Shown: one piece after another, positions 1-64,000 of the stretch | Position numbering within the stretch: the first letter of the stretch is position 1 | Layout: each line of letters starts with the position of its first letter | The notes under the pieces: model-generated | Told to the model about the DNA's origin: nothing | The model's input: the letters and a program-made list of their open reading frames with translations, nothing else | Databases searched by the model: none | Made by a program: the position numbers and the translations under genes | Origin: Acidimicrobiia bacterium | GTDB taxonomy: Bacteria > Actinomycetota > Acidimicrobiia > Acidimicrobiales > JANYDT01 | NCBI GenBank assembly: GCA_031418775.1 | Contig: JANOJN010000170.1 | Span: 34,977 to 98,976 of the forward strand | Length of the DNA stretch: 64,000 bases | Direction of reading: 5' to 3'

Positions 1-262
1 ACGAACCGGCGGTCTGGAAGTGTCGTCTCTGGTGCCAGCAACCGTGAAGATCATCGGAGCCAGCGCCGTGATGGGTGTGGCGGTCTGGGCCAGCGCCCGA
101 GCGATCAACGCGTCGCTCGACGGGCGCATGCCGCTGGTCGAGGTCGGGGTCAGCGCCGCGCTCGGTGTTAGCGTCTACGCCGTTCTCGGACGTGTTCTCG
201 GGGTGAAAGAGATCGTGTCCGTGCTCAGCAGCGTCCGTCGACGTCTTCCGATGCCGTCATGA
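1..262 (+). CDS. murJ: 3' end of a membrane protein, probably lipid II flippase MurJ/MviN (partial)
   Basis: Two hydrophobic helices plus basic C-tail in ORF 20..262; position upstream of kinase-sigM-trxB matches the conserved actinobacterial murJ locus; the gene starts before the window. Confidence 0.5.
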   Translation, partial: RTGGLEVSSLVPATVKIIGASAVMGVAVWASARAINASLDGRMPLVEVGVSAALGVSVYAVLGRVLGVKEIVSVLSSVRRRLPMPS

Positions 263-383
263 CCCGCCCGCGGATCCCGTTCACCTGCGCCCCGCTACCG
301 TCATCTTCGTCTCCACTGAGGAACCGCCCGATGAGCAAGACCACGACCGTGCCGAAAACTCCGGAACATCGCGAGGACATGTA

Positions 384-1235
384 ATGGCGAACGTCCGAGT
401 CGTCACCGACAGTTCCTGCGACCTCACCGACGAGCAGGTCATCCGTACCGGCATCGTCGTCGTTCCCCTCACGATTCGCTTCGGCGATGAGGAGTTCGTC
501 GACCGCCGTGACCTGACACCCCAGACCTTCTGGGCGAAGGTCGCCGCTTCGTCGACTCTCCCGGAGACCGCCGCCCCGTCCCCGGGCGCATTCGAAGCAG
601 CGTTCCGCCAGGCCGCCTCCGACGGCTGCGCCGGAGTGGTCTGCATCTGCCTGTCGTCCGCCCTCTCGGCGACGTACGCCTCGGCGTCACTCGCCGCGAA
701 GACCGTCGCCGACATCATCGACGTGCGGGTGATCGACTCGCTTTCGATCACGTCCGGCCTCGGAACCATGGCGATCGCCGCGGCCGACGTCGCCCGAGCG
801 GGTGCGAGCCTCCACGACGTCGAGGAAGCGGCACGGTCAAACATCGGTCATACCCGGGTGCTGGCCGCACTCGACACCCTCGACAATCTGAAGAAGGGTG
901 GGCGCATCGGTGGGGCGCAGGCGTTTCTGGGCACGCTGCTCTCCATCAAGCCACTCATCGACGTGAGTTCCGGGTCCGTCGTCGAGGCCGGCAAGCAGCG
1001 CACACGAGCCCGGGCGCTCGCCGCACTGGCCGACCTCGTCAAGGCCGACCTGGCCCAACATGGCACCATCCGCGAACTCTCGGTGCGCCACGGTGATGCC
1101 AAGGACGTCGAAGCGATGCTCGCGTTGCTCACACCGCACATTCCACGGGACCAGATCTCGGTCGGCCAGATCGGTGCCGTGATCGGTGCTCACGGCGGCC
1201 CCGGCGTCATGGGGCTCACCTACGTCGTCAGCTGA
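384..1235 (+). CDS. DegV/FakB family fatty acid-binding protein
   Basis: N-terminal VVTDSSCDL, PETAAPSPG, LSSALSATY, LKKGGRIG and IGAHGGPG motifs typical of DegV; GAGGA RBS upstream. Confidence 0.93.
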   Translation: MANVRVVTDSSCDLTDEQVIRTGIVVVPLTIRFGDEEFVDRRDLTPQTFWAKVAASSTLPETAAPSPGAFEAAFRQAASDGCAGVVCICLSSALSATYASASLAAKTVADIIDVRVIDSLSITSGLGTMAIAAADVARAGASLHDVEEAARSNIGHTRVLAALDTLDNLKKGGRIGGAQAFLGTLLSIKPLIDVSSGSVVEAGKQRTRARALAALADLVKADLAQHGTIRELSVRHGDAKDVEAMLALLTPHIPRDQISVGQIGAVIGAHGGPGVMGLTYVVS

Positions 1236-1362
1236 GCCTGGTTACGACGTCGCAAAGGTAAGGGAGCAGATCATCTGGGACAACAGCGAAGGCGGTGACG
1301 GCGTTCGCGCCGGGGACAACCGACGTCGGGGCGCGGAACGCGACGCGGCTCCCGGCGCGTCG

Positions 1363-2961
1363 ATGAGCAGCGCCGAGATCGGCGACGTGCTCGGCGGCCG
1401 CTATCGGCTGACCCGTCCGATCGCTCGCGGCGGCATGGCCGAGGTGTGGGAGGCCGTCGACTCCACGCTCGACCGTGAGGTCGCCGTCAAGGTGCTCCAC
1501 TCCCACCTCGCCGACGACCCCGGCTTCGTCTCACGCTTCAACCGTGAGGCGCGAGCCGTTGCCCGCCTGTCCCACCCGAACGTGGTGGCCGTCTTCGATA
1601 CCGGCATCGACGCCATCCCCCAGGGTCGTCCCGGGGCCGGACTGCCCCGAGCGTTCCTGGTCATGGAACTTCTCCGGGGGCACTCCGTGCGGATGCTCTC
1701 GCAACAAGGGGTGCCGTTGACCAGAGCGGTCTGGATCGTCGCCGAAGCAGCCAAGGGGCTCGGGTACGCACACCGCCAGGGACTCGTGCACCGCGACGTC
1801 AAGCCGGCGAACATCCTGGTGACCGATACGGGGATCGTCAAGGTCGTGGACTTCGGCATCGCCAAGCTCACCGAGGGCACGGACCGTCCGGGAGAAGACC
1901 TCACCCAGGCCGGAGCGATCCTCGGAACGGCCAAATACCTCTCGCCCGAGCAGGTCGAGGGCGGCGAGATCGATGCCCGGGCCGACGTTTACTCCCTTGG
2001 TGTGGTGCTCTACGAGTTGGTCTGCGGCCGGCCACCGTTCGTCGGAAAGAACGACATGGGCACGGCACTCCAACATGTGAAGGATCCGCCCCCACCCCCG
2101 CGTTCGGTGCGCGCCGGCATCCCCCGATCACTCGAGACTCTGATCTTGCAGGCGCTCGCCAAGACGCCGGAAGGTCGTCCCGCCGACGCGAACGCCTTCT
2201 CGCTCGCCCTCAGCGCCCTCGATCTCACGGCTGACGATGCCGCGCCGAGCGTTCGACGCACGCCTGACGATCAGACGCCGCCTGCCGGTATGGGCCGACG
2301 GCCGGCTGTTGGCCGCACCGACGACGACACCCGGTTCGATGGCGGGACCCGCGTGCAGCCCCCTCCCAGCCGCGGCGTACGGAGCACCACAGCCACCTCG
2401 ACCGGGTCCGGGGGGAGCGGCAGGCGCGTCGTGGTCCGCCTCCTGCTCGCCCTGATCGCCATCGCCGGCGGCATCGGCGGTGGACTCCGCTTCGCCGAAC
2501 GGTCCAAGACGACACCAGCGGCCTCGTTCGCCATCACCTCCATCAGGTCGTTCGATCCGCTCGGCAACAACGAGGAGAACGACGACATCCTGAAACTGGC
2601 GATCGACGGACGGATCGACACCGCCTGGGAGAGTCGCGGCTACCCCACCCGAACCTTGGACGGTAAGGACGGCGTCGGCGTGATGCTGGACCTCGGGGCC
2701 GACCGGACTATTCGTTCCCTCGGCGTGAACTCCTACGACGAGGGCTGGAGTGGTGAGGTCTACGTCTCCAACCGACCCGCCCCTTCGCTCGCCGAGTGGG
2801 GACCGAGTGCCGGCGAGATCCGCAACGCCAACAGCGGAGACTTCACCGTGAAGCTCACACCGACCAACGGCCGCTACGTCCTCGTCTGGCTAACCGATCT
2901 CGGACCCAAGCGGGGTTCGCTCTACAAGGCTGCGTTCAGCGAACTCCGGGTGTTCGGTTGA
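1363..2961 (+). CDS. Hanks-type Ser/Thr protein kinase with TM helix and extracellular beta-sandwich domain
   Basis: IARGGMAEV, VAVK, HRDVKPAN, DFG, GTAKYLSPEQ, DVYSLG motifs; TM LLLALIAIAGGIGGGL; start taken at ATG 1363 within ORF 1186..2961. Confidence 0.92.
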   Translation: MSSAEIGDVLGGRYRLTRPIARGGMAEVWEAVDSTLDREVAVKVLHSHLADDPGFVSRFNREARAVARLSHPNVVAVFDTGIDAIPQGRPGAGLPRAFLVMELLRGHSVRMLSQQGVPLTRAVWIVAEAAKGLGYAHRQGLVHRDVKPANILVTDTGIVKVVDFGIAKLTEGTDRPGEDLTQAGAILGTAKYLSPEQVEGGEIDARADVYSLGVVLYELVCGRPPFVGKNDMGTALQHVKDPPPPPRSVRAGIPRSLETLILQALAKTPEGRPADANAFSLALSALDLTADDAAPSVRRTPDDQTPPAGMGRRPAVGRTDDDTRFDGGTRVQPPPSRGVRSTTATSTGSGGSGRRVVVRLLLALIAIAGGIGGGLRFAERSKTTPAASFAITSIRSFDPLGNNEENDDILKLAIDGRIDTAWESRGYPTRTLDGKDGVGVMLDLGADRTIRSLGVNSYDEGWSGEVYVSNRPAPSLAEWGPSAGEIRNANSGDFTVKLTPTNGRYVLVWLTDLGPKRGSLYKAAFSELRVFG

Positions 2962-2982
2962 CGCTCGTGGCAGGTACCTGCA

Positions 2983-3645
2983 ATGGCGAGCTATCGCACT
3001 GAACCCGACGTCGTGCTCGTCGCCGCGTCACAGCGCGGCGACCGTGACGCGCTCGACGTGCTCCTGCGCCGCCATCACGACCGGATCTTCGCCGTGTGCC
3101 GGCGGGTCACGGGGAACGCCGCCGACGCCGCCGACGCCACCCAGGAGTCGCTCATGGCGATTGCCCGGGGGATCGGCCGGTTCGACGGGACCAGCGCCTT
3201 CACCACCTGGGCGTACCGGGTCGCCACGAACGCATCACTCGACGAGCTCCGCCGACGCGGGCGCCGACCGCTCCCGACCGACGACGATGATCTCGCCCAT
3301 GCCGTCGGGACCGGTCCACGCCACGGTTCGTCTTCGACCGTGAGCGCGTCCGACGTCGAAGCGAGGGTCGACATCGACCGCGCTCTCGCCGGTTTGCCCC
3401 CTGATTGGCGGGCGGCACTCGTCCTCCGCGATCTGTGCGGGCTGGACTATGCCGAGATTGCGGAGGTCCTCGCCATCCCGGGCGGAACAGTGCGGTCTCG
3501 CATCGCGCGGGCTCGTGCCGCGCTTGCCCCGGTGCTCGCCGACCGGGTCGACCGGACCCCGGACGGGGTCGATGACGGTGGTCACGCCGACCACGGGAAC
3601 CACAACGCCGCTCCACGGCGTCCAAAGGACGTCCATGTTGAGTAG
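2983..3645 (+). CDS. sigM: ECF sigma factor, SigM-like
   Basis: Region 2 (DAADATQE, FTTWAYRVATNASLDELRRR) and region 4 (LDYAEIAEVLAIPGGTVRSRIARAR); conserved position upstream of trxB. Confidence 0.85.
   Translation: MASYRTEPDVVLVAASQRGDRDALDVLLRRHHDRIFAVCRRVTGNAADAADATQESLMAIARGIGRFDGTSAFTTWAYRVATNASLDELRRRGRRPLPTDDDDLAHAVGTGPRHGSSSTVSASDVEARVDIDRALAGLPPDWRAALVLRDLCGLDYAEIAEVLAIPGGTVRSRIARARAALAPVLADRVDRTPDGVDDGGHADHGNHNAAPRRPKDVHVE
3596..3623 (+). promoter_or_regulatory. Putative SigM-type ECF promoter inside the sigM 3' end
   Basis: GGAAC-N18-CGTCC about 100 bp upstream of the anti-sigma start. Confidence 0.55.
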
Positions 3646-3720
3646 CCATCGTTCCCGGCACCGCCCCGTCGTTCCCCACTCGGCCGCTCCGAGCACTGGA
3701 CACTGCCCCACCTCCGACCT

Positions 3721-5067
3721 ATGACACCCGATCCGACTCCGCCGGGGATCCACCCCACCGACGCCATGTTGCTGCTCCTCGGCGACGTGAGGTCCGACGC
3801 CGACGCGGCAGAGTTCGTGGCGGAGTTGCGGCTCGAGGCAGCATCGGGGACGGTCGCGGACGACGACCCGTTCGCACCGGCGCTCGTCGCCGACGCGTGG
3901 AACCACCTCGGAGCTTGCGACCTCTGCTCGTCGCGTCGCCTCGCGTTGTTCGTCGAATTGGCCCCCGCCATCTCGTCCACAGCAGCCGACGCCTCCTCCG
4001 CTGCGACGTCCGCACTGGACCACCGGGTCGGCGCCGCCGTCGCCGAGTTGGTGCCCACGGCCCGCGCAGTGCCGGAGTCCCTCGTCCGATCGGTCCCTCC
4101 GCGTCGGCGACGGTTCGCCGGGCGCGGCGAGATCGGGATCGGCGCGGCGTCCGGCCGCGGCGGAGCGGTCACCCACCCGTGGATCGTTGGCGTTGGCGTC
4201 GCCGCACTCCTCCTCGCGGTGGGAGCGGCGTTCGCTCTGCGTCCTCGCACGACAGAGCAGTCCGCCGTCGGCACGGTTCCCCCGCGTGTCGAGCAGGCCT
4301 CCCCCAGCGACACGACGGGTCCCGAGACGCGGGTGTTCGCCGAGACGGAAGCCGCCGCCAGTCCCGGGGCCGTGGTGGCGACGGGTGAGATGGCGGACGA
4401 GACGGCTGCGAGCGCGCCGTCCATCGCGGCCGCCCCGCCGGCTTCAACGCCCACCCCGGGCGTCGACCCGGCAGCGCCCGTGGTCGCGGCTCCTCCTCCC
4501 CCCGCACCCGAGGCCGCCACGGGGAGATCCGCCAGCCCCCCGGTGGCGCCGAGCCCGGCACGCGCCTCGGCCAAGACCGCGGCCGACTCCGCCGACGACG
4601 TAATCGCACCGGCGAAGTCGGTCCAGCCCCAACCGGCGGGGAAGAAGGCGTCTGCCCCACCCACCGTCGCGTCAGCGGCTGTCGCTGCCGCGCCCCCGGC
4701 CGGCGGTTTCGAGCAACTGACGGCGGCGGCCGACCTCGGCACGTTCGCCGATGCCCAGAGCGCCCTCGACCGCTTCGGTGTGCGAGCAACGCCTGTCGTT
4801 CCTGCAGATGGGGCCTCCACTCAACTCGGACAGCAGCCGCAAACGGCGAACACGGCGAGCCCCGCCGCGGCGGCCGTGGCCCCGTCCACCGAACCCGTCG
4901 TCTGCCCGACGATCAAGGGGTCGCCGCGTCTCGCCGCCCGCATCGTCGATCGTCCCGTACTGATCGTCCGCATGGCAGACGCAACCGCCGACGTCGTCCT
5001 CGACGCGGCAACTTGCGCAGAGATCTCGCGACGGCCGGCTCCACCAACGACAGCGCCGGCCGGCTGA
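3721..5067 (+). CDS. Zinc-binding (ZAS) membrane anti-sigma factor with Ala/Pro-rich extracellular region
   Basis: HLGACDLC (HxxxCxxC), TM WIVGVGVAALLLAVGAAFAL, directly downstream of the ECF sigma. Confidence 0.75.
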   Translation: MTPDPTPPGIHPTDAMLLLLGDVRSDADAAEFVAELRLEAASGTVADDDPFAPALVADAWNHLGACDLCSSRRLALFVELAPAISSTAADASSAATSALDHRVGAAVAELVPTARAVPESLVRSVPPRRRRFAGRGEIGIGAASGRGGAVTHPWIVGVGVAALLLAVGAAFALRPRTTEQSAVGTVPPRVEQASPSDTTGPETRVFAETEAAASPGAVVATGEMADETAASAPSIAAAPPASTPTPGVDPAAPVVAAPPPPAPEAATGRSASPPVAPSPARASAKTAADSADDVIAPAKSVQPQPAGKKASAPPTVASAAVAAAPPAGGFEQLTAAADLGTFADAQSALDRFGVRATPVVPADGASTQLGQQPQTANTASPAAAAVAPSTEPVVCPTIKGSPRLAARIVDRPVLIVRMADATADVVLDAATCAEISRRPAPPTTAPAG

Positions 5068-5122
5068 GATGGCGAGGACCGGCGTTGCCGCCACCCCGGC
5101 GGAGACCAGTACGATCCCCGGT

Positions 5123-5425
5123 GTGAGCGAACAGCAACAACCGAACGGCGATTGGGCGGCCCAGCTGGTCGATCAGCTGGAGGGATTCGTCCAAACGATC
5201 AGCTCGAAGACGACCCAGCCACTGCGCACGGTTGCTCGGGCGGTCGTCTATGGCGTCTTCATGACCGGCCTGGCCATTGCCATGCTGCTGTTGTTCACCA
5301 TCGGCGCCGTCCGCGGCCTGACGAACCTCGTTGGCGGGCGGGCGTGGCTCGCCCACACGATCCTCGGCGGAATCTTCGTCCTCGTCGGAATGTTGCTGTG
5401 GCGTAAGCGCCGCGTGCGCGCCTGA
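5123..5425 (+). CDS. Small two-TM membrane protein
   Basis: Two hydrophobic helices; GTG 5123 preceded by a TACGAT -10-like hexamer; ORF track 5069..5425. Confidence 0.7.
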   Translation: MSEQQQPNGDWAAQLVDQLEGFVQTISSKTTQPLRTVARAVVYGVFMTGLAIAMLLLFTIGAVRGLTNLVGGRAWLAHTILGGIFVLVGMLLWRKRRVRA

Positions 5426-5503
5426 CCACACCTTCCACCGCACCCGCCACGCCGGCGGACAGCCGCCGAAGCGGTCCGCTACCCACTGCCTCCAGGAGTT
5501 TCC

Positions 5504-6460
5504 ATGTCCCCGTCCGCCGTCCGTGACGTCATCATCATCGGTTCGGGCCCAGCCGGCCTGACCGCGGCGATCTACACCGCCCGCGCCAGCCTCAAGCCGC
5601 TCGTGATCGAAGGCGAGATCAGCTCGACCGGCGACCAGCCCGGCGGACAGCTCATGCTCACCACCGAGGTCGAGAACTTCCCCGGATTCGAGCACGGCAT
5701 TCAGGGTCCCGATCTGATGATGACCATGCGGGCGCAGGCCGCCCGCTTCGGGGCCGAGTTCCTGACGGCGAAGGTCACCTCGGTCAGCTTCGACGTCCGA
5801 CCATTCGTCGTCCACGTCGGTGAAGACGTCTATGAGGCGAACAGTGTCATCGTGTCGACAGGGGCACGAGCCCTCATGCTGGGCGTCGAAGCCGAGACCC
5901 GGCTGCTCGGCCACGGTCTGTCGACCTGCGCGACCTGCGACGGGTTCTTCTTCCGGGGCCAGGAGATCGCGGTCGTCGGCGGCGGCGATTCCGCCATGGA
6001 GGAGGCCATGTTCCTCACCAAGTTCGCCTCGAAGGTCACCGTCGTCCACCGGCGTGACTCACTCCGGGCATCCAAGATCATGGCCGAACGGGCCATGGCC
6101 AACCCGAAGATCGAGTTCGCGTGGAACAGCCAGGTCGTCGACCTCCTGGGCGACGCCAAGCTCGAAGCCGCCGTGCTCGTCGACACCAAGACCGGCGAGC
6201 AGCGGACCCTTCCCGTGACCGGACTGTTCGTCGCCATCGGTCACGTCCCGAACACGGACCTGTTCAAGGGACAGCTGACGATGGATGACGCCGGCTACCT
6301 GCTTACCGAGGGGAAATCCTCGCGGACGAACATCGAAGGCGTGTCTGCGTGTGGAGACGTCCAGGACCACACCTACCGTCAGGCGATCACCGCCGCTGGA
6401 TCGGGCTGTGCCGCGGCGATCGACACCGAGCGCTACTTGGAGAGCCTGCACGCCCTCTGA
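5504..6460 (+). CDS. trxB: Thioredoxin-disulfide reductase
   Basis: IIGSGPAG, CATCDG active site, VVGGGDSAMEEA, YRQAITAAGSGC; AGGAG RBS. Confidence 0.98.
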   Translation: MSPSAVRDVIIIGSGPAGLTAAIYTARASLKPLVIEGEISSTGDQPGGQLMLTTEVENFPGFEHGIQGPDLMMTMRAQAARFGAEFLTAKVTSVSFDVRPFVVHVGEDVYEANSVIVSTGARALMLGVEAETRLLGHGLSTCATCDGFFFRGQEIAVVGGGDSAMEEAMFLTKFASKVTVVHRRDSLRASKIMAERAMANPKIEFAWNSQVVDLLGDAKLEAAVLVDTKTGEQRTLPVTGLFVAIGHVPNTDLFKGQLTMDDAGYLLTEGKSSRTNIEGVSACGDVQDHTYRQAITAAGSGCAAAIDTERYLESLHAL

Positions 6461-6531
6461 TCGATTCTGGAGCCTTTGCGGGCCCGGCCGAGCGCATTAG
6501 CCCGGTCGAACGGCCCGGGTCGGCTGTTCGT

Positions 6532-6557
6532 GGAATCAATTGCACGGCGCGGGCGTT
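6532..6557 (+). promoter_or_regulatory. SigR/SigH-type thiol-stress promoter upstream of trxA
   Basis: Exact GGAAT-N18-GTT consensus about 90 bp upstream of the trxA start. Confidence 0.7.
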
Positions 6558-6646
6558 GCCACGGATGTAGTCACCGAAGCTTCGCCGGCAACCGGCAGGA
6601 TCGTCGAGCGGCTCAAGCACCCTTCAACCAAAGCGAGAACCCGACC

Positions 6647-6973
6647 ATGGCCGCTGGCATCGTCACCCTTTCCGATAGCACCTTTGACGAGACCATCGGC
6701 TCGTCTTCCACGCCTGTCCTCGTGGACTTCTGGGCGGAATGGTGCGGTCCGTGCAAGATGATCGCCCCAGTCCTGGAAGAAATTTCCAAGGAGCAAGAGG
6801 GTCGAGTGACCATCGCCAAGCTGAACATCGACGAGAATCCTGAAGCGGCACAGCGTTACGGCGTCATGAGCATCCCTACGCTGCTGCTCTTCAAAGACGG
6901 CGAGCTCACCCATCGCACGGTCGGCGCGAAGGGCAAGATGCAGCTGATGAACGAGCTCGATCCCCACCTCTAA
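6647..6973 (+). CDS. trxA: Thioredoxin
   Basis: [16 protein letters not shown]; start at ATG 6647 within ORF 6476..6973. Confidence 0.97.
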
Positions 6974-7068
6974 GCTCCCGTTCGCACCGGCCGAGCGAAC
7001 ACCACAACCAACTCTCGGCGTCTCGGGCATCACGGCAAATGCCCGGGCCGTTGCTGGCGGTGACCGCG

Positions 7069-8001
7069 TTACTCGCTGGCCGGCGTCGCTGGAGTCGCAA
7101 TCAAACGAGAGATCCGCTCGAGGTCGGCGAGGTCGGCAAACTCGATCGTCATCCGGCCCTTGCGGCCCTCTGACAACTCGATCCCGACACGGGTGGCCAG
7201 CAGATCAGCCAGGACCGACTCCAGTTCGAGCAGGCTGGCGGGCTTGGCACGAGCCTCCTTCGCCATCGACGCTCCGGCGGGTCGCTTCCCGGTACCGCTC
7301 GAGCGACTGCCTTCGCGAAGGCGCACCGCCTCTTCGACCGCGCGTACGCTCAGTCCTTCGGCAACGACTCGTCGAGCCTGCATCTCCTGAAAGGCTTTGT
7401 CCGAGGTCCCCAACAGGGCCCGGGCGTGCCCGGCAGAGATCTGTGCGTCCATGATGAGCCGCTGGATCGATGGTGTCAGATTCAGTAGGCGCAGCGTGTT
7501 GGTCACCGCCGCACGGCTACGACCCACCCGTCGGGCGACGTCATCATGGGTGAGGGAGAAGTCGTCGATGAGCTGCTGATACGCCGCCGCTTCCTCGATC
7601 GCATTGAGATCCACGCGGTGCAGGTTCTCCACCAGTGCCTGCTCGAGCGCCTGCGTGTCTTCGGTCGCCCTGATCACCGCGGGAATCACGGTCAGCCCAG
7701 CGCGCTGCGAAGCTCGCCACCGCCGCTCTCCGGCGATGAGTTCGTACTGTCCATCGCTCGCCGGCCGAACAAGAATCGGCTGGAGAACGCCAAGTTGTCT
7801 GATCGAGGCCGTCAGCGAATCCAGCTCGTCGTCAGCGAACGCCTGACGGGGCTGGAACGCATTGGGCCGGATCGCCGTGATGGGCAGTTCGCGAAACAGC
7901 GCCGAGCCGGCGACGTCCTCGCCTTCTCCTCCGGTCGTGCTCGTACCGGAGGGGGGGATGAGCGCCCCGAGACCTCTACCGAGTCCGCTTTGTCGCGCCA
8001 C
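7069..8001 (-). CDS. parB: Chromosome partitioning protein ParB/Spo0J
   Basis: GLGRGLGAL N-terminus, QPR, IAGERRWRA, ENLHRVDLNAIEEA, HTH. Confidence 0.97.
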   Translation of the reverse strand: MARQSGLGRGLGALIPPSGTSTTGGEGEDVAGSALFRELPITAIRPNAFQPRQAFADDELDSLTASIRQLGVLQPILVRPASDGQYELIAGERRWRASQRAGLTVIPAVIRATEDTQALEQALVENLHRVDLNAIEEAAAYQQLIDDFSLTHDDVARRVGRSRAAVTNTLRLLNLTPSIQRLIMDAQISAGHARALLGTSDKAFQEMQARRVVAEGLSVRAVEEAVRLREGSRSSGTGKRPAGASMAKEARAKPASLLELESVLADLLATRVGIELSEGRKGRMTIEFADLADLERISRLIATPATPASE

Positions 8002-8800
8002 CGCTGATCTCCTTTGCTAGTCCTCGATACGCGATCGCCCCACGCGACCCTGGATCGAAGGTGGTGATTGGTTGACCGAACGACGGAGCCTCCGAGAGGC
8101 GCACGCTCCGGGGCACGATGTGGCGGCACACCCGTTCGCCGAAGTGCGCCTTGACCTCCTTGATGACCTGATCCGCCAGCTTGGTCCGGGCGTCGTACAT
8201 CGTGAGGATGATGGCGCTGATGTCCAACGTCGGGTTGAGATTGGCCTGGACGAGATTGACGTTGCGCAGCAACTGGCCGAGCCCCTCTAGCGCGAAGTAC
8301 TCGCATTGGATGGGAACGATGACCTCGGTCGCCGCAGCTAACGCATTCACCGTCAGCAATCCCAGACTCGGTGGACAATCAATGAAGACGAAGTCGAAGT
8401 CCTCGACGACTCGATCGATTGCCCGCTTGAGACGAAGCTCCCGGCTGAAGGCGGGAACGAGTTCGATCTCGGCGCCGGCCAAGTCGATCGTGGTGGGGAC
8501 AACAAAAAGATTCTTCGTCGCCGTCGCCTCAACCGCGTCCTCCATCGGCGTGTCGCGAAGGAGGACGTCGTACACCGATGAGGCCAGCGTCCGAGCATTG
8601 ATGCCCAGTGCAGTGGTGGCGTTACCTTGCGGGTCAAGGTCGACGACCAGAACTCGATACTCGAGTTCGGCCAGGGATGCCGCGAGATTCACCGCCGTGG
8701 TGGTCTTGCCCACACCACCCTTCTGATTTGCAAGCGCCGCTACCCGGGGGAACGGGCGGGCGAACGAATGGGGAGAAGCAGGTGCCGGGGAGGCGGGCAT
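7976..8800 (-). CDS. parA: Chromosome partitioning ATPase ParA/Soj
   Basis: ANQKGGVGKTTT, DLDPQGNAT, IDCPPSLGLLT, PIQCEYFALEG; start ATG 8800 with GAGG RBS (longer ORF to 9037 runs through the parS sites). Confidence 0.95.
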   Translation of the reverse strand: MPASPAPASPHSFARPFPRVAALANQKGGVGKTTTAVNLAASLAELEYRVLVVDLDPQGNATTALGINARTLASSVYDVLLRDTPMEDAVEATATKNLFVVPTTIDLAGAEIELVPAFSRELRLKRAIDRVVEDFDFVFIDCPPSLGLLTVNALAAATEVIVPIQCEYFALEGLGQLLRNVNLVQANLNPTLDISAIILTMYDARTKLADQVIKEVKAHFGERVCRHIVPRSVRLSEAPSFGQPITTFDPGSRGAIAYRGLAKEISGGATKRTR

Positions 8801-8845
8801 GCGATGACCTCGGGGAGTCGGTCGGTCGGTGTGGCCGATAGTGCG

Positions 8846-8861
8846 GGTTTCACGTGAAACG
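8846..8861. promoter_or_regulatory. parS site
   Basis: Perfect palindrome GTTTCACGTGAAAC (8847-8860) upstream of parA. Confidence 0.93.
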
Positions 8862-9020
8862 CCGTCGTCTCCATCGTCGCCGTTCCGCAGCACGAGGTCA
8901 AGGACCCTCGGGGTGTGCAGGTTGTCCGGCGTCGGGCCGCTGCTGCGAGTCGAACGCGAAGCAGTATTGACGTCACTCCGCTTCGTGCGCCGAAGGTTCG
9001 ACGTGGTGCCGAGAGCGGAC

Positions 9021-9036
9021 CGTTCCACGTGAAACA
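9021..9036. promoter_or_regulatory. parS site
   Basis: CGTTCCACGTGAAACA matches the TGTTNCACGTGAAACA consensus. Confidence 0.9.
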
Positions 9037-9069
9037 CCGACCGACAACTCGGCTACGCCCGGAGTCTCA

Positions 9070-9762
9070 TCAGAACAGCGGAGACTTCCCCGGAACGCCG
9101 ACCGCACGCGGGTACTTCGGAGGACAGGTGCGCTCTTGCACAGCCACGAAGAAGCGGAACGTGTGTGGCGCAACGATGACCCGGGCCATGCCGAGTTCGG
9201 CCAGACCTCGATCCGACCAGCGATCGGGCCCTTCCGGCGGTTCCGAAACAACGAGCAGACCGCCCGGTCGGAGGAAACCGGCCGCACACTCCGCCGTGAC
9301 GGCCGGGGCTGCGAACCCGCGGGCGACGACGAGGTCACACACACCACGGAGATCAGGGCGTCGAGCGACCAGTTCGGCGCGATCCAACACCACTTCGCAC
9401 CTGTCCGCCCAACCCAACTGGACCAGCACATCGAGCAAGGTGCCCATGCGGCGCCGGTGACTGTCGACAAACAGCCATTGTGAATCCGGCCATCGATCAG
9501 CAAGAACGAGCCCTGGGATCCCGCCACCCGTTCCGAGGTCAACGACGCGTCGGCGTCCGTGCAACGCGCCGTCGGTCGGCCCACCGACGAGTGACGCCGC
9601 CGACTCAACCGCGTCGCCGAATCCGTGGCTGTGGTCGAGATGGGTCTGGAGCGGACCCGGGCCCAGATAGCCGAATGCCCTCGCCTGGGCGAGGGCATCG
9701 AGAACGCCTGGTGACGCGCCGGACAGGCGCTCTTGTTCAGGCAAATCGGCAGGAGTGCTCAC
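9070..9762 (-). CDS. rsmG: 16S rRNA m7G527 methyltransferase RsmG/GidB
   Basis: VVDLGTGGGIPG SAM motif, RAE, DLVVARGFA, KYPRAVGVPGKSPL C-terminus; synteny. Confidence 0.9.
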   Translation of the reverse strand: MSTPADLPEQERLSGASPGVLDALAQARAFGYLGPGPLQTHLDHSHGFGDAVESAASLVGGPTDGALHGRRRVVDLGTGGGIPGLVLADRWPDSQWLFVDSHRRRMGTLLDVLVQLGWADRCEVVLDRAELVARRPDLRGVCDLVVARGFAAPAVTAECAAGFLRPGGLLVVSEPPEGPDRWSDRGLAELGMARVIVAPHTFRFFVAVQERTCPPKYPRAVGVPGKSPLF

Positions 9763-10547
9763 GCCGGGGCGAGCACGACCCGCCGGAAGGGATCCTCACC
9801 TTCGGAGTGGCTGTCCACGCCGTCGATCGTCCCGGCCGTGTCGTGGACGACCTTGCGATCCATCGCACTCATCGGCTCGAGCACTCGTCGCTCCCCGGAG
9901 GACTGCACTTCAGCGGCGACCTTGTGGGTGAATGTCTCGAGCGCGACACGACGACGTTCTCGATAGCTCGCCACATCGAGGAGCACGCGCACGTTCGTCT
10001 CACCGACCTGGTGGAAGATCACGGTTCGGAGCAACTCCTGTGCGGCCTGCAGCGTCTGCGCCTTCGGTCCGATGAGCACCCCGAGCCCGGAGGGGTCCCC
10101 GGCGATGCGGAACTCGAGGTACGGGCCCTGCACGCCCGTCGTCACCTCTGCCTCGACACCGAAGGCGTCAAGGAGACCTTCGAGGAACGTGATGCCGGCG
10201 GCACTCACGGCATCGAGTTCCTCCTTACTCGACTCACTCGGAGCCGGTCGGGGGGCGCGTGTCCGAGGTGCACGAGGTTCGCGAGGTTCGCGATCGGCTG
10301 GTTCCGCCGCGGCCGGGCGGGCGGCACGGCTTCGCGGACGCGCTGTCCGCTCTTCGTTCCTGGGTCTTGCTGAGGCGGGGCGAACCCGGGCGCGAACCCG
10401 GGCCTCACCGCGAACTCGACCAAACAGCCCGGCCTTCGCCTCTTCCAGCACCTCGACGTCAGCGTCATCCTCGGCAACGCCGAGCTGTTCCAGCGCCATG
10501 GCGGTTGCCTCCTCGACGGTCTTCCCTGTGACTTCGACCCACTCCAT
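9759..10547 (-). CDS. jag: Jag/EloR/KhpB RNA-binding protein (Jag_N, KH, R3H)
   Basis: MEWVEVTGKTVEEA, LIGPKAQTLQAAQ (KH), MSAMDRKVVHD...SHSEGEDPFRRVV (R3H). Confidence 0.93.
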   Translation of the reverse strand: MEWVEVTGKTVEEATAMALEQLGVAEDDADVEVLEEAKAGLFGRVRGEARVRARVRPASARPRNEERTARPRSRAARPAAAEPADREPREPRAPRTRAPRPAPSESSKEELDAVSAAGITFLEGLLDAFGVEAEVTTGVQGPYLEFRIAGDPSGLGVLIGPKAQTLQAAQELLRTVIFHQVGETNVRVLLDVASYRERRRVALETFTHKVAAEVQSSGERRVLEPMSAMDRKVVHDTAGTIDGVDSHSEGEDPFRRVVLAPA

Positions 10548-10549
10548 GA

Positions 10550-11581
10550 TCAACGACCCTTCTTCTTGCTAGTCGGCGCCTTGGAGGCGCCTTTCGAGTT
10601 GGCTTTTGCCGACTTGGTCGGCAGCACCGGTGACGTCGGCGACGGCTTCGTCGACGGACGCGTATTCGGCGAGGTGTTCTTTGCGGTTCCGACCGAGGGT
10701 CCGCCCTTGGCTTCGATGCTCTTCGCTTCGATGCTCTTCGCTTCGACCGCCGCAGCGAGCTTGCCGGCCGCGGAACGCGGGCCGGCCGGCCCACCACGTT
10801 TGGGTTTGACAAAGGGTGCCGGTGCGCCGCCCTCCGGCAGTGGCTTCGGATTGGTCTTGTTCAGTACTTCCTGCTGGACGAGCGTCCAGATGTTCGACGC
10901 CAGCCAGTAGACGACGAGGCCCGTTTGGGCCTGAAAGCAGAAGAGGGCAAAGCCGACCGGCAGGATCTTCATGATCTGCTGCATCTGTGCGGCTTGTGCG
11001 GTTGTCGCGGGGTTCAGTTTGTTGGCGCGAATCTGCTGTGCGAACCCGGTCGCGGCGATGCCGAGCACCATCAGAAGGTACGGAAGGCGGGTGCCGAAAC
11101 CACCAGAGACGCTCGATGCCGATTCCGCCAGATTAAGGCCGAAGGACTTCAGTTTGCCGCCACCTTCGATGATGGCCCGATACATCTCGGTGTTCTTGGC
11201 CAGATGGCGCGGCGTCGGCACCTGCACCTGCAACCACGAGAGACTGCCGGTGTTGGTCAGACCACGAATGACCTGGTAGAGACCGAAGAACACGGGAAAC
11301 TGGAGCAGCAGGGGCAGGCATCCCGCCGCTGGGTTGATCTTCTCTCGCCGGTACAGATCCATCATCTCGGCGTTGAGCTTCTGCTTGTCCGAACCGTACT
11401 CGGCCTGCAGTTTCTTCACCTCGGGCTGCAAGCGGGCCATGCCCTGCATCGACCGGGTCTGCTTCAGAGTGAGGGGAAACAGCAGCAGCCTGACCACCAC
11501 CGTGAGAAGGATGATCGCCATCCCGTACGAATTGGTTATCTGGTAAAAAAAGGCAAGGACGGATCCCAGTGCGTCGATCAC
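10550..11581 (-). CDS. yidC: Membrane protein insertase YidC
   Basis: YGMAIILLTVVVRLLLFPL, GCLPLLLQFPVF, VYWLASNIW; Lys-rich C-tail. Confidence 0.95.
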   Translation of the reverse strand: MIDALGSVLAFFYQITNSYGMAIILLTVVVRLLLFPLTLKQTRSMQGMARLQPEVKKLQAEYGSDKQKLNAEMMDLYRREKINPAAGCLPLLLQFPVFFGLYQVIRGLTNTGSLSWLQVQVPTPRHLAKNTEMYRAIIEGGGKLKSFGLNLAESASSVSGGFGTRLPYLLMVLGIAATGFAQQIRANKLNPATTAQAAQMQQIMKILPVGFALFCFQAQTGLVVYWLASNIWTLVQQEVLNKTNPKPLPEGGAPAPFVKPKRGGPAGPRSAAGKLAAAVEAKSIEAKSIEAKGGPSVGTAKNTSPNTRPSTKPSPTSPVLPTKSAKANSKGASKAPTSKKKGR

Positions 11582-11961
11582 GACGCCCTCCTCGGATGGT
11601 TGGTGGTGCCGGCAAACTGGCTGGCTGAGCGCGTCGGGCGACGCGGAGAACGATCCGTCGACCGCCGTCTCGGCTGGTCACACCGGTGGTCAGACCGGTG
11701 GTCAGAACATGACGCCGCCGATTCCAGTACCGGATCAAACCCCGAACCGCCGCCCGGTCGGCAACGGCCTATCCGGCGAATCGTCATCCAGGAGCCGCGC
11801 CACGCACCGTGGATCTCCAGCGCATCGACGGCGTAGGCCGAGCACGTGGGCAGGTAACGGCACGGCGACGGCCGTCCGGCGAAGAGCTTCCGATAGCCGC
11901 GAACAGCCAGCAGGAGGGCACGGGTCGGCCAGGACACCGGCTTCGGCGCGCGCGGGATCAT
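11578..11961 (-). CDS. yidD: Membrane protein insertion efficiency factor YidD
   Basis: PCRYLPTCSAYAVDALEIHGAWRGSWMTIRRIGRCRP; start ATG 11961 overlaps the rnpA stop. Confidence 0.9.
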   Translation of the reverse strand: MIPRAPKPVSWPTRALLLAVRGYRKLFAGRPSPCRYLPTCSAYAVDALEIHGAWRGSWMTIRRIGRCRPGGGSGFDPVLESAASCSDHRSDHRCDQPRRRSTDRSPRRPTRSASQFAGTTNHPRRAS

Positions 11962-12368
11962 GGCGTGCCACCAGCGGCGATGCTCTGACGAGCGATCCGA
12001 CGGGTGACGTCGGCGACTGCCGACGTGAGTTCGGACCAGGTGCACGCTTCGGCAGGTGCCACAACGCGAACGAGTACGTCACCCGACGGGATCGCTGCGG
12101 CGTGCGCGGCAAAGGCATCTCGAAGTCGACGCCGAACGGTATTGCGCTGCACGGCGTTACCGGCGGACGTCGGAATGGCATAGGCAACGCAGACGCCAGC
12201 GTCGTCGGAACCGGCCGACCGCGGGGACCAGGTCACGTTGAGCGGGCCAGAGCGGGCGCGAACACGCGACCGCGCGAGGGAGCGGAAGCGGCCCGGGCCA
12301 TGCACGCGGCCCAGCCGGCGCAGTGGCGCTGACGGGGCTGGGGCGGGGTCGGTGTGAGCGCCAGACAA
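11958..12368 (-). CDS. rnpA: Ribonuclease P protein component
   Basis: GNAVQRNTVRRRLR RNR motif; TTG start 12368 with GGAGGAG RBS; between rpmH and yidD. Confidence 0.85.
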   Translation of the reverse strand: MSGAHTDPAPAPSAPLRRLGRVHGPGRFRSLARSRVRARSGPLNVTWSPRSAGSDDAGVCVAYAIPTSAGNAVQRNTVRRRLRDAFAAHAAAIPSGDVLVRVVAPAEACTWSELTSAVADVTRRIARQSIAAGGTP

Positions 12369-12399
12369 GGTCCGGCTCCTCCGAAGAACGGGTGTCGGA

Positions 12400-12534
12400 T
12401 CAGGCCGACAGCTTGGAGCGACCCTTGGCCCGACGGGCCTTGAGGATCGCCCGGCCGCCGGCGGTGGCCATACGAGCACGGAATCCGTGCTTCTTGGAAC
12501 GGCGACGGTTGTTTGGTTGGAATGTGCGCTTCAC
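12400..12534 (-). CDS. rpmH: 50S ribosomal protein L34
   Basis: (M)[21 protein letters not shown]...[15 protein letters not shown], 44 aa. Confidence 0.97.
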
Positions 12535-12790
12535 GACGAGAACCTTCCGGTCGCCGCACCGGAGGCGGCAATTGAACCTTTCCAGGATAGGGGCTACGGA
12601 ACCCCCTCCCGGACACACCGACCCCGTCCGGGAAAAACCGGTCCCTCGACGGGCCATTCGCGCCCGCTGCAGCTCGGCCGGGGCGGGCGCGCCGGACTTT
12701 CGCTGCTGCTAGCGTCTCATGCCCTTTCCCCGGCGCAGAGCTTCCCCGTTTGGCCGGTTTGCTCCTGCATCAGGGTCATACGTACACCTA

Positions 12791-12822
12791 GTTTCCACAC
12801 CTGTGGATAACGTTGTGGAGTA
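12791..12822. promoter_or_regulatory. DnaA boxes upstream of dnaA (autoregulation / origin part 1)
   Basis: GTTTCCACA 12791-12799, perfect TGTGGATAA 12802-12810, TGTGGAGTA 12814-12822. Confidence 0.85.
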
Positions 12823-12844
12823 ACCGAGGACAACGTAGGAAACC

Positions 12845-14275
12845 ATGGCTGATGAGGCTGCATATCCCTGGGAGGTAGTGAGTGACCGGCTCCGCCGGGC
12901 GCTCGGCGATGCCGCATGGGGTGCCTATTTCAGCGATGCGCGGGTCCTCGTCTTTGATGATCACCGGATGGTCCTTGCGGTCGGTCACGCCTTCGTGAAG
13001 GATCGGATCGAGCAGCGGTATCTCGAGGCCCTTCGTGAGGCTGTCAACGCCGTCACCGAGACCTCCACCATCGTGTCGATCGAGGTGATGGCGAGGTCGG
13101 AGCAGACTCAACCGACTTCCTACACTGCCGACGACATCTTCCGGGCCAACGACCGGGCGGTCGTCGAACCTCCGCCACCCGAAGGCACGAAGGTCGCTGC
13201 CGCGCCGGGGGCTGAAGGCGGGCGTGATCACGGCACCATGCTCAACCCGCGCTACACCTTCGCCGACTTCGTCCAGGGCACCAACAACCGGTTCGCCTGC
13301 AACGCCGCCATGGCCGTGGCGGAAAAGCCAGCGCGGTCCTACAACCCGCTGTTCATCTACGGCGATTCAGGCCTCGGCAAGACCCATCTCCTCCAGGCCA
13401 TCGGCCATTACGTCCGGGAGATGTATCCACAGAGCCGAGTGCGCTACGTGTCGTCGGAAACCTTTGTGACCGAGTTCGTCGATGCCATCCGCACCAACAC
13501 CACGAACTCGTTCAAGCGCCGGTACCGCGACGACTGCGACGTGCTCCTCGTCGACGACATCCAGTTCATGGAAGGCAAGGAAGGCACCCAGGAGGAGTTC
13601 TTCCACACCTTCAACTTCCTGCACCAATCCGGGCGCCAGATCGTGCTCTCGAGCGATCGACCCCCGAAATCGCTGGCCACGCTGGAAGACCGGTTGCGTA
13701 GCCGGTTCGAATGGGGGCTCACCACCGACGTGACGCCGCCCGACCTGGAGACGCGTCTCGCCATCGTGCGCAAGAAGGCCGAACGCGAACGCATGACGGT
13801 GCCGATCGACGTGCTCACGTTCATCGCCACCCACATCACCGACAACATCCGCGAGCTCGAGGGTGCCCTCAACCGGGTGTGCGCCTATGCCGGGCTCAAT
13901 CGGGAACCCCTTACCCTGGCCTTGGCTGAGCAGGTGCTCTCCGACCTCCTCACCGGGAACGAACCCCGTCCCGTGACCGCCAAGGCCATCCTCGACGCCA
14001 CGGCCGAGATGTTCGGCTTCGCCATCGCCGACCTGATCGGCCAGTCGCGGCGTCGCCCACTGGTGACGGCGCGCCAAGTGGGCATGTACGTCTTTCGTGA
14101 GCTCACGGACTTCAGCTACCCGATGATCGGGCGTGAATTCGGCGGCCGTGATCACACCACCGTCATCCACGCCGTGGAGAAGATCACCGAGCAGATGAAG
14201 GAACGCCGGGCGATCTTCGATCAGGTGAACGAACTGATCCGGGTCATCAAGTCGGGCGCACAACATCGTGGCTGA
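12845..14275 (+). CDS. dnaA: Chromosomal replication initiator DnaA
   Basis: [54 protein letters not shown]. Confidence 0.99.
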
Positions 14276-14632
14276 GCGAGGTCGAACAGCCCTGATCGGG
14301 CCGTGGACAACCCGGTGCATAACCCCAGCCATCTGGGGATTTCGCGAATCTCTTCCACAGGTGTCATCGGGCGCCGCACGGTGTCGGGGGAATCTGTGGA
14401 TGATCGACGCGCGCCGCCAAGCCCACCACCAGCACGTTCATCAGTTGTCCACAATCCACAGGACCTACAAGTCCTACAACATTCTTCTCTCTTTCTTTTC
14501 TCTTTGTATGGGCGTGCAACGCACAGCCACCATGTCGGCAAACATGGCAGCCGCACGTCACCGACGACATTCGCCGAACATGTCCTTTCACGAACCCCTA
14601 CCCAAATCTGAACCCGTTGAAGCGAGGCCGCT
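14276..14632. other. Replication origin oriC (dnaA-dnaN intergenic)
   Basis: DnaA-box-like 9-mers at 14302, 14314, 14351, 14395 and an overlapping tandem pair TTGTCCACA/CAATCCACA (14445-14460), followed by CTAC/CAAC trio-like units and an AT-rich pyrimidine tract (14481-14510). Confidence 0.9.
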
Positions 14633-15724
14633 GTGAAGTTCCGTTGTGAGCGCGATGTGCTGGTCGAGGCGTTCTCGGCTGCTGCTCGAGCGGTTGCCAC
14701 CAGGGCGGCGCTTCCTGTGCTGTCCGGCGTCCGGGTCGGCGTCGACGGTGCAAACCTGACCCTGGCCGGAAGTGACCTGGACCTCACGATCGAATCGTCC
14801 GCCACGGCCCAGGGCGAACGCGACGGCACCGCGGTGCTCCCGGCCAAGCTTGTGGCGGACATCCTGCGAGCGCTCGAACCCGGCGCCGTCACCGTCACCG
14901 TCGATGGCGAAAGCGCCGAGATCCGCGGCGGACGGTCGGTGTTCTCGGTTCGAACACTGCCTGTCGCGGAGTTCCCCCGTCTGGGCGGAGCGCAGCCCGG
15001 CGGAGTCACGATCGCGTCGTCGGCCCTGGCCGATGCAATCCGCCAAGTTGTCCCGTCGGCCAGCACCGACGATTCCCGGCCAATCCTCACGGGCGTTCTG
15101 CTCACCGCAGAATCCGGTGGCCTCCGTCTGGTGGCTACCGACTCGTACCGACTCGCCGTTCGTGATCTTCCGGGCACCACGGTGCTCCAGGAGGGCCAAA
15201 GCGTGCTCGTCCCGAGTCGTGCCCTCGCCGAAGTGGCCCGCGCCCTCGGCTCGGGTTCCGAGGTCACATTGCACCTGGGCGACCGTGAAGCCACCTTCGC
15301 CGTTGGTGGGGTGAGGATCACCACTCGCCTCATCGAGGGTCAGTACCCGCCGTATCGCAACCTCATTCCGGCGCAGTTGCCGAACACCCTCACGGTCTCT
15401 CGCGCCGCCCTTCTCGACGCCCTTCGCCGGGTTCGTCTGTTGGCCAGGGATGCCACCCCGGTTCGGCTCAAGCTCTCCGGCGAGGGCATGGAGCTCGTGG
15501 CTATCACCCAGGACATCGGGCAGGCGAACGAGGACGTCGAAGCGACCTATGCCGGTGCCGACCTCACGGTCGCGTTCAACCCCGAGTTCTTGATGCGCGG
15601 GGTGGAGTCCGCGGAAACCGAGATGATCACCCTCCAGACGACCGATCACCAGAAGCCCGCGGTGATCCGTCCTGTCGGTAACAGCGAGTACCTCTACCTG
15701 CTGATGCCCGTCCGGGTCTCCTGA
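14633..15724 (+). CDS. dnaN: DNA polymerase III beta clamp
   Basis: MKFRCERD, GSDLDL, ATDSYRLA, RLIEGQYPPY, AFNPEFL, YLLMPVR. Confidence 0.98.
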   Translation: MKFRCERDVLVEAFSAAARAVATRAALPVLSGVRVGVDGANLTLAGSDLDLTIESSATAQGERDGTAVLPAKLVADILRALEPGAVTVTVDGESAEIRGGRSVFSVRTLPVAEFPRLGGAQPGGVTIASSALADAIRQVVPSASTDDSRPILTGVLLTAESGGLRLVATDSYRLAVRDLPGTTVLQEGQSVLVPSRALAEVARALGSGSEVTLHLGDREATFAVGGVRITTRLIEGQYPPYRNLIPAQLPNTLTVSRAALLDALRRVRLLARDATPVRLKLSGEGMELVAITQDIGQANEDVEATYAGADLTVAFNPEFLMRGVESAETEMITLQTTDHQKPAVIRPVGNSEYLYLLMPVRVS

Positions 15725-15764
15725 GCGAGCCCAGAGAGGGCCGCGGTCACGGGCGGCGTGGCGG

Positions 15765-16922
15765 ATGCGTCTCGACCGAATCGAAGTACGGGGTTTTCGG
15801 AGCTACATCGAGGCCGACCTCGAGCTCGCGCCGGGTCTCACGGTCCTCGTCGGCGCGAATGGGTCCGGAAAGACGAACCTTCTCGAGGCCATGGGCTTCC
15901 TGGCCAGTCTGTCGTCGTTCCGTGGCGCACCGACGGAGGCCCTGGCCCGTGTCGTCGACCAGGTGACCGATACCGCCGTGATACGGGGGTTCGGCGAAGC
16001 GGGGACCCGACGGCTGGAGATCGAGACCGAGATCGCGCCCGGTCGACGTAATCGGACGCTCGTCAACAAGCAGCCCCTTTCCCGGACCCGCGATCTGACC
16101 AGGACGTTCTCGGTGAGCGTGTTCAGTCCTGATGACCTGATCCTGGTCAAAGGAGGTCCTGCCGAGCGACGGAACTACCTCGACGAACTCGCCGGGCGTC
16201 TCCACCCCCGGAACGAGGCGCTGCTCGGCGACTACGACCGTGTCCTGCGGCAGCGAAATGCGCTGCTGAAGCAGAGCGCCGGTCGACTGGACGCCTCCGC
16301 TGCCTTGACGCTGGACGTCTGGGACGCCAAGCTCGCTGCCCTGGGCGAGCAGGTGGGGGTCGTCCGGGCGGACCTGGTCGAGCGTCTTGCTCCGATGCTG
16401 GCGCGGGCCTATGCCGACATCGCCGACCGACCGGCGCAGGTCCGTCTGCGGGTTCGTCCGTCCTGGTCAGGCGGGCTGGCGGAGGCGTTAGCGGCCGGTC
16501 GTGACGACGATGTCCGCCGGGGGCTGTCGCTGGTCGGGCCCCATCGCGACGACGTGGAAGCCGCGATCGAGGGCCGTCCGTCGAGGACCCACGCCTCTCA
16601 GGGCGAACAGCGGACACTGTCGCTCTCCATGCGCCTCGCTGGGCATCGTCTGGCCGCCGATGTGCTCGAGTCGACCCCGCTCCTGCTGCTCGACGACGTC
16701 TTCTCCGAGCTTGACCCGGTGCGCAGCGATGCCCTCATTCGGCATCTTCCCGCTGGTCAGGCCGTATTGGCCACGGCGGGGGCCCTTCCTGGGGCGGCCC
16801 CGGTCGAGCGGATCGTGCAGGTCCGGCGCAGCGAACGCGAAGGTTCGGTGCTTGTGGAAAACCCTGTGGAAACTGTGGATAGCAAGCGCGCTGATCTTCT
16901 CATCAACCGAGCGGATGGCTGA
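15765..16922 (+). CDS. recF: DNA replication/repair protein RecF
   Basis: GANGSGKTNLLEA, GGPAERRNYLD, GPHRDD, ASQGEQRT, LLLDDVFSELD. Confidence 0.97.
   Translation: MRLDRIEVRGFRSYIEADLELAPGLTVLVGANGSGKTNLLEAMGFLASLSSFRGAPTEALARVVDQVTDTAVIRGFGEAGTRRLEIETEIAPGRRNRTLVNKQPLSRTRDLTRTFSVSVFSPDDLILVKGGPAERRNYLDELAGRLHPRNEALLGDYDRVLRQRNALLKQSAGRLDASAALTLDVWDAKLAALGEQVGVVRADLVERLAPMLARAYADIADRPAQVRLRVRPSWSGGLAEALAAGRDDDVRRGLSLVGPHRDDVEAAIEGRPSRTHASQGEQRTLSLSMRLAGHRLAADVLESTPLLLLDDVFSELDPVRSDALIRHLPAGQAVLATAGALPGAAPVERIVQVRRSEREGSVLVENPVETVDSKRADLLINRADG
16853..16882 (-). promoter_or_regulatory. Cluster of three DnaA-box-like sites in the recF 3' end
   Basis: TGTGGAAAA, TGTGGAAAC, TGTGGATAG in the same orientation. 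Confidence 0.55.
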
Positions 16923-17304
16923 GATGGCCGACCGGTTTCCCCGAAAGAAGGGCGGCGATCCTCTCAGCCCTCTGCCGGCCGGCATCCGTTCGGTCGGCTC
17001 GTCACTGGGCGACGTCGCGAACCGCCTCGGGCTCGCCGCGCCGGGCACCCTGCACCAGATTTTTTCCCAGTGGACCGAACTCGTGGGTGAGCCTCTCGCC
17101 ACCCATGTGAAGCCGACGTCGATGCGAGATGGCGTGCTACGGCTCCGGGCCGACGAGTCGGCCTGGGCGGCACAGGTCGGTTACCTCGGGACCGACCTGA
17201 TGGCCCGGATCAACGACCGCCTTGGCACTGTTGTGGTGGTCGAATTGGCGGTGTCCGTGCGCGGTGTCAGGCCGTCAGCGCGTACCCGCGGAACCGGTTC
17301 CTAG
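16915..17304 (+). CDS. DUF721 / DciA family protein
   Basis: FSQWTELVGEPLATHVKP...GVLRLRADESAWAAQV; conserved position between recF and gyrB; start 16915 or 16924. Confidence 0.85.
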   Translation: MAEMADRFPRKKGGDPLSPLPAGIRSVGSSLGDVANRLGLAAPGTLHQIFSQWTELVGEPLATHVKPTSMRDGVLRLRADESAWAAQVGYLGTDLMARINDRLGTVVVVELAVSVRGVRPSARTRGTGS

Positions 17305-17419
17305 CCGGGCTCGCGCGACAACTCGCGATCCCCGTCTTCCGTGCTTGGTGTGGGCACGCGATCTCCGCCGGAAATCCCCTGGAAGAGGCGGGATTCTGCC
17401 GTTTCTGTCCCACCCCCTC

Positions 17420-17428
17420 TGGTAGTAT
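17420..17428 (+). promoter_or_regulatory. Extended -10 element upstream of gyrB
   Basis: TGGTAGTAT (TGn-TANNNT) about 135 bp upstream of gyrB. Confidence 0.4.
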
Positions 17429-17565
17429 CACAAGGCTGAAATTCCCAGTATTTCCGGCGTTGTTCCGGCGTTCGTGACTGATCCGTCCGCCACCGCGGAC
17501 CGCCTCCCCTGACCGGTCACCCGCTGTGCAGGAACCGCCCGCCACAACCGAGTTCGAGGACGTTG

Positions 17566-19530
17566 ATGACTGCAGAAAACACCAAGGGTTCGTCTGACTA
17601 CGGGGCCAAGGACATCACGATCCTCGAGGGCCTCGAACACGTCCGCAAACGCCCGGGTATGTACATCGGGTCGACCGGAATCACCGGCCTCCACCACCTC
17701 GTGTGGGAGGTCGTCGACAACTCCGTCGACGAGGCCATGGCGGGCTACGCCACCCGAATCGACATCACGCTCACCGCCGACGGTGGCTGTCGGGTCGAAG
17801 ACAATGGGCGGGGCATTCCCGTCGATGCCCATCCCGATCCGAAGATGGAAGGCCGATCCGCCGCCGAGATCGTGCTGTCGGTGCTCAACGCCGGCGGCAA
17901 GTTCGGCGGCGAGGGCTACAAGGTCTCGGGCGGACTCCACGGTGTTGGCGTCTCGGTCGTCAATGCCCTGTCGGCGAGGCTCCAAGCGGTGATCGACAAG
18001 GGCGGAAATCGTTACGAGGTCGAGTTCCACAACGGCGGTCAGCTCAAGAGCAAGCTCACCGAGGTCGGCAGGGCCCCGCGCGGTCGCACAGGCACCGCAG
18101 TCACGTTCTGGCCCGACCCGACCATCTTCGAGACCACCGACTTCCGGGCAGAAACGCTCCTCGAACGGTTCCGGATGATGGCGTTTCTCAATGCCGGCCT
18201 CGAGATCCGATTCACCGACGAGCGGCCGGACCACGTTGGCGAAGGTGGTGGCCGGCCCGAACAGCAGGTCTACCGCTACACCGACGGGCTGAAGGACTTC
18301 GTGAAGCACCTGAACGCGTCGAAGGAACCGCTGTTCTCCAAAGTGCCGGCGTTCAAGGTCGTCGACGAGGATGGTGTCGGCGAGGCCGAAGTCGCCATGC
18401 AGTGGAACACCGGGTACTACGAGGGCCTCCACGGCTTCGCCAACGGAATCGCCACCATCGAAGGCGGAACGCACATGGAGGGCTTCAAATCGGCCCTCAC
18501 CGCCGTGGTCAACAAATACGGCCGGGAGAAGGGCGGGATCAAGGAGAAGGACGAGAACCTCGCCGGAGAGGACATCCGCGAAGGTCTCACCGCCATCATC
18601 AGCGTGAAGCTGCGCGACCCCCAGTTCGAGGGACAGACCAAGGGCAAGCTGGGCAACACGAGCATGAAGACGCTCGTGCAGAAGGCCACCAACGACCGCC
18701 TCGCCGAATGGTTCGAGGAGAACCCGGCAGAGGCCAACCGCGTCATCAAGAAGGCCCAACAGGCGCAGGTTGCGCGCGTCGCCGCTCGCAAGGCCCGTGA
18801 CGTCGCTCGCAAGTCGGCCACCTTCGGCGGCGGACTCCCCGGGAAACTCAAGGACTGCTCGTCGAAGAACCCAGCCGAGTCCGAGCTGTTCATCGTGGAG
18901 GGCGATTCGGCTCTCGGGTCGGCGGCCGATGCCCGTGATCCGAAGACCCAGGCGATCCTGCCGATCCGCGGCAAGATCTTGAACGTCGAGCGGGCCCGGG
19001 CCGACAAGATGATGAAGAACACCGAGGTCCAGGCGCTGATCACGGCGATCGGCGGTGGCGTCGGCGAGGAGTTCGATGCATCGAAGTGCCGGTATCACAA
19101 GGTCATCGCGCTCTGCGACGCCGACGTCGACGGGGCCCACATCCGGACGCTCCTGCTCACGTTCTTCTACCGGCAGATGAAGCCAATGGTCGAGGCCGGC
19201 TACTGCTACATCGCCCAGCCTCCGCTCTATTCGGTGGTCGTCGGCAAGGAGAAGCAGTATCTCAAGGACGACGTGGCGAAGAATGCCTTCGTCGCCGCGA
19301 GCCCGAACAAGAAGTTCGAGTTCAACCGCCTGAAAGGCCTCGGCGAGATGGATGCCGACGAGCTCGGCGACACCACGATGGACACCACCAAACGCACCCT
19401 GCTGCGGGTCACCGTCGAACAGGCCGCTATCGCCGACGAGGTGATGAGCGTCCTCATGGGAGAAGACGTCGAAGCCCGGAAGCAGTTCATCGTGCAGAAC
19501 GCCGGCGACGTCCGCTTCCTCGACATCTGA
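17566..19530 (+). CDS. gyrB: DNA gyrase subunit B
   Basis: LEGLEHVRKRPGMYIGS, EVVDNSVDE, SGGLHGVGVSVVNALS, QFEGQTK, PIRGKILN, DADVDGAHI, KGLGEM. Confidence 0.98.
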   Translation: MTAENTKGSSDYGAKDITILEGLEHVRKRPGMYIGSTGITGLHHLVWEVVDNSVDEAMAGYATRIDITLTADGGCRVEDNGRGIPVDAHPDPKMEGRSAAEIVLSVLNAGGKFGGEGYKVSGGLHGVGVSVVNALSARLQAVIDKGGNRYEVEFHNGGQLKSKLTEVGRAPRGRTGTAVTFWPDPTIFETTDFRAETLLERFRMMAFLNAGLEIRFTDERPDHVGEGGGRPEQQVYRYTDGLKDFVKHLNASKEPLFSKVPAFKVVDEDGVGEAEVAMQWNTGYYEGLHGFANGIATIEGGTHMEGFKSALTAVVNKYGREKGGIKEKDENLAGEDIREGLTAIISVKLRDPQFEGQTKGKLGNTSMKTLVQKATNDRLAEWFEENPAEANRVIKKAQQAQVARVAARKARDVARKSATFGGGLPGKLKDCSSKNPAESELFIVEGDSALGSAADARDPKTQAILPIRGKILNVERARADKMMKNTEVQALITAIGGGVGEEFDASKCRYHKVIALCDADVDGAHIRTLLLTFFYRQMKPMVEAGYCYIAQPPLYSVVVGKEKQYLKDDVAKNAFVAASPNKKFEFNRLKGLGEMDADELGDTTMDTTKRTLLRVTVEQAAIADEVMSVLMGEDVEARKQFIVQNAGDVRFLDI

Positions 19531-19635
19531 TCCAGCTGTGACTTCGTTCGTTCGTGCTGCGGTGAGGGGCCTGTCCCGACGTTGCACCGCCACGAGTATT
19601 TGTACCCCCGTTCGTTCAACTGAGGATTCCCTGGC

Positions 19636-22083
19636 ATGACCAACATCGAACCGCCGCTCGACTTCGACAACATCGAACCCGTCGAGATCCAAGAGGAGAT
19701 GGAGCGATCCTTCCTCGACTATGCGATGTCGGTGATCGTGTCGCGGGCGCTGCCCGACGTGCGCGATGGCCTCAAGCCGGTGCACCGCCGCATCCTGTGG
19801 TCGATGTTCGACTCGGGGTTCCGTCCCGACCGGGCCCACGTGAAGTGCGCCAAGGTCGTCGGCGACGTCATCGGCAACTATCACCCGCACGGCGACACCG
19901 CGGCCTACGACGCCCTCGTCCGTATGGCGCAGTCGTTCTCGCTTCGCCATCCGCTCATCGACGGACACGGCAACTTCGGTTCCCCCGATGCCTCCGCGGC
20001 GGCGTATCGCTACACCGAAGCTCGACTTGCCCCGTTGGCCATGCAGATGCTGGCCGATATCGACGAGGGCACGGTCGACTTCACGACCAACTTCTCCGGT
20101 GATCGGGAGGAGCCTTCGGTTCTTCCGGCGCGGTTCCCCAACCTTCTCGTCAACGGTTCCACCGGCATCGCCGTCGGCATGGCCACGAACATCCCGCCGC
20201 ACAACCTCGGCGAGGTGATCGACGCCACCACGTTCCTGATCGATCACCCCGATGCAACTGTCGAGCAGTTGATGGGCTTCGTGAAGGGCCCCGACTTCCC
20301 GACCGGTGCGCTGATCCTCGGGCGCTCAGGGATCATGGACGCCTATCGGACCGGCAAGGGTGCGATCCGGATGCGGGCCGTCGCCGAGATCGAGGAGCTC
20401 AAGGGCGGTCGTGAGCAGATCGTCGTCACGGAGCTCCCGTATCAGGCCAGTCCCGACGGCATCTTGAAGCGCGTTGGTGAACTGGTCGACTCTGGAGAAC
20501 TCGTCGGCATCTCCAACGCCACGGACGAATCAGCCAAGGGCAAGACCCGCCTGGTCATCGAGCTCAAGCGCGACGCAAACTCCAACGTCGTGCTCAACAA
20601 CTTGTTCAAGTACACCGCGTTGCAGTCCACCTTCAGCATGAACACCGTTGCACTCGTCGACGGTGTGCCCCGTTCGCTCAACCTGCTGCAGGTGCTCACG
20701 CACTACGTCGCCCATCAGGTCGACGTCATCACCCGCCGCTCCGAGCATCGACTGAAGAAGGCACGCGACCGCGCCCACATCGTCGAAGGCCTGCTGAAGG
20801 CCCTCGACATGATCGATCTGATCATTCAGGCGATCCGCACCGCCGAAGACCGATCCGGCGCTCGCCAGGCTCTCATGGCCACACCGTTCGACTTCTCGGA
20901 GATCCAGGCGAACTACATCCTCGACATGCAGCTCGGTCGGCTCACCCGGTTGGGTCGTTCCGAGCTCGAGACGGAGATGCTCGAGCTCCGCGAGCGGATC
21001 TCCGGTCTCGAGGCCATCCTCGGCGACGACGCGGTGCTGCGTACGGTCATCAAGTCCGAGATGGGCGCCGTTCGTGAGCAGTTCGCCACGCCGCGCAAGT
21101 CGATCATCACGTTCGATCCGGGTGACCTCAGCCTCGAAGACCTGATCGAGGACCTCGAGATCGTCATCACGTTCTCCAAGGTCGGCTACATCAAGGCCAT
21201 GCCGGCCGACACGTTCCGGACCCAGGGCCGCGGCGGGCGAGGCATCCAGGGTGCGAAGGTGCGTGACGAGGACTACGTCACCGACATCATCTCGACCAGC
21301 GCGCACGCCTATCTGCTCTTCTTCTCCACCCGCGGCCGGGTCTACCGGCTCAAGGCGCACGAGATCCCGATGAAGGACCGCTCCGCGCGCGGCACCGCCA
21401 TCGTGAACCTCCTTCCGCTTGCGCCGAACGAAAAGATCCAGGCGATTATCGATACGCGCACGTATGAAGATCATCGCTACCTGTTCTTCTGCACGAAGCT
21501 CGGTCAAGTCAAGAAGACGCTGATGAGCGAATACGACTCGTCGCTACGCGCCGGCATCATCGCGGTGAATCTCCGCGAGGACGATGAGCTTGTCCGGGTC
21601 ATTCAAACGAGCGGCAGCGACCACATCCTGATGGTGTCCAAGCTCGGCATGGGAATCCGTTTCTCCGAGGAAGACGTCCGTCCCATGGGTCGGGCGGCGG
21701 CCGGTGTTCGCGGCATGAAGATGAAACCGAACGACATCGTCGTGAGCTGTGACTCGGTCTCCGACGCCACCGACATCTTGCTGATCACCAATCAGGGCTT
21801 CGGCAAGCGCACGAAGGTGGAGCGCTTCTCGGTGCAGGGTCGAGGTGGACAGGGCGTCATCTCCTACAAGCTCCCGGTCAAGAAGGGCCACCTTGCCGCG
21901 GCGTTCGTGGTCGAGATCGACGACGAGATCATCCTGATCTCCGACGGCGGGGTCACCAACCGTCAGACGGTTCGTGAGATCAGCTCGCAGAGCCGCGAGG
22001 GAACCGGCGTGCGGGTCATGGCGCTCGACGCCGGCCAGCAGGTCGCGGCTGTCGCGAAGGTGCTGCAGGCCGACACGGAGTGA
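19636..22083 (+). CDS. gyrA: DNA gyrase subunit A
   Basis: [33 protein letters not shown] catalytic Tyr, GyrA box QGRGGRG, beta-pinwheel repeats. Confidence 0.98.
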
Positions 22084-22180
22084 CGCAGGTGGGAGGCCCG
22101 GCCGGCCGATCACGTCGGTCGTGGTGGGGGCCCGAACTACGGGCCTTGCCGCGTGCCGGTCGACTCGGACCCTGATTCCC

Positions 22181-23848
22181 ATGGCATCGGTCATCGCATC
22201 CGGGCTCACGCTCGGCTATGGGCCAGTCGTCCTGGCTGAGGGGATCGACCTTGTTGTTGCCCCGGGGAAGGTCATCGGACTCGTCGGCGCCAATGGTGCC
22301 GGAAAGACCACGTTGCTCCGCGTCCTCGCCGGGCTCGACGCGCCGCTCGTCGGCACGGTGGCCCGCGCGCCGTCGACAACCACGGTCGGCTACCTGGCCC
22401 AGCAGCTCGATGTCGCGTCGCCCGACGAGACAATCGGTGCGTGGCTGGCTCGTCGCACGGGCGTCGGTGCGGCCGCAGCGACGATGGAGGCGGCCGCCGA
22501 CGCATTGGGCAGGGGAGAAGCCCGGGGCGAGGACTACGGCGACGCGCTCGATCACTGGCTGGCGCTCGGCGGGGCCGACTTCGACGACCGCCTCCCCGCC
22601 GCGCTCGCTGGCGTCGGCCTCGATGCATCGAAGGGTCCGGGTGACCTTGTCGCAGTCTTGAGCGGGGGGCAGAAGGCCAGGGTCGGCCTCGCCGCCCTCG
22701 CCCTCGCCCGCTTCGACGTCTTCTGCCTCGATGAACCGACCAACGATCTCGATCTCGACGGCCTCGCGCTGCTCGAGCAGTTCGTCGCCGACGCGGTGAA
22801 GCGTCCGGCCGCCGTGGTGGTCGTGAGCCACGACCGGGTCTTCCTGGAGAACGTCACGACGGACATCGTCGAGCTCGATGCGATCGAGCGGCGGGCGATG
22901 GCGTTCGGCGGCGGGTTCGGTGCGTTCCTGCGCGAGCGCGAAGTGCAGCGCCTCCATGCTCAGGAGGCCTACGACGACTACTCCTCCCGGCATCGTGACC
23001 TTCTGGATCGAGCCCGGACGACGAAGGAGTGGGCCGACAAGGGCGTGCGCAAGAGTCGGGCCGAGCTGAAGAAGAAGGGGGCCGATCCCGACAAGATCGG
23101 CCGCAAGGCGAAGGCCGAGACCGGCGAGAAGCAGGCCGGCAAGGCGTCGCGGCTGGAGAAGGCGGCGGAACGGCTGGAGGAGGTGGCCGAGCCGCGCAAG
23201 GTCTGGGAGCTGCGCTACGTCATCGCTGAGGCTCCGCGGTCGGGTTCGGTGGTCGTCACGATGCGAGGCGCGTTTGTCCGAAGGGGCGACTTTGCGCTGG
23301 GCCCGATCGATGTGGACCTCGCCTACGGCGACCGGGTTGCGCTGACCGGACCCAATGGAGCCGGCAAAACGACACTCCTCTCGATGCTCCTCGGGCGTCT
23401 TGCCCCCGACGATGGCACCGTGCATCTCGGACGAGGCGTCGTCATCGGTGAGCTCGATCAGGGCCGGGTGCCCACGGAAGACGACTCCACGCTCGTCGAT
23501 GCGTTCCTTGGGTGGTACCCGGATTCGACCATCGCCGACGTCCGGACGCTCCTGGCGAAGTTCGGTCTGGCCGGTGACGATGTTGCGCGGCCGGCTCGTG
23601 CTCTCTCGCCGGGGGAGCGGACCCGGGCCACCCTCGCCCGGTTCCAGCACGACGGTGTCAACCTGCTCGTGCTCGACGAGCCGACGAACCATCTCGATCT
23701 GGCGGCCATCGAGCAGCTCGAGACGGCCCTCGACGCCTATCCCGGCACCCTTCTCCTGGTGAGCCACGACCGTCGTCTACTCGATGCAGTTCGTGTCACC
23801 CGCCGCTGGCAGCTCGGCTCCGGTCAACTCAGCGAATCGCTCGTTTAG
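22181..23848 (+). CDS. ABC-F family ATP-binding protein
   Basis: Two NBDs (GANGAGKT/LSGGQ/LDEPTN and GPNGAGKT/LSPGE/LDEPTNHLD) with a helical linker and no TM; start ATG 22181. Confidence 0.92.
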   Translation: MASVIASGLTLGYGPVVLAEGIDLVVAPGKVIGLVGANGAGKTTLLRVLAGLDAPLVGTVARAPSTTTVGYLAQQLDVASPDETIGAWLARRTGVGAAAATMEAAADALGRGEARGEDYGDALDHWLALGGADFDDRLPAALAGVGLDASKGPGDLVAVLSGGQKARVGLAALALARFDVFCLDEPTNDLDLDGLALLEQFVADAVKRPAAVVVVSHDRVFLENVTTDIVELDAIERRAMAFGGGFGAFLREREVQRLHAQEAYDDYSSRHRDLLDRARTTKEWADKGVRKSRAELKKKGADPDKIGRKAKAETGEKQAGKASRLEKAAERLEEVAEPRKVWELRYVIAEAPRSGSVVVTMRGAFVRRGDFALGPIDVDLAYGDRVALTGPNGAGKTTLLSMLLGRLAPDDGTVHLGRGVVIGELDQGRVPTEDDSTLVDAFLGWYPDSTIADVRTLLAKFGLAGDDVARPARALSPGERTRATLARFQHDGVNLLVLDEPTNHLDLAAIEQLETALDAYPGTLLLVSHDRRLLDAVRVTRRWQLGSGQLSESLV

Positions 23849-23851
23849 CAC

Positions 23852-23995
23852 TGGGAGGAAGGTTGCCCCTCAGTCGTTCGGTGCTGCGCCGCTCGACTGC
23901 TCGCAACACGAGTCGCCGCGGCCAGTGGGAGAGAGGTTGCCCCCATATGTGGGGGCAGAACACCTCCGAACGTCGCTGGGAGGCGTTCTGCCGCA
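23852..23995 (+). repeat. Dispersed structured intergenic repeat, copy 1 (long form; 70-bp core 23926-23995)
   Basis: TGGGAGAGAGGTTGCCCCCATATGTGGGGGCAGAACACCTCC...GGAGGCGTTCTGCCGCA; near-identical copies at 33318, 37888 and 59109. Confidence 0.93.
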
Positions 23996-24015
23996 TGTTG
24001 TCGCTGCTGGATGGC

Positions 24016-24375
24016 TCAGGAGAACGGTGACGTTTCCGATCGCTCCGCCCGTGCGGTGGCAACCGCGTCGCGAAAGCTGACCCTGACGTCGACGCGATCC
24101 CCATCGCTGACGAACGAAAGCAGCGTTGCTCCATTGCTCCGGGCGAGATCGGACGCGACCTCCTCGCCCTCGACGACCCCGCCGAGCGCCGCAGCGTCGG
24201 CGGCCGTCTGGGCGCGTGCGCGGTCAGCGGCGGCGACGCTGAGCCTGGTCTCCTGCAGCACGAGGTAGGCAACGATGAGGATCGCCGCTCCGAGCAGGAC
24301 AGTGACGGCTCCCCGCTCGTCGTTCGGGCCCCGCGCATCTCGACGGGAGCGCATCGAGTGGGTACGTACGTTCAT
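24016..24375 (-). CDS. TadE/TadG-like (Rv3654c-type) pseudopilin protein
   Basis: DERG|AVTVLLGAAILIV prepilin-like motif and RARAQTAADAAALGG; start ATG 24375 or 24354. Confidence 0.7.
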   Translation of the reverse strand: MNVRTHSMRSRRDARGPNDERGAVTVLLGAAILIVAYLVLQETRLSVAAADRARAQTAADAAALGGVVEGEEVASDLARSNGATLLSFVSDGDRVDVRVSFRDAVATARAERSETSPFS

Positions 24376-24543
24376 GCAAGCGAGCGTGACTGCGGCCGTC
24401 GGGCTGTGGCAACGGTGCTCGTCGACGTGCGGCGATTCGGCGAATCGACGCGGGTGCGCTTGGCAACGAGGTCCCCCGTGTCCGTGAAGCTGACATCGAC
24501 CTCTCCACGAGTAGCAAGTGCACGAACCACTACGCTCGCTCTC

Positions 24544-25077
24544 GTGGCCAGGAGGAGACGACGCGTCCGCCGCGGGATTCGTGTCCGTCGGGTCGTCCGT
24601 CGGGTCGAACTCGGTTCGCTGTTCCGTCTGGCCATTGGGTTTCATCTGCTGTGTTACGCGGTTTCCATGGCGGTGTTGGCCATCCTTCTCAACGTCGTGG
24701 ACCGCCTCGGGCTCCTCGGTAGAATCGAGAAGTTCTTGCAGGAGTCGGGGTTCGGGAACGGGTTCAAGGTGGACCTCGCCGTGGTGCTGCGGGGCGCCGC
24801 CGGGATCGGGCTCGGACTGGTCATCGTGTTCGTCGTGGCCACGATGCTGTTGGGGTTCTTCTTCAACGGTCTCGCCGGGTTTCTCGGAGGGCTGGTGATC
24901 ACCGTCCTCGAGGAGCGCCCACAGGCGCCCCGTCCGAGGACGGTTTCCGCACCCGAAGTGACCCCGACGAGCGCGAATGACGTGGCACCGTTCGACGAAA
25001 GCGTCAGCGGATGGGAGGACGCGACGATGTGGGACACGCCGAGCCCAACAGGGGCGCCGCAGGGTTCCGCCGTCTGA
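24544..25077 (+). CDS. DUF3566 family membrane protein
   Basis: RVRRVVRRVELGSLFRLA plus two TM helices and FFNGLAGFLGGLVITV; conserved position between gyrA and tRNA-Ile; start uncertain. Confidence 0.78.
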   Translation: MARRRRRVRRGIRVRRVVRRVELGSLFRLAIGFHLLCYAVSMAVLAILLNVVDRLGLLGRIEKFLQESGFGNGFKVDLAVVLRGAAGIGLGLVIVFVVATMLLGFFFNGLAGFLGGLVITVLEERPQAPRPRTVSAPEVTPTSANDVAPFDESVSGWEDATMWDTPSPTGAPQGSAV

Positions 25078-25205
25078 GCGCCGTTCCGGTCGCGACAACG
25101 ACGGTCAGCGTGACGAGTCGGGTGTGTAAGATCGGCATCCGCTTTTTCCCGCAGGTCGGTCGACACGCAGGTGTCACTCAGGCTGCTGGCGAGGGTGTTG
25201 GTCTT

Positions 25206-25279
25206 GGGGCTATAGCTCAGTTGGTTAGAGCGTCACACTGATAATGTGAAGGTCGCTGGTTCGATTCCAGCTAGCCCCA
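25206..25279 (+). tRNA. tRNA-Ile (GAT)
   Basis: Acceptor GGGGCTA/TAGCCCC, anticodon stem TCACA/TGTGA with GAT, GGTTCGA T-loop; CCA not encoded. Confidence 0.97.
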
Positions 25280-25289
25280 CGTGCAAGCC

Positions 25290-25418
25290 ATGCGTCGACT
25301 CTTGTTGTCCCTCGGCCTTGCCGGTTTGGTTTCCGCGTTCGTGCGACTCCGTGGCAGTGGCGGCATCCCCCCGCAACAGGGCGGATGGCGCGAACTTTCC
25401 GGCCCCGATCTGCGCTGA
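25290..25418 (+). CDS. 42-aa small membrane protein (below the ORF-track cutoff)
   Basis: MRRLLLSLGLAGLVSAFVRLRGSGGIPPQQGGWRELSGPDLR*; hydrophobic N-terminus; occupies the slot of actinobacterial DLW-39-type small proteins after tRNA-Ile. Confidence 0.6.
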   Translation: MRRLLLSLGLAGLVSAFVRLRGSGGIPPQQGGWRELSGPDLR

Positions 25419-25423
25419 CGACG

Positions 25424-26455
25424 GTGACCGGCACGGTTCTCGTCGTCGGTTGCGGCGTCGTGGGAACGCGAGCGGCCCGTCACCTGGGCGATTCGACGTG
25501 GGCCTCGTCGCTGGTGATTGACGACCCGACGTCGCTGTACCTCGATGGACTTGTTGCGTCGAGTTCCCGGGTGACACCGCTCGGTCGACGGTCATGGGAG
25601 GAAGTCGCGCCCGATGTCGTCCTGCTCGCTCTTCCCGCCGGCCACGTCGAGCCAGCGACGCGCGCATTGCGACTCGGTGCCGACGTGGTGTCGGTCGGGG
25701 ACTCCGTGGTCGATGCCCGTGGGCTGTTCGCCCTCGGGCCGATGGCCGCATCGGTCGAGCGTCGCGTCATTGTCGGCGCGGGGTACGCGCCTGGCCTCAC
25801 CTGCCTTCTCGCTCGGCACGGGGCGGCGGAGTTCGACGAGGTCGATGAGATCCACGTCGCCAAGATCGGGACCGCGGGTCCGGCCTGCGCCCGGCAGCAT
25901 CATGCCGCCCTCAGCAGCGAGTCGCTCGACTGGCGTGAAGGCCGGTGGGAACGCTTCGTTGGCGGATCGGGACGTGAGCTCTGCTGGTTTCCCGGCCCTA
26001 TCGGCGGTGTCGACTGTTACCGGGCGGCCCTGGTCGATCCGATGCTGCTCCAACCGGTGTTTCCAGAGGCCCGACGCATTACGTCGCGCGTGGGCGCGAC
26101 GCGACGCGACCGGGCGACGGCACGCCTGCCCATGCTTCGTCGTCCCCATGCCGAGGCGGGCGACGGTGCGGTGCGTGTGGAGGTGCGGGGACGACGCGAC
26201 AGCCGCGTCGACTCGATTGTGCTCGGGTCCGCGGCGCGGGCTTCGATCGGCACGGCCGCGGTTGCCGCGGTTGCCGTCGACGAGGTCCTTGCCGGACGCT
26301 TCGTCGGGCCGTGGGTGGGTGGGCTGGCCGCGCAGGTCGATGACGCGGTCGCGATGCTGCGGGGGGTGGCGGCGCTCGGCGTGGTGTGCTCGAAGTTCGA
26401 AGGTGCCACTGTCGGCTCGGTTGAGCCAAGGAGACGTGCTGCGGAGGCCGTGTAG
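25424..26455 (+). CDS. Rossmann-fold oxidoreductase, saccharopine-dehydrogenase-like
   Basis: VLVVGCGVVG NAD(P) motif, VGAGYAPGLT; GTG 25424 just after the small ORF stop. Confidence 0.7.
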   Translation: MTGTVLVVGCGVVGTRAARHLGDSTWASSLVIDDPTSLYLDGLVASSSRVTPLGRRSWEEVAPDVVLLALPAGHVEPATRALRLGADVVSVGDSVVDARGLFALGPMAASVERRVIVGAGYAPGLTCLLARHGAAEFDEVDEIHVAKIGTAGPACARQHHAALSSESLDWREGRWERFVGGSGRELCWFPGPIGGVDCYRAALVDPMLLQPVFPEARRITSRVGATRRDRATARLPMLRRPHAEAGDGAVRVEVRGRRDSRVDSIVLGSAARASIGTAAVAAVAVDEVLAGRFVGPWVGGLAAQVDDAVAMLRGVAALGVVCSKFEGATVGSVEPRRRAAEAV

Positions 26456-26473
26456 TCTGGGGAGGCCCTTTTC

Positions 26474-26546
26474 GGGGACGTAGCTCAATTGGTAGAGCGC
26501 CTGCTTTGCAAGCAGGAGGTCGACGGTTCGATCCCGTTCGTCTCCA
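26474..26546 (+). tRNA. tRNA-Ala (TGC)
   Basis: GGGGACG/CGTCTCC acceptor with G3:U70, CCTGC-TTTGCAA-GCAGG anticodon arm, GGTTCGA T-loop. Confidence 0.97.
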
Positions 26547-26880
26547 CGAATCGCCGTGAGATCGTTAGCGACCAAGTCCCCTGCGGGCGGCCGTTGTCGT
26601 CGTCTCAGTAGTGAAGGCCCAGACGCTCCGCTTCGGCGCTCATCTCGTCGAGGGCGGCGCGGCACTCGGCAAGAGAACGCTCCGAACCAGCGCCACCGTT
26701 CGGAGCCTCCGGAGGGGTGTCGTACGCTCCCGGCGTGGCGTCTCGCGTCATCCGTCGAGTCTGCAGCCAGAGGAGAATCGCCAGTGGTCGAATTTCGGGC
26801 CAGACCTTTACAGTCCCCCGTTGGGGCGATTGCGTTGCAGAGGGGGTTGCGACCCACCCGATGATCGTTTTGATATCTTT

Positions 26881-27228
26881 TTGGATATTGACTGGACCAT
26901 CGAGCAGGAACCAGACGTCGCCGCATGGTTCAACGAATTGGACAGACCACAGTTTGGACATGTGGCCTTCCACATCGATCGACTGCTGGTCACCGGCTCG
27001 ATGCTCCGAATGCCACACTCCCGGTCGCTGGGCGACGGACTGTACGAACTTCGATTCGACCTCGGCACGGTGTCTGGCGCATCACCTATCTTCACTGAGC
27101 CGCGGCGCATCGTGCTTCTCACAGTGTTCCGGAAACAACGGAACAACGAACGCCACGAGGTGAACCGTGCCCACCGCCAAGGCACGGTGCATCGCCGAGG
27201 GCCACACTGCAGACGAGGATTGACATGA
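26881..27228 (+). pseudogene. HigB/RelE (Gp49-like) toxin, apparently frameshifted
   Basis: LRMPHSRSLGDGLYELRF and RIVLLTVFRKQ in frame, but the expected WRITY (27075-27089) and ARCIAEGHTADED* (27182-27223) segments lie in other frames. Confidence 0.7.
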
Positions 27229-27533
27229 CCCGAACCAAATGGACCGAACTCCGTGATGCCCGACTGGCCACGTTCACGAATGAGGAACGAGCGGAGTACG
27301 AGCGCGGCTACCGCGCAGCAGCGCTCGCCGCCTCGATCGGCGAGCAAATCCGAACCTTTCGAGAAGAGGCGTCGCTCACGCAGCGCGAACTTGCGGGGCG
27401 GATGGGGACGAGCCAGGCCGCGATCGCCCGACTCGAGGCGGGTGGTGTCGGTGCGACGGTCACGACGCTTCAGCGCATCGCCGACACGCTCGGGCTGACG
27501 CTAACCGTTGAGCTCCACCGGCCGGCTGCGTAA
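27225..27533 (+). CDS. HigA-like XRE/HTH antitoxin
   Basis: IRTFREEASLTQRELAGRMGTSQAAIARLEAG HTH; directly follows the toxin. Confidence 0.88.
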   Translation: MTRTKWTELRDARLATFTNEERAEYERGYRAAALAASIGEQIRTFREEASLTQRELAGRMGTSQAAIARLEAGGVGATVTTLQRIADTLGLTLTVELHRPAA

Positions 27534-27884
27534 TCTCTCCGACGCTCACCGGGTGAGACCAGCAGTGGGCTGCAACACTCCCTGCACCGTGGACAGGAAG
27601 TCAAAAGAGTCCGCGAGACATAGCCGCAAACTTAGCCATTCGGCCTTTCGCCCGATTCGCGAACTACCGGGCATCAGAAAATACGTATGCGTACCTACGA
27701 CTGCTGTCCGGACGGTTGAGTCCCTACCGAGCTGCCGAAATGCATCGTACAGGACCACTCGAGAAGGAACGAGCCGACACGCCGGAGCACGTCTTGGACA
27801 ATAGTAAGTGTACTTCGCAAGCAGGAGGTCGACGGTTCGATCCCGTTCGTCTCCAGGAATCGCCCGCAACGCAGTTCGTGCACC

Positions 27885-27929
27885 CGTCCGCCCAAGCTGC
27901 GTCCGCCCAAGCTGCGATTGCCCAAGGTC
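27885..27929 (+). repeat. 15-bp tandem repeat (about 3 copies)
   Basis: CGTCCGCCCAAGCTG x2 plus CGATTGCCCAAGGTC just outside attR. Confidence 0.7.
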
Positions 27930-27966
27930 GGACCTGTCATCATCGGAGCATGAAGCGAAGTCGCCG

Positions 27967-29304
27967 GTGACTGGCCGGGTGGCACTCCGCCGTTCCGCTC
28001 GACGATCGATCATCCGGCCCCTGCGTGACTTCCTCGCCACGGAGGCGGCCGGAGGTGTTGCGGTCGTCCTGGCCACAGCGGTGGCGTTGGTGTGGGCGAA
28101 CTCGCCCTGGTCGGGGTCGTATCGATCCCTGTGGACGACAGACTTCGGCGTCCAGCTCGGCCGGTTCGGGTTTTCGTTGGATCTCCGGCACTGGGTGAAC
28201 GACGGTTTGATGACGGCCTTCTTTCTCGTCGTCGGGCTCGAGATCAAACGCGAGCTGGTCGAGGGCGAGCTCCGTGAGCGCCGCAAAGCGCTCGTGCCCG
28301 TCGCTGCGGCCCTCGGGGGCATGGTCGTCCCAGCGCTGACCTTCGTGGCCTGGAACCTGGGAACGGCACAGGTAGGCGGCTGGGGGGTCCCTATGGCTAC
28401 GGACATCGCTCTCGCGGTGGGCATTCTCGCTCTCGCCGGTCCGCGCTTTCCCGCGGGCGCGAGGCTGTTCCTGTTGGCCCTGGCCATCGTCGACGACATC
28501 GGGGCAATCGTCGTGATCGCCGTCTTCTACGGCAGCGGCGGTCGCCGCGGGCTGCTCCTCGTGGCCGCGCTCATCGTTGCGTGTGTGGTCGCGGTTCGGC
28601 GCGCCGGTGTCACTGCGATCGGCATCTACCTGTGCCTGGGTGCCGTCCTGTGGTGGGCTCTCTACGAGGCCGGCGTTCATCCGACGCTCGCCGGCGTGGT
28701 CCTGGGGCTGCTGGCTCCGACGCAACCGTTCACGCCGCTCGAGCTGATTGATCAGGACGAGTTGGTGGATGTGTCCGATGTCGGACATGCCGTTGAAACC
28801 GTCCGACTGGCGAAGTCGTCGGTATCGATTGTCGAATGGCTGGAGCACAGGCTCCACCCGTGGACAAGCTTCGCGGTCGTACCGATCTTCGCGATCGCCA
28901 ACGCTGGCATCGAGATCTCTGGGAGGTCGTTGGGGGACGCGGCCGGTTCGCGGGTGGTGTGGGGTGTTGGGTTGGGGCTCCTCCTCGGCAAGCCGCTCGG
29001 CATCCTGCTCGCGACGTATCTCGTGGTGCGCCTCGGGGCGGGGGCGCTGCCGGAAGGGACCACGTGGCGCGACCTCACCGCCGCGGCGCTCGTGGCCGGT
29101 GTCGGCTTCACGGTGTCGCTCTTTGTCGCGGAACTGGCCTTCGTCGGCCGGCAGGCGGACAGCGCAAAGATCGCCGTCCTGGTGACGTCGGTGGCTGCCG
29201 GGACCATCGGGCTGCTGGCGGCGCGCCGCTCATCCGGAAACCGTCCCGCCTTGCGAGAGGACACCGGCTCCCCTCTCCGAAGTACCGAAGCGGGTGATCA
29301 TTGA
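27967..29304 (+). CDS. nhaA: Na+/H+ antiporter NhaA
   Basis: WVNDGLMTAFFLVVGLEIKRE, GWGVPMATDIA, LALAIVDDIGAI, GVGFTVSLF, K in DSAKIA; start approximate. Confidence 0.95.
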   Translation: MTGRVALRRSARRSIIRPLRDFLATEAAGGVAVVLATAVALVWANSPWSGSYRSLWTTDFGVQLGRFGFSLDLRHWVNDGLMTAFFLVVGLEIKRELVEGELRERRKALVPVAAALGGMVVPALTFVAWNLGTAQVGGWGVPMATDIALAVGILALAGPRFPAGARLFLLALAIVDDIGAIVVIAVFYGSGGRRGLLLVAALIVACVVAVRRAGVTAIGIYLCLGAVLWWALYEAGVHPTLAGVVLGLLAPTQPFTPLELIDQDELVDVSDVGHAVETVRLAKSSVSIVEWLEHRLHPWTSFAVVPIFAIANAGIEISGRSLGDAAGSRVVWGVGLGLLLGKPLGILLATYLVVRLGAGALPEGTTWRDLTAAALVAGVGFTVSLFVAELAFVGRQADSAKIAVLVTSVAAGTIGLLAARRSSGNRPALREDTGSPLRSTEAGDH

Positions 29305-29562
29305 CGGTGACCGCGGACGATCGAGTGTCGCGACGCCCACGCCACGCACACTCGAACGAGGTGAGTCGATCGAATCGGGCCGGAGAGGCGTCCGACCCAC
29401 GGCAGCGTGACTTCCGGGGTCCGAGGCACCCGATCCACCGCTTTGCGTGAGATTTCTTGCGAGAGATCCACACTCAGCGCGCAACCTCTTCACCTTTGCT
29501 GCCGATAGCCAAGGCATCGGCATCCGAAGCCGACCGTTCAACCTTCCCCAGGAGTACCCGAC

Positions 29563-30105
29563 ATGTCCACGAAAGTCCTCACCCGATTCGCCGCAACCGT
29601 CATCGTGTCCGCCACTGCCGTTGCCACGCTTTCGTCCGCCGCTCTTGCCACCGAAAAGAAGGCCGGCCCCAACCGCGCCGCGATAGCGAAGGTCCAGGCC
29701 GAGAACAAGGCCCGCCGGGAGGCGACCGAGGCAGCCAACAAGGACCGACGCGAGGCCACCCGCACCTCGAACGAGGGTGCTCGTACCGCGACCAAGACCT
29801 CGAACGACGCGTTGCGCGACACCACGCGGACCGGCTGTGAGACCGCGCGGGAAGCCGCTGCGACACAGGAGGCCAAAGCCGCAGCCCGGGCCGCATGCGA
29901 AGCCGCCCGCGACACCACGAAGTCCGCCACGGAGGCCGCGCGTGAGACCACGCGGACGTCGAACGAGGATGCCCGGGAGGCCACCCGTGCAGCCAACGAG
30001 GCTGCCCGCAAGGCAACGGAGGAGGCCAACAAGGCCGCCCGCGATGCCGTGCGCGCCACCTTGGTGCCCCGCACGAGCGTGCCTGCCGGCAACACCGCCT
30101 CCTGA
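29563..30105 (+). CDS. Secreted protein with 11-residue helical repeats
   Basis: Signal peptide (ending ALA), AGGAG RBS, repeats such as RREATRTSNEG/ARETTRTSNED; good codon bias. Confidence 0.8.
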   Translation: MSTKVLTRFAATVIVSATAVATLSSAALATEKKAGPNRAAIAKVQAENKARREATEAANKDRREATRTSNEGARTATKTSNDALRDTTRTGCETAREAAATQEAKAAARAACEAARDTTKSATEAARETTRTSNEDAREATRAANEAARKATEEANKAARDAVRATLVPRTSVPAGNTAS

Positions 30106-30156
30106 CGACAGCCGAGCGGGACCGTCGAGACCACGGCTCGACGGTCCCTCTTCGGC

Positions 30157-31227
30157 TCAGACCGCGGCTTTCGTGCGGAGAAGCTCAACGGCGAGACGAA
30201 ACTGGGTCCGTGCCCGGTCGAGGTTCTGCCCGGCCCGGTCGACGCGGAAGTACGTATCACCGTTGAGGTGATCGGCGAGGAACCTCATGCCGTTCTCCAC
30301 CGCCAGCACCGGACCGGCGTATCGGATCAGCGGCATCTCGGCCGGGTTGAACTCATAGGCATCGCGGAAGCCGTCGATGAGCGCGTCGACCACCCACTGC
30401 CGCACCTCCATCGGTTCGAGGTCGTGAGCATCTTCGGCCTCGTTGGACGCCCCGGACCGGATGAGCTCGCCCAGATCGACCAGTGCCGAGCCGGGCATCG
30501 TCGTGTCGAGATCGACTACGGCTCGTGCTGCACCCGTCGTGCGGTCACAGAGCAGGTTCGTCACCTTGGCGTCGTTGTGCACCGCATGCGTCGCGTTGGC
30601 AGCGATCGCCTTCGCCCATTCGAGAAGCTCGTCAGCGAGTGCCGACGCGTCCCCCAGTTCCCGCCGGATGACCGATGCCCGCTCCATGCGGTCGGCACGG
30701 CGTGCCTCGCGCAGCTGATCGACCCGCCATCCGAAGTCGTGGAACCTGGGAATGGTCTCGTGCAGCGGGCCCCCGGGGAGGGATCGGAGCGCGGACGCGA
30801 AGACGCCGAAGGTACGCGCGGCATTCGCGGCCTCGTCGGAGTTGGACACGTCGTGCGGAGCGATGCACCGCTCGACTCGGTGGGTTGCCCGCCAGGTCGA
30901 GCCGTCCGGCAGAAGCACGTGCAGGCCGTCGGTCTTCGTCCGGAGATGGCGGGGGATGGTGATCTCGAGGTGCGGATCGCGGAGGTGGAAGAGGTCGTCG
31001 ATCCGGCGGAGGTTCTCCTCACAGGCCGGGAGATCTCGGAAGACCTGCGCGTTGAGTTCCTGGACGACGTAACCCCCGGCGTCAGCGGTCGTGATCGACC
31101 ACGTGCGATGGATGTGTCCACCACCGAGAGGCACCGCGTCGGCGATAGGGGAGTCGACTTGATACGCGCGCAGAACGGCGCGGAGACGCTCCGACGCAGC
31201 GGACCCGTCGTCCGTCGTCGCTACCAC
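30157..31227 (-). CDS. APH/choline-kinase-fold phosphotransferase (N-acetylhexosamine 1-kinase-like)
   Basis: LGGGHIHRT, LHETIPRFHDF, HNDAKVTNLL, VVDLDTTMPG, RFLADHLNGDTYF; GTG 31227 overlaps the upstream stop. Confidence 0.82.
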   Translation of the reverse strand: MVATTDDGSAASERLRAVLRAYQVDSPIADAVPLGGGHIHRTWSITTADAGGYVVQELNAQVFRDLPACEENLRRIDDLFHLRDPHLEITIPRHLRTKTDGLHVLLPDGSTWRATHRVERCIAPHDVSNSDEAANAARTFGVFASALRSLPGGPLHETIPRFHDFGWRVDQLREARRADRMERASVIRRELGDASALADELLEWAKAIAANATHAVHNDAKVTNLLCDRTTGAARAVVDLDTTMPGSALVDLGELIRSGASNEAEDAHDLEPMEVRQWVVDALIDGFRDAYEFNPAEMPLIRYAGPVLAVENGMRFLADHLNGDTYFRVDRAGQNLDRARTQFRLAVELLRTKAAV

Positions 31228-32045
31228 CCGTCGGCGATCAGTTCGGCTCGGACCTTCTCCACGTCGTCGGCGAAGGTGACGCCGTGCCATGTGGAATCCG
31301 TCACCGTCACGCTGATGCGGAGTTGACCGGATGCGACGAGCTGACCGATGGCGTCGGGCAGGCCGAGTTCCGCTTTGGCGTCATCACGGTGTTGCTCCCG
31401 GAAGCCGCGCCCGAGGTCGCGCAATTCTTCAACAGCGGCCGGCCGAAACGCCCAGAGGTTCATCGAGACGGCAGCATCGCTTTCCATGACGTGGCCGGTG
31501 CCATCGGCGATCACGCCGTCCACGAGTTCCACCCCGCGGCGTTCGGTAAGCGCGCGGAGTAGTCCGTCTTCGTCGACGACCGGTTCGGCACGCGAAACGC
31601 CGCCGATGCCAGAGAGGGTTCGACCCACCGGAAACATCACCGCGGCACCGTCGATGTCGCCTTGCGTTGTCGCAGCAAACGCGTCTGCCAGGGCCGCGAC
31701 GCCGTAGAGGTCGTCACCGTTGGCGACAACCAACGGTCCGTGGAGGCCAGTGCTTGCCAGCGCATCGACAGTGCCCCAGGGCTTGCCGGCGCCTTCGTCG
31801 CGGCCGATCTGATCAGCGAACGAGACGGGTATCGGTGGATTGTTAAGTGCACCTATGATCGCGTCACGCGTGAGCGGTCCGACGACGATGACAGCTTCGG
31901 TGAAGCCGGCCCGTCTGGCCTGATCGAGCGAGAGGACGAGGAGCGCCTCGTGGGCGGGACCAACCGGCGCGAGCGGCTTCACGCCCCCGAAGCGCGAGCC
32001 GAGCCCGGCGGCCAGGAGGACGATGGGAACGGGCGTGGTAGTCAT
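31221..32045 (-). CDS. Sugar-phosphate nucleotidyltransferase
   Basis: LLAAGLGSRFGGVKPL, KPWGT, VANGDDLYG, VSMNLWAF, WHGVTFADD. Confidence 0.85.
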   Translation of the reverse strand: MTTTPVPIVLLAAGLGSRFGGVKPLAPVGPAHEALLVLSLDQARRAGFTEAVIVVGPLTRDAIIGALNNPPIPVSFADQIGRDEGAGKPWGTVDALASTGLHGPLVVANGDDLYGVAALADAFAATTQGDIDGAAVMFPVGRTLSGIGGVSRAEPVVDEDGLLRALTERRGVELVDGVIADGTGHVMESDAAVSMNLWAFRPAAVEELRDLGRGFREQHRDDAKAELGLPDAIGQLVASGQLRISVTVTDSTWHGVTFADDVEKVRAELIADGW

Positions 32046-32049
32046 GGCT

Positions 32050-33261
32050 ATGGCCAAGTCTGCCCGCAAGCCCACCGCCGTTTCGACCGAGTCCGGCGAT
32101 CTGCGCCTCGCCATGGTCGGGCTGGGGCTGCGAGGCAACCTGCTCGACGTTGCGCACCGGCCGGGCCGCGGCGGCACGATCGTCGGCCTCTGCGATCTTG
32201 ACGAGAACCTGCTGCGTTACCGCGCTGACCAACTCGGTGGTGTGGCGTGGATGACCACGACGTTCGCCAATGTCCTCGCCGCCGATGACGTCGACGCCGT
32301 CATCATCGCGACCCCCGACTTCGCCCATGAAGAAATGGTCATCGCGTCCTTGCGGGCGGGCAAGTCGACCTTCGCCGAGAAGCCGCTTGCCATCACCACG
32401 GCGGGATGTGACCGCGTCCTTGCCGCAGCCGCCGATGTCGCCGCCGCCGGGGTCCGGCTCTACGTCGGCCACAACCTCCGCCACTACAGCGCTATTCACA
32501 CGATGAAACAGCTCATCGACGACGGTGTCATCGGTGAGGTGCAAGCGGTGTGGTGTCGCCATTTCGTGGGACACGGCGGCGACTTCTACTTCAAGGACTG
32601 GCATGCGCAGCGGCGACACGTCACGTCGTTGTTGCTGCAAAAGGGGGCCCACGACATCGACGTGATCCATTGGCTGGCTGGCGGTGTGTCGAGGCGGGTG
32701 CAGGCATTTGGGCGGCTCGGTGTGTACGCACGCGTGGCCGACCGGCACGACGGCACGAAGCGAGACGACTGGTTCGACCAGGACAAGCACTGGCCGCCGC
32801 TAGCGAATACCGGACTACACCCGGAGATCGATGTCGAGGACCTGTCGATGATGCAGATGGAGTTGTCGAACGGTGTGCTGGCCTCCTACCAGGAATGCCA
32901 CTTCACGCCCGACTACTGGCGGAACTACACCGTCATCGGCACCGAGGGGAGGCTCGAAAACTTCGGGGATGTCGAAGGTGTCGTACGAGTCTGGAATCGC
33001 CGTGGTGGTTACTCTGCGCGAGGTGACATCGAAGTCCCTTTCCGACCGGGGCGGGGCGGGCATGGCGGGGCGGACGACGCGCTGATGGCCGAGTTCATCG
33101 AGTTCGTCCGTCGGGGCGGAGCGACCCAGACGTCGCCGATCGGTGCTCGGGAAGCGGTCGCAGCCGGCTGCGCCGGGGCGGAGTCGTTGCGCTCCGGGGG
33201 TATTCCGGTGACGGTGGAGGAGCCGGACCTCGATGTCGTGCGGCGGCTAACGGGCGCCTGA
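32050..33261 (+). CDS. Gfo/Idh/MocA family oxidoreductase
   Basis: VGLGLRG, IATPDFAH, EKPLA, GHNLRH, KGAHDID, GHGGAD; start ATG 32044 or 32050. Confidence 0.9.
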   Translation: MAKSARKPTAVSTESGDLRLAMVGLGLRGNLLDVAHRPGRGGTIVGLCDLDENLLRYRADQLGGVAWMTTTFANVLAADDVDAVIIATPDFAHEEMVIASLRAGKSTFAEKPLAITTAGCDRVLAAAADVAAAGVRLYVGHNLRHYSAIHTMKQLIDDGVIGEVQAVWCRHFVGHGGDFYFKDWHAQRRHVTSLLLQKGAHDIDVIHWLAGGVSRRVQAFGRLGVYARVADRHDGTKRDDWFDQDKHWPPLANTGLHPEIDVEDLSMMQMELSNGVLASYQECHFTPDYWRNYTVIGTEGRLENFGDVEGVVRVWNRRGGYSARGDIEVPFRPGRGGHGGADDALMAEFIEFVRRGGATQTSPIGAREAVAAGCAGAESLRSGGIPVTVEEPDLDVVRRLTGA

Positions 33262-33317
33262 CCCGGCGAGGGGTGTCGGCCTCGGGCAGTGGCATCGGAC
33301 TTGGTCGACGCATGTTG

Positions 33318-33387
33318 TGCGGCTGAACACCTCCCAACGCCTCTCGGAGGTGTCCTGCCCCCATATGTGGGGGCAACCTCTCTCCCA
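33318..33387 (-). repeat. Dispersed structured intergenic repeat, copy 2 (70-bp core)
   Basis: Reverse complement TGGGAGAGAGGTTGCCCCCACATATGGGGGCAGGACACCTCC...GGAGGTGTTCAGCCGCA. Confidence 0.92.
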
Positions 33388-33393
33388 ACGAGC

Positions 33394-33409
33394 AGTGACG
33401 TACGTCACA
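33394..33409. promoter_or_regulatory. CRP/GlxR-like palindromic site
   Basis: AGTGA-CGTACG-TCACA; inner 14 bp GTGACGTACGTCAC is a perfect palindrome; about 90 bp upstream of 33501. Confidence 0.55.
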
Positions 33410-33500
33410 TCGGACTTTGTGTCCGGATCTCCTTGGTGGTGACTCACCACTGGCATCAACAACGCACCACTCCGGTGCGTGCCAACCACAAGGAGCCATC

Positions 33501-34406
33501 ATGAACCGCACTGCCCGCCGCATCCGCAACATCTCCGCCGCCACCCTCGCCCTCACCGCCGCCGGTCTCACCGTCGGCTCCCTGTCCGCCTCCGCCATCC
33601 CGGTCTTTCCACCGCTCACGATCCCCACGATCCCGGTCTTCCCGACGATCCCGACGATCCCGCCGATCCCGCCGATCCCGCCGGTCGTCACGTTACCCCC
33701 CGGCGTCACGATCCCGCCGTTCGTGACGATCCCGCCGGCGCTCTTCTCCATGCCCGTCACACTCTCCGCCCCGGCCGGTCCGGTCGAGCGGGGCGCCAAC
33801 TACGCCTACTCGATGACCATCTCGATGGGCTCGGGCATCACTGGCCCGGTCAACCTGATCCACAGCATCCCGGCTGCCCTCAGCGGCGCCGTCTGGAGCT
33901 GCTCTGCCGCCGCCGGCGCCTCGTGCGGGGGATCGGCCGCCGGCTCGGGAAACATTTCCCGAGTGCTGAGCATGCCGGGGGGGTCGTCGGTCACGTTCCT
34001 GGTCAACGGCACGATTGCCGGCGACGCCGCCAACTTCCAGCTGGGCATGAGCGCCGTCCGGGCCGGTAGCCCGACCAACCGCACCGTCGATGTGGCAGTC
34101 AACGTGCCCGTCCCGACGACGCTCCCCGTCCCATCGTCGCCAACGACAACGCCTCCTCCCGCACCCACGGTTGTGCCGCCCGCTCCGACGACGACCCCGG
34201 CTCCGACGACGACCCCGTCTCAAACGCCGACCACGTCGGCTCAGCAGCCCATCGTGATCGTGATTCAGCAGCCGACCACCCCGCCGGCGGCCAAGAAGGC
34301 CGTGGCCAAGAAGGCCGTGGCCAAGAAGTCCAAGAAGGTCAGCAAGAGGAAGGTCGCCCGCAAGGTCGCCCGCCGGGTCGTGTCGGCCAACAAGACCGTC
34401 CGCTGA
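33501..34406 (+). CDS. Secreted Pro-rich protein with a DUF11-like Ig domain and Lys-rich C-tail
   Basis: AAGGAG RBS, signal peptide ending ASA, (IPx)n repeats, WSCSAAAGASC beta domain, P/T linker, AKKAVAKKAVAKK tail. Confidence 0.8.
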   Translation: MNRTARRIRNISAATLALTAAGLTVGSLSASAIPVFPPLTIPTIPVFPTIPTIPPIPPIPPVVTLPPGVTIPPFVTIPPALFSMPVTLSAPAGPVERGANYAYSMTISMGSGITGPVNLIHSIPAALSGAVWSCSAAAGASCGGSAAGSGNISRVLSMPGGSSVTFLVNGTIAGDAANFQLGMSAVRAGSPTNRTVDVAVNVPVPTTLPVPSSPTTTPPPAPTVVPPAPTTTPAPTTTPSQTPTTSAQQPIVIVIQQPTTPPAAKKAVAKKAVAKKSKKVSKRKVARKVARRVVSANKTVR

Positions 34407-34496
34407 CCGCTCCGGGGTGGTCGGGTCGGGCCCGACGGAAGGGTCCGCCCACCCCGAGCCCAACCGCTTTTCGTTGAACTTTCGTAGGCTCTGCTC

Positions 34497-36044
34497 ATGT
34501 CCCGGTCCCTCCGCACTGCCAGTGACGCCGATGTGGCGACACGTGCAGCGCAGGGGGACCGGGACGCATTCGGGGAGCTCTATGCCCGGTTCGGCTCGCA
34601 GCTGTTCGACTTCTGCGCCCGCCTCACCGGTTCGCCCGACGATGCTGCCGATGTCACCCACGAGGTGTTCATCCGGGCCTCGTCTCGTCTGTCCCAGCTC
34701 CGTGAACCGGAACGGGTACGGGCGTGGCTCTTCTCGGTTGCCCGACACGAGTGCTACGCCTACACCCGCAAACGGTCCCGAACCCTTCCCAAAGATCCCA
34801 TGCGATTCGGTGACACCCTCGAACAGAGCGGCCGTACGGCCGGGGGACTCCTGGAGTCCGACGAGCTCGTCGCTCTGGCCACGGCGGCGCGCGGGGGACT
34901 CGAGTCCGACGATCTCGCCCTCCTCGATCTGCGCTTTCGTCAGGACCTGAGCGGCAACGATCTCGCCGAGGCGGCCGGGGTTCCTCACGAACACCTCCAC
35001 AAGGCCCTGGCCCGGGCGGCTGAGCGTTTCGAGAAGTCGCTGACCGCCGTTGTGCTCCTGCGTCACGGGCGCAAGCACTGTTCTGGGCTCGCCGCGGTCG
35101 CCGACGATGGAGCGGCGCTCGATCCGCTCCTGCGCAAGCGGGTGTCGCGCCACATCGAGGGCTGCGATGAGTGCACCCGCCGCCGTCACGCCCTGGTCAA
35201 CCCGGCGACGATGTCGGCGAGCGCCACGACCCGACTTGTTCCCCCGCTCGCCCCTCCCGTCGGCCTGCGCGACGCCGTGCTCTCGTCGATGGGCTCTGGA
35301 TTGGGGGCGTCGACAACGCCCTACCGCTGGCAGCGAAACGGCTTCCCCCGATCGATCCGTCGTCGCCGTACCGCCCCGACCGCTGCACTGGTCAGCGCCC
35401 TCCTGTTGTTGTCGGTCGGGTTGGTCCGCGAAAGCCCGACGGGATCGTTCCGCCGGCCGCCGCCTCCGCCGACTGCGGCACCGACGATTCCGCCGCCCAC
35501 GTTTCCTCCGACCACCGCTCGCCCGACTACAGGCGTGCCGACGGCACCGGCCGCGACAACCACGACAACCACAACCACAACCACAACCACAACCACAACG
35601 GTGGCACCGACCTCCACCACCGTCGTCCCGACGACCGTCCGGGCGCGGGTGACCACCGTCGCCCTGACGACGCGCAAACCCAGGCGCCGGACGACCACCA
35701 CCCTTGCGCCGCAGAAGGCCCCGCTGACCGAGGCGGCCACCACTGCGCCGACCGCGCCACCCGTCGTGGAGACGACCTCCCCGCCGACCGTCGAAGTCAC
35801 CGCTCCACCGATCATCACGCCCCCTCCGATCATCGTGACCACGACGCTCCCGCCGCCCGTACAGCTCACGACCACGACGAGACCGTGCATACCCGGTAAG
35901 ACCTGTCCGACGATCCCTCCGGCGCCTACGACGACCCTGAAGCCGTGCAACCCCGCGGTCCTCTGCCTACCGCCGTCGATCCCGCCCATCATCGTCGTGT
36001 TTCAGACCACGACGACGACCCTCGCTCCGCCGATCATCAAGTAG
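34497..36044 (+). CDS. ECF sigma factor with fused ZAS domain, TM helix and Pro/Thr-rich extension
   Basis: QGDRDAFGELY, DAADVTHEVF, RAWLFSVARHE; RHIEGCDEC; hydrophobic AALVSALLLLSVGLV; poly-Thr/Pro tail. Confidence 0.85.
   Translation: MSRSLRTASDADVATRAAQGDRDAFGELYARFGSQLFDFCARLTGSPDDAADVTHEVFIRASSRLSQLREPERVRAWLFSVARHECYAYTRKRSRTLPKDPMRFGDTLEQSGRTAGGLLESDELVALATAARGGLESDDLALLDLRFRQDLSGNDLAEAAGVPHEHLHKALARAAERFEKSLTAVVLLRHGRKHCSGLAAVADDGAALDPLLRKRVSRHIEGCDECTRRRHALVNPATMSASATTRLVPPLAPPVGLRDAVLSSMGSGLGASTTPYRWQRNGFPRSIRRRRTAPTAALVSALLLLSVGLVRESPTGSFRRPPPPPTAAPTIPPPTFPPTTARPTTGVPTAPAATTTTTTTTTTTTTTTVAPTSTTVVPTTVRARVTTVALTTRKPRRRTTTTLAPQKAPLTEAATTAPTAPPVVETTSPPTVEVTAPPIITPPPIIVTTTLPPPVQLTTTTRPCIPGKTCPTIPPAPTTTLKPCNPAVLCLPPSIPPIIVVFQTTTTTLAPPIIK
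35556..35600 (+). repeat. (ACAACC)n microsatellite encoding poly-Thr
   Basis: Five perfect ACAACC units at 35565-35594 plus flanking variants. Confidence 0.9.
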
Positions 36045-36046
36045 CA

Positions 36047-36090
<44 letters not shown>

Positions 36091-36098
36091 CTGGCCAC

Positions 36099-37838
36099 TC
36101 AGCGTGCCGCGACCTCGACCAGGTCGTCGACGATGGCATCGACGGCCACCTCGCGGCGCTCGCCGGTGCGACGATCCTTCACCTCGACCATGCCGTTGGC
36201 GAGACCCTTGCCCACGATGCAGATGGTCGGCATGCCAAGCAGATCGGCGTCGCCGAACTTGATGCCGGCGCTGACGCCGATGCGATCGTCGAGGAGAACG
36301 CGAACACCACGTGCGACCAGGGCGGAGGCGATCCGTTCGGCCTCGGGGAGCTGGATCCCGCCGTCCTTGCCGGTGACGGCCACGATGTGCACCTGCGCCG
36401 GGGCGATCGAGTTGGGCCAGCACAGGCCTCGGTCGTCGTGACGCTGTTCGGCGACCACGGCCACCGCCCGTGAGACGCCGATGCCGTAGGAGCCCATGGT
36501 GATCCGGATCTGCTGACCGTCGGGGCCCGAGGCGTCGAGCGCGAACGCTTCGGCGTACTTGCGGCCGAGCTGAAAGATATGGCCGATCTCGATGGCGCGT
36601 CCGGCGGTGAGCGGTGAGGAACATCTTGGGCAGGGGTCGCCCTCGACGATCGTGGCAACGGAAAGTACGCGGTCGACCTTGAAGTCGCGGCCGACGACGG
36701 CGTTCACCACGTGATGCTCGAAGCGGTTCGCGCCGGTGACCCAGGAGGTGTTGTCGGCAACGGCGGGGTCGGCGAAGACCATGACGCCGTGGTCGGCCAT
36801 GCCGATGGCGGAGACGTATCCCTTGACGAAAGCGGGCCGGGCGTTGAAGTCGTCGTCGGTGAACGGTTCCAGTCGCCCGGGGGCGACTGCGGCTTCGAGC
36901 TTGGCTTCGTCGACTTCTCGGTCGCCGGGAACGAGCACCATGATCGGCGTGCCGTCCACCTTGAACAGGATGTTCTTCAGCAGCATGGTGGCATCGACGC
37001 CGAGGTCGTGGTGGTCGTTGAGGTGAGCGACAAGCGCGGTGATTCCCGGGGCGTCGGGGGTGTGCAGCGCGGTCATCGCCGGGTGGACGGCCGGGTCGAC
37101 TTTGGTGAGGTCGCCGATCGAGCGCTCGACGGCTTCGACGTTGGCGGCATAGTCGCACGACGTGCAGCTGACGAAGGTGTCCTCTCCGGTCGGGCTGGGG
37201 GCGAGGAACTCCTCGCTGGCCGATCCGCCCATGGCTCCCGACATCGCGGCGACGATGCGGTAGTCGATGCCGAGGCGGGCGAAGGTCTTCTGGTAGGCGT
37301 CGCGGTGGAGCTGATACGACGCAGCCAGACCTTCGTCGGTGAGGTCGAACGAGTAGGAGTCCTTCATGAGGAACTCCCGACCGCGCAGGATGCCCGAGCG
37401 CGGCCGCGCTTCATCTCGGTATTTGGACTGAATCTGGTAAAGGATCACCGGGAAATCGCGATACGACGTGTACAGATCTTTCACGGCGAGGGTGAACAGC
37501 TCCTCGTGGGTGGGCCCGAGGAGGTAGTCGTTGCCCCGACGGTCCTTGAGGCGGAACAGTGTGTCGCCGTACTCCGTCCAGCGGCCGGTGGTCTCGTACG
37601 GGTCTCGGGGGAGCAGGGCTGGGAACGTGACCTGTTGAGCGCCGATGGCGTCCATCTCCTCCTTGATGACCCGCTCGACGTTGTCCTGCACCAATTGGCC
37701 GAGGGGCAGCAGGGAGTAGATGCCGGGGGCCCAGCGGCGGATGTAGCCGGCCCGCACGAGGAGCTTGTGACTCGGAACCTCGGCGTCAGCCGGATCGTCG
37801 CGGAGCGTTCGGAGGAAGAGGGTCGACAGGCGGAGCAC
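36099..37838 (-). CDS. proS: Proline--tRNA ligase
   Basis: [65 protein letters not shown]; INS editing domain; GTG 37838. Confidence 0.97.
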
Positions 37839-37887
37839 GCCGCCAACGCTAATGGCGCCCGCCCGAAATCCATGCCCGGTTTCACGC

Positions 37888-37957
37888 TGGGAGAGAGGTT
37901 GCCCCCGTATATGGGGGCAGAACACCTCCGAACGGCGCTCGGAGGCGTTCTGCCGCA
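37888..37957 (+). repeat. Dispersed structured intergenic repeat, copy 3 (70-bp core)
   Basis: TGGGAGAGAGGTTGCCCCCGTATATGGGGGCAGAACACCTCC...GGAGGCGTTCTGCCGCA. Confidence 0.93.
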
Positions 37958-37985
37958 CGTTCGTGACCGTCGTTCGGCGAGGTGG

Positions 37986-38110
37986 TCTGTGGACATATCT
38001 GTGGACATAGTGTCGTTTCGGTGGACAAGTCCCGATGTGCGGTTCGGAGCGAGCGCCGATTTCCGGGCGTTCGCGACGGCAGACGCCGCCTCTGGCGGTT
38101 CTTTTCCACA
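37986..38110. promoter_or_regulatory. DnaA-box-like cluster in the proS-lipase intergenic region
   Basis: TGTGGACAT x2 (12-bp tandem TCTGTGGACATA), GGTGGACAA 38020-38028, TTTTCCACA 38102-38110. Confidence 0.55.
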
Positions 38111-38257
38111 GCAGCGCACAACGTGGCTTCCTTGGTGAACGCGCGTTCAGAACTGATTGAAAGATCAATGATCAAACCCGACAACCACCTCCGGGCGAGC
38201 CCGGTCGGTGAACATCGACAAGACCGGATGACGTCGACCCGGCCGTAACCTCGGAGC

Positions 38258-39445
38258 ATGGTCAGCTTCTCGTCCCGTCGCCGCCTTGCGTTCGCGACGG
38301 CGGTTGCCACGCTGACGACGCTTGCCCTGACCGGGCCGTCCCCGACCGTCGCCCGTGCGGCGACCCGGGCCCAGTCGTTGAGCATTCCTGACCCCGCTCC
38401 CGACGTAGCCCCGGGCACGCTGCTCGGGTCGGTGCCGATCGCCGGCGGCGGACCACTCGGCGCCAAGGCGTACCGCGTCGTCTACGCATCGCGGAGCATC
38501 TCCGGTGTGCCGATCTCTGTCACCGGCTTCGCGTATGTGCCGCCAGGGCCGGCCCCGAGGGGCGGTTGGCCGGTGCTCTCGTATGCACACGGAACGGGTG
38601 GACTCGCCGATCGCTGTGCCCCGTCACGTAAGCCGGGCGCCGCCGAACAGTTCATCGGTCTGTCGTTCGTCGGCCTCGGCATGGCCGTCGTGGCGACGGA
38701 CTACGAGGGACTGGGCACACCCGGTCGCCATCCGTACATCGTCGGGGAGAGCGAAGGCCGGGGCGTGCTCGACATCGTCCGAGCCGCCCGCCAACTGCCG
38801 TCGGAGTCGCTAAGCGCGCGTACCTTGATCTGGGGCCACTCGCAGGGCGGCCACGCCGCGCTGTTCGCGGGTCAGTTGGCCCCGACCTGGGCGCCCGATC
38901 TGACGTTGCTCGGTGTCGTGGCAGGGGCACCGCCGTCGCAACTGACCACCGTCGCCGACTCGATCTCGACGTCGCCGTACCGCGGGTACCTGTTCATGGT
39001 CGCGGCCGGACTCGCCGCGGCGAACGCGTCGCTCAACCTTAACGACGTCCTGACAGAAAAGGGCCAACAGCTCCTTCCGGTGGTCGACACGGGTTGCAAC
39101 ACCGAGGTGTTCAAGGCGTTCTCCGCCGATCCGCTCGACACCCTCGTCAAGCGCGACGGGTTCCGTTCCGGGCCATGGGCTGCGGCACTCCAGGCGAACG
39201 AACCCGGCAATGTGCGCATCCACGCTCCTGTTCTCCTCGTCCACGGCGATCGCGATGAGCAGATTCCGGTGGCGACTTCGGCCAAGTTGCTGTCGCGGAT
39301 GTGTGCCGCGAAGACACTCACGCGCCGCGTCGTCTACCCGGGCCAGGACCACACCGGTGCGGCCATCGTCTCGCTCTTCGATGTGATCTCGTTCGCCAGG
39401 GATCGACTCGTTGGGAAGGCGGCGAAGACCAGCTGCAGAAGATGA
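38258..39445 (+). CDS. Secretory lipase (LIP family alpha/beta hydrolase)
   Basis: RRR-containing signal peptide, YAHGTGGLADRCAPS, ATDYEGLG, GHSQGG nucleophile, HGDRD, YPGQDH. Confidence 0.88.
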   Translation: MVSFSSRRRLAFATAVATLTTLALTGPSPTVARAATRAQSLSIPDPAPDVAPGTLLGSVPIAGGGPLGAKAYRVVYASRSISGVPISVTGFAYVPPGPAPRGGWPVLSYAHGTGGLADRCAPSRKPGAAEQFIGLSFVGLGMAVVATDYEGLGTPGRHPYIVGESEGRGVLDIVRAARQLPSESLSARTLIWGHSQGGHAALFAGQLAPTWAPDLTLLGVVAGAPPSQLTTVADSISTSPYRGYLFMVAAGLAAANASLNLNDVLTEKGQQLLPVVDTGCNTEVFKAFSADPLDTLVKRDGFRSGPWAAALQANEPGNVRIHAPVLLVHGDRDEQIPVATSAKLLSRMCAAKTLTRRVVYPGQDHTGAAIVSLFDVISFARDRLVGKAAKTSCRR

Positions 39446-39514
39446 GGTGGCAATTGACGCGACGAAATGCGAGTATTTACTCAGGTTCTGTTGCCGACTC
39501 CCGAAAGGTCCATC

Positions 39515-39709
39515 ATGCGAATCGTCATTGACGCGGAGAAATGTCAGGGACACAACCGCTGTTACGCGCTTGCCCCCGAGCTCGTCGATGTCGATGATCT
39601 CGGGATGGCCCAGGTCGTCAACGGCGGCATCGTGCCCGCCGGGTCCGAGGACAAGGCCAACCTCCTGGTGGCCAACTGTCCGGAGTACGCGATCTCCGTC
39701 GTCGAGTAA
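39515..39709 (+). CDS. [3Fe-4S]-type ferredoxin with CxxHxxC motif
   Basis: KCQGHNRCYALAPE...ANCPEYAI; AAAGG RBS; adjacent to a P450. Confidence 0.92.
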   Translation: MRIVIDAEKCQGHNRCYALAPELVDVDDLGMAQVVNGGIVPAGSEDKANLLVANCPEYAISVVE

Positions 39710-39769
39710 TTCCGCCCGATTCACCTGTCCCGACCTGGCCCTGACCCGACGAGAACAAGCGAGAACCAG

Positions 39770-40990
39770 ATGACCGACACCCGCGTACGGACCGCTCCCC
39801 CGGTCATCGATTGGGCGACCGACTTCGACCACACCGACCCGGTATGGGTCGACAATCCGTTCCCCATCTGGGACGACCTGCGCAAGCGTTGTCCCGTCGC
39901 CCACAGCGACCGCTTCAACGGTGTGTATCTTCCGACCCGGGCCGAGGACATTCACGCAATCGCCTACGACACCGACCATTTCACGTCACGAGCTGTCGTC
40001 GTGTCGACCAATGTGCCCGAAGCCGTTGCGCCGATCGGTGGTGCCCCGCCCATCACCAGCGATCCGCCGTTCCACCAGCACGCCCGCAAGATTCTACTCC
40101 CCGCGTTCGGCCCGAAGGTGATCGAGGCCCTGCGTCCCCGCGTCGTCGAGCTGTGCCACAAGCTGATCGACGACATGGAAGGACGCGACGTCGTCGACGG
40201 TGCCGCGGATTACGCCCAGAACATTCCGCCCGCGGTGATCGCCCACATGCTGGGGCTCCCCATGGAGGACGGCGACATCTTCCGGACGTTCATCCACAAC
40301 ACGCTCGGCAACGTCGACGCGCCGCCGGAGGAACGACACGCCGCCTTCCAGAAGCTCGACCACTACCTCGACGGACATCTGCACGATCACCTCGAGAACC
40401 CGCGCGACGACCTCATCACGTTCCTGCAGAATGCCGAGATCTTCGGCAACAAGCTCTCGTTCGAACACGTGCGTGGCACGATCGCGTTGCTGATGATCGC
40501 CGGCATCGACACCACGTGGTCGGCCATCGGGGCATCGCTGTTCCACCTGGCCTCGACGGACTCCGACCGGTCCCGGCTGCGCAACGAGCCCCAACTCCTG
40601 CCGACTGCGGTGGAGGAGTTCCTCCGGGCCTACGCGCCGGTCACCATGGCCCGCGTCGTCAAGGAAGATGTGGAGATCAGCGGGACAGTGCTGAAGGAAG
40701 GCGAATGGTGCCTGCTGCCCTTCCCGGCGGCGAACCGTGACCCGGAGGCCTTCGTCGACGCCGATCAGTTCGTGATCGACCGCGCCGAGAACCGCCATGC
40801 TGCGTTCGGGCTCGGCATCCACCGGTGCCTCGGATCGAACCTCGCCCGCCTCGAGCTGTCGGTCGGGGTGCAGGTGTGGATGGAGCGTTTCCCCGACTTC
40901 ATCCTCGAGGATCCGTCTGCGGTGACGTGGGCACCCGGCCAGGTACGCGGTCCGCGCATCCTGCCGATCCGCGTCCTCGAACGCGCCTGA
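39770..40990 (+). CDS. Cytochrome P450 (CYP194-like)
   Basis: DPPFH, IAGIDTT I-helix, EEFLR (ExxR), FGLGIHRCLG heme Cys; DWATDFDHTDP N-terminus. Confidence 0.95.
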   Translation: MTDTRVRTAPPVIDWATDFDHTDPVWVDNPFPIWDDLRKRCPVAHSDRFNGVYLPTRAEDIHAIAYDTDHFTSRAVVVSTNVPEAVAPIGGAPPITSDPPFHQHARKILLPAFGPKVIEALRPRVVELCHKLIDDMEGRDVVDGAADYAQNIPPAVIAHMLGLPMEDGDIFRTFIHNTLGNVDAPPEERHAAFQKLDHYLDGHLHDHLENPRDDLITFLQNAEIFGNKLSFEHVRGTIALLMIAGIDTTWSAIGASLFHLASTDSDRSRLRNEPQLLPTAVEEFLRAYAPVTMARVVKEDVEISGTVLKEGEWCLLPFPAANRDPEAFVDADQFVIDRAENRHAAFGLGIHRCLGSNLARLELSVGVQVWMERFPDFILEDPSAVTWAPGQVRGPRILPIRVLERA

Positions 40991-41071
40991 TCCCCGCCAG
41001 GCGAGCCCGCTCTCGCAACCGCGATATCTGGCTCTAGGGTTTTGGGCCCTAGCGAAGGGGTGCGCGTTTCC

Positions 41072-41749
41072 GTGGCCGGTCAAGAAAAGTGGCAACGTCA
41101 GTTCATGCGGTTCGGCGCGATCGTCGACCGGCTGAGTCGACCGTTCATGAGCGTCGAACTGGACCACCGTGACAGCGTTCCGCCCGAACCGATGCTGATG
41201 GCGGCGAATCATCGGAGCTTGGCCGACGTGTTCGTGGCGTTGATCGCCTGCTACCGCCTCAATCGGCCGACGCGCTTCATCGTCGCCCGGGTGTTCTTCA
41301 AACGTCCGGTGTTCGGCACCGTGTTGCGCTCGATCGGCTGCATCGAAGGGGGACGAAAGAGCGGCGCGAGCGCAGTGGCGATTGCTGCCATCGCCGGCGG
41401 ACACTCGTGTGCAATCATGCCGGAGGGCGAGATCAAGGCCATGGAGCCCGGCCACATCCTCGGGCCACTGCTGCCGGGCGTCGCCGAGATCTGGGAGCAG
41501 TCGCAGTGCCCGTTCGTCGCCGTCGGCGTCACCGGCGCCGGCGACGTGTGGAAGAAGGACCGCTGGCTTCCGCGTATTGCGCTTCGTCGGCGGAACCGTC
41601 CGCTCGTGCATGTCCGCGTTGCCGACCCGGTGTTCCCAGGTGGCCAGCCGTGCTCGCTCGAACGGGTGGAGCGGATCATGGAGGCAAACTGCGTCCAGAG
41701 CTTCCACGATCATCGGGAAGGGGCCGCCGAGCTTCGCGCCGGGAGATGA
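41072..41749 (+). CDS. Lysophospholipid/PlsC family acyltransferase
   Basis: ANHRSLAD (HxxxxD), RFIVARVFF, IMPEG motifs; start uncertain (ORF track 41042). Confidence 0.82.
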   Translation: MAGQEKWQRQFMRFGAIVDRLSRPFMSVELDHRDSVPPEPMLMAANHRSLADVFVALIACYRLNRPTRFIVARVFFKRPVFGTVLRSIGCIEGGRKSGASAVAIAAIAGGHSCAIMPEGEIKAMEPGHILGPLLPGVAEIWEQSQCPFVAVGVTGAGDVWKKDRWLPRIALRRRNRPLVHVRVADPVFPGGQPCSLERVERIMEANCVQSFHDHREGAAELRAGR

Positions 41750-41926
41750 CCGGCCGTCGCCCGGAATTGCAGTCCGAAAAAAATCCGGGAAGGACTTCCG
41801 AACCACACGGAGCTTGATGATCTCCCATGGGCGAAGCGCCAGTCGCGCGGTTTCCCGGATGTGTAACGATGAGCTCACAGCTCGCTGATGAGCATGCTGC
41901 GAAGTGAGTATCTGGAGGCAGGGTCG

Positions 41927-43288
41927 ATGGGAACCAACAGGGTGCCGGCGACGGCGCGCATCTGCATCGTGGGCGCTGGCCCGGCCGGGCTGGCAACCGC
42001 TCATCGCCTGCACCAGGAGGGGTTCGTCAACGTCACCGTCCTCGAGAAGCTCCCCCGCGTGGGCGGCCTGTGCCTGACCTACGAGTTCGAGGGCAAGGCA
42101 TTCGACCTCGGTGCCAACTACGTGACCGCGTCGTACACGCGGATCCGCAAGATGGCCAAGAAGGTACGCGCCGAGATGTACGTCGAGGCCGACGCGAGCT
42201 TCTGGAACTCGAAGGACCAGACGTTCCAGTCGATCCTGACGACCGCCAAGGGCAGCAACTCCGCGTTCGGTTTCGGATGGGCGTGCCTTCGATACCTCTG
42301 GATCCGTTGGCGCCTCGGCAAGGAGCTCCCCGCAAGCGGCTTCGCCCGCACGCACGAACGACCCGACCTTCTGGTGTCGTTCGACGAGTGGCTCGACCAC
42401 CATCGACTGGGTGCGCTGAAGACGCTGTTCGAGATTCCGATCACGCTCATGGGCTACGGCACCTTGCGGGAGATCGGAGCCCCGTACGCCCTCACCTACA
42501 TGCGGGTGGGCACGGTGATCGACCTGATGATCTATGGCTCGATGCCGTTCCACCGGTGGCCACGCCGGTTCGTGAACGGCTTCCAACGGTTCTGGTCGCG
42601 GGTCGCCGAACCCTTGGACGTACGCACGGGCGTCACCATCGAACGGATCGACCGCTCCCCCGACAGTGTGACCGTGCGGGCCAGCTTCCCGGTGGAGGTG
42701 GACGGCAACGTGCTCTACCGCGACGAGGACCTCGAGTACGACTACCTCGTCCTGTGCTGCCCATTGCAGCCCGAGGTCACCTCTGCGTTCCTCACGCTCA
42801 CCGACGACGAGACTCGCCTGTTCCAGAAGATCAGGCTCTTCCCGTTCTTCATCACGACGTGGCGCATGGAACAGCACAAGAAGATCCACACTCGGTTGGT
42901 CAACACCGTCCCGATTCCCGAGCGATCAACCGGCGCACCCACGATCATCACCCAGCAGTTCGAGGACAACCCGTTGGTCACCTTCTACTCGCCGGTAACC
43001 GACCCGGACCGCAGGTTCGATCCGCAGATCAAGCAGGGCATCGACGCATTGGCATCGGCGGTCGGCATCGAGCTGCCCGCCGAGCCCGAGACGTGGAACA
43101 ACTTCCCCTACTTTCCGCACGTCACCGTGCAGGACATCGCTGACGGCTGGTACCGCGACCTGGAAGCCATGCAGGGCGCCAACCGCACGTTCTACAACGG
43201 CGGCGTGATGGCATTCGAGTTGATCGAACCGATCGTCGAGTACTCCGACGAGCTCGTCCGCGTTCACTTCCTCGGCGGCCGGCCATGA
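41927..43288 (+). CDS. FAD-dependent oxidoreductase resembling polyenoic fatty acid isomerase (PAI), copy A
   Basis: IVGAGPAG, LEK..RVGGLC, FDLGA, PITLMGYGTL.EI.APYAL.Y, YFPHV..GWY..LEAMQG..RTFY.G..MAF; GGAGG RBS before ATG 41927. Confidence 0.8.
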   Translation: MGTNRVPATARICIVGAGPAGLATAHRLHQEGFVNVTVLEKLPRVGGLCLTYEFEGKAFDLGANYVTASYTRIRKMAKKVRAEMYVEADASFWNSKDQTFQSILTTAKGSNSAFGFGWACLRYLWIRWRLGKELPASGFARTHERPDLLVSFDEWLDHHRLGALKTLFEIPITLMGYGTLREIGAPYALTYMRVGTVIDLMIYGSMPFHRWPRRFVNGFQRFWSRVAEPLDVRTGVTIERIDRSPDSVTVRASFPVEVDGNVLYRDEDLEYDYLVLCCPLQPEVTSAFLTLTDDETRLFQKIRLFPFFITTWRMEQHKKIHTRLVNTVPIPERSTGAPTIITQQFEDNPLVTFYSPVTDPDRRFDPQIKQGIDALASAVGIELPAEPETWNNFPYFPHVTVQDIADGWYRDLEAMQGANRTFYNGGVMAFELIEPIVEYSDELVRVHFLGGRP

Positions 43289-44751
43289 CCGACGACACCA
43301 CCCGCGCCGGCTTGCACGCCGGCTTCGCCGACCTCTTCGAGGAGTCCGATACCGAACTCGAGGTGCAGGGCACGATCCCCACGTGGGTCTGCGGCGCGTT
43401 GGTCCGCAACGGCCCGGCCCAGTGGAACATGCCCGAGTCCGGGCGGCTCAACCACTGGCTCGACGGGCTCGCCATGCTGCACCGCTTCGCCATCAGCGAC
43501 GGCAAGGTGCACTACCGCAACCGGTGGTTGCAGAGCCGGAACCGCGTGTCGGTCGATGCCACCGGCCGAAACACCTACGCCCAGTTCGACACCGACCCGA
43601 AGCGTTCGTTGTGGCAGAAGATCGCGACCACGGTCGACTTCCCACTCCAGTTCGGGAACAACGACTTGATCACCGTCGCCAGCTTCGACAATGAGTGGGT
43701 AGCGGTCGGCGAGACACCGACCCAACTGTCGATCGACATCGACACACTGGCGACCAAGGGTCCGTTCGAGTTCAAGGATCGGATGTTCACCATCTGGACG
43801 TGCAGCCACATGCTCGCCGACCCGGCATCGAAGCGGGTGTACAGCTTCAGCACCATGGGCGTGCCGTTCTTCGGCCGCTACCACCTGTGGTACGTACAGG
43901 GAGACTCGCACCGGCGCACCCGGTTCGCCACGGTGAAGGACCGTCGGCCGTCGTGGATGCACGCCTTCGGGCTCAGCGAGCACTACGCGGTGCTCACCGC
44001 TTTTCCGTTCCGGTGCCGCACGTGGCAGCTGTTCTTCAACGCGCTCATCGGCAAGCCGTTCATCCAGACGTTCAAGTGGCACGACGAGGAACCGACGAAG
44101 GGCTACGTCATCGAACGCAGCAGCGGCCGAGTGGTCCGCCAGTTCGAACTGCCGCCACTGTTCGCCTTCCACTTCGCGAACACGTGGGAGGAGAATGGTG
44201 AGGTCGTGTTCGACATCGCCGCGTATGCCGACGCCTCGGTGATCGAAGCAGGCCGGCTGCACAACGTGTTCGGCCCTGACGGTGGCCACTTCCCGGACTC
44301 CACCCTCCAACGGTTCCGCGTGCCGCTGGCCGGCGGCGCGGTCGGGCGAACGGTGCTCTCCGATGCCCCGATCGAGATGCCGCGCATCAACGACGGCAAG
44401 AGCATGCGCTCGTATCGCTACGCCTACGGCTTCAGCTACGACGCGCCAGGCCACTTCTACAACCAACTGGTGAAGATCGACACGCAGCGAACGACCGCGA
44501 ACGACACGCGATGGGGTCCACCCGGTTCGTTCCCCAGCGAGCCGACGTTCATCCCGCGGCCAGGCGCCACGGCCGAGGACGACGGCGTGTTGCTCAGTGT
44601 GGTGCTCGACGTCAGCGGCGACGAGCCGACGTCGTGGCTAGTGGTGCTCGATGCCACGACGTTCACCGAACTCGGCAGAGCCCGCGTTCCACACCACATC
44701 CCATTCGGTTTGCACGGCACGTTCGTGTCCGCGGAAAGAGGCACCCTGTGA
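43285..44751 (+). CDS. Carotenoid cleavage oxygenase family protein (RPE65/BCO-like)
   Basis: GALVRNGP, HWLDGLAMLHRF, four Fe-ligand His (CSH, WMH, AFH, GLHG), EMPRIN, PSEPTFIPRPGATAEDDG; ATGA overlap. Confidence 0.93.
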   Translation: MTDDTTRAGLHAGFADLFEESDTELEVQGTIPTWVCGALVRNGPAQWNMPESGRLNHWLDGLAMLHRFAISDGKVHYRNRWLQSRNRVSVDATGRNTYAQFDTDPKRSLWQKIATTVDFPLQFGNNDLITVASFDNEWVAVGETPTQLSIDIDTLATKGPFEFKDRMFTIWTCSHMLADPASKRVYSFSTMGVPFFGRYHLWYVQGDSHRRTRFATVKDRRPSWMHAFGLSEHYAVLTAFPFRCRTWQLFFNALIGKPFIQTFKWHDEEPTKGYVIERSSGRVVRQFELPPLFAFHFANTWEENGEVVFDIAAYADASVIEAGRLHNVFGPDGGHFPDSTLQRFRVPLAGGAVGRTVLSDAPIEMPRINDGKSMRSYRYAYGFSYDAPGHFYNQLVKIDTQRTTANDTRWGPPGSFPSEPTFIPRPGATAEDDGVLLSVVLDVSGDEPTSWLVVLDATTFTELGRARVPHHIPFGLHGTFVSAERGTL

Positions 44752-46118
44752 GCACACCCACCGTCTGCGTCGTCGGTGCCGGCCCCGCCGGCCTCGCCAT
44801 GGCGAGGCTGCTCACCAAGGCGGGATACGACGTCACGGTGCTGGAACAACTCGATCGCGCAGGCGGCATGTGCCACTCCGTCGAGTTCCGTGGCGAATGG
44901 TTCGACATCGGCGCGAACTACGTCACCAAGGACTACCGCGAAGTCCGCGCGCTGGCGAAGGAGTTCGGCCTCTCGTTCGTCAGCGACAAGGCGTTCCAGA
45001 ACCAGACCTCGCTCGACACCGCCACCGGCACGACGCAGTCGGTCCAGAAGACCATCCAGGCCGGGCATGGCATGCTCGCATTCCTCGCCGCCTCGGTGCG
45101 CTACTTCGGGGCGCAGTGGGAGTACCGCAAGCTGGTCGCCGCGCCCGGTTACGTCGGCGTCGCCGCCCACAAGGAGTTGATGACCGAGTTCGGGCCCTGG
45201 CTGCGCGCCAACCGCATGGCGCCACTCCAGAAGCTGTTCATGATCCCGATCACGGCGATGGGCTTCGGCACCTTGGACGAAATCCCCGCGCCGCATGCGC
45301 TGCGCTACCTCAACGCTCGCCGGTTCCTCTCCATGCTGATGACGGGAATGAAGATCCCGCAACGCTGGCCGAAGCGGTTCGCCAAGGGGTTCGGCAGCGC
45401 GTGGAGCACCGTGGCCGCCCGGTACGCGGTGGAGTACGAGACCGTGCCGACACGAGTGGTGCGCACGGCCGACGGTGTCAGTGTCCACACCGCTCAAATG
45501 GGGGTCGACCAGGCGCCGCGCGTGTTCGACCATCTCGTGGTGTCGTGCCCGCCCAGCACCGCGATGTCGTTCCTCGACGCCACGGAGACCGAGCAGCAGC
45601 TGTTCGGCGGCGACACCATCCGTTTCAACCGCTACTCGGTCACCACCGCACGAGTGACCGAGTTCCCGTGGTGGGTTGTCAACACCATGCGCGCCACACC
45701 CGGTGACAACGGCGCGTTTCCCCCACCCAACGGCAGCCCCTACATCTTCGGCAAGCAGTGGAAGGACAGCGAGCTCAACCTCTACTACGCACCGCTCGCC
45801 CCGATGCTGGGTGACCCCGAACGCGAGGCGCAGATCCGCACGGTGTCGGAGCAGTCGCTGCCGGCGGGCAGCCCATCCGTCTTCCACGAGTTCGTCCACT
45901 ACGCGAACTGGCCGCAGTACTTCCCTCGCGTCAGCGTCGACGACATGACGGGCTTTCACGGCACCATCGGCTGGTACGACCAGGTCGAGGCGATCCAGGG
46001 CCAGAACCACACCTACTGGTGCCACGGTGTCCTCAGCTTCGAGCTGGTGGAACTGGTCATGCGCTACGCCCGCCATCTCACCGAGCAGCACTTCCCCCAG
46101 CACGGGGGGCAGCCTTGA
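44748..46118 (+). CDS. FAD-dependent oxidoreductase resembling PAI, copy B
   Basis: VVGAGPAG, RAGGMCHS, FDIGANYV, PITAMGFGTLDEIPAPHALRYL, YFPRV..GWYDQVEAIQG; GTGA overlap with the oxygenase stop. Confidence 0.8.
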   Translation: MSTPTVCVVGAGPAGLAMARLLTKAGYDVTVLEQLDRAGGMCHSVEFRGEWFDIGANYVTKDYREVRALAKEFGLSFVSDKAFQNQTSLDTATGTTQSVQKTIQAGHGMLAFLAASVRYFGAQWEYRKLVAAPGYVGVAAHKELMTEFGPWLRANRMAPLQKLFMIPITAMGFGTLDEIPAPHALRYLNARRFLSMLMTGMKIPQRWPKRFAKGFGSAWSTVAARYAVEYETVPTRVVRTADGVSVHTAQMGVDQAPRVFDHLVVSCPPSTAMSFLDATETEQQLFGGDTIRFNRYSVTTARVTEFPWWVVNTMRATPGDNGAFPPPNGSPYIFGKQWKDSELNLYYAPLAPMLGDPEREAQIRTVSEQSLPAGSPSVFHEFVHYANWPQYFPRVSVDDMTGFHGTIGWYDQVEAIQGQNHTYWCHGVLSFELVELVMRYARHLTEQHFPQHGGQP

Positions 46119-49100
46119 ACTGCAGCGCCTGCCACGCGCCCGTCGACACGAACGACGCGTTCTGCCGCTCCTGCGGCGCGCGGGTGACGAGCGAACCCAC
46201 CGCACCGGTTGCTCCCGTCCCAGGTGCCGAACGCCGCCAGTTGACTGCCATGTTCTATGACCTGGTGGGCTCGACGGCGATGTCCATGACCGCCGACCCG
46301 GAGGATCTGCAGATCGCGATGCAGGCGTACCAGCATCGCTGCCTCGAAGTGGTCCGCAACTTCGGCGGCACGCCCACCACCACGATGGGTGATGGCGGGC
46401 TCGTCTACTTCGGCTACCCCATCGCCAACGAGGACGACCCGCTGCGCGCCGTCTCAGCCGGGCTGGCGCTCCTCGAAGAGCTTCCGGAACTGAACCGGCA
46501 CATCCACGAGATCCTGCCGCACTTCGGACACGACCTGCAGATGCGAATCGGGGTGCACACCGGCGCCGTGGTCCTCGGGGCTGTCGGATCCGACCTCAAC
46601 GATGGCCGCCTCGCGGTCGGCCAGGCGCTGAACCAGGCCGCACGCATCGAGTCGGCGGCGCCGGTGAACGGCCTCGCCGTCAGTGACGTGACGGCTCGCC
46701 GCGTGCAGGGCGTGGTCGATCTGCGCTCGCTGGGGCAGCGCGAGCTGAAGGGCCTCGACCACCCGGTCGAGGTGTTCGAGGTGCGGGGACTCCGTCCCGG
46801 GCAGGGTCGCTTCACCGTCGGGACCCATCCACTCAGCCCACTGGTCGGCCGCGACACCCTGCTCGCCGAGCTCGCGCAGCACTGGCACGCTGCTGCGGCC
46901 GGTGACGGACGAACGGTGGTGTTGCGCGGCGAGGCCGGTATCGGGAAGAGCCGCGCCGCCTACTCGCTGCGCCAGCAGCTGAACGACACCCGACATGCGT
47001 GGTTCGCCATTCATGGTTCGGCCGTGATGAGCCACACGGCGTTTCATCCGGTCGTCGACGCGATCTACGCCATCCTGAACATCAGTCCCGGGCCCGAGGC
47101 ACTCCCGGTCCTGACCGCTTCGCTGGCCGCGGTCGGCATCACCGACGCAGCAACGATCGAGTTGTTGAGCGTGTTCCTCGAACTGACGACGCCTGCCGAT
47201 ACATCGATGAGCGCCGACGAACGGCGCCGCCGCACTCTCGACGCGATCTGTACGTGGTGGATCGCCATTGCGGACACCATCCCCACCGTGATGGTGGCGG
47301 AAGACCTTCACTGGTACGACCCGTCGACGATGGAGCTACTCGATCTGGTCACCAGTCGGGCTCAGGGCCATCCACTGCTGCTGATCGGCACCACCCGCCC
47401 CTCGGAGCAAGCCTGGCCCGACAGCGTCCGCATCATCGACCTCGAACCACTGACGCTCATCGAGGTGAGCCAGCTGATCGAGCAACTCGCCGCCGGCACG
47501 GAACTCACCGAATTGCAGCGTGCGCAGATCGCACTGCGCAGCGACGGTGTTCCGCTGTTCGCAGAAGAGCTGATGCACGGCATCGCCGACGGCAAGATCA
47601 CAGGTGCCGAGATCCCCGACACGCTCGTCGACCTGCTGACTGCACGGCTCGACCGTCTCGGGACGGCGAAGGAGGTCGTGCAGGTCGCGTCACTGCTCGG
47701 CCGCCAGTTCTCGGCCGAGTTGCTCGCTGCGGTGCTCCCCGACGTGCCGCACCTCGACGACGTGCTCGGCGAACTGATCGACGGCCGATTCGTGGCCCGC
47801 CGCGGTGTCGGCGACCGATCCATCTACCTGTTCCGGCATGCGTTGCTACAGGACGCCGCGCAGGAGTCCATGCTGCGCCGACGCCGTCAGGCCGAGCACG
47901 TCCGAATCGCCCAGGTGTTGCAGCGCGACTTCGCCGACGCGCCGGAAGGTCGCCACGAAGTCGTCGGTCACCACCTCGAGCAGGCGGGTGAGGCGCGCGC
48001 TGCCGTCGAGCAGTACCTCGAAGCCGCACGTTCGGCCCGCCGGCGCGCTGCCATCACGGAGGCCACCGCCCGTTACCAGCACTCCATCGCACTCGTCCAG
48101 GCCCTGCCCGAGACCACCGATCGACACCGTCTCGAGCTGGTCCTGCAGCTGGAGCTGGCCGCAGTGCTGGGTCTCGAGCTGGGCTTCATGCCCGCACCGG
48201 TGGGCAACGCGTACATCCGTACCGTCGAGTTGTGCGAGCGTTCGGGCGAGACCGGCGACCGCTACGTCGAAGCCCAGCATGGCCTGGCGCAGCATCATCT
48301 CAGCGCCGGTCGCTTCGACAAGGCGGCCGAGGTGGCCACCGTCTTGTTGAACCACGCCATAGAACACGGCGACGAGCGCGCCGAGCTGCTGGCACATCGA
48401 GCGCTCTGCCAGATACGGTTCTGGACTGGCCGCTACACAGAGGTGCTGGCGCACGCAGAACGGGTCCTTGTCCTCTACCGGCCCGACGACCCAGCGGACG
48501 TTCGTTACTCGATGGGCATTGAGAGCGCCGTGGTCGCGATGACCTTCGGCGCTGTAGGTCATTGGGCGCTGGGCCGGCCGCACACCGCAGTCGAGTGGGC
48601 CGAACGCTGCATCGCCCGTGCAATGGCCGAGCCCGACGTGTACCAACAGGCATATGCGCAGGCCTACTTCAGCATGCTCGGCATCATGCTCAACGACCCC
48701 GAGCGCGTCGAGCAGTGGGCGCTCGGGGCGAAGGCGATCGCCGAGCGGCACGGCTTCCGGCCCCTCGAAGGGCTGTCGCGCTACACGCTCGGTTGGGCGA
48801 TGGCCGAGCGTGGCCATCCACAGGCATTCGAGATGGTGAAGACCGGCATCGGCATCCTCGCCGGAGCCGGAGCCATTGGCGCACCGGGCTGCATGGCCGT
48901 CGTGGCAGAGATGTACGCGAAGAAGGGCGAGCACGTCGAGGCCACCGGGTACGTCGCATTCGGCGAGTCGATGGCGGAGCCGACCGGACAGCACTTCTAC
49001 ACGGTCGAGCTCCATCGCTCGGCAGCGCTCGTCCACCTCGGCCTCGCCGAAGCGACAACTGATCCCGAGGCGACGGCGGCTGAGCTGGCAGCGGCGGAGC

Positions 49101-49345
49101 AGCGCGCGAAGCAGGCGATCGAACTGGCGAGACAACAGGCATCGCCGAGTCTGGAGCTGAGGGCCATCCAGCCGATGATCGAACTGCTTTTCCGGCGCGG
49201 CGAGCCCGATGCGGCTCGAGGGCTGCTGCAGGAAGTGGTCGACAAGTTCCCGGCCGACAGCTCTGGCATCGACCTCGACCGAGCACGGGAAGCGCTGCAG
49301 GGGGCTGCCGAGCTGCGTCCGCAGCTGCGGTACACGATGGCCTGA
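46115..49345 (+). CDS. Zinc ribbon-class III nucleotide cyclase-STAND (AAA) ATPase-TPR protein
   Basis: CxxC..CxxC, ERRQLTAMFYDLVGST, MGDG, RIGVHTG, NQAARIE, GEAGIGKS, EDLHW, GVPLFAEE, FRHALLQD, helical C-terminal repeats; TTGA overlap. Confidence 0.92.
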   Translation: MNCSACHAPVDTNDAFCRSCGARVTSEPTAPVAPVPGAERRQLTAMFYDLVGSTAMSMTADPEDLQIAMQAYQHRCLEVVRNFGGTPTTTMGDGGLVYFGYPIANEDDPLRAVSAGLALLEELPELNRHIHEILPHFGHDLQMRIGVHTGAVVLGAVGSDLNDGRLAVGQALNQAARIESAAPVNGLAVSDVTARRVQGVVDLRSLGQRELKGLDHPVEVFEVRGLRPGQGRFTVGTHPLSPLVGRDTLLAELAQHWHAAAAGDGRTVVLRGEAGIGKSRAAYSLRQQLNDTRHAWFAIHGSAVMSHTAFHPVVDAIYAILNISPGPEALPVLTASLAAVGITDAATIELLSVFLELTTPADTSMSADERRRRTLDAICTWWIAIADTIPTVMVAEDLHWYDPSTMELLDLVTSRAQGHPLLLIGTTRPSEQAWPDSVRIIDLEPLTLIEVSQLIEQLAAGTELTELQRAQIALRSDGVPLFAEELMHGIADGKITGAEIPDTLVDLLTARLDRLGTAKEVVQVASLLGRQFSAELLAAVLPDVPHLDDVLGELIDGRFVARRGVGDRSIYLFRHALLQDAAQESMLRRRRQAEHVRIAQVLQRDFADAPEGRHEVVGHHLEQAGEARAAVEQYLEAARSARRRAAITEATARYQHSIALVQALPETTDRHRLELVLQLELAAVLGLELGFMPAPVGNAYIRTVELCERSGETGDRYVEAQHGLAQHHLSAGRFDKAAEVATVLLNHAIEHGDERAELLAHRALCQIRFWTGRYTEVLAHAERVLVLYRPDDPADVRYSMGIESAVVAMTFGAVGHWALGRPHTAVEWAERCIARAMAEPDVYQQAYAQAYFSMLGIMLNDPERVEQWALGAKAIAERHGFRPLEGLSRYTLGWAMAERGHPQAFEMVKTGIGILAGAGAIGAPGCMAVVAEMYAKKGEHVEATGYVAFGESMAEPTGQHFYTVELHRSAALVHLGLAEATTDPEATAAELAAAEQRAKQAIELARQQASPSLELRAIQPMIELLFRRGEPDAARGLLQEVVDKFPADSSGIDLDRAREALQGAAELRPQLRYTMA

Positions 49346-49365
49346 GCAGTTGTTGCGCAGTCCGG

Positions 49366-50511
49366 CTAGGGAAGCTGATCGTTCGTGGGCCGGGGTGTGT
49401 CGGGCCACACCCAGCGGCGCAGCGCCGTGTCGCAGATGACGTAGCCCCAGCGAACGAGGTCGCGCCGAACCTGTTCGGGCAGCCCCGTCAACCGCGTTGC
49501 CACGTGCGCCGGATAGCCGGGGGGCACGTGCGCGAACGGCAGCGGATCGGGCAGCCCGTAGTCGGCCACGTCGGACGAAATGCTCCAGTAGGCGCCCGCG
49601 CGTTGCCCGTCGAGGAAGCTCTCGATCAGCTGCACCTTGCGCAATGCCCGCACCTGCGAGTTCATCACGCCGGCGACGCGCACGAACTGGCGCAACCAAT
49701 CGTTCGGTTGCTTTGCCTCCGGCTTGAAGGACTCGCCGGCATCGGACACGAGCACGGTGTCGCAGTTCGACCACACCGTCTGCAGCCCGAGGTTGTCGTA
49801 GACGCCACCGTCGGAGAGCACAAACTCTTTCAGGAACGGTTCCGGGTTCGGGTGCTGCGGCACGTGAGTGCGGTCGTACGCTCCGGTTGGCGTCGTGCGG
49901 TGGGGCGAGAAGAACGGCGGGAACGAGCTGGAGGCGGCGACAGCCACTGCGAGTGAAGTGGTGGGCTGACTCCAGATGCCGATGCTGTAGTCGCCCATGT
50001 AGGGCCTCGAGAACCGGAACTGCTTGCCCGTCTGCAGGTTCGTGGAATCGATGACGAACCGTGGCCCCGCGTCGTCGGCGGGCAGGTCCTGCAAGGTCGC
50101 ACCATCGAAGAGGTGGCGATCGTACGCGTCGGCCAGGCACCCGCTGATGGACTTGCCCGGCAGCAACCCCTTCCAGAAGCACTTCGCATCGATTCCCACT
50201 CCGCCGAACTCGAACACACGAGACACCACCAGCGCATCCAGGTTCGTCGCCCGATCATGCTCGTCCCACTGCAGCTCGGCCCAGCGCAGGCCGAGTACGG
50301 CGGCCGTGATCGAGCCGCCGGACACGCTGGAGACACGGCGCAACCACCGGAGCCGACCGAGCTGGTTCAGACGGATCAGGGCACCCAGGTGGAACAGCAT
50401 CGCCCGGTAGCCACCGCCCGACAGGCACAGGCCCAGCCCGACGGGAGGGCCGGCGTCGAACGGCCAGGGAGCGTGCACCATCGGAGTCGGCTTCGGCGCC
50501 TGCACGGTCAT
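49366..50511 (-). CDS. Patatin-like phospholipase
   Basis: LSGGGYRAMLFHLG, SSVSGGS nucleophile, ASSSFPPFF, DGGVYDN; GAGG RBS before ATG 50511. Confidence 0.9.
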   Translation of the reverse strand: MTVQAPKPTPMVHAPWPFDAGPPVGLGLCLSGGGYRAMLFHLGALIRLNQLGRLRWLRRVSSVSGGSITAAVLGLRWAELQWDEHDRATNLDALVVSRVFEFGGVGIDAKCFWKGLLPGKSISGCLADAYDRHLFDGATLQDLPADDAGPRFVIDSTNLQTGKQFRFSRPYMGDYSIGIWSQPTTSLAVAVAASSSFPPFFSPHRTTPTGAYDRTHVPQHPNPEPFLKEFVLSDGGVYDNLGLQTVWSNCDTVLVSDAGESFKPEAKQPNDWLRQFVRVAGVMNSQVRALRKVQLIESFLDGQRAGAYWSISSDVADYGLPDPLPFAHVPPGYPAHVATRLTGLPEQVRRDLVRWGYVICDTALRRWVWPDTPRPTNDQLP

Positions 50512-50638
50512 CGACACCTCGTGCCCATAGGTTGCTGCATCGACGCGACCGAACCTAGTGTCCCGAATCACAAATCCGCTGCCGAGGCCGGGAGGCACCA
50601 TCTCCTCGGTGGGGTTCAGGGACGTTCAGCTAGGTGAC

Positions 50639-50794
50639 TGGTGTGTCGCCCAGTTGAGTTGGGCGGATTGCGAGTCAGGTTCGTCGAGGGCAACAGGAGG
50701 CACCGCTAGCCAGCACCCTGCGAACGGAACGACGAGGACGCCGCCATCGGCGAAGCTGGCCGCAAGGCGTCCCAGCGAAATGGGCGACACACCA
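50639..50794. mobile_element. MITE-like element with 14-bp terminal inverted repeats
   Basis: TGGTGTGTCGCCCA (50639-50652) and TGGGCGACACACCA (50781-50794) are perfect inverted repeats; CTAG near both ends; no convincing ORF inside. Confidence 0.55.
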
Positions 50795-50868
50795 CTAGGC
50801 ACTCCCCCCTGGCGAGCGATCAGCGCACGGCGGCACACCGTTAGGAGTGCGATGTTCGCAGGGCTGGG

Positions 50869-51528
50869 CTACCAGCCGTCGAGGATGGCGCGGCCGCCCG
50901 AGGTGCCGATCCGCGTGGCGCCGGCTTCGATCATGGCTCTCGCTGTTGCCGCGTCACGGATACCGCCGGAGGCCTTGATGCCGGTGTCTTCGCCTACGGT
51001 GTCGGCCATGAGGCGCACGGCGGCCACGGTCGCGCCGCCGGAGGGATGAAACCCCGTCGAGGTCTTCACGAAGTCGGCTCCAGCGGATCTCGCCACACGG
51101 CACGCCTCGACGATCTCGGCGTCGGTCAGGACCCCCGTCTCCAGGATGACCTTGAGCAGGGCGTTGGGGACAGCGGCGGCGACGTCGGCGATGTCGGCTT
51201 CGAGTCCGTCCCAGTCGCCAGATTTGATGAGTCCGAGGTTCGCGACCATGTCGATCTCGCTCGCGCCAGCGGCGACGGCGAGCGACGCCTCCATGGCCTT
51301 GATGCGGCTGTCGACGGCACCGCTGGGGAATCCGATGACCGTGCACACGACGATGCCGCCGTCGACGGCGTTGGCGGCAAGTTCGACATGGCACGGGCTC
51401 ACGCAGACGGCACCGACACCTAGCTCGTTCGCCTCCACGCAGAGCGCCACAACCTCGTCGGGCGTGGCCTCGGGACGAAGGAGGGTGAGGTCGAGCATGC
51501 GGGCGACATCGGCGCGGGACAGGTCCAT
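50869..51528 (-). CDS. deoC: Deoxyribose-phosphate aldolase
   Basis: LDLTLLRPEAT, VIGFPSG, EIDMV, LKVILET, DFVKTSTGF, IKASGGIR, RIGTS. Confidence 0.97.
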   Translation of the reverse strand: MDLSRADVARMLDLTLLRPEATPDEVVALCVEANELGVGAVCVSPCHVELAANAVDGGIVVCTVIGFPSGAVDSRIKAMEASLAVAAGASEIDMVANLGLIKSGDWDGLEADIADVAAAVPNALLKVILETGVLTDAEIVEACRVARSAGADFVKTSTGFHPSGGATVAAVRLMADTVGEDTGIKASGGIRDAATARAMIEAGATRIGTSGGRAILDGW

Positions 51529-51712
51529 GTCCCCACGTTCTCACGGCGGCCCCGGTCTCCGTTCCCGATCCACCGCCGCCGAGTTCATCGCCGGCAAGGC
51601 GGAAACTGCCCGGGATTCGTCGCCCAAACCGGTTTTGCGGGCGACGGAGACCGCATTGGCGGGCGATGCGGCCCGTGTGCAGAAGCGGCGCGGAGTTTGG
51701 AAGGATGCCGGG

Positions 51713-53422
51713 GTGACTGATTCGACTTCCGCGGGTCCTGCAGCAGTCCGTCTCGCGGCGCAGCGCTGGCTCGCCTTGGATCCCGACCCGGTCACCCGAG
51801 CGGAGACGCAGGCGCTTCTCGACGCGGCGGCGACCGGCGCCGCGAAGGCGTTGGAAGACCTCGCCAACCGCTTCACCGGACGTCTCCAGTTCGGCACGGC
51901 CGGGATTCGCGCTGCCATTGGCGCCGGGCCGCAGCGGATGAACCGGTTGGTCGTGCGGCAAACAGCGGCTGGCGTGGCGGCGGACCTACTGGCAACGGTG
52001 CCCGACGCGGCGGCGAGGGGCGTAGTCGTCGGCGGCGATGCCCGTCACGGGTCGAAGGAGTTCGTGGAAGACGTGGCCGCGGTCCTCGCTGCGGCGGGCG
52101 TCGCGTCGATGCGTTTCCCCGACCCGACGCCTACCCCGTTGGTGGCGTTCGCCACGAAGCACCTCAACGTCGCCGCCGGCATCCAGGTGACGGCGAGCCA
52201 CAACCCGCCGGCCGACAACGGTATGAAGGTCTACTGGGGTGACGGTGCCCAGATCGTGCCGCCCATGGATGCGCGCATCGCCGCGGCGATCGACGTCGTC
52301 GCGACCGGTCCGATCGCCCTTGCCGGTCCGGACAGCCCGTTGGCCCAGTTCGTCGACCCGACGCTCGTCGATCAGTACGTGGAAGGGGTGCACGCGCTCG
52401 ATCCGCACACCGCCTCGGCGTCAGAGCGAGCGGCGCTGAAGATCGTCATAACCCCGATGCACGGTGTGGGCGGCGTTCTGCTCGTTCGCATCCTCGGCGA
52501 AGCGGGGTTCACCCAGGTCGTGCCCGTGGCCGAACAGTTCGCACCCGACCCGGACTTCCCGACGGTGTCGTTTCCCAACCCCGAGGAGCCCGGCGCGCTC
52601 GACCTGGCGTTCGCCACGGCCCGGCGCGTCGGCGCCGACATCATCATCGCCAACGACCCGGACGCCGACCGGTGTGCCCTGGCCGTGCTCGATCCCTCGG
52701 CCGAAGGTGGATGGCGCATGCTGCGGGGTGATGAGGTCGGCTGGGTTCTCGCCGACCACCTCCTGGGGGTTCCGTCCGAGGACCCGCGCCCGACCCTGCT
52801 CGTCACGACCTTGGTTTCGTCGTCCCTGCTTCGCGCCATGGCGGCGCGTCGGGGTGCGGCCTACGTCGAAACGCTCACCGGGTTCAAGTGGCTCGCCCGG
52901 GCGGCAATGGATCGCCCCGACCACCGACTGGTCCTTGCGTATGAGGAGGCGCTCGGCTACTGCGTCGGCGATCTCGTGGCCGACAAAGACGGCTTCAGCG
53001 CTGCCCTCGTTGCGGCCGACCTTGCCGCGCGACGCAAGGCCGACGGATCGTCGCTGCTCGGTGCTCTCGCCGACATCGAGTCGACCTACGGGCGTTACGA
53101 CACCTCACAGTGGTCGCTGCGCTTCGACGGACCCGCCGCGGCCGACGACATGGCGGCGCTCATGGTTCGGGCCCGGGCCGCACACCCGTCGGAGATCGCC
53201 GGATGCACCGTGGTGGAGGAGTGGGACTACCTCACCAGCGACCCGCCGGCCGACGTCGTTGTCTTCTCCCTCGGCGAGATCGGGCGTATCACGGTGCGCC
53301 CGAGCGGGACCGAGCCGAAGTGCAAGGTCTACTTCGAGGTTGTCTCCCATGGAGGCGCGGCCGCCGTCACGGTCGACGAACTCCGGCTGGCCATGGCTCT
53401 GCTGTTGGGTGTCCCGGCGTGA
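51713..53422 (+). CDS. Phospho-sugar mutase (PGM/PMM, PGM2-like; possible phosphopentomutase role)
   Basis: LQFGTAGIR, TASHNP phosphoserine loop, DPDADR, GFKW, YEEALGY, RPSGTEPK; start GTG 51713. Confidence 0.93.
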   Translation: MTDSTSAGPAAVRLAAQRWLALDPDPVTRAETQALLDAAATGAAKALEDLANRFTGRLQFGTAGIRAAIGAGPQRMNRLVVRQTAAGVAADLLATVPDAAARGVVVGGDARHGSKEFVEDVAAVLAAAGVASMRFPDPTPTPLVAFATKHLNVAAGIQVTASHNPPADNGMKVYWGDGAQIVPPMDARIAAAIDVVATGPIALAGPDSPLAQFVDPTLVDQYVEGVHALDPHTASASERAALKIVITPMHGVGGVLLVRILGEAGFTQVVPVAEQFAPDPDFPTVSFPNPEEPGALDLAFATARRVGADIIIANDPDADRCALAVLDPSAEGGWRMLRGDEVGWVLADHLLGVPSEDPRPTLLVTTLVSSSLLRAMAARRGAAYVETLTGFKWLARAAMDRPDHRLVLAYEEALGYCVGDLVADKDGFSAALVAADLAARRKADGSSLLGALADIESTYGRYDTSQWSLRFDGPAAADDMAALMVRARAAHPSEIAGCTVVEEWDYLTSDPPADVVVFSLGEIGRITVRPSGTEPKCKVYFEVVSHGGAAAVTVDELRLAMALLLGVPA

Positions 53423-53444
53423 TCCGTCCGACGAACCGGGGGCA

Positions 53445-54974
53445 ATGATGCCCGAGCTCGGGCGGCTTCAGTGGGAGAAGTCCTTCGTGACTGTCCGCTC
53501 CGATGCCGCGATTCCGCTCCTCGCCCATGTTCGTGCCACGGGTTCGACGTCAGCTCCCGTGACCATCCTCGTGGTCATGTCGCCACTCGCGTCCCACGTC
53601 GCTGTCGAGACGGAGATCGAGGCCCTCGTTCGTTCGAGCCGCCGGGTCCTCGTCGCCGATCACCCCGGCACCGGTGGAAGTGACGAGTGGGCGGGCTCGC
53701 TCGACGACTGGATCGACCAGGTCGGCGGCGCGGTGGATGCCGCTGTGCTCGTCGCCATGGGTCCCGCCGCGGGCGATCGCCAGGAGCTCGCCGCGCTTGC
53801 CGAACGGTTGGAGCCACGCGCCGACGGTGCACATCTTGCCGCAGCGATCGATACCGTGCGCTCTGCTTGGGTCTTCGACCCGTGGCATGAACGAACATCC
53901 GCCGCACGTCTGCGCGTCGTTGTTCCCGATGCCGCCGCGCTGCACGTTGCGGCCCTGCGTCTCCTCGAATCGCCGGGCACACTCACCGAGCGCGGCGCCT
54001 GGTTCGACGGACTCGCCTCGCACGTATTCAGGCCACGGCGGGCGAGCCAAGACCCTGACCCGGCCCGATCCTACGTACACACACGATTCGGGCAGGTGCA
54101 CATCCGAACAGAAGGTCGTCGCAACCGGCGTCCGACGCTCCTCGCACTGCATCCGTCCCCGGGTTCGGCGCGGCCGTATGCGGACGTAGCGGCTCGGCTC
54201 GGCTCGACTCGCCGTGTCGTCTCTCCCGACATGCTCGGCAACGGGGACTCCGACGCTCCGGCGGTCCACCACGCGCTCGTCGATGCGTTGTCCCCGGAGT
54301 TCGGCGACACCTGCGGCACGGCGCGCACACTGGCCGACTACGCGGACGAGGCGATCGCTGTGCTCGACGCGCTCGGTGAGGAGGAGCCCGTCGACATCTG
54401 GGGCAACCACACCGGCGCTCTCGTCGGCATGGAGTTGGCGATCCGCCATCCGCATCGTGTGCGGCGACTGGTCTTGGACGGCATCACGATCTTCGATCCG
54501 GCCGAGAAGGCCGACATCGTTGCCCACTACCTCCCGCCGTTCGACCTCGACGACTACGGAGCCCACCTGCTCCGGGCGTGGGGCATGCGTCACGACATGA
54601 TCCTCTTCTGGCCGTGGTACCGGACGAACCCGGCCGGGTGGCGCCCGCTGGGCGCCCTCTCGCCAACGGCATTGCACGCCATCACCATGGAGCTGCTCCG
54701 CAGCGGACCAACGTTCCGCACGGCCTATGACGCTGCGTTCCGCTACCCGACCACGTCGCGGTTGCCGCTGCTCACGGTTCCGGCCATGCTCACGGTGTTT
54801 CCGACCGACCCGCTCGCCGGCGCAGTCGACGAGGCGTGCCGGCTTCTCCCGTCACTCCAGCGGGCCAGCATCGGCGGTTACGGGCCCGGTCACCTCGAAG
54901 AGTCGGTCCGGGTGATCACCGACTTCCTTGACGCGTCTGCGGCCCCGTCGGGTCGAGTCTCCGGCGGCCGCTGA
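53445..54974 (+). CDS. Tandem alpha/beta-hydrolase-fold protein
   Basis: DHPGTGGSD and LHPSPGS/PDMLGNGDSD motifs; WGNHTGA at the nucleophile elbow; start ATG 53445/53448. Confidence 0.75.
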   Translation: MMPELGRLQWEKSFVTVRSDAAIPLLAHVRATGSTSAPVTILVVMSPLASHVAVETEIEALVRSSRRVLVADHPGTGGSDEWAGSLDDWIDQVGGAVDAAVLVAMGPAAGDRQELAALAERLEPRADGAHLAAAIDTVRSAWVFDPWHERTSAARLRVVVPDAAALHVAALRLLESPGTLTERGAWFDGLASHVFRPRRASQDPDPARSYVHTRFGQVHIRTEGRRNRRPTLLALHPSPGSARPYADVAARLGSTRRVVSPDMLGNGDSDAPAVHHALVDALSPEFGDTCGTARTLADYADEAIAVLDALGEEEPVDIWGNHTGALVGMELAIRHPHRVRRLVLDGITIFDPAEKADIVAHYLPPFDLDDYGAHLLRAWGMRHDMILFWPWYRTNPAGWRPLGALSPTALHAITMELLRSGPTFRTAYDAAFRYPTTSRLPLLTVPAMLTVFPTDPLAGAVDEACRLLPSLQRASIGGYGPGHLEESVRVITDFLDASAAPSGRVSGGR

Positions 54975-56333
54975 GCGCACCGGCCACCACCCGGGAAGAG
55001 CCGTCCGCATGCCCGATGCGTACTTCGTCAGCCGTTCGCGGTCGCTCGCGTTGAGCAGATCGATAACATCGAAATACGCCCGAGGGCCGGCTGCTCGCAA
55101 CGCGCGTGCCGGCTCACCGTTGCGTTCGGGAAGAGACGTTGTCAGGAGGACAATGGGGCAACCGTTGACGTGATCGCGAACGGCGTGAAGGCGGCCAAGG
55201 GTGTCAAAGACCGCGCTTGCGTTGGTCATCCCTCCGCGGTGTGTCATATGCGCGCCGACGGTTTTGAAGTACCACGTCTGCCCGAGATCGTCGAGGGCTC
55301 GGAAGTCGAGGGAAACCCCGGTCTTTGGGATCCTTGGAGACACGCTGGCAACGGTGAAGCCCGCGTTCCGGAGCACGGACTCGGCCATCTTCGCCGTGCC
55401 GAGCGAAGCCTCACCGCTCACGTCATCTGTGCGCGTACCTTCTATGGCAACGCGAGCGCGAGCAACTTCGACATAGGCCGGGTCGAGGTCGTAACCGATG
55501 AATCGCCGACCGAGCCGAGACGCCGCGATCAAGGCGGAGCCGCTGCCGAGGAAGGGATCGAGAACGAGGTCGTTCTCATACGTATACAGACGAATGAGCT
55601 TCTCGGGGAGCTCTACCGGGAACGGTGCCGGATGACCCACCCGCTTCGCTGACTCGGGTGTGATGTCCCAGACGTCGAGCGTCAGCGAGAGGAAGTCGTC
55701 GGTGGCGATGCTGGCCACGTGCGGAAGGTGCTCCTTCGCCCGTGTGGCCGCGTTGCGCGCCCGATCGAAGCGGCCCTTCGACGCAATGATGACGCGTTCT
55801 GTGAGGTCACGGAGCACCGGGTTCGCCGGGCTGCGATACGAACCCCACGCGCACGAACCAGTGGCGCCGACCGCCTTGCGCCAGATCACCTCGCCGCGCA
55901 GCAGCAGTCCGAGGTCGTCCTGGAGGATACGGATCACGTCGGCCGACAGACTGCGGTACGGCTTGCGTCCGAGATTGGCGACATTTACCGCGATCCGTCC
56001 ACCGGGCTCGAGCACTCGGACACATTCGGTGAACACCTCGCGAAGCATGTCGAGGAACTCGACGTAGGAGGACGGCACGTGATCGGCAGTCAACTCTTCC
56101 TCGTACTGCTTGCCGGCGAAGTACGGCGGTGACGTGACCACGAGGGCGACCGAACCGTCCGGGAGCGCGGTCATGGCGCGGGAGTCGCCACAGACGAACG
56201 GCTCGACGATCTCGAACGGCGCCAGCACGGTGGCGTCGTCGGACAGTCTCGGTGCGGCGAAGCGGGTGTAGAAGCCCGTGGCGTCGTGGGTCTCCCGGCG
56301 GCCCGATCCAAAGTTCGATGTCGACGTGGCCAC
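54852..56333 (-). CDS. N4-C/N6-A DNA methyltransferase (beta class) with C-terminal nuclease-like domain
   Basis: VTSPPY motif IV precedes HPAPFP and VLDPFLGSG motif I; extra ~170-aa C-terminal region. Confidence 0.9.
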   Translation of the reverse strand: MATSTSNFGSGRRETHDATGFYTRFAAPRLSDDATVLAPFEIVEPFVCGDSRAMTALPDGSVALVVTSPPYFAGKQYEEELTADHVPSSYVEFLDMLREVFTECVRVLEPGGRIAVNVANLGRKPYRSLSADVIRILQDDLGLLLRGEVIWRKAVGATGSCAWGSYRSPANPVLRDLTERVIIASKGRFDRARNAATRAKEHLPHVASIATDDFLSLTLDVWDITPESAKRVGHPAPFPVELPEKLIRLYTYENDLVLDPFLGSGSALIAASRLGRRFIGYDLDPAYVEVARARVAIEGTRTDDVSGEASLGTAKMAESVLRNAGFTVASVSPRIPKTGVSLDFRALDDLGQTWYFKTVGAHMTHRGGMTNASAVFDTLGRLHAVRDHVNGCPIVLLTTSLPERNGEPARALRAAGPRAYFDVIDLLNASDRERLTKYASGMRTALPGWWPVRSAAAGDSTRRGRRRVKEVGDHPDRLFEVTGPVTADAGPLE

Positions 56334-56462
56334 GGTGTCAACGACGGTAGTGGGCAGCGCCGCCCTCCGCGATTCTCGTGGGCCAGCTCACGTGCTTGGG
56401 CCAGCAAACACGCGGCAGGTCACCGTCAGCCGGCCCGAGCGAGCCGGCTGGCCCACGGGAAA

Positions 56463-57560
56463 CTACGCGGCGGCCAACTCGGCGGCGAGGGCGGCGTAGC
56501 GCGGCTTGATGACCTGCTCGATCAGATGCAGGCGGCCATCGAAGGCCCAGAACGCGCTCTTCATGCCGTTGACCGTGAACCAGCGGAGATCATCGAGTCC
56601 ATAGTCGAAGGTGTCGCACAAGGTGGCGAACTCCGACGACATGGAGCAGCCACTCATGAGGCGATTGTCGGTGTTGACGGTCACCCTGAACCGGAGCCGC
56701 TTGAGCAGGTGGATGGGGTGTTCGGCGATGGATCTCGCCGCACCGGTGTGGACGTTCGAGGTCGGGCACATCTCGAGCGGCACCCGACGATCGCGGACGT
56801 AGGAGGCCAGACGGCCGAGCGCGTACGTGCCGTCGGGCCGCATGGTGATGTCGTCGACGATGCGGACTCCGTGGCCCAGGCGCTCGGCGCCGCAGTACTG
56901 CAGCGCCTCGTGGATCGACGGCAGACCGAACGCTTCGCCGGCATGGATTGTGGTGTGGAAGTTCGCCTCGTGGATGCGATTGAAGGCCCCGAGATGACGA
57001 GACGGCGGGAAGCCGTCCTCCGGTCCAGCGATGTCGAAACCGATCACGTTGTTGTCCCGATGGCGGATCGCCAGCTCGGCGATCTCGAACGAGTGCGCCT
57101 CCTGGCGCATCGCCGACAGCAGGGTGCCGATGGTGATCGTGTTGCCGACGGACTCCGCTGACTTCCGGCCGATCTCGAACCCCTCGACGACGGCGTCGAC
57201 GACAGTGTCGAGGCTGAGGCCTTTCTTCAGATGCTGCTCCGGAGCAAAGCGGATCTCGGCGTAGACGACGCCATCGGCGGCGAGGTCCTCGGCCGCCTCC
57301 GCGGCGATGCGGGTGAGCGCATCTCGGTCCTGCATCACGCCCACCGTGTGGTCGAAGGTGGAGAGGTAGAGCGGCAACGACAGTCGATCAGCGCCTTCGC
57401 GGATCTTCGCCGCGAGATCGTCAGGATCGGTTGATGGAAGCCCGGCGTAACCGAACTCCTTGGCCAGGTCGATCATCGTTTGCGGACGCAAGCCGCCGTC
57501 GAGATGATCGTGGAGGAGGACCTTCGGGGCTCGGCGGATGACTTCCAGCGAAAGGCTCAT
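56463..57560 (-). CDS. add: Adenosine deaminase
   Basis: PKVLLHDHLDGG, FDIAGPE, TIHAGE, RLGHG, EMCPTSN, VNTDNRLMS; start ATG 57560. Confidence 0.95.
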   Translation of the reverse strand: MSLSLEVIRRAPKVLLHDHLDGGLRPQTMIDLAKEFGYAGLPSTDPDDLAAKIREGADRLSLPLYLSTFDHTVGVMQDRDALTRIAAEAAEDLAADGVVYAEIRFAPEQHLKKGLSLDTVVDAVVEGFEIGRKSAESVGNTITIGTLLSAMRQEAHSFEIAELAIRHRDNNVIGFDIAGPEDGFPPSRHLGAFNRIHEANFHTTIHAGEAFGLPSIHEALQYCGAERLGHGVRIVDDITMRPDGTYALGRLASYVRDRRVPLEMCPTSNVHTGAARSIAEHPIHLLKRLRFRVTVNTDNRLMSGCSMSSEFATLCDTFDYGLDDLRWFTVNGMKSAFWAFDGRLHLIEQVIKPRYAALAAELAAA

Positions 57561-57686
57561 GTCCCATTCTTGCCTGCGTCCGGGAGGGTGGCGCCGCCGC
57601 GCCGCGACTTGGCGCGCCGGGAGAGGTCTGGGACGTCCGACCCGGGTCCGGCCGATCTTGCGACTTGTCGCGTAACCTCGCCTGCC

Positions 57687-58097
57687 ATGTCGGATCGTCA
57701 GCGGATTTCGTCGGGTCTGCCCTACGAGCTCATCGTCGGATACAGCCGGGCCATCCGTGTCCACGAGCACGTCTACGTCTCCGGGACCACCCCGCAGTGG
57801 GAGAACGGCACGGTCGACCCCGATCCGGAGCGACAGGTGCGGCGCTGCTTCGAGATCATCGAGAAGGCGCTGATGGAGGCGGGCGGCTCGTTGGCCGACG
57901 TTGTCCGCACGCGCATCTACCTGACCAGCACTGACACCGTCCGCGCCGTCGAGAAGGTGCACGGCGAGCTCTTCGGCGACGTCCGTCCGGCGAACTCCAC
58001 CGTCGTCGTTGCCGCGCTCCTCAATCCGGCTTGGAAGGTCGAGATCGAAGCCGACGCGGTGATCGGGTCGAGAGACCGCGAACACACCGGTAGCTGA
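57687..58097 (+). CDS. RidA/YjgF/UK114 family protein
   Basis: ISSGLPYELIVGYSRAIR, VSGTT, DVVRTRIY, RPANS, VEIEADA. Confidence 0.9.
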   Translation: MSDRQRISSGLPYELIVGYSRAIRVHEHVYVSGTTPQWENGTVDPDPERQVRRCFEIIEKALMEAGGSLADVVRTRIYLTSTDTVRAVEKVHGELFGDVRPANSTVVVAALLNPAWKVEIEADAVIGSRDREHTGS

Positions 58098-58102
58098 GCC
58101 GC

Positions 58103-59056
58103 ATGACCGCGTCGTCCAGATATCGGGTCTTGATCGACTGCGATCCTGGTCACGACGACGTCTTCGCGATCGCCGTTGCCGCGCAGCACTGCGACATTGT
58201 CGGGGTCACGACGGTGGCGGGCAACTCGCCCCTGACGAACACCACCCGCAACGCGCTCATTGCCATCGACCTGTTCGGCCTGCACGACGTGCCGGTGCAC
58301 AGCGGGTCTGCCGTGCCCGTGAACGGTCGCGAGGGCCGCTATCCCGAGGCGCATGGTCGCTCCGGTCTCGACGGCCCGGCGCCCCGCACACCCTCGCGCG
58401 GTGTCGACGGGACCGATGCCGTGTCGTTCATCATCGAAACGGTGCGGGCGACCGAGGGTTTGTGGCTCGTCCCGATCGGGCCTCTCACGAACATCGCGCT
58501 TGCGCTGCGTCGCGCCCCCGACATCGCGCAGCGGGTGGCCGGCATCTCGATCATGGGTGGGTCGTTGACGCACGGGAACATGACGAGTGCGGCCGAGTTC
58601 AACATCTGGTTCGACCCCGAAGCGGCCGAGGACGTGTTCCGGGCCGGCGCGCCACTGACGATGTGCGGGCTCGACCTGACCCATCAGGTGGCGGCCGATG
58701 GGAGCTTCATCGACGCACTGGAGGCACACGGGACCGACACCTCCCGCTTTTCTGCCGAGCTGATGCGTTTCTACCACGGGTATTCAGCGCGCTTACTTCA
58801 CCTGGAGGGCGACTCTGCGTACCGTCACCGCGTTCCCTTGCATGATCCCTGCGCGGTGATGGCCATCACCCACCCGCACCTATTCACTGTTGATCGTCTG
58901 CACGTCGTCGTCGAGACCGCCGGGACGCACACCCGCGGTATGACCCATCCGGACCTCCGACCGTGGGCTGACCCGGCGACGGCCAATGTCGATGCCGTGG
59001 CGAGCGCCCGGCGTGATGAGGCGCTCGATGTCGTTCTTGCGGCCCTGACGCGCTGA
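58103..59056 (+). CDS. Inosine/uridine-preferring nucleoside hydrolase
   Basis: DCDPGHDD, TTVAGN, HGRSGL, GPLTNIA, AEFNIWFDPEAA, LHDP. Confidence 0.95.
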   Translation: MTASSRYRVLIDCDPGHDDVFAIAVAAQHCDIVGVTTVAGNSPLTNTTRNALIAIDLFGLHDVPVHSGSAVPVNGREGRYPEAHGRSGLDGPAPRTPSRGVDGTDAVSFIIETVRATEGLWLVPIGPLTNIALALRRAPDIAQRVAGISIMGGSLTHGNMTSAAEFNIWFDPEAAEDVFRAGAPLTMCGLDLTHQVAADGSFIDALEAHGTDTSRFSAELMRFYHGYSARLLHLEGDSAYRHRVPLHDPCAVMAITHPHLFTVDRLHVVVETAGTHTRGMTHPDLRPWADPATANVDAVASARRDEALDVVLAALTR

Positions 59057-59108
59057 CCGCGGGCCTGCGGGTCAGTGCTGCGACCCAAAGGCCTGAGCCG
59101 TCTCGAAG

Positions 59109-59261
59109 TGCAGCAAAACACCTCCCAGCGCTGCACGGAGGTGTTTTGCCCCCATATATGGGGGCAACCTCTCTCCCAGTCACAGCGGCCACTCGTGTTG
59201 CGAGCAGTTGAGCGAAGCGAGCGGCGCAGCGCCAATGAACAGAGGGGCAACCTCTCTCCCA
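59109..59261 (-). repeat. Dispersed structured intergenic repeat, copy 4 (long form; 70-bp core 59109-59178)
   Basis: Reverse complement aligns over the full length of copy 1, including the CTGCTCGCAACACGAGT linker and the duplicated TGGGAGAGAGGTTGCCCC motif. Confidence 0.93.
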
Positions 59262-59266
59262 ACGCG

Positions 59267-59665
59267 TCAGTGCAGGTCGTCGGGGCCGAAGGAGTCGGGG
59301 AGGATGTCGTCGAGGGTTTTGATGCCGCCTACTCCCTTGACCAGGAGTTGCTTTCCGCCGTGTTCGAGGAGGAGCTGACGGCAGCGGCCGCACGGGGCGA
59401 GGACGTAGCCCTCCGCGTGCACGGCGACGAACGCCACGAGGCGTCCACCACCGCTCGCCATGAGCGAGGAGACCAGTCCGCACTCGGCGCAGAGCCCGAG
59501 ACCGTAGGAGGCATTCTCGACGTTGCAGCCGGTGACGATGCGGCCGTCGTCGACCAGGGCGGCGGCGCCGACCGGGAACTTCGAGTACGGGGCGTAGGAC
59601 TTCTCGGTCATGGCGAGCGCCGCGGCCTGCAGCGCATCCCAGTCGACCGGCGGGGGAGAGGACAC
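59267..59665 (-). CDS. cdd: Cytidine deaminase (homotetrameric type)
   Basis: YAPYSKFPVGAA, GCNVENASYG, CAE and PCGRCRQ zinc motifs. Confidence 0.96.
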   Translation of the reverse strand: MSSPPPVDWDALQAAALAMTEKSYAPYSKFPVGAAALVDDGRIVTGCNVENASYGLGLCAECGLVSSLMASGGGRLVAFVAVHAEGYVLAPCGRCRQLLLEHGGKQLLVKGVGGIKTLDDILPDSFGPDDLH

Positions 59666-59669
59666 TGAC

Positions 59670-60899
59670 TTAACCCGCCTGTCCCTTGATGTACGGCTGA
59701 CCGCTCGCCGCGGGAGGCCGCTGGCGTTTCGATGCCACGGTGAGCACGATCAGGGTCAGCAGATACGGCAGGGCTTTGATCATTGCGTCGTTGATGGTCT
59801 CGTTGGCCGACGCGAACCACAACACGAACGCGGCAACGACCCCCAGCCCCAGGGCCGGCTTGTAGTGCTTCTTCGCCACGTTCCATGCGGCTGCCAGCAG
59901 GAACGAGAGCCCCACCGCGCCGATGACGGCGCGCGACTCGAGGCCGATCTGGAATCCGACGGACTGGCTGAAGCTGAACAGCAGCGCGCCGATCGACAAC
60001 AGGCCGGGCATCCAGTTGCCGAAGATCATCGCGGCCAGGCCGAGGAAGCCACGGTTTGCCGTCATGCCCTGCTGGTACTTGAGGCTGTCGAGGACCAGCC
60101 AGGCACCACCGAGACCGGCCAGGCTGCCGGACAGGAGCAGCGCCATCCACCGGGTGAACATGACGTTCACCCCTAGGGACTCGGCGGCGGCCGGCTTTTC
60201 GCCGCTGCTCCGAAGCCGCAGACCGAACGGAGTGCGCCACACCAGATACCAGATCGCCGGGATCAGCAGGAGCAGAAGGACCGACGACCAGGCGACCTCG
60301 ATGGTGAAGCCCCGAACCGTTCCGGCGAGGTCGGAGACGAGGAACCACCGCTTGTCCTCGATGGTCTGGAGCCAGTCGCCGATGAACGGGATGGAGAACT
60401 TGCTGCCGAAGTTCCGCACCGACGGAGAGTCGGCGATGGTTCCGAGGTCGCCCTCGTTGCCCTTCCCGTCGAAGAAGATGCCGGAGAGGTAGCGGACGAG
60501 GCCCACCGACAAGATGTTGATGGCGACGCCGGCCACGGTCTGATCCACGGCGAAGGTCACGGTGGCAAGCGCGAGGAGCGCCCCACCGAGGAAGCCTCCG
60601 ATGAGCCCACCAAGGAGCGCACCCCACGGCCCGAAGTGCCAGCCGAGGTAGCCGGCACCCCATGTGCCCATGATCATCATGCCTTCGAGGCCGATGTTGA
60701 ACACCCCGGCGCGCTCGGCCACGAGTCCGCCGAGTCCGGCGAGGATCACCGGAACCGCAAAGCCGAGAGCGGTGCTGACCGTCGATGATCCGGTGAGTCC
60801 CGGGGCGTCGAACAGCCGGGCCGACACCGAGAGGAGGAGCACGACACCGAGGGCGCTGAGCGATGCCCGCTGCCATCCGTTGAGGCGGATGTTCATCAT
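59670..60899 (-). CDS. Nucleoside ABC transporter permease (NupC-like)
   Basis: ERAGVFNIGLEG, TPFGLRLRSSGE, RGFLGLAAMIFGNW; ATG 60899 overlaps the upstream stop. Confidence 0.92.
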   Translation of the reverse strand: MMNIRLNGWQRASLSALGVVLLLSVSARLFDAPGLTGSSTVSTALGFAVPVILAGLGGLVAERAGVFNIGLEGMMIMGTWGAGYLGWHFGPWGALLGGLIGGFLGGALLALATVTFAVDQTVAGVAINILSVGLVRYLSGIFFDGKGNEGDLGTIADSPSVRNFGSKFSIPFIGDWLQTIEDKRWFLVSDLAGTVRGFTIEVAWSSVLLLLLIPAIWYLVWRTPFGLRLRSSGEKPAAAESLGVNVMFTRWMALLLSGSLAGLGGAWLVLDSLKYQQGMTANRGFLGLAAMIFGNWMPGLLSIGALLFSFSQSVGFQIGLESRAVIGAVGLSFLLAAAWNVAKKHYKPALGLGVVAAFVLWFASANETINDAMIKALPYLLTLIVLTVASKRQRPPAASGQPYIKGQAG

Positions 60900-61986
60900 G
60901 CGCCGGCTTCCTGCTGCTTCGCGGCGTGCGTTCTTGCTGCAGCCTCGCGGATGATGGTGGCGAGCGTCTTGCGTTCCCAGACGGCGTAGACGATGACGGC
61001 GATGAACAGCAGCGAGCCCTGGAGGATCACGGCGATCTCGCCGGGGATCCCGACGGTGACGAGTCCACGGGCACCCTGGTCGAGCGCCGCCCACAGAAAC
61101 GCTGCCGCCGCGACACCGATGGGATGGTTGCGCCCGAGCAGGGCGATGCCGATGCCGGTGAACCCGAGCCCGCCGGGGAAGCGGTCACCGTACGAGAGTT
61201 GGTCGTTGGCCGAGAGCACGATCCCCATGCCGATCAGACCGGCACATGCGCCGGAGATCAGCATCGTGACCATCATCATTCGCTTCGGGTTGATCCCCGC
61301 TGATCGGGCGGCCGAGGCGTTGCCGCCGGAAGCCCGCAGGTCGAAACCGAAGCGAGTGCGGTAGACGATCAGGTAGAACGCCACGCCGATGACCACCGCG
61401 ATCAGGACGTAGCTCTGGATCTTGGCGTCGCCGATCTTGAAGACGGGAAGCTGGCCGCTCTTGGGGATCGGACGGGTCGAGCCGTACTCGGGCCGGTTCG
61501 GATCGCGGAAGTGCGTCCACTTGCTCTGCATCAGGTAACTGATGAGCGACAACCCGATGCCGTTGAGCATGATGCCGGTCAGGACGGGGTTCACATTGCG
61601 GGTCACGTTGAGGATCCCGATGAGCGAGGCCCAGATCGCGCCGGCCACGATCGCCGTCAAGAGGGTCACGGCGACGTGCAACGGTGCCGGGAGGTCGATG
61701 GCGGCGCCGACGACCGCGCCGAACATGGCCGCCACCTGGTACTGGGCGTTCGTGCCGATGTTGAAGACGTTCATCTTCAGGGCGATGGCGATGGCGACGG
61801 CGCTCACGTAGTACCGGGCTCCGACGTTCACGGCGGTGATGACACCGTCGAGATTGGCGAAGTTCTTCCACATCGCCCGATAGGCGGTGAGCGGGTTGTG
61901 ACCCGAGACGAGGAGGACGACGGATGCGATGGCGAAGGCGAGAGCAAGCGCAAGCGCCGCCGGTGTGAGCGTCTTCTTGAGGTTCT

Positions 61987-61990
<4 letters not shown>
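60896..61990 (-). CDS. Nucleoside ABC transporter permease (NupB-like)
   Basis: FNIG, IMLN, TRFGFDLRASG, GFTGIGIALLGRNHPIG; ATG 61990 overlaps the ATPase stop. Confidence 0.92.
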
Positions 61991-63534
<1,544 letters not shown>

Positions 63535-63612
63535 TTCGTTCGCTGTTCCTTGCTGCGTCGTCGAGGGACGTCGGACGATTTCGTCATGACCACGCCTTCC
63601 TAGCAGAAAAGC

Positions 63613-63642
63613 AAACGGGGCGACCCGAAGGTCGCCCCGTTT
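63613..63642 (-). terminator. Intrinsic terminator / stabilising hairpin after the BMP gene
   Basis: 13-bp perfect stem AAACGGGGCGACC/GGTCGCCCCGTTT with a cUUCGg loop on the minus strand, followed by a U-rich tail. Confidence 0.8.
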
Positions 63643-63680
63643 CACACGGATCGGTTCGGCGCGAGAAGCGCCGGGTGCGG

Positions 63681-64000
63681 CTACTTCCGGGTCGGCACCT
63701 TCGGTACGGCGATCTTGCCGCTGATGATGTCGGCCTTGACCTTCTCGACCTTGGCGATGATGGAAGCCTTCAGCGCCTTGTTGCTCTTGGCGTAGCCCAC
63801 GCCACCTTCCTTGAGTCCGAGTACGGAGGTGCCAGTGGCCGGCTTGCCGCTGTTGTAGGCCTTGATGGCCTCGTAGCTGGCAACGTCAACACGCTTGAGC
63901 ATCGAGGTGAGGATGTAGTCGCGGCCGTTAGCCTGGGAGATGGTCTGGTACTGGTCGGAGTCGACACCGATCGCCCAGATCTTGCCCGGCTTCTTGCCGG
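63681..64000 (-). CDS. BMP/PnrA family nucleoside-binding lipoprotein (3' part)
   Basis: WAIGVDSDQY...ILTSMLKRVD...GLKEGGVG...IISGKI; the gene starts beyond the window. Confidence 0.9.
   Translation of the reverse strand, partial: GKKPGKIWAIGVDSDQYQTISQANGRDYILTSMLKRVDVASYEAIKAYNSGKPATGTSVLGLKEGGVGYAKSNKALKASIIAKVEKVKADIISGKIAVPKVPTRK

Follow-up and report, generated by a model that had tools for sequence, protein, structure and literature searches.

PAI-like flavoprotein genes are recurrently paired with CCD oxygenase and STAND signalling genes: a five-gene island in an Acidimicrobiia bacterium

Genes for flavoproteins resembling the Cutibacterium acnes polyenoic fatty acid isomerase (PAI) are recurrently paired with genes for CCD-family oxygenases and STAND signalling proteins in several phyla. 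The instance described here lies in an Acidimicrobiia genome (G000), in a stretch of 64,000 nucleotides (the window, to which all positions refer), and belongs to what appears to be an undescribed mobile gene block that recurs in distant bacteria. We give slightly less than an even chance to the interpretation that positions ~41763-50867 form a self-contained, horizontally mobile five-gene module, which would process an unsaturated acyl-lipid chain and be wired to a STAND-type signalling protein.

Locus architecture and translational coupling

Four genes at 41927-49345 are joined by three 4-nt stop/start overlaps, which were read directly from the sequence: ATGA (43285-43288) between PAI1 and the CCD gene, GTGA (44748-44751) between the CCD gene and PAI2, and TTGA (46115-46118) between PAI2 and the cyclase gene. 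The first and third genes of the operon encode PAI-like flavoproteins, the second encodes a CCD oxygenase of the 4-His type, and the fourth a protein that combines Zn-ribbon, cyclase, AAA_16 and TPR parts (Table 1). An earlier note on this DNA had listed the same overlaps, which are all present at those positions, and the domain content that it gave for the four genes is matched by Pfam profiles. A GGAGG sequence precedes the ATG start of PAI1, and a consensus scan of the leader (41763-41926) found no promoter.

Table 1. Features of the island and of the proteins that it encodes
Feature	Position	Strand	Basis
Island left edge and operon 5' leader	41763-41926	+	End of collinearity with congeners; GGAGG at 41914-41918
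PAI1, PAI-like FAD flavoprotein, 453 aa	41927-43288	+	Pfam Amino_oxidase and NAD_binding_8; 2b9w, E 5.3e-32
CCD-family non-haem iron dioxygenase, 488 aa	43285-44751	+	RPE65, 370.8 bits; 6vcf, E 2.8e-105
PAI2, second PAI-like FAD flavoprotein, 456 aa	44748-46118	+	Pfam Amino_oxidase/NAD_binding_8; 2b9w, E 3.5e-30
Signalling protein, 1076 aa	46115-49345	+	Pfam Zn-ribbon, Guanylate_cyc, AAA_16, TPR
Zn-ribbon domain of signalling protein	46118-46183	+	Pfam
Class III cyclase domain of signalling protein	46235-46768	+	Pfam Guanylate_cyc, 55.5 bits (cut-off 21.9)
AAA_16 STAND ATPase domain of signalling protein	46838-47386	+	Pfam; Walker A GEAGIGKS
C-terminal TPR-like region of signalling protein	about 48032-49342	+	Pfam
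Patatin-like phospholipase, 411 aa	49366-50601	-	Pfam Patatin; GGGYR, SVSGG and DGG motifs
MITE-like element, ~156 bp, 34-nt terminal inverted repeats	50639-50794	.	Island right edge

The order and the overlaps recur in one complete genome, which belongs to another family, and wholly or partly in metagenome contigs. Since the same overlaps are kept there at 50-87% protein identity, they are more than chance. All three are retained in G559 and L093/L094, which upholds the earlier reading of the genes as one coupled unit, and some of them in L092, L095 and L152. G006, G559 and L094 have all four genes in the same order, so that the neighbourhood check proposed in the earlier note came out positive; none of the computational findings that it had named as refuting turned up. 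The four-gene operon is therefore real, but the noted span stopped short of a fifth gene, encoding a patatin on the minus strand.

Island boundaries and mobility

The unit that is gained or lost consists of five genes and includes the convergent patatin gene. Same-genus genomes without the module have about 45-50 bp in its place, and precisely these five genes are absent from them. Collinearity with G002, G003 and G005 stops at about 41741-41763 (query about 5741-5763), and the MITE-like element (query 14640-14800) has more copies in the same three genomes. The tetranucleotide composition of the island is more atypical than that of 98% of genome windows. The module is sporadic, being present in 1/24 members of the family, 1/400 genomes in the class, 0/400 in a phylum sample and 2/300 cyanobacteria.

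Such a distribution, together with the discrete island, the MITE-like element at its edge and the atypical composition, would also suit a conflict or defence system. The STAND TPR region would then sense an invader and the cyclase would signal, with the patatin and the isomerase/oxygenase enzymes acting as effectors through membrane damage or reactive aldehydes. Kinase/STAND/WD40/TPR architectures occur among the partner proteins of other loci. The island also resembles cyclic-nucleotide defence systems, which have lipase effectors (CBASS CapV) or class III-like cyclases (Pycsar), in joining a nucleotide cyclase to a patatin lipase on one mobile unit, and its cyclase gives weak PycC matches. 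We nevertheless regard this explanation as decidedly improbable. No PADLOC system model fits; the cyclase domain alone matches, weakly (PycC, best E 6e-13). Neither the patatin nor the enzymes have a cNMP-binding domain that Pfam detects, the genes flanking the island are housekeeping genes, and the conserved core consists of metabolic enzymes, which are kept, and even fused, where the patatin or the cyclase is missing. Membership in Pycsar or CBASS was rejected, with no matches for the patatin or the CCD. In the same anti-phage system test, PAI1 and PAI2 matched only a 'C-3',4' desaturase' model, weakly and in the N-terminal part.

The flavoproteins

C. acnes PAI is a stand-alone enzyme that converts linoleate without net redox change, moving double bonds into conjugation. 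Its structure (2b9w) is the closest solved relative of both flavoproteins, with full-length HMMER alignments covering residues 9-448 (PAI1) and 5-449 (PAI2). The next matches reach E values of about 1e-7 to 1e-9 and are mostly confined to the N-terminal ~80 residues (Rossmann-only), so that the grouping that the earlier note wished to see checked is with the C. acnes fatty acid isomerase. The PAI motifs that it had named, GYG...A.Y.L.Y and the C-terminal YFPHV..GWY...E.MQG...T.Y block, are visible in the alignments, as is the FAD-binding GxGxxG with its acidic residue (Glu). The GxGxxG/acidic and C-terminal block columns are invariant or nearly so across 20 family members, and many residues that are invariant in the PAI-like family coincide with those of C. 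acnes PAI. Judged by their sequences, PAI1 and PAI2 are members of the PAI-type fatty acid isomerase family.

The relationship is distant, and no curated family model applies. In a gapped part of the HMMER alignment where confidence is low, Arg88 of PAI, which we take to be the carboxylate anchor of the free fatty acid substrate, falls opposite Ala (PAI1) and Gln (PAI2), and the PAI-like family keeps conserved Arg residues that are absent from PAI. In contrast to C. acnes PAI, there are two old paralogues here, 35% identical to each other, with a CCD as coupled or fused partner and with ties to signalling proteins. The orthologues of PAI1 in G006, G559 and L092-L095 are 60-98% identical to it; PAI2 represents a separate old clade with orthologues in L093, L094, L095, L152 and G559.

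The CCD oxygenase

Known substrates of the CCD superfamily are carotenoids, apocarotenoids, retinoids and stilbenoids, and we know of no CCD-family enzyme that cleaves a fatty-acid-derived alkene. The CCD of the island matches the Pfam RPE65 profile over positions 2-469 of 469 (cut-off 27 bits). Its four His and three second-shell Glu residues align with those of its closest solved relative, NdCCD of Nitrosotalea devanaterra (6vcf), so that the metal site is intact, as expected from the 4-His RPE65/BCO-type oxygenase recognized earlier. H175, H226, H296 and H477 are invariant in 10/10 partner CCDs and in a second comparison, in which E143 and E419 are invariant too. The named equivalogs, 8'-apo-carotenoid 13,14-cleaving and lignostilbene dioxygenases, were rejected, as the NCBIfam cut-offs were missed (scores/cut-offs 141.4/675, 113.5/800 and 72.7/650).

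NdCCD, the closest characterised relative, is described as apocarotenoid-cleaving (PMC12051055). The position of its occluding Val126 is a hydrophobic Ile here, a likeness to NdCCD and the animal-type CCD/RPE65 branch that extends that of the metal site. These features favour an apocarotenoid signal pathway, in which PAI-like polyene cis-trans isomerases or saturases would flank the CCD step and the STAND cyclase would sense the product. The evidence on substrate discussed below makes this pathway unlikely. In contrast to NdCCD, the CCD of the module sits between two flavoproteins, one of which is joined to it as a single polypeptide in some lineages, and one genome that carries the module has no carotenoid pathway.

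Lignostilbene dioxygenases also belong to the CCD superfamily, and the locus could accordingly be an operon that breaks down an exogenous compound with an alkene bond, aromatic or otherwise (stilbenoid or lignin-derived), next to a gene for a STAND-family regulator. The PAI-partner CCD of L110 does match lignostilbene dioxygenases (E about 5e-66), and DNA of the locus occurs in sediment metagenome runs, which may however be its own source. The CCD of the island matches them far worse than NdCCD and animal-type CCDs (4e-20 against 1e-105), and has Ile at the occluding site, where a stilbenoid-cleaving CCD described in PMC12051055 has Thr. As the flavoproteins are PAI-like, unlike aromatic-amine or alcohol oxidases, and the island contains no transporter or downstream catabolic genes, we consider a catabolic role very unlikely.

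The signalling protein

The class III cyclase motifs FYDLVGST, MGDGG, LNQAAR and LKG are present in the alignment. The domain retains both metal Asp residues and the Asn, Arg and Lys, which presumably serve as the metal-binding pair, the transition-state Asn and Arg, and the phosphate-binding Lys. The canonical base-specifying pair is Lys/Asp or Lys/Thr for ATP and Glu/Cys for GTP. Here, the pair is non-canonical, with Thr/Leu in place of Lys/Asp; among orthologues the first position varies (T, A or N) and the second is Leu. Type B and C partner cyclases have Lys with Asp or Thr. Non-canonical base-specifying residues are also a feature of mycobacterial Rv0386-type cyclases.

The TOMM system kinase/cyclase fusion protein model (TIGR03903) was rejected (362.8 bits, cut-off 705.75). 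The cyclase, AAA_16 and helical repeats align over profile positions 263-1263; because the match begins at position 263, the signalling protein has no N-terminal kinase domain. It differs from TIGR03903 and Rv0386-type proteins in having a Zn-ribbon instead of a kinase and no HTH output, and there are no thiazole/oxazole-peptide (TOMM) genes among the Pfam matches of the island.

Multidomain cyclases are common in Actinomycetota, and L095 has the three enzymes and lacks the cyclase gene. The cyclase-STAND-TPR gene might thus be a mere neighbour, functionally unconnected to the enzymes. This seems barely credible, as the PAI2/cyclase overlap is kept in G559 and L094 at 48-75% identity, and PAI/CCD genes that stand in unrelated gene orders have other AAA_16 signalling proteins beside them. 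Moreover, with no more than 4 cyclase and 5 AAA_16 loci in G000, an abundance of paralogues does not account for the adjacency.

Fusions and wider association

PAI1 and the CCD form a single ORF in L095, and five database clusters (P0246-P0250, 952-956 aa, PF01593+PF03055) are PAI1-CCD fusions; ten clusters consist of tandem PAI-PAI fusions. More divergent PAI-like genes, found in cyanobacteria and on other contigs, adjoin CCD genes and kinase/STAND/GAF/cyclase proteins. Across 83 scanned sources, the neighbours include CCD (15 loci), cyclase (13), AAA_16 (15), protein kinase (16) and patatin (6) genes. Among the 24 PAI loci whose flanks extend for 3 kb or more in each direction, 8 have a CCD gene and 12 a signalling protein gene within 3 kb, and 11 have no such neighbour. 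Gene orders and CCD subfamilies vary among these loci. The patatin adjoins PAI/CCD in L094, L095, L110, L112 and L142; a 20-kb stretch searched in G559 contained none. Neither the patatin nor the cyclase is therefore obligatory, given the state of G559 and L095. The fusions and the wider kinase/GAF/STAND association had gone unremarked in the earlier note, which was right about the four-gene set. It also knew of no described pathway arranged in this way, and our literature searches found nothing like the isomerase-CCD-cyclase association.

Acyl lipid or carotenoid

An acyl-lipid substrate is favoured on sequence grounds, because of fusions to acyl-AMP ligase, ACP and acyltransferase domains and because of the gene content of G559. 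PAI-like domains are found inside AMP-binding-PAI-ACP-PlsC acyltransferase, AMP-binding-PAI-ACP-esterase-thioesterase and catalase-like-PAI-ACP proteins. The PAI/CCD neighbours include genes for patatin, an LCAT-like lipase with TPR, PAP2 and CMAS, and the single characterised relative in the PAI family is a fatty acid isomerase. The complete genome G559 carries the module and three fatty acid desaturase genes, and has no PF00494 (phytoene/squalene synthase) or CrtI-family match. The earlier preference for a lipid over a carotenoid thus gains independent support.

The fusions and the lack of carotenoid genes in G559 argue against an apocarotenoid signal, as do the lack of crtB, full-length crtI or a desaturase homologue in the 82 loci checked and the distribution of rhodopsin given below. 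The absence of carotenoid and rhodopsin genes pointed out earlier is true of the window, but not of the genome, where crtI and crtB lie on contig C215 and rhodopsin on C133, in keeping with an apocarotenoid. Retinal supply for rhodopsin was rejected as a role: rhodopsin occurs in 5/5 congeners without the module, and was not found in module-bearing G559.

A pairing of isomerase and CCD is familiar from strigolactone and retinoid pathways, a point in favour of an apocarotenoid. In plant D27/CCD7/CCD8/MAX1, insect NinaB and vertebrate RPE65, double-bond isomerisation is coupled to CCD cleavage to yield a signal molecule, much as we envisage here. These systems use other isomerase families and carotenoid substrates, and have neither a flavoprotein fusion nor a linked STAND cyclase.

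A possible pathway

For the acyl-lipid reading, the following scheme can be envisaged. The patatin lipase would act on a membrane or storage lipid to release a fatty acyl chain, and PAI1 and PAI2, by homology, would bring the double bonds of this chain into conjugation in a reaction with no net redox change. The CCD would cleave a conjugated C=C bond to carbonyl products, probably in physical contact with PAI1, as suggested by the natural PAI1-CCD fusions. The translationally coupled signalling protein may tie this chemistry to a cyclic-nucleotide output; its helical-repeat sensor most likely binds the product or an intermediate, although the link could run in either direction.

In its most specific form, the scheme is a lipoxygenase-independent bacterial oxylipin pathway on a mobile island. 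A patatin-freed, methylene-interrupted polyunsaturated chain would be converted by the two flavoenzymes to a conjugated triene, and the CCD, as the first with a fatty acid substrate, would cut it to an alkenal and an oxo-acid, the ligand of STAND cyclase/kinase receptors from Acidimicrobiia to cyanobacteria. This form is possible, but on the doubtful side. The lipoxygenase/hydroperoxide-lyase pathway also makes aldehydes and oxo-acids, from lipase-released polyunsaturated fatty acids as proposed here, whereas the enzymes would be wholly different, a flavin isomerase and a CCD. No lipoxygenase match was found in G000, in a search whose control also matched nowhere.

Implications

The island points to a novel route by which a lipid-derived signal may be produced and perceived. 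PAI and CCD, fused, coupled and repeatedly wired to STAND cyclase/kinase proteins in unrelated phyla, constitute an enzyme partnership that can be tested and a possible pair of ligand and receptor; the fusions P0246-P0250 and the complete genome G559 offer a direct way into the question. With a fatty acid as substrate, the CCD would represent a new reaction class for its family and a new route to aldehyde and oxo-acid oxylipins, and would give a first clue to the ligand of one group of large bacterial STAND proteins. The oxylipin pathway, if true, would be a new lipid-to-cyclic-nucleotide signalling cascade on a mobile island. If the substrate is another polyene, the flavin-isomerase/CCD pair would still parallel the isomerase-CCD logic known from plant hormones and from animal vision.

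Gene organization and protein identities

The operon codes for two PAI-like FAD flavoproteins (PAI1 and PAI2, named after the C. acnes polyenoic fatty acid isomerase, PAI), an RPE65-family carotenoid-cleavage-type dioxygenase (CCD) and a STAND protein, here called the cyclase gene product. Its four genes overlap by 4 nt each, with ATGA at the PAI1/CCD, GTGA at the CCD/PAI2 and TTGA at the PAI2/cyclase junction. This layout was claimed in the earlier note; it is confirmed by reading the sequence and is extended here. A GGAGG lies eight bases 5' of the PAI1 ATG, and GC3 is 0.83-0.90 across all genes. Scans for promoter and terminator consensus sequences did not exceed the level seen in shuffled sequences, the Rfam search yielded a single sub-threshold match at chance level, and none of the four operon proteins reaches the cut-off of an NCBIfam model. 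DNA of this stretch occurs in sediment or freshwater-sediment metagenome runs, from which it may itself derive, and no RNA run was listed as containing it.

Features of the island in the window
Feature	Position	Strand or orientation	Basis
PAI1	41927-43288	+	ORF; Pfam Amino_oxidase and NAD_binding_8
CCD gene	43285-44751	+	ORF; Pfam RPE65, 370.8 bits, whole profile
PAI2	44748-46118	+	ORF; Pfam Amino_oxidase and NAD_binding_8
Cyclase gene	46115-49345	+	ORF; Pfam Zn-ribbon, Guanylate_cyc, AAA_16, TPR
Patatin-like lipase gene	49366-50601	convergent with operon	motifs GGGYR, SVSGG, DGG
MITE-like element, 156 bp	50639-50794		34-nt terminal inverted repeats; right island edge, in the gap between the patatin gene and DeoC

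Compared with all solved structures, PAI1 and PAI2 (35% identical to each other) match PAI (2b9w) over their full length, with E-values of 5.3e-32 and 3.5e-30, whereas other amine-oxidase-type structures reach only ~1e-7 to 1e-9, mostly over the N-terminal Rossmann stretch. The flavoproteins thus group with PAI, and the motifs that the earlier note gives for this family are visible in the alignments to 2b9w. Matches in the ESM Atlas were confined to generic "FAD-dependent oxidoreductase" clusters.

The closest solved relative of the CCD is NdCCD (6vcf, E 2.8e-105), described as apocarotenoid-cleaving in a later paper (PMC12051055). The CCD keeps its four His together with the second-shell Glu, and an Ile is aligned with the occluding Val126 of NdCCD. 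The cyclase domain retains the two metal-binding Asp and the Asn, Arg and Lys. The base-selecting positions are Thr and Leu; in orthologues the first is Ala or Asn and the second is Leu, so that the product nucleotide is not predictable from this pair. The Walker A motif of the AAA_16 domain is GEAGIGKS.

A mobile five-gene island

The window DNA from 36000 to 53500 was compared with five genomes of the same genus that lack the flavoproteins. In G002, G003 and G005, the flanks are collinear, and ~45-50 bp stands in place of window ~41763-50867; G008 follows the same pattern, with some extra DNA. The block gained or lost therefore consists of the five genes PAI1, CCD, PAI2, cyclase and patatin. 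Upstream, the genes for a LIP lipase, a P450 and a PlsC-type acyltransferase are core neighbours throughout the genus and lie outside this block: congeners without the island have them too, in collinear order, and none of them stands beside the module in G559 (a genome of another family) or on the metagenome contig L094. The GC content of the island equals that of the genome (G000); in tetranucleotide composition, the island is more unusual than 98% of 304 genome windows. Other copies of the MITE-like element are found in G002 (five), G003 and G005. A separate dispersed repeat of ~72 bp (window ~37885-37958) lies between the ProRS and LIP lipase genes, and has dozens of copies of ~90% identity in each same-genus genome.

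The earlier note had proposed a search for the same four-gene order elsewhere, and the order is indeed present in other genomes. It occurs in one of eight other genomes of the genus (G006), but in none of another 16 from the family, in none of 16 from other families of the order, and in none of 400 in an even phylum sample at E <= 1e-40. A class sample gave one case in 400, the single-contig, 98% complete genome G559, which appears to be of isolate grade. Its gene order is identical, at 61% identity for PAI1, 56% for CCD, 57% for PAI2 and 59/49/48% for the cyclase/STAND/TPR parts. Among metagenome contigs, L094 has the complete order including the patatin gene, L093, L152 and L092 have it in part, and L095 has it without the cyclase gene. 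All three 4-nt overlaps are kept in G559 and in L093/L094, and single ones in L092, L095 and L152. In G006 (loci L009/L010), identity to the window is 98% for PAI1 and the cyclase domain and 95% for PAI2, and only 91% for the CCD.

On L095, PAI1 and CCD form one ORF of 964 aa. Longer relatives were also searched for, and five clusters of 952-956 aa combine PF01593 and PF03055 (P0246-P0250), with 57-63% identity to PAI1 and 51-56% to CCD; one of these may be the L095 protein itself. Another ten clusters consist of PAI-PAI fusions in tandem. On the evidence of these fusions, PAI1 and CCD would act in contact with each other, and two PAI modules would function together. Upstream of the fused gene on L095 are the patatin gene and, adjoining it, a gene for a 1123-aa PD-(D/E)XK nuclease/RNase H-like/SF1 helicase protein (4418-7786, minus strand). 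These minus-strand genes were called instead of a 1261-aa plus-strand ORF, which has no Pfam match.

The module is real, mobile and conserved, with natural fusions, and as far as the literature could be searched it is undescribed. A literature search, with subscription journals largely outside its scope, found no association of a CCD with a fatty-acid isomerase or with a patatin and a flavoprotein. Gene neighbourhoods are not discussed in the available sections of a survey of cyanobacterial CCDs (PMC3299332).

The PAI family and its neighbours

The PAI family is small, with 170 representatives at E <= 1e-30 among 1.84 billion. When loci were sought with the full-length alignment, the Rossmann motif dominated the matches, and just 2 of 80 loci were close relatives; the loci used here come from a scan restricted to the final ~300 residues. 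Neighbours were then scanned with phmmer seeds in 83 sources (79 metagenome loci from that scan, three genome loci and the window). PAI-like genes were found at 82 loci, protein kinases at 16, CCD-family genes and AAA_16 at 15 each, cyclase domains at 13, patatin at 6 and CMAS-type methyltransferases at 4. In 24 loci, window included, the PAI gene is flanked by 3 kb or more on either side; among these, a CCD lies within 3 kb in 8, a signalling protein in 12 and neither in 11, counts that are not independent because several loci are near-duplicates. A quick tree was built from 64 PAI stretches, each 400 aa or longer, and four outgroup rows. The PAI1 orthologues fall in a clade of 18 rows, 11 of which have a CCD in the locus, and the PAI2 orthologues make up an old clade of their own.

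According to Pfam searches on the neighbours, a recurrent arrangement is found in cyanobacteria (Nostoc L012, Halomicronema L013, G1066, L099 and L121): an operon coding for a kinase-AAA_16-GAF-cyclase protein of ~1800 aa, then a divergent RPE65 protein of 683-722 aa, then a PAI-like protein. A giant signalling protein of the same type adjoins PAI and CCD in L096 and L106. L110 and L112 have the order CCD, kinase-TPR, PAI, patatin, PAI; a kinase-WD40 protein adjoins two PAI genes in L111, and an LCAT-like lipase with TPR lies two genes upstream in L100. In L126, L129 and L148, a cyclase-AAA_16(-TPR) protein adjoins PAI. Those of L126 (5554-9786, minus strand) and L148 (2337-6746, plus strand) lack both metal-binding Asp and are likely pseudo-cyclases, judging from an alignment that covers these two.

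Several subfamilies are represented among the partner CCDs, and the four His are kept in all ten that were aligned. The cyanobacterial RPE65 proteins (L099:5766-7814, L012:7871-9880, L013:7576-9741, L121:7395-9473) carry large insertions and barely match solved CCDs (best E 3.3e-7); they keep the four iron-binding His and are an uncharacterised CCD branch. The CMAS-type (cyclopropane/methyl fatty-acid synthase) genes of L113, L147, L153 and L162 lie close to a PAI-like gene of opposite orientation, divergently upstream of it in three of the four. Pairing of a flavoprotein with a methyltransferase recalls 10-methyl fatty acid synthesis.

The substrate

The lipid-signal interpretation proposed earlier is supported in part, and the lipid reading has become the more likely one; all of the chemistry, like the sensing of a product, is inferred. 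On balance, we lean towards a substrate derived from an acyl lipid. The sole characterised relative isomerises fatty acids, and PAI-like domains of 31-33% identity occur inside multidomain proteins of acyl-activation/carrier type: AMP-binding-PAI-ACP-PlsC acyltransferase (P0386), AMP-binding-PAI-ACP-esterase-thioesterase (P0407), catalase-like-PAI-ACP (P0374, P0411) and 2xPAI-2xACP (P0352). Patatin, LCAT-like lipase, PAP2 and CMAS recur as lipid-handling neighbours. G559, which has the whole module and three desaturase-family genes, lacks CrtI-family matches at E <= 1e-15 and gave no match to phytoene/squalene synthase, a search with a control that was positive in 8 of 14 known genomes. Homologues of crtB, full-length crtI and desaturases were not found in the 82 loci checked.

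Substrates of other kinds appear rather unlikely, and a carotenoid or apocarotenoid slightly less likely again; in favour of the latter, the CCD resembles NdCCD and G000 has crtI, crtB and rhodopsin. The rhodopsin gene (G000:C133:15276-15968) is of bacterial type and genus-wide. A role of the module in retinal supply for this rhodopsin is ruled out by a double dissociation, since all five congeners that lack the island have rhodopsin, and none was found in G559. A search for a Blh-type dioxygenase gave no match in G000, and its control itself matched nowhere. G000 also has a second CrtI-family gene above the family cut-off, with one in-frame TGA (C234:31881-33362, minus strand).

Probable link to signalling

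G000 has only four cyclase and five AAA_16 loci, so the adjacency of the cyclase gene does not simply follow from an abundance of paralogues. A functional tie between the enzymes and the signalling protein is likely, because the overlap is conserved and AAA_16 proteins recur as partners with varied outputs (cyclase or kinase) and sensor regions (TPR, GAF or WD40). In two other places of G000 (C228:7076-10979 and C126:23176-27602), paralogues of the window P450 (46-47%) lie a few kb from AAA_16 STAND paralogues, possibly another recurring case, in this genome, of an enzyme paired with a STAND protein. In PADLOC, the cyclase domain matches PycC, and only weakly. The STAND protein may sense the product of the enzymes, or it may control them; alternatively, the whole may be a conflict-type system.
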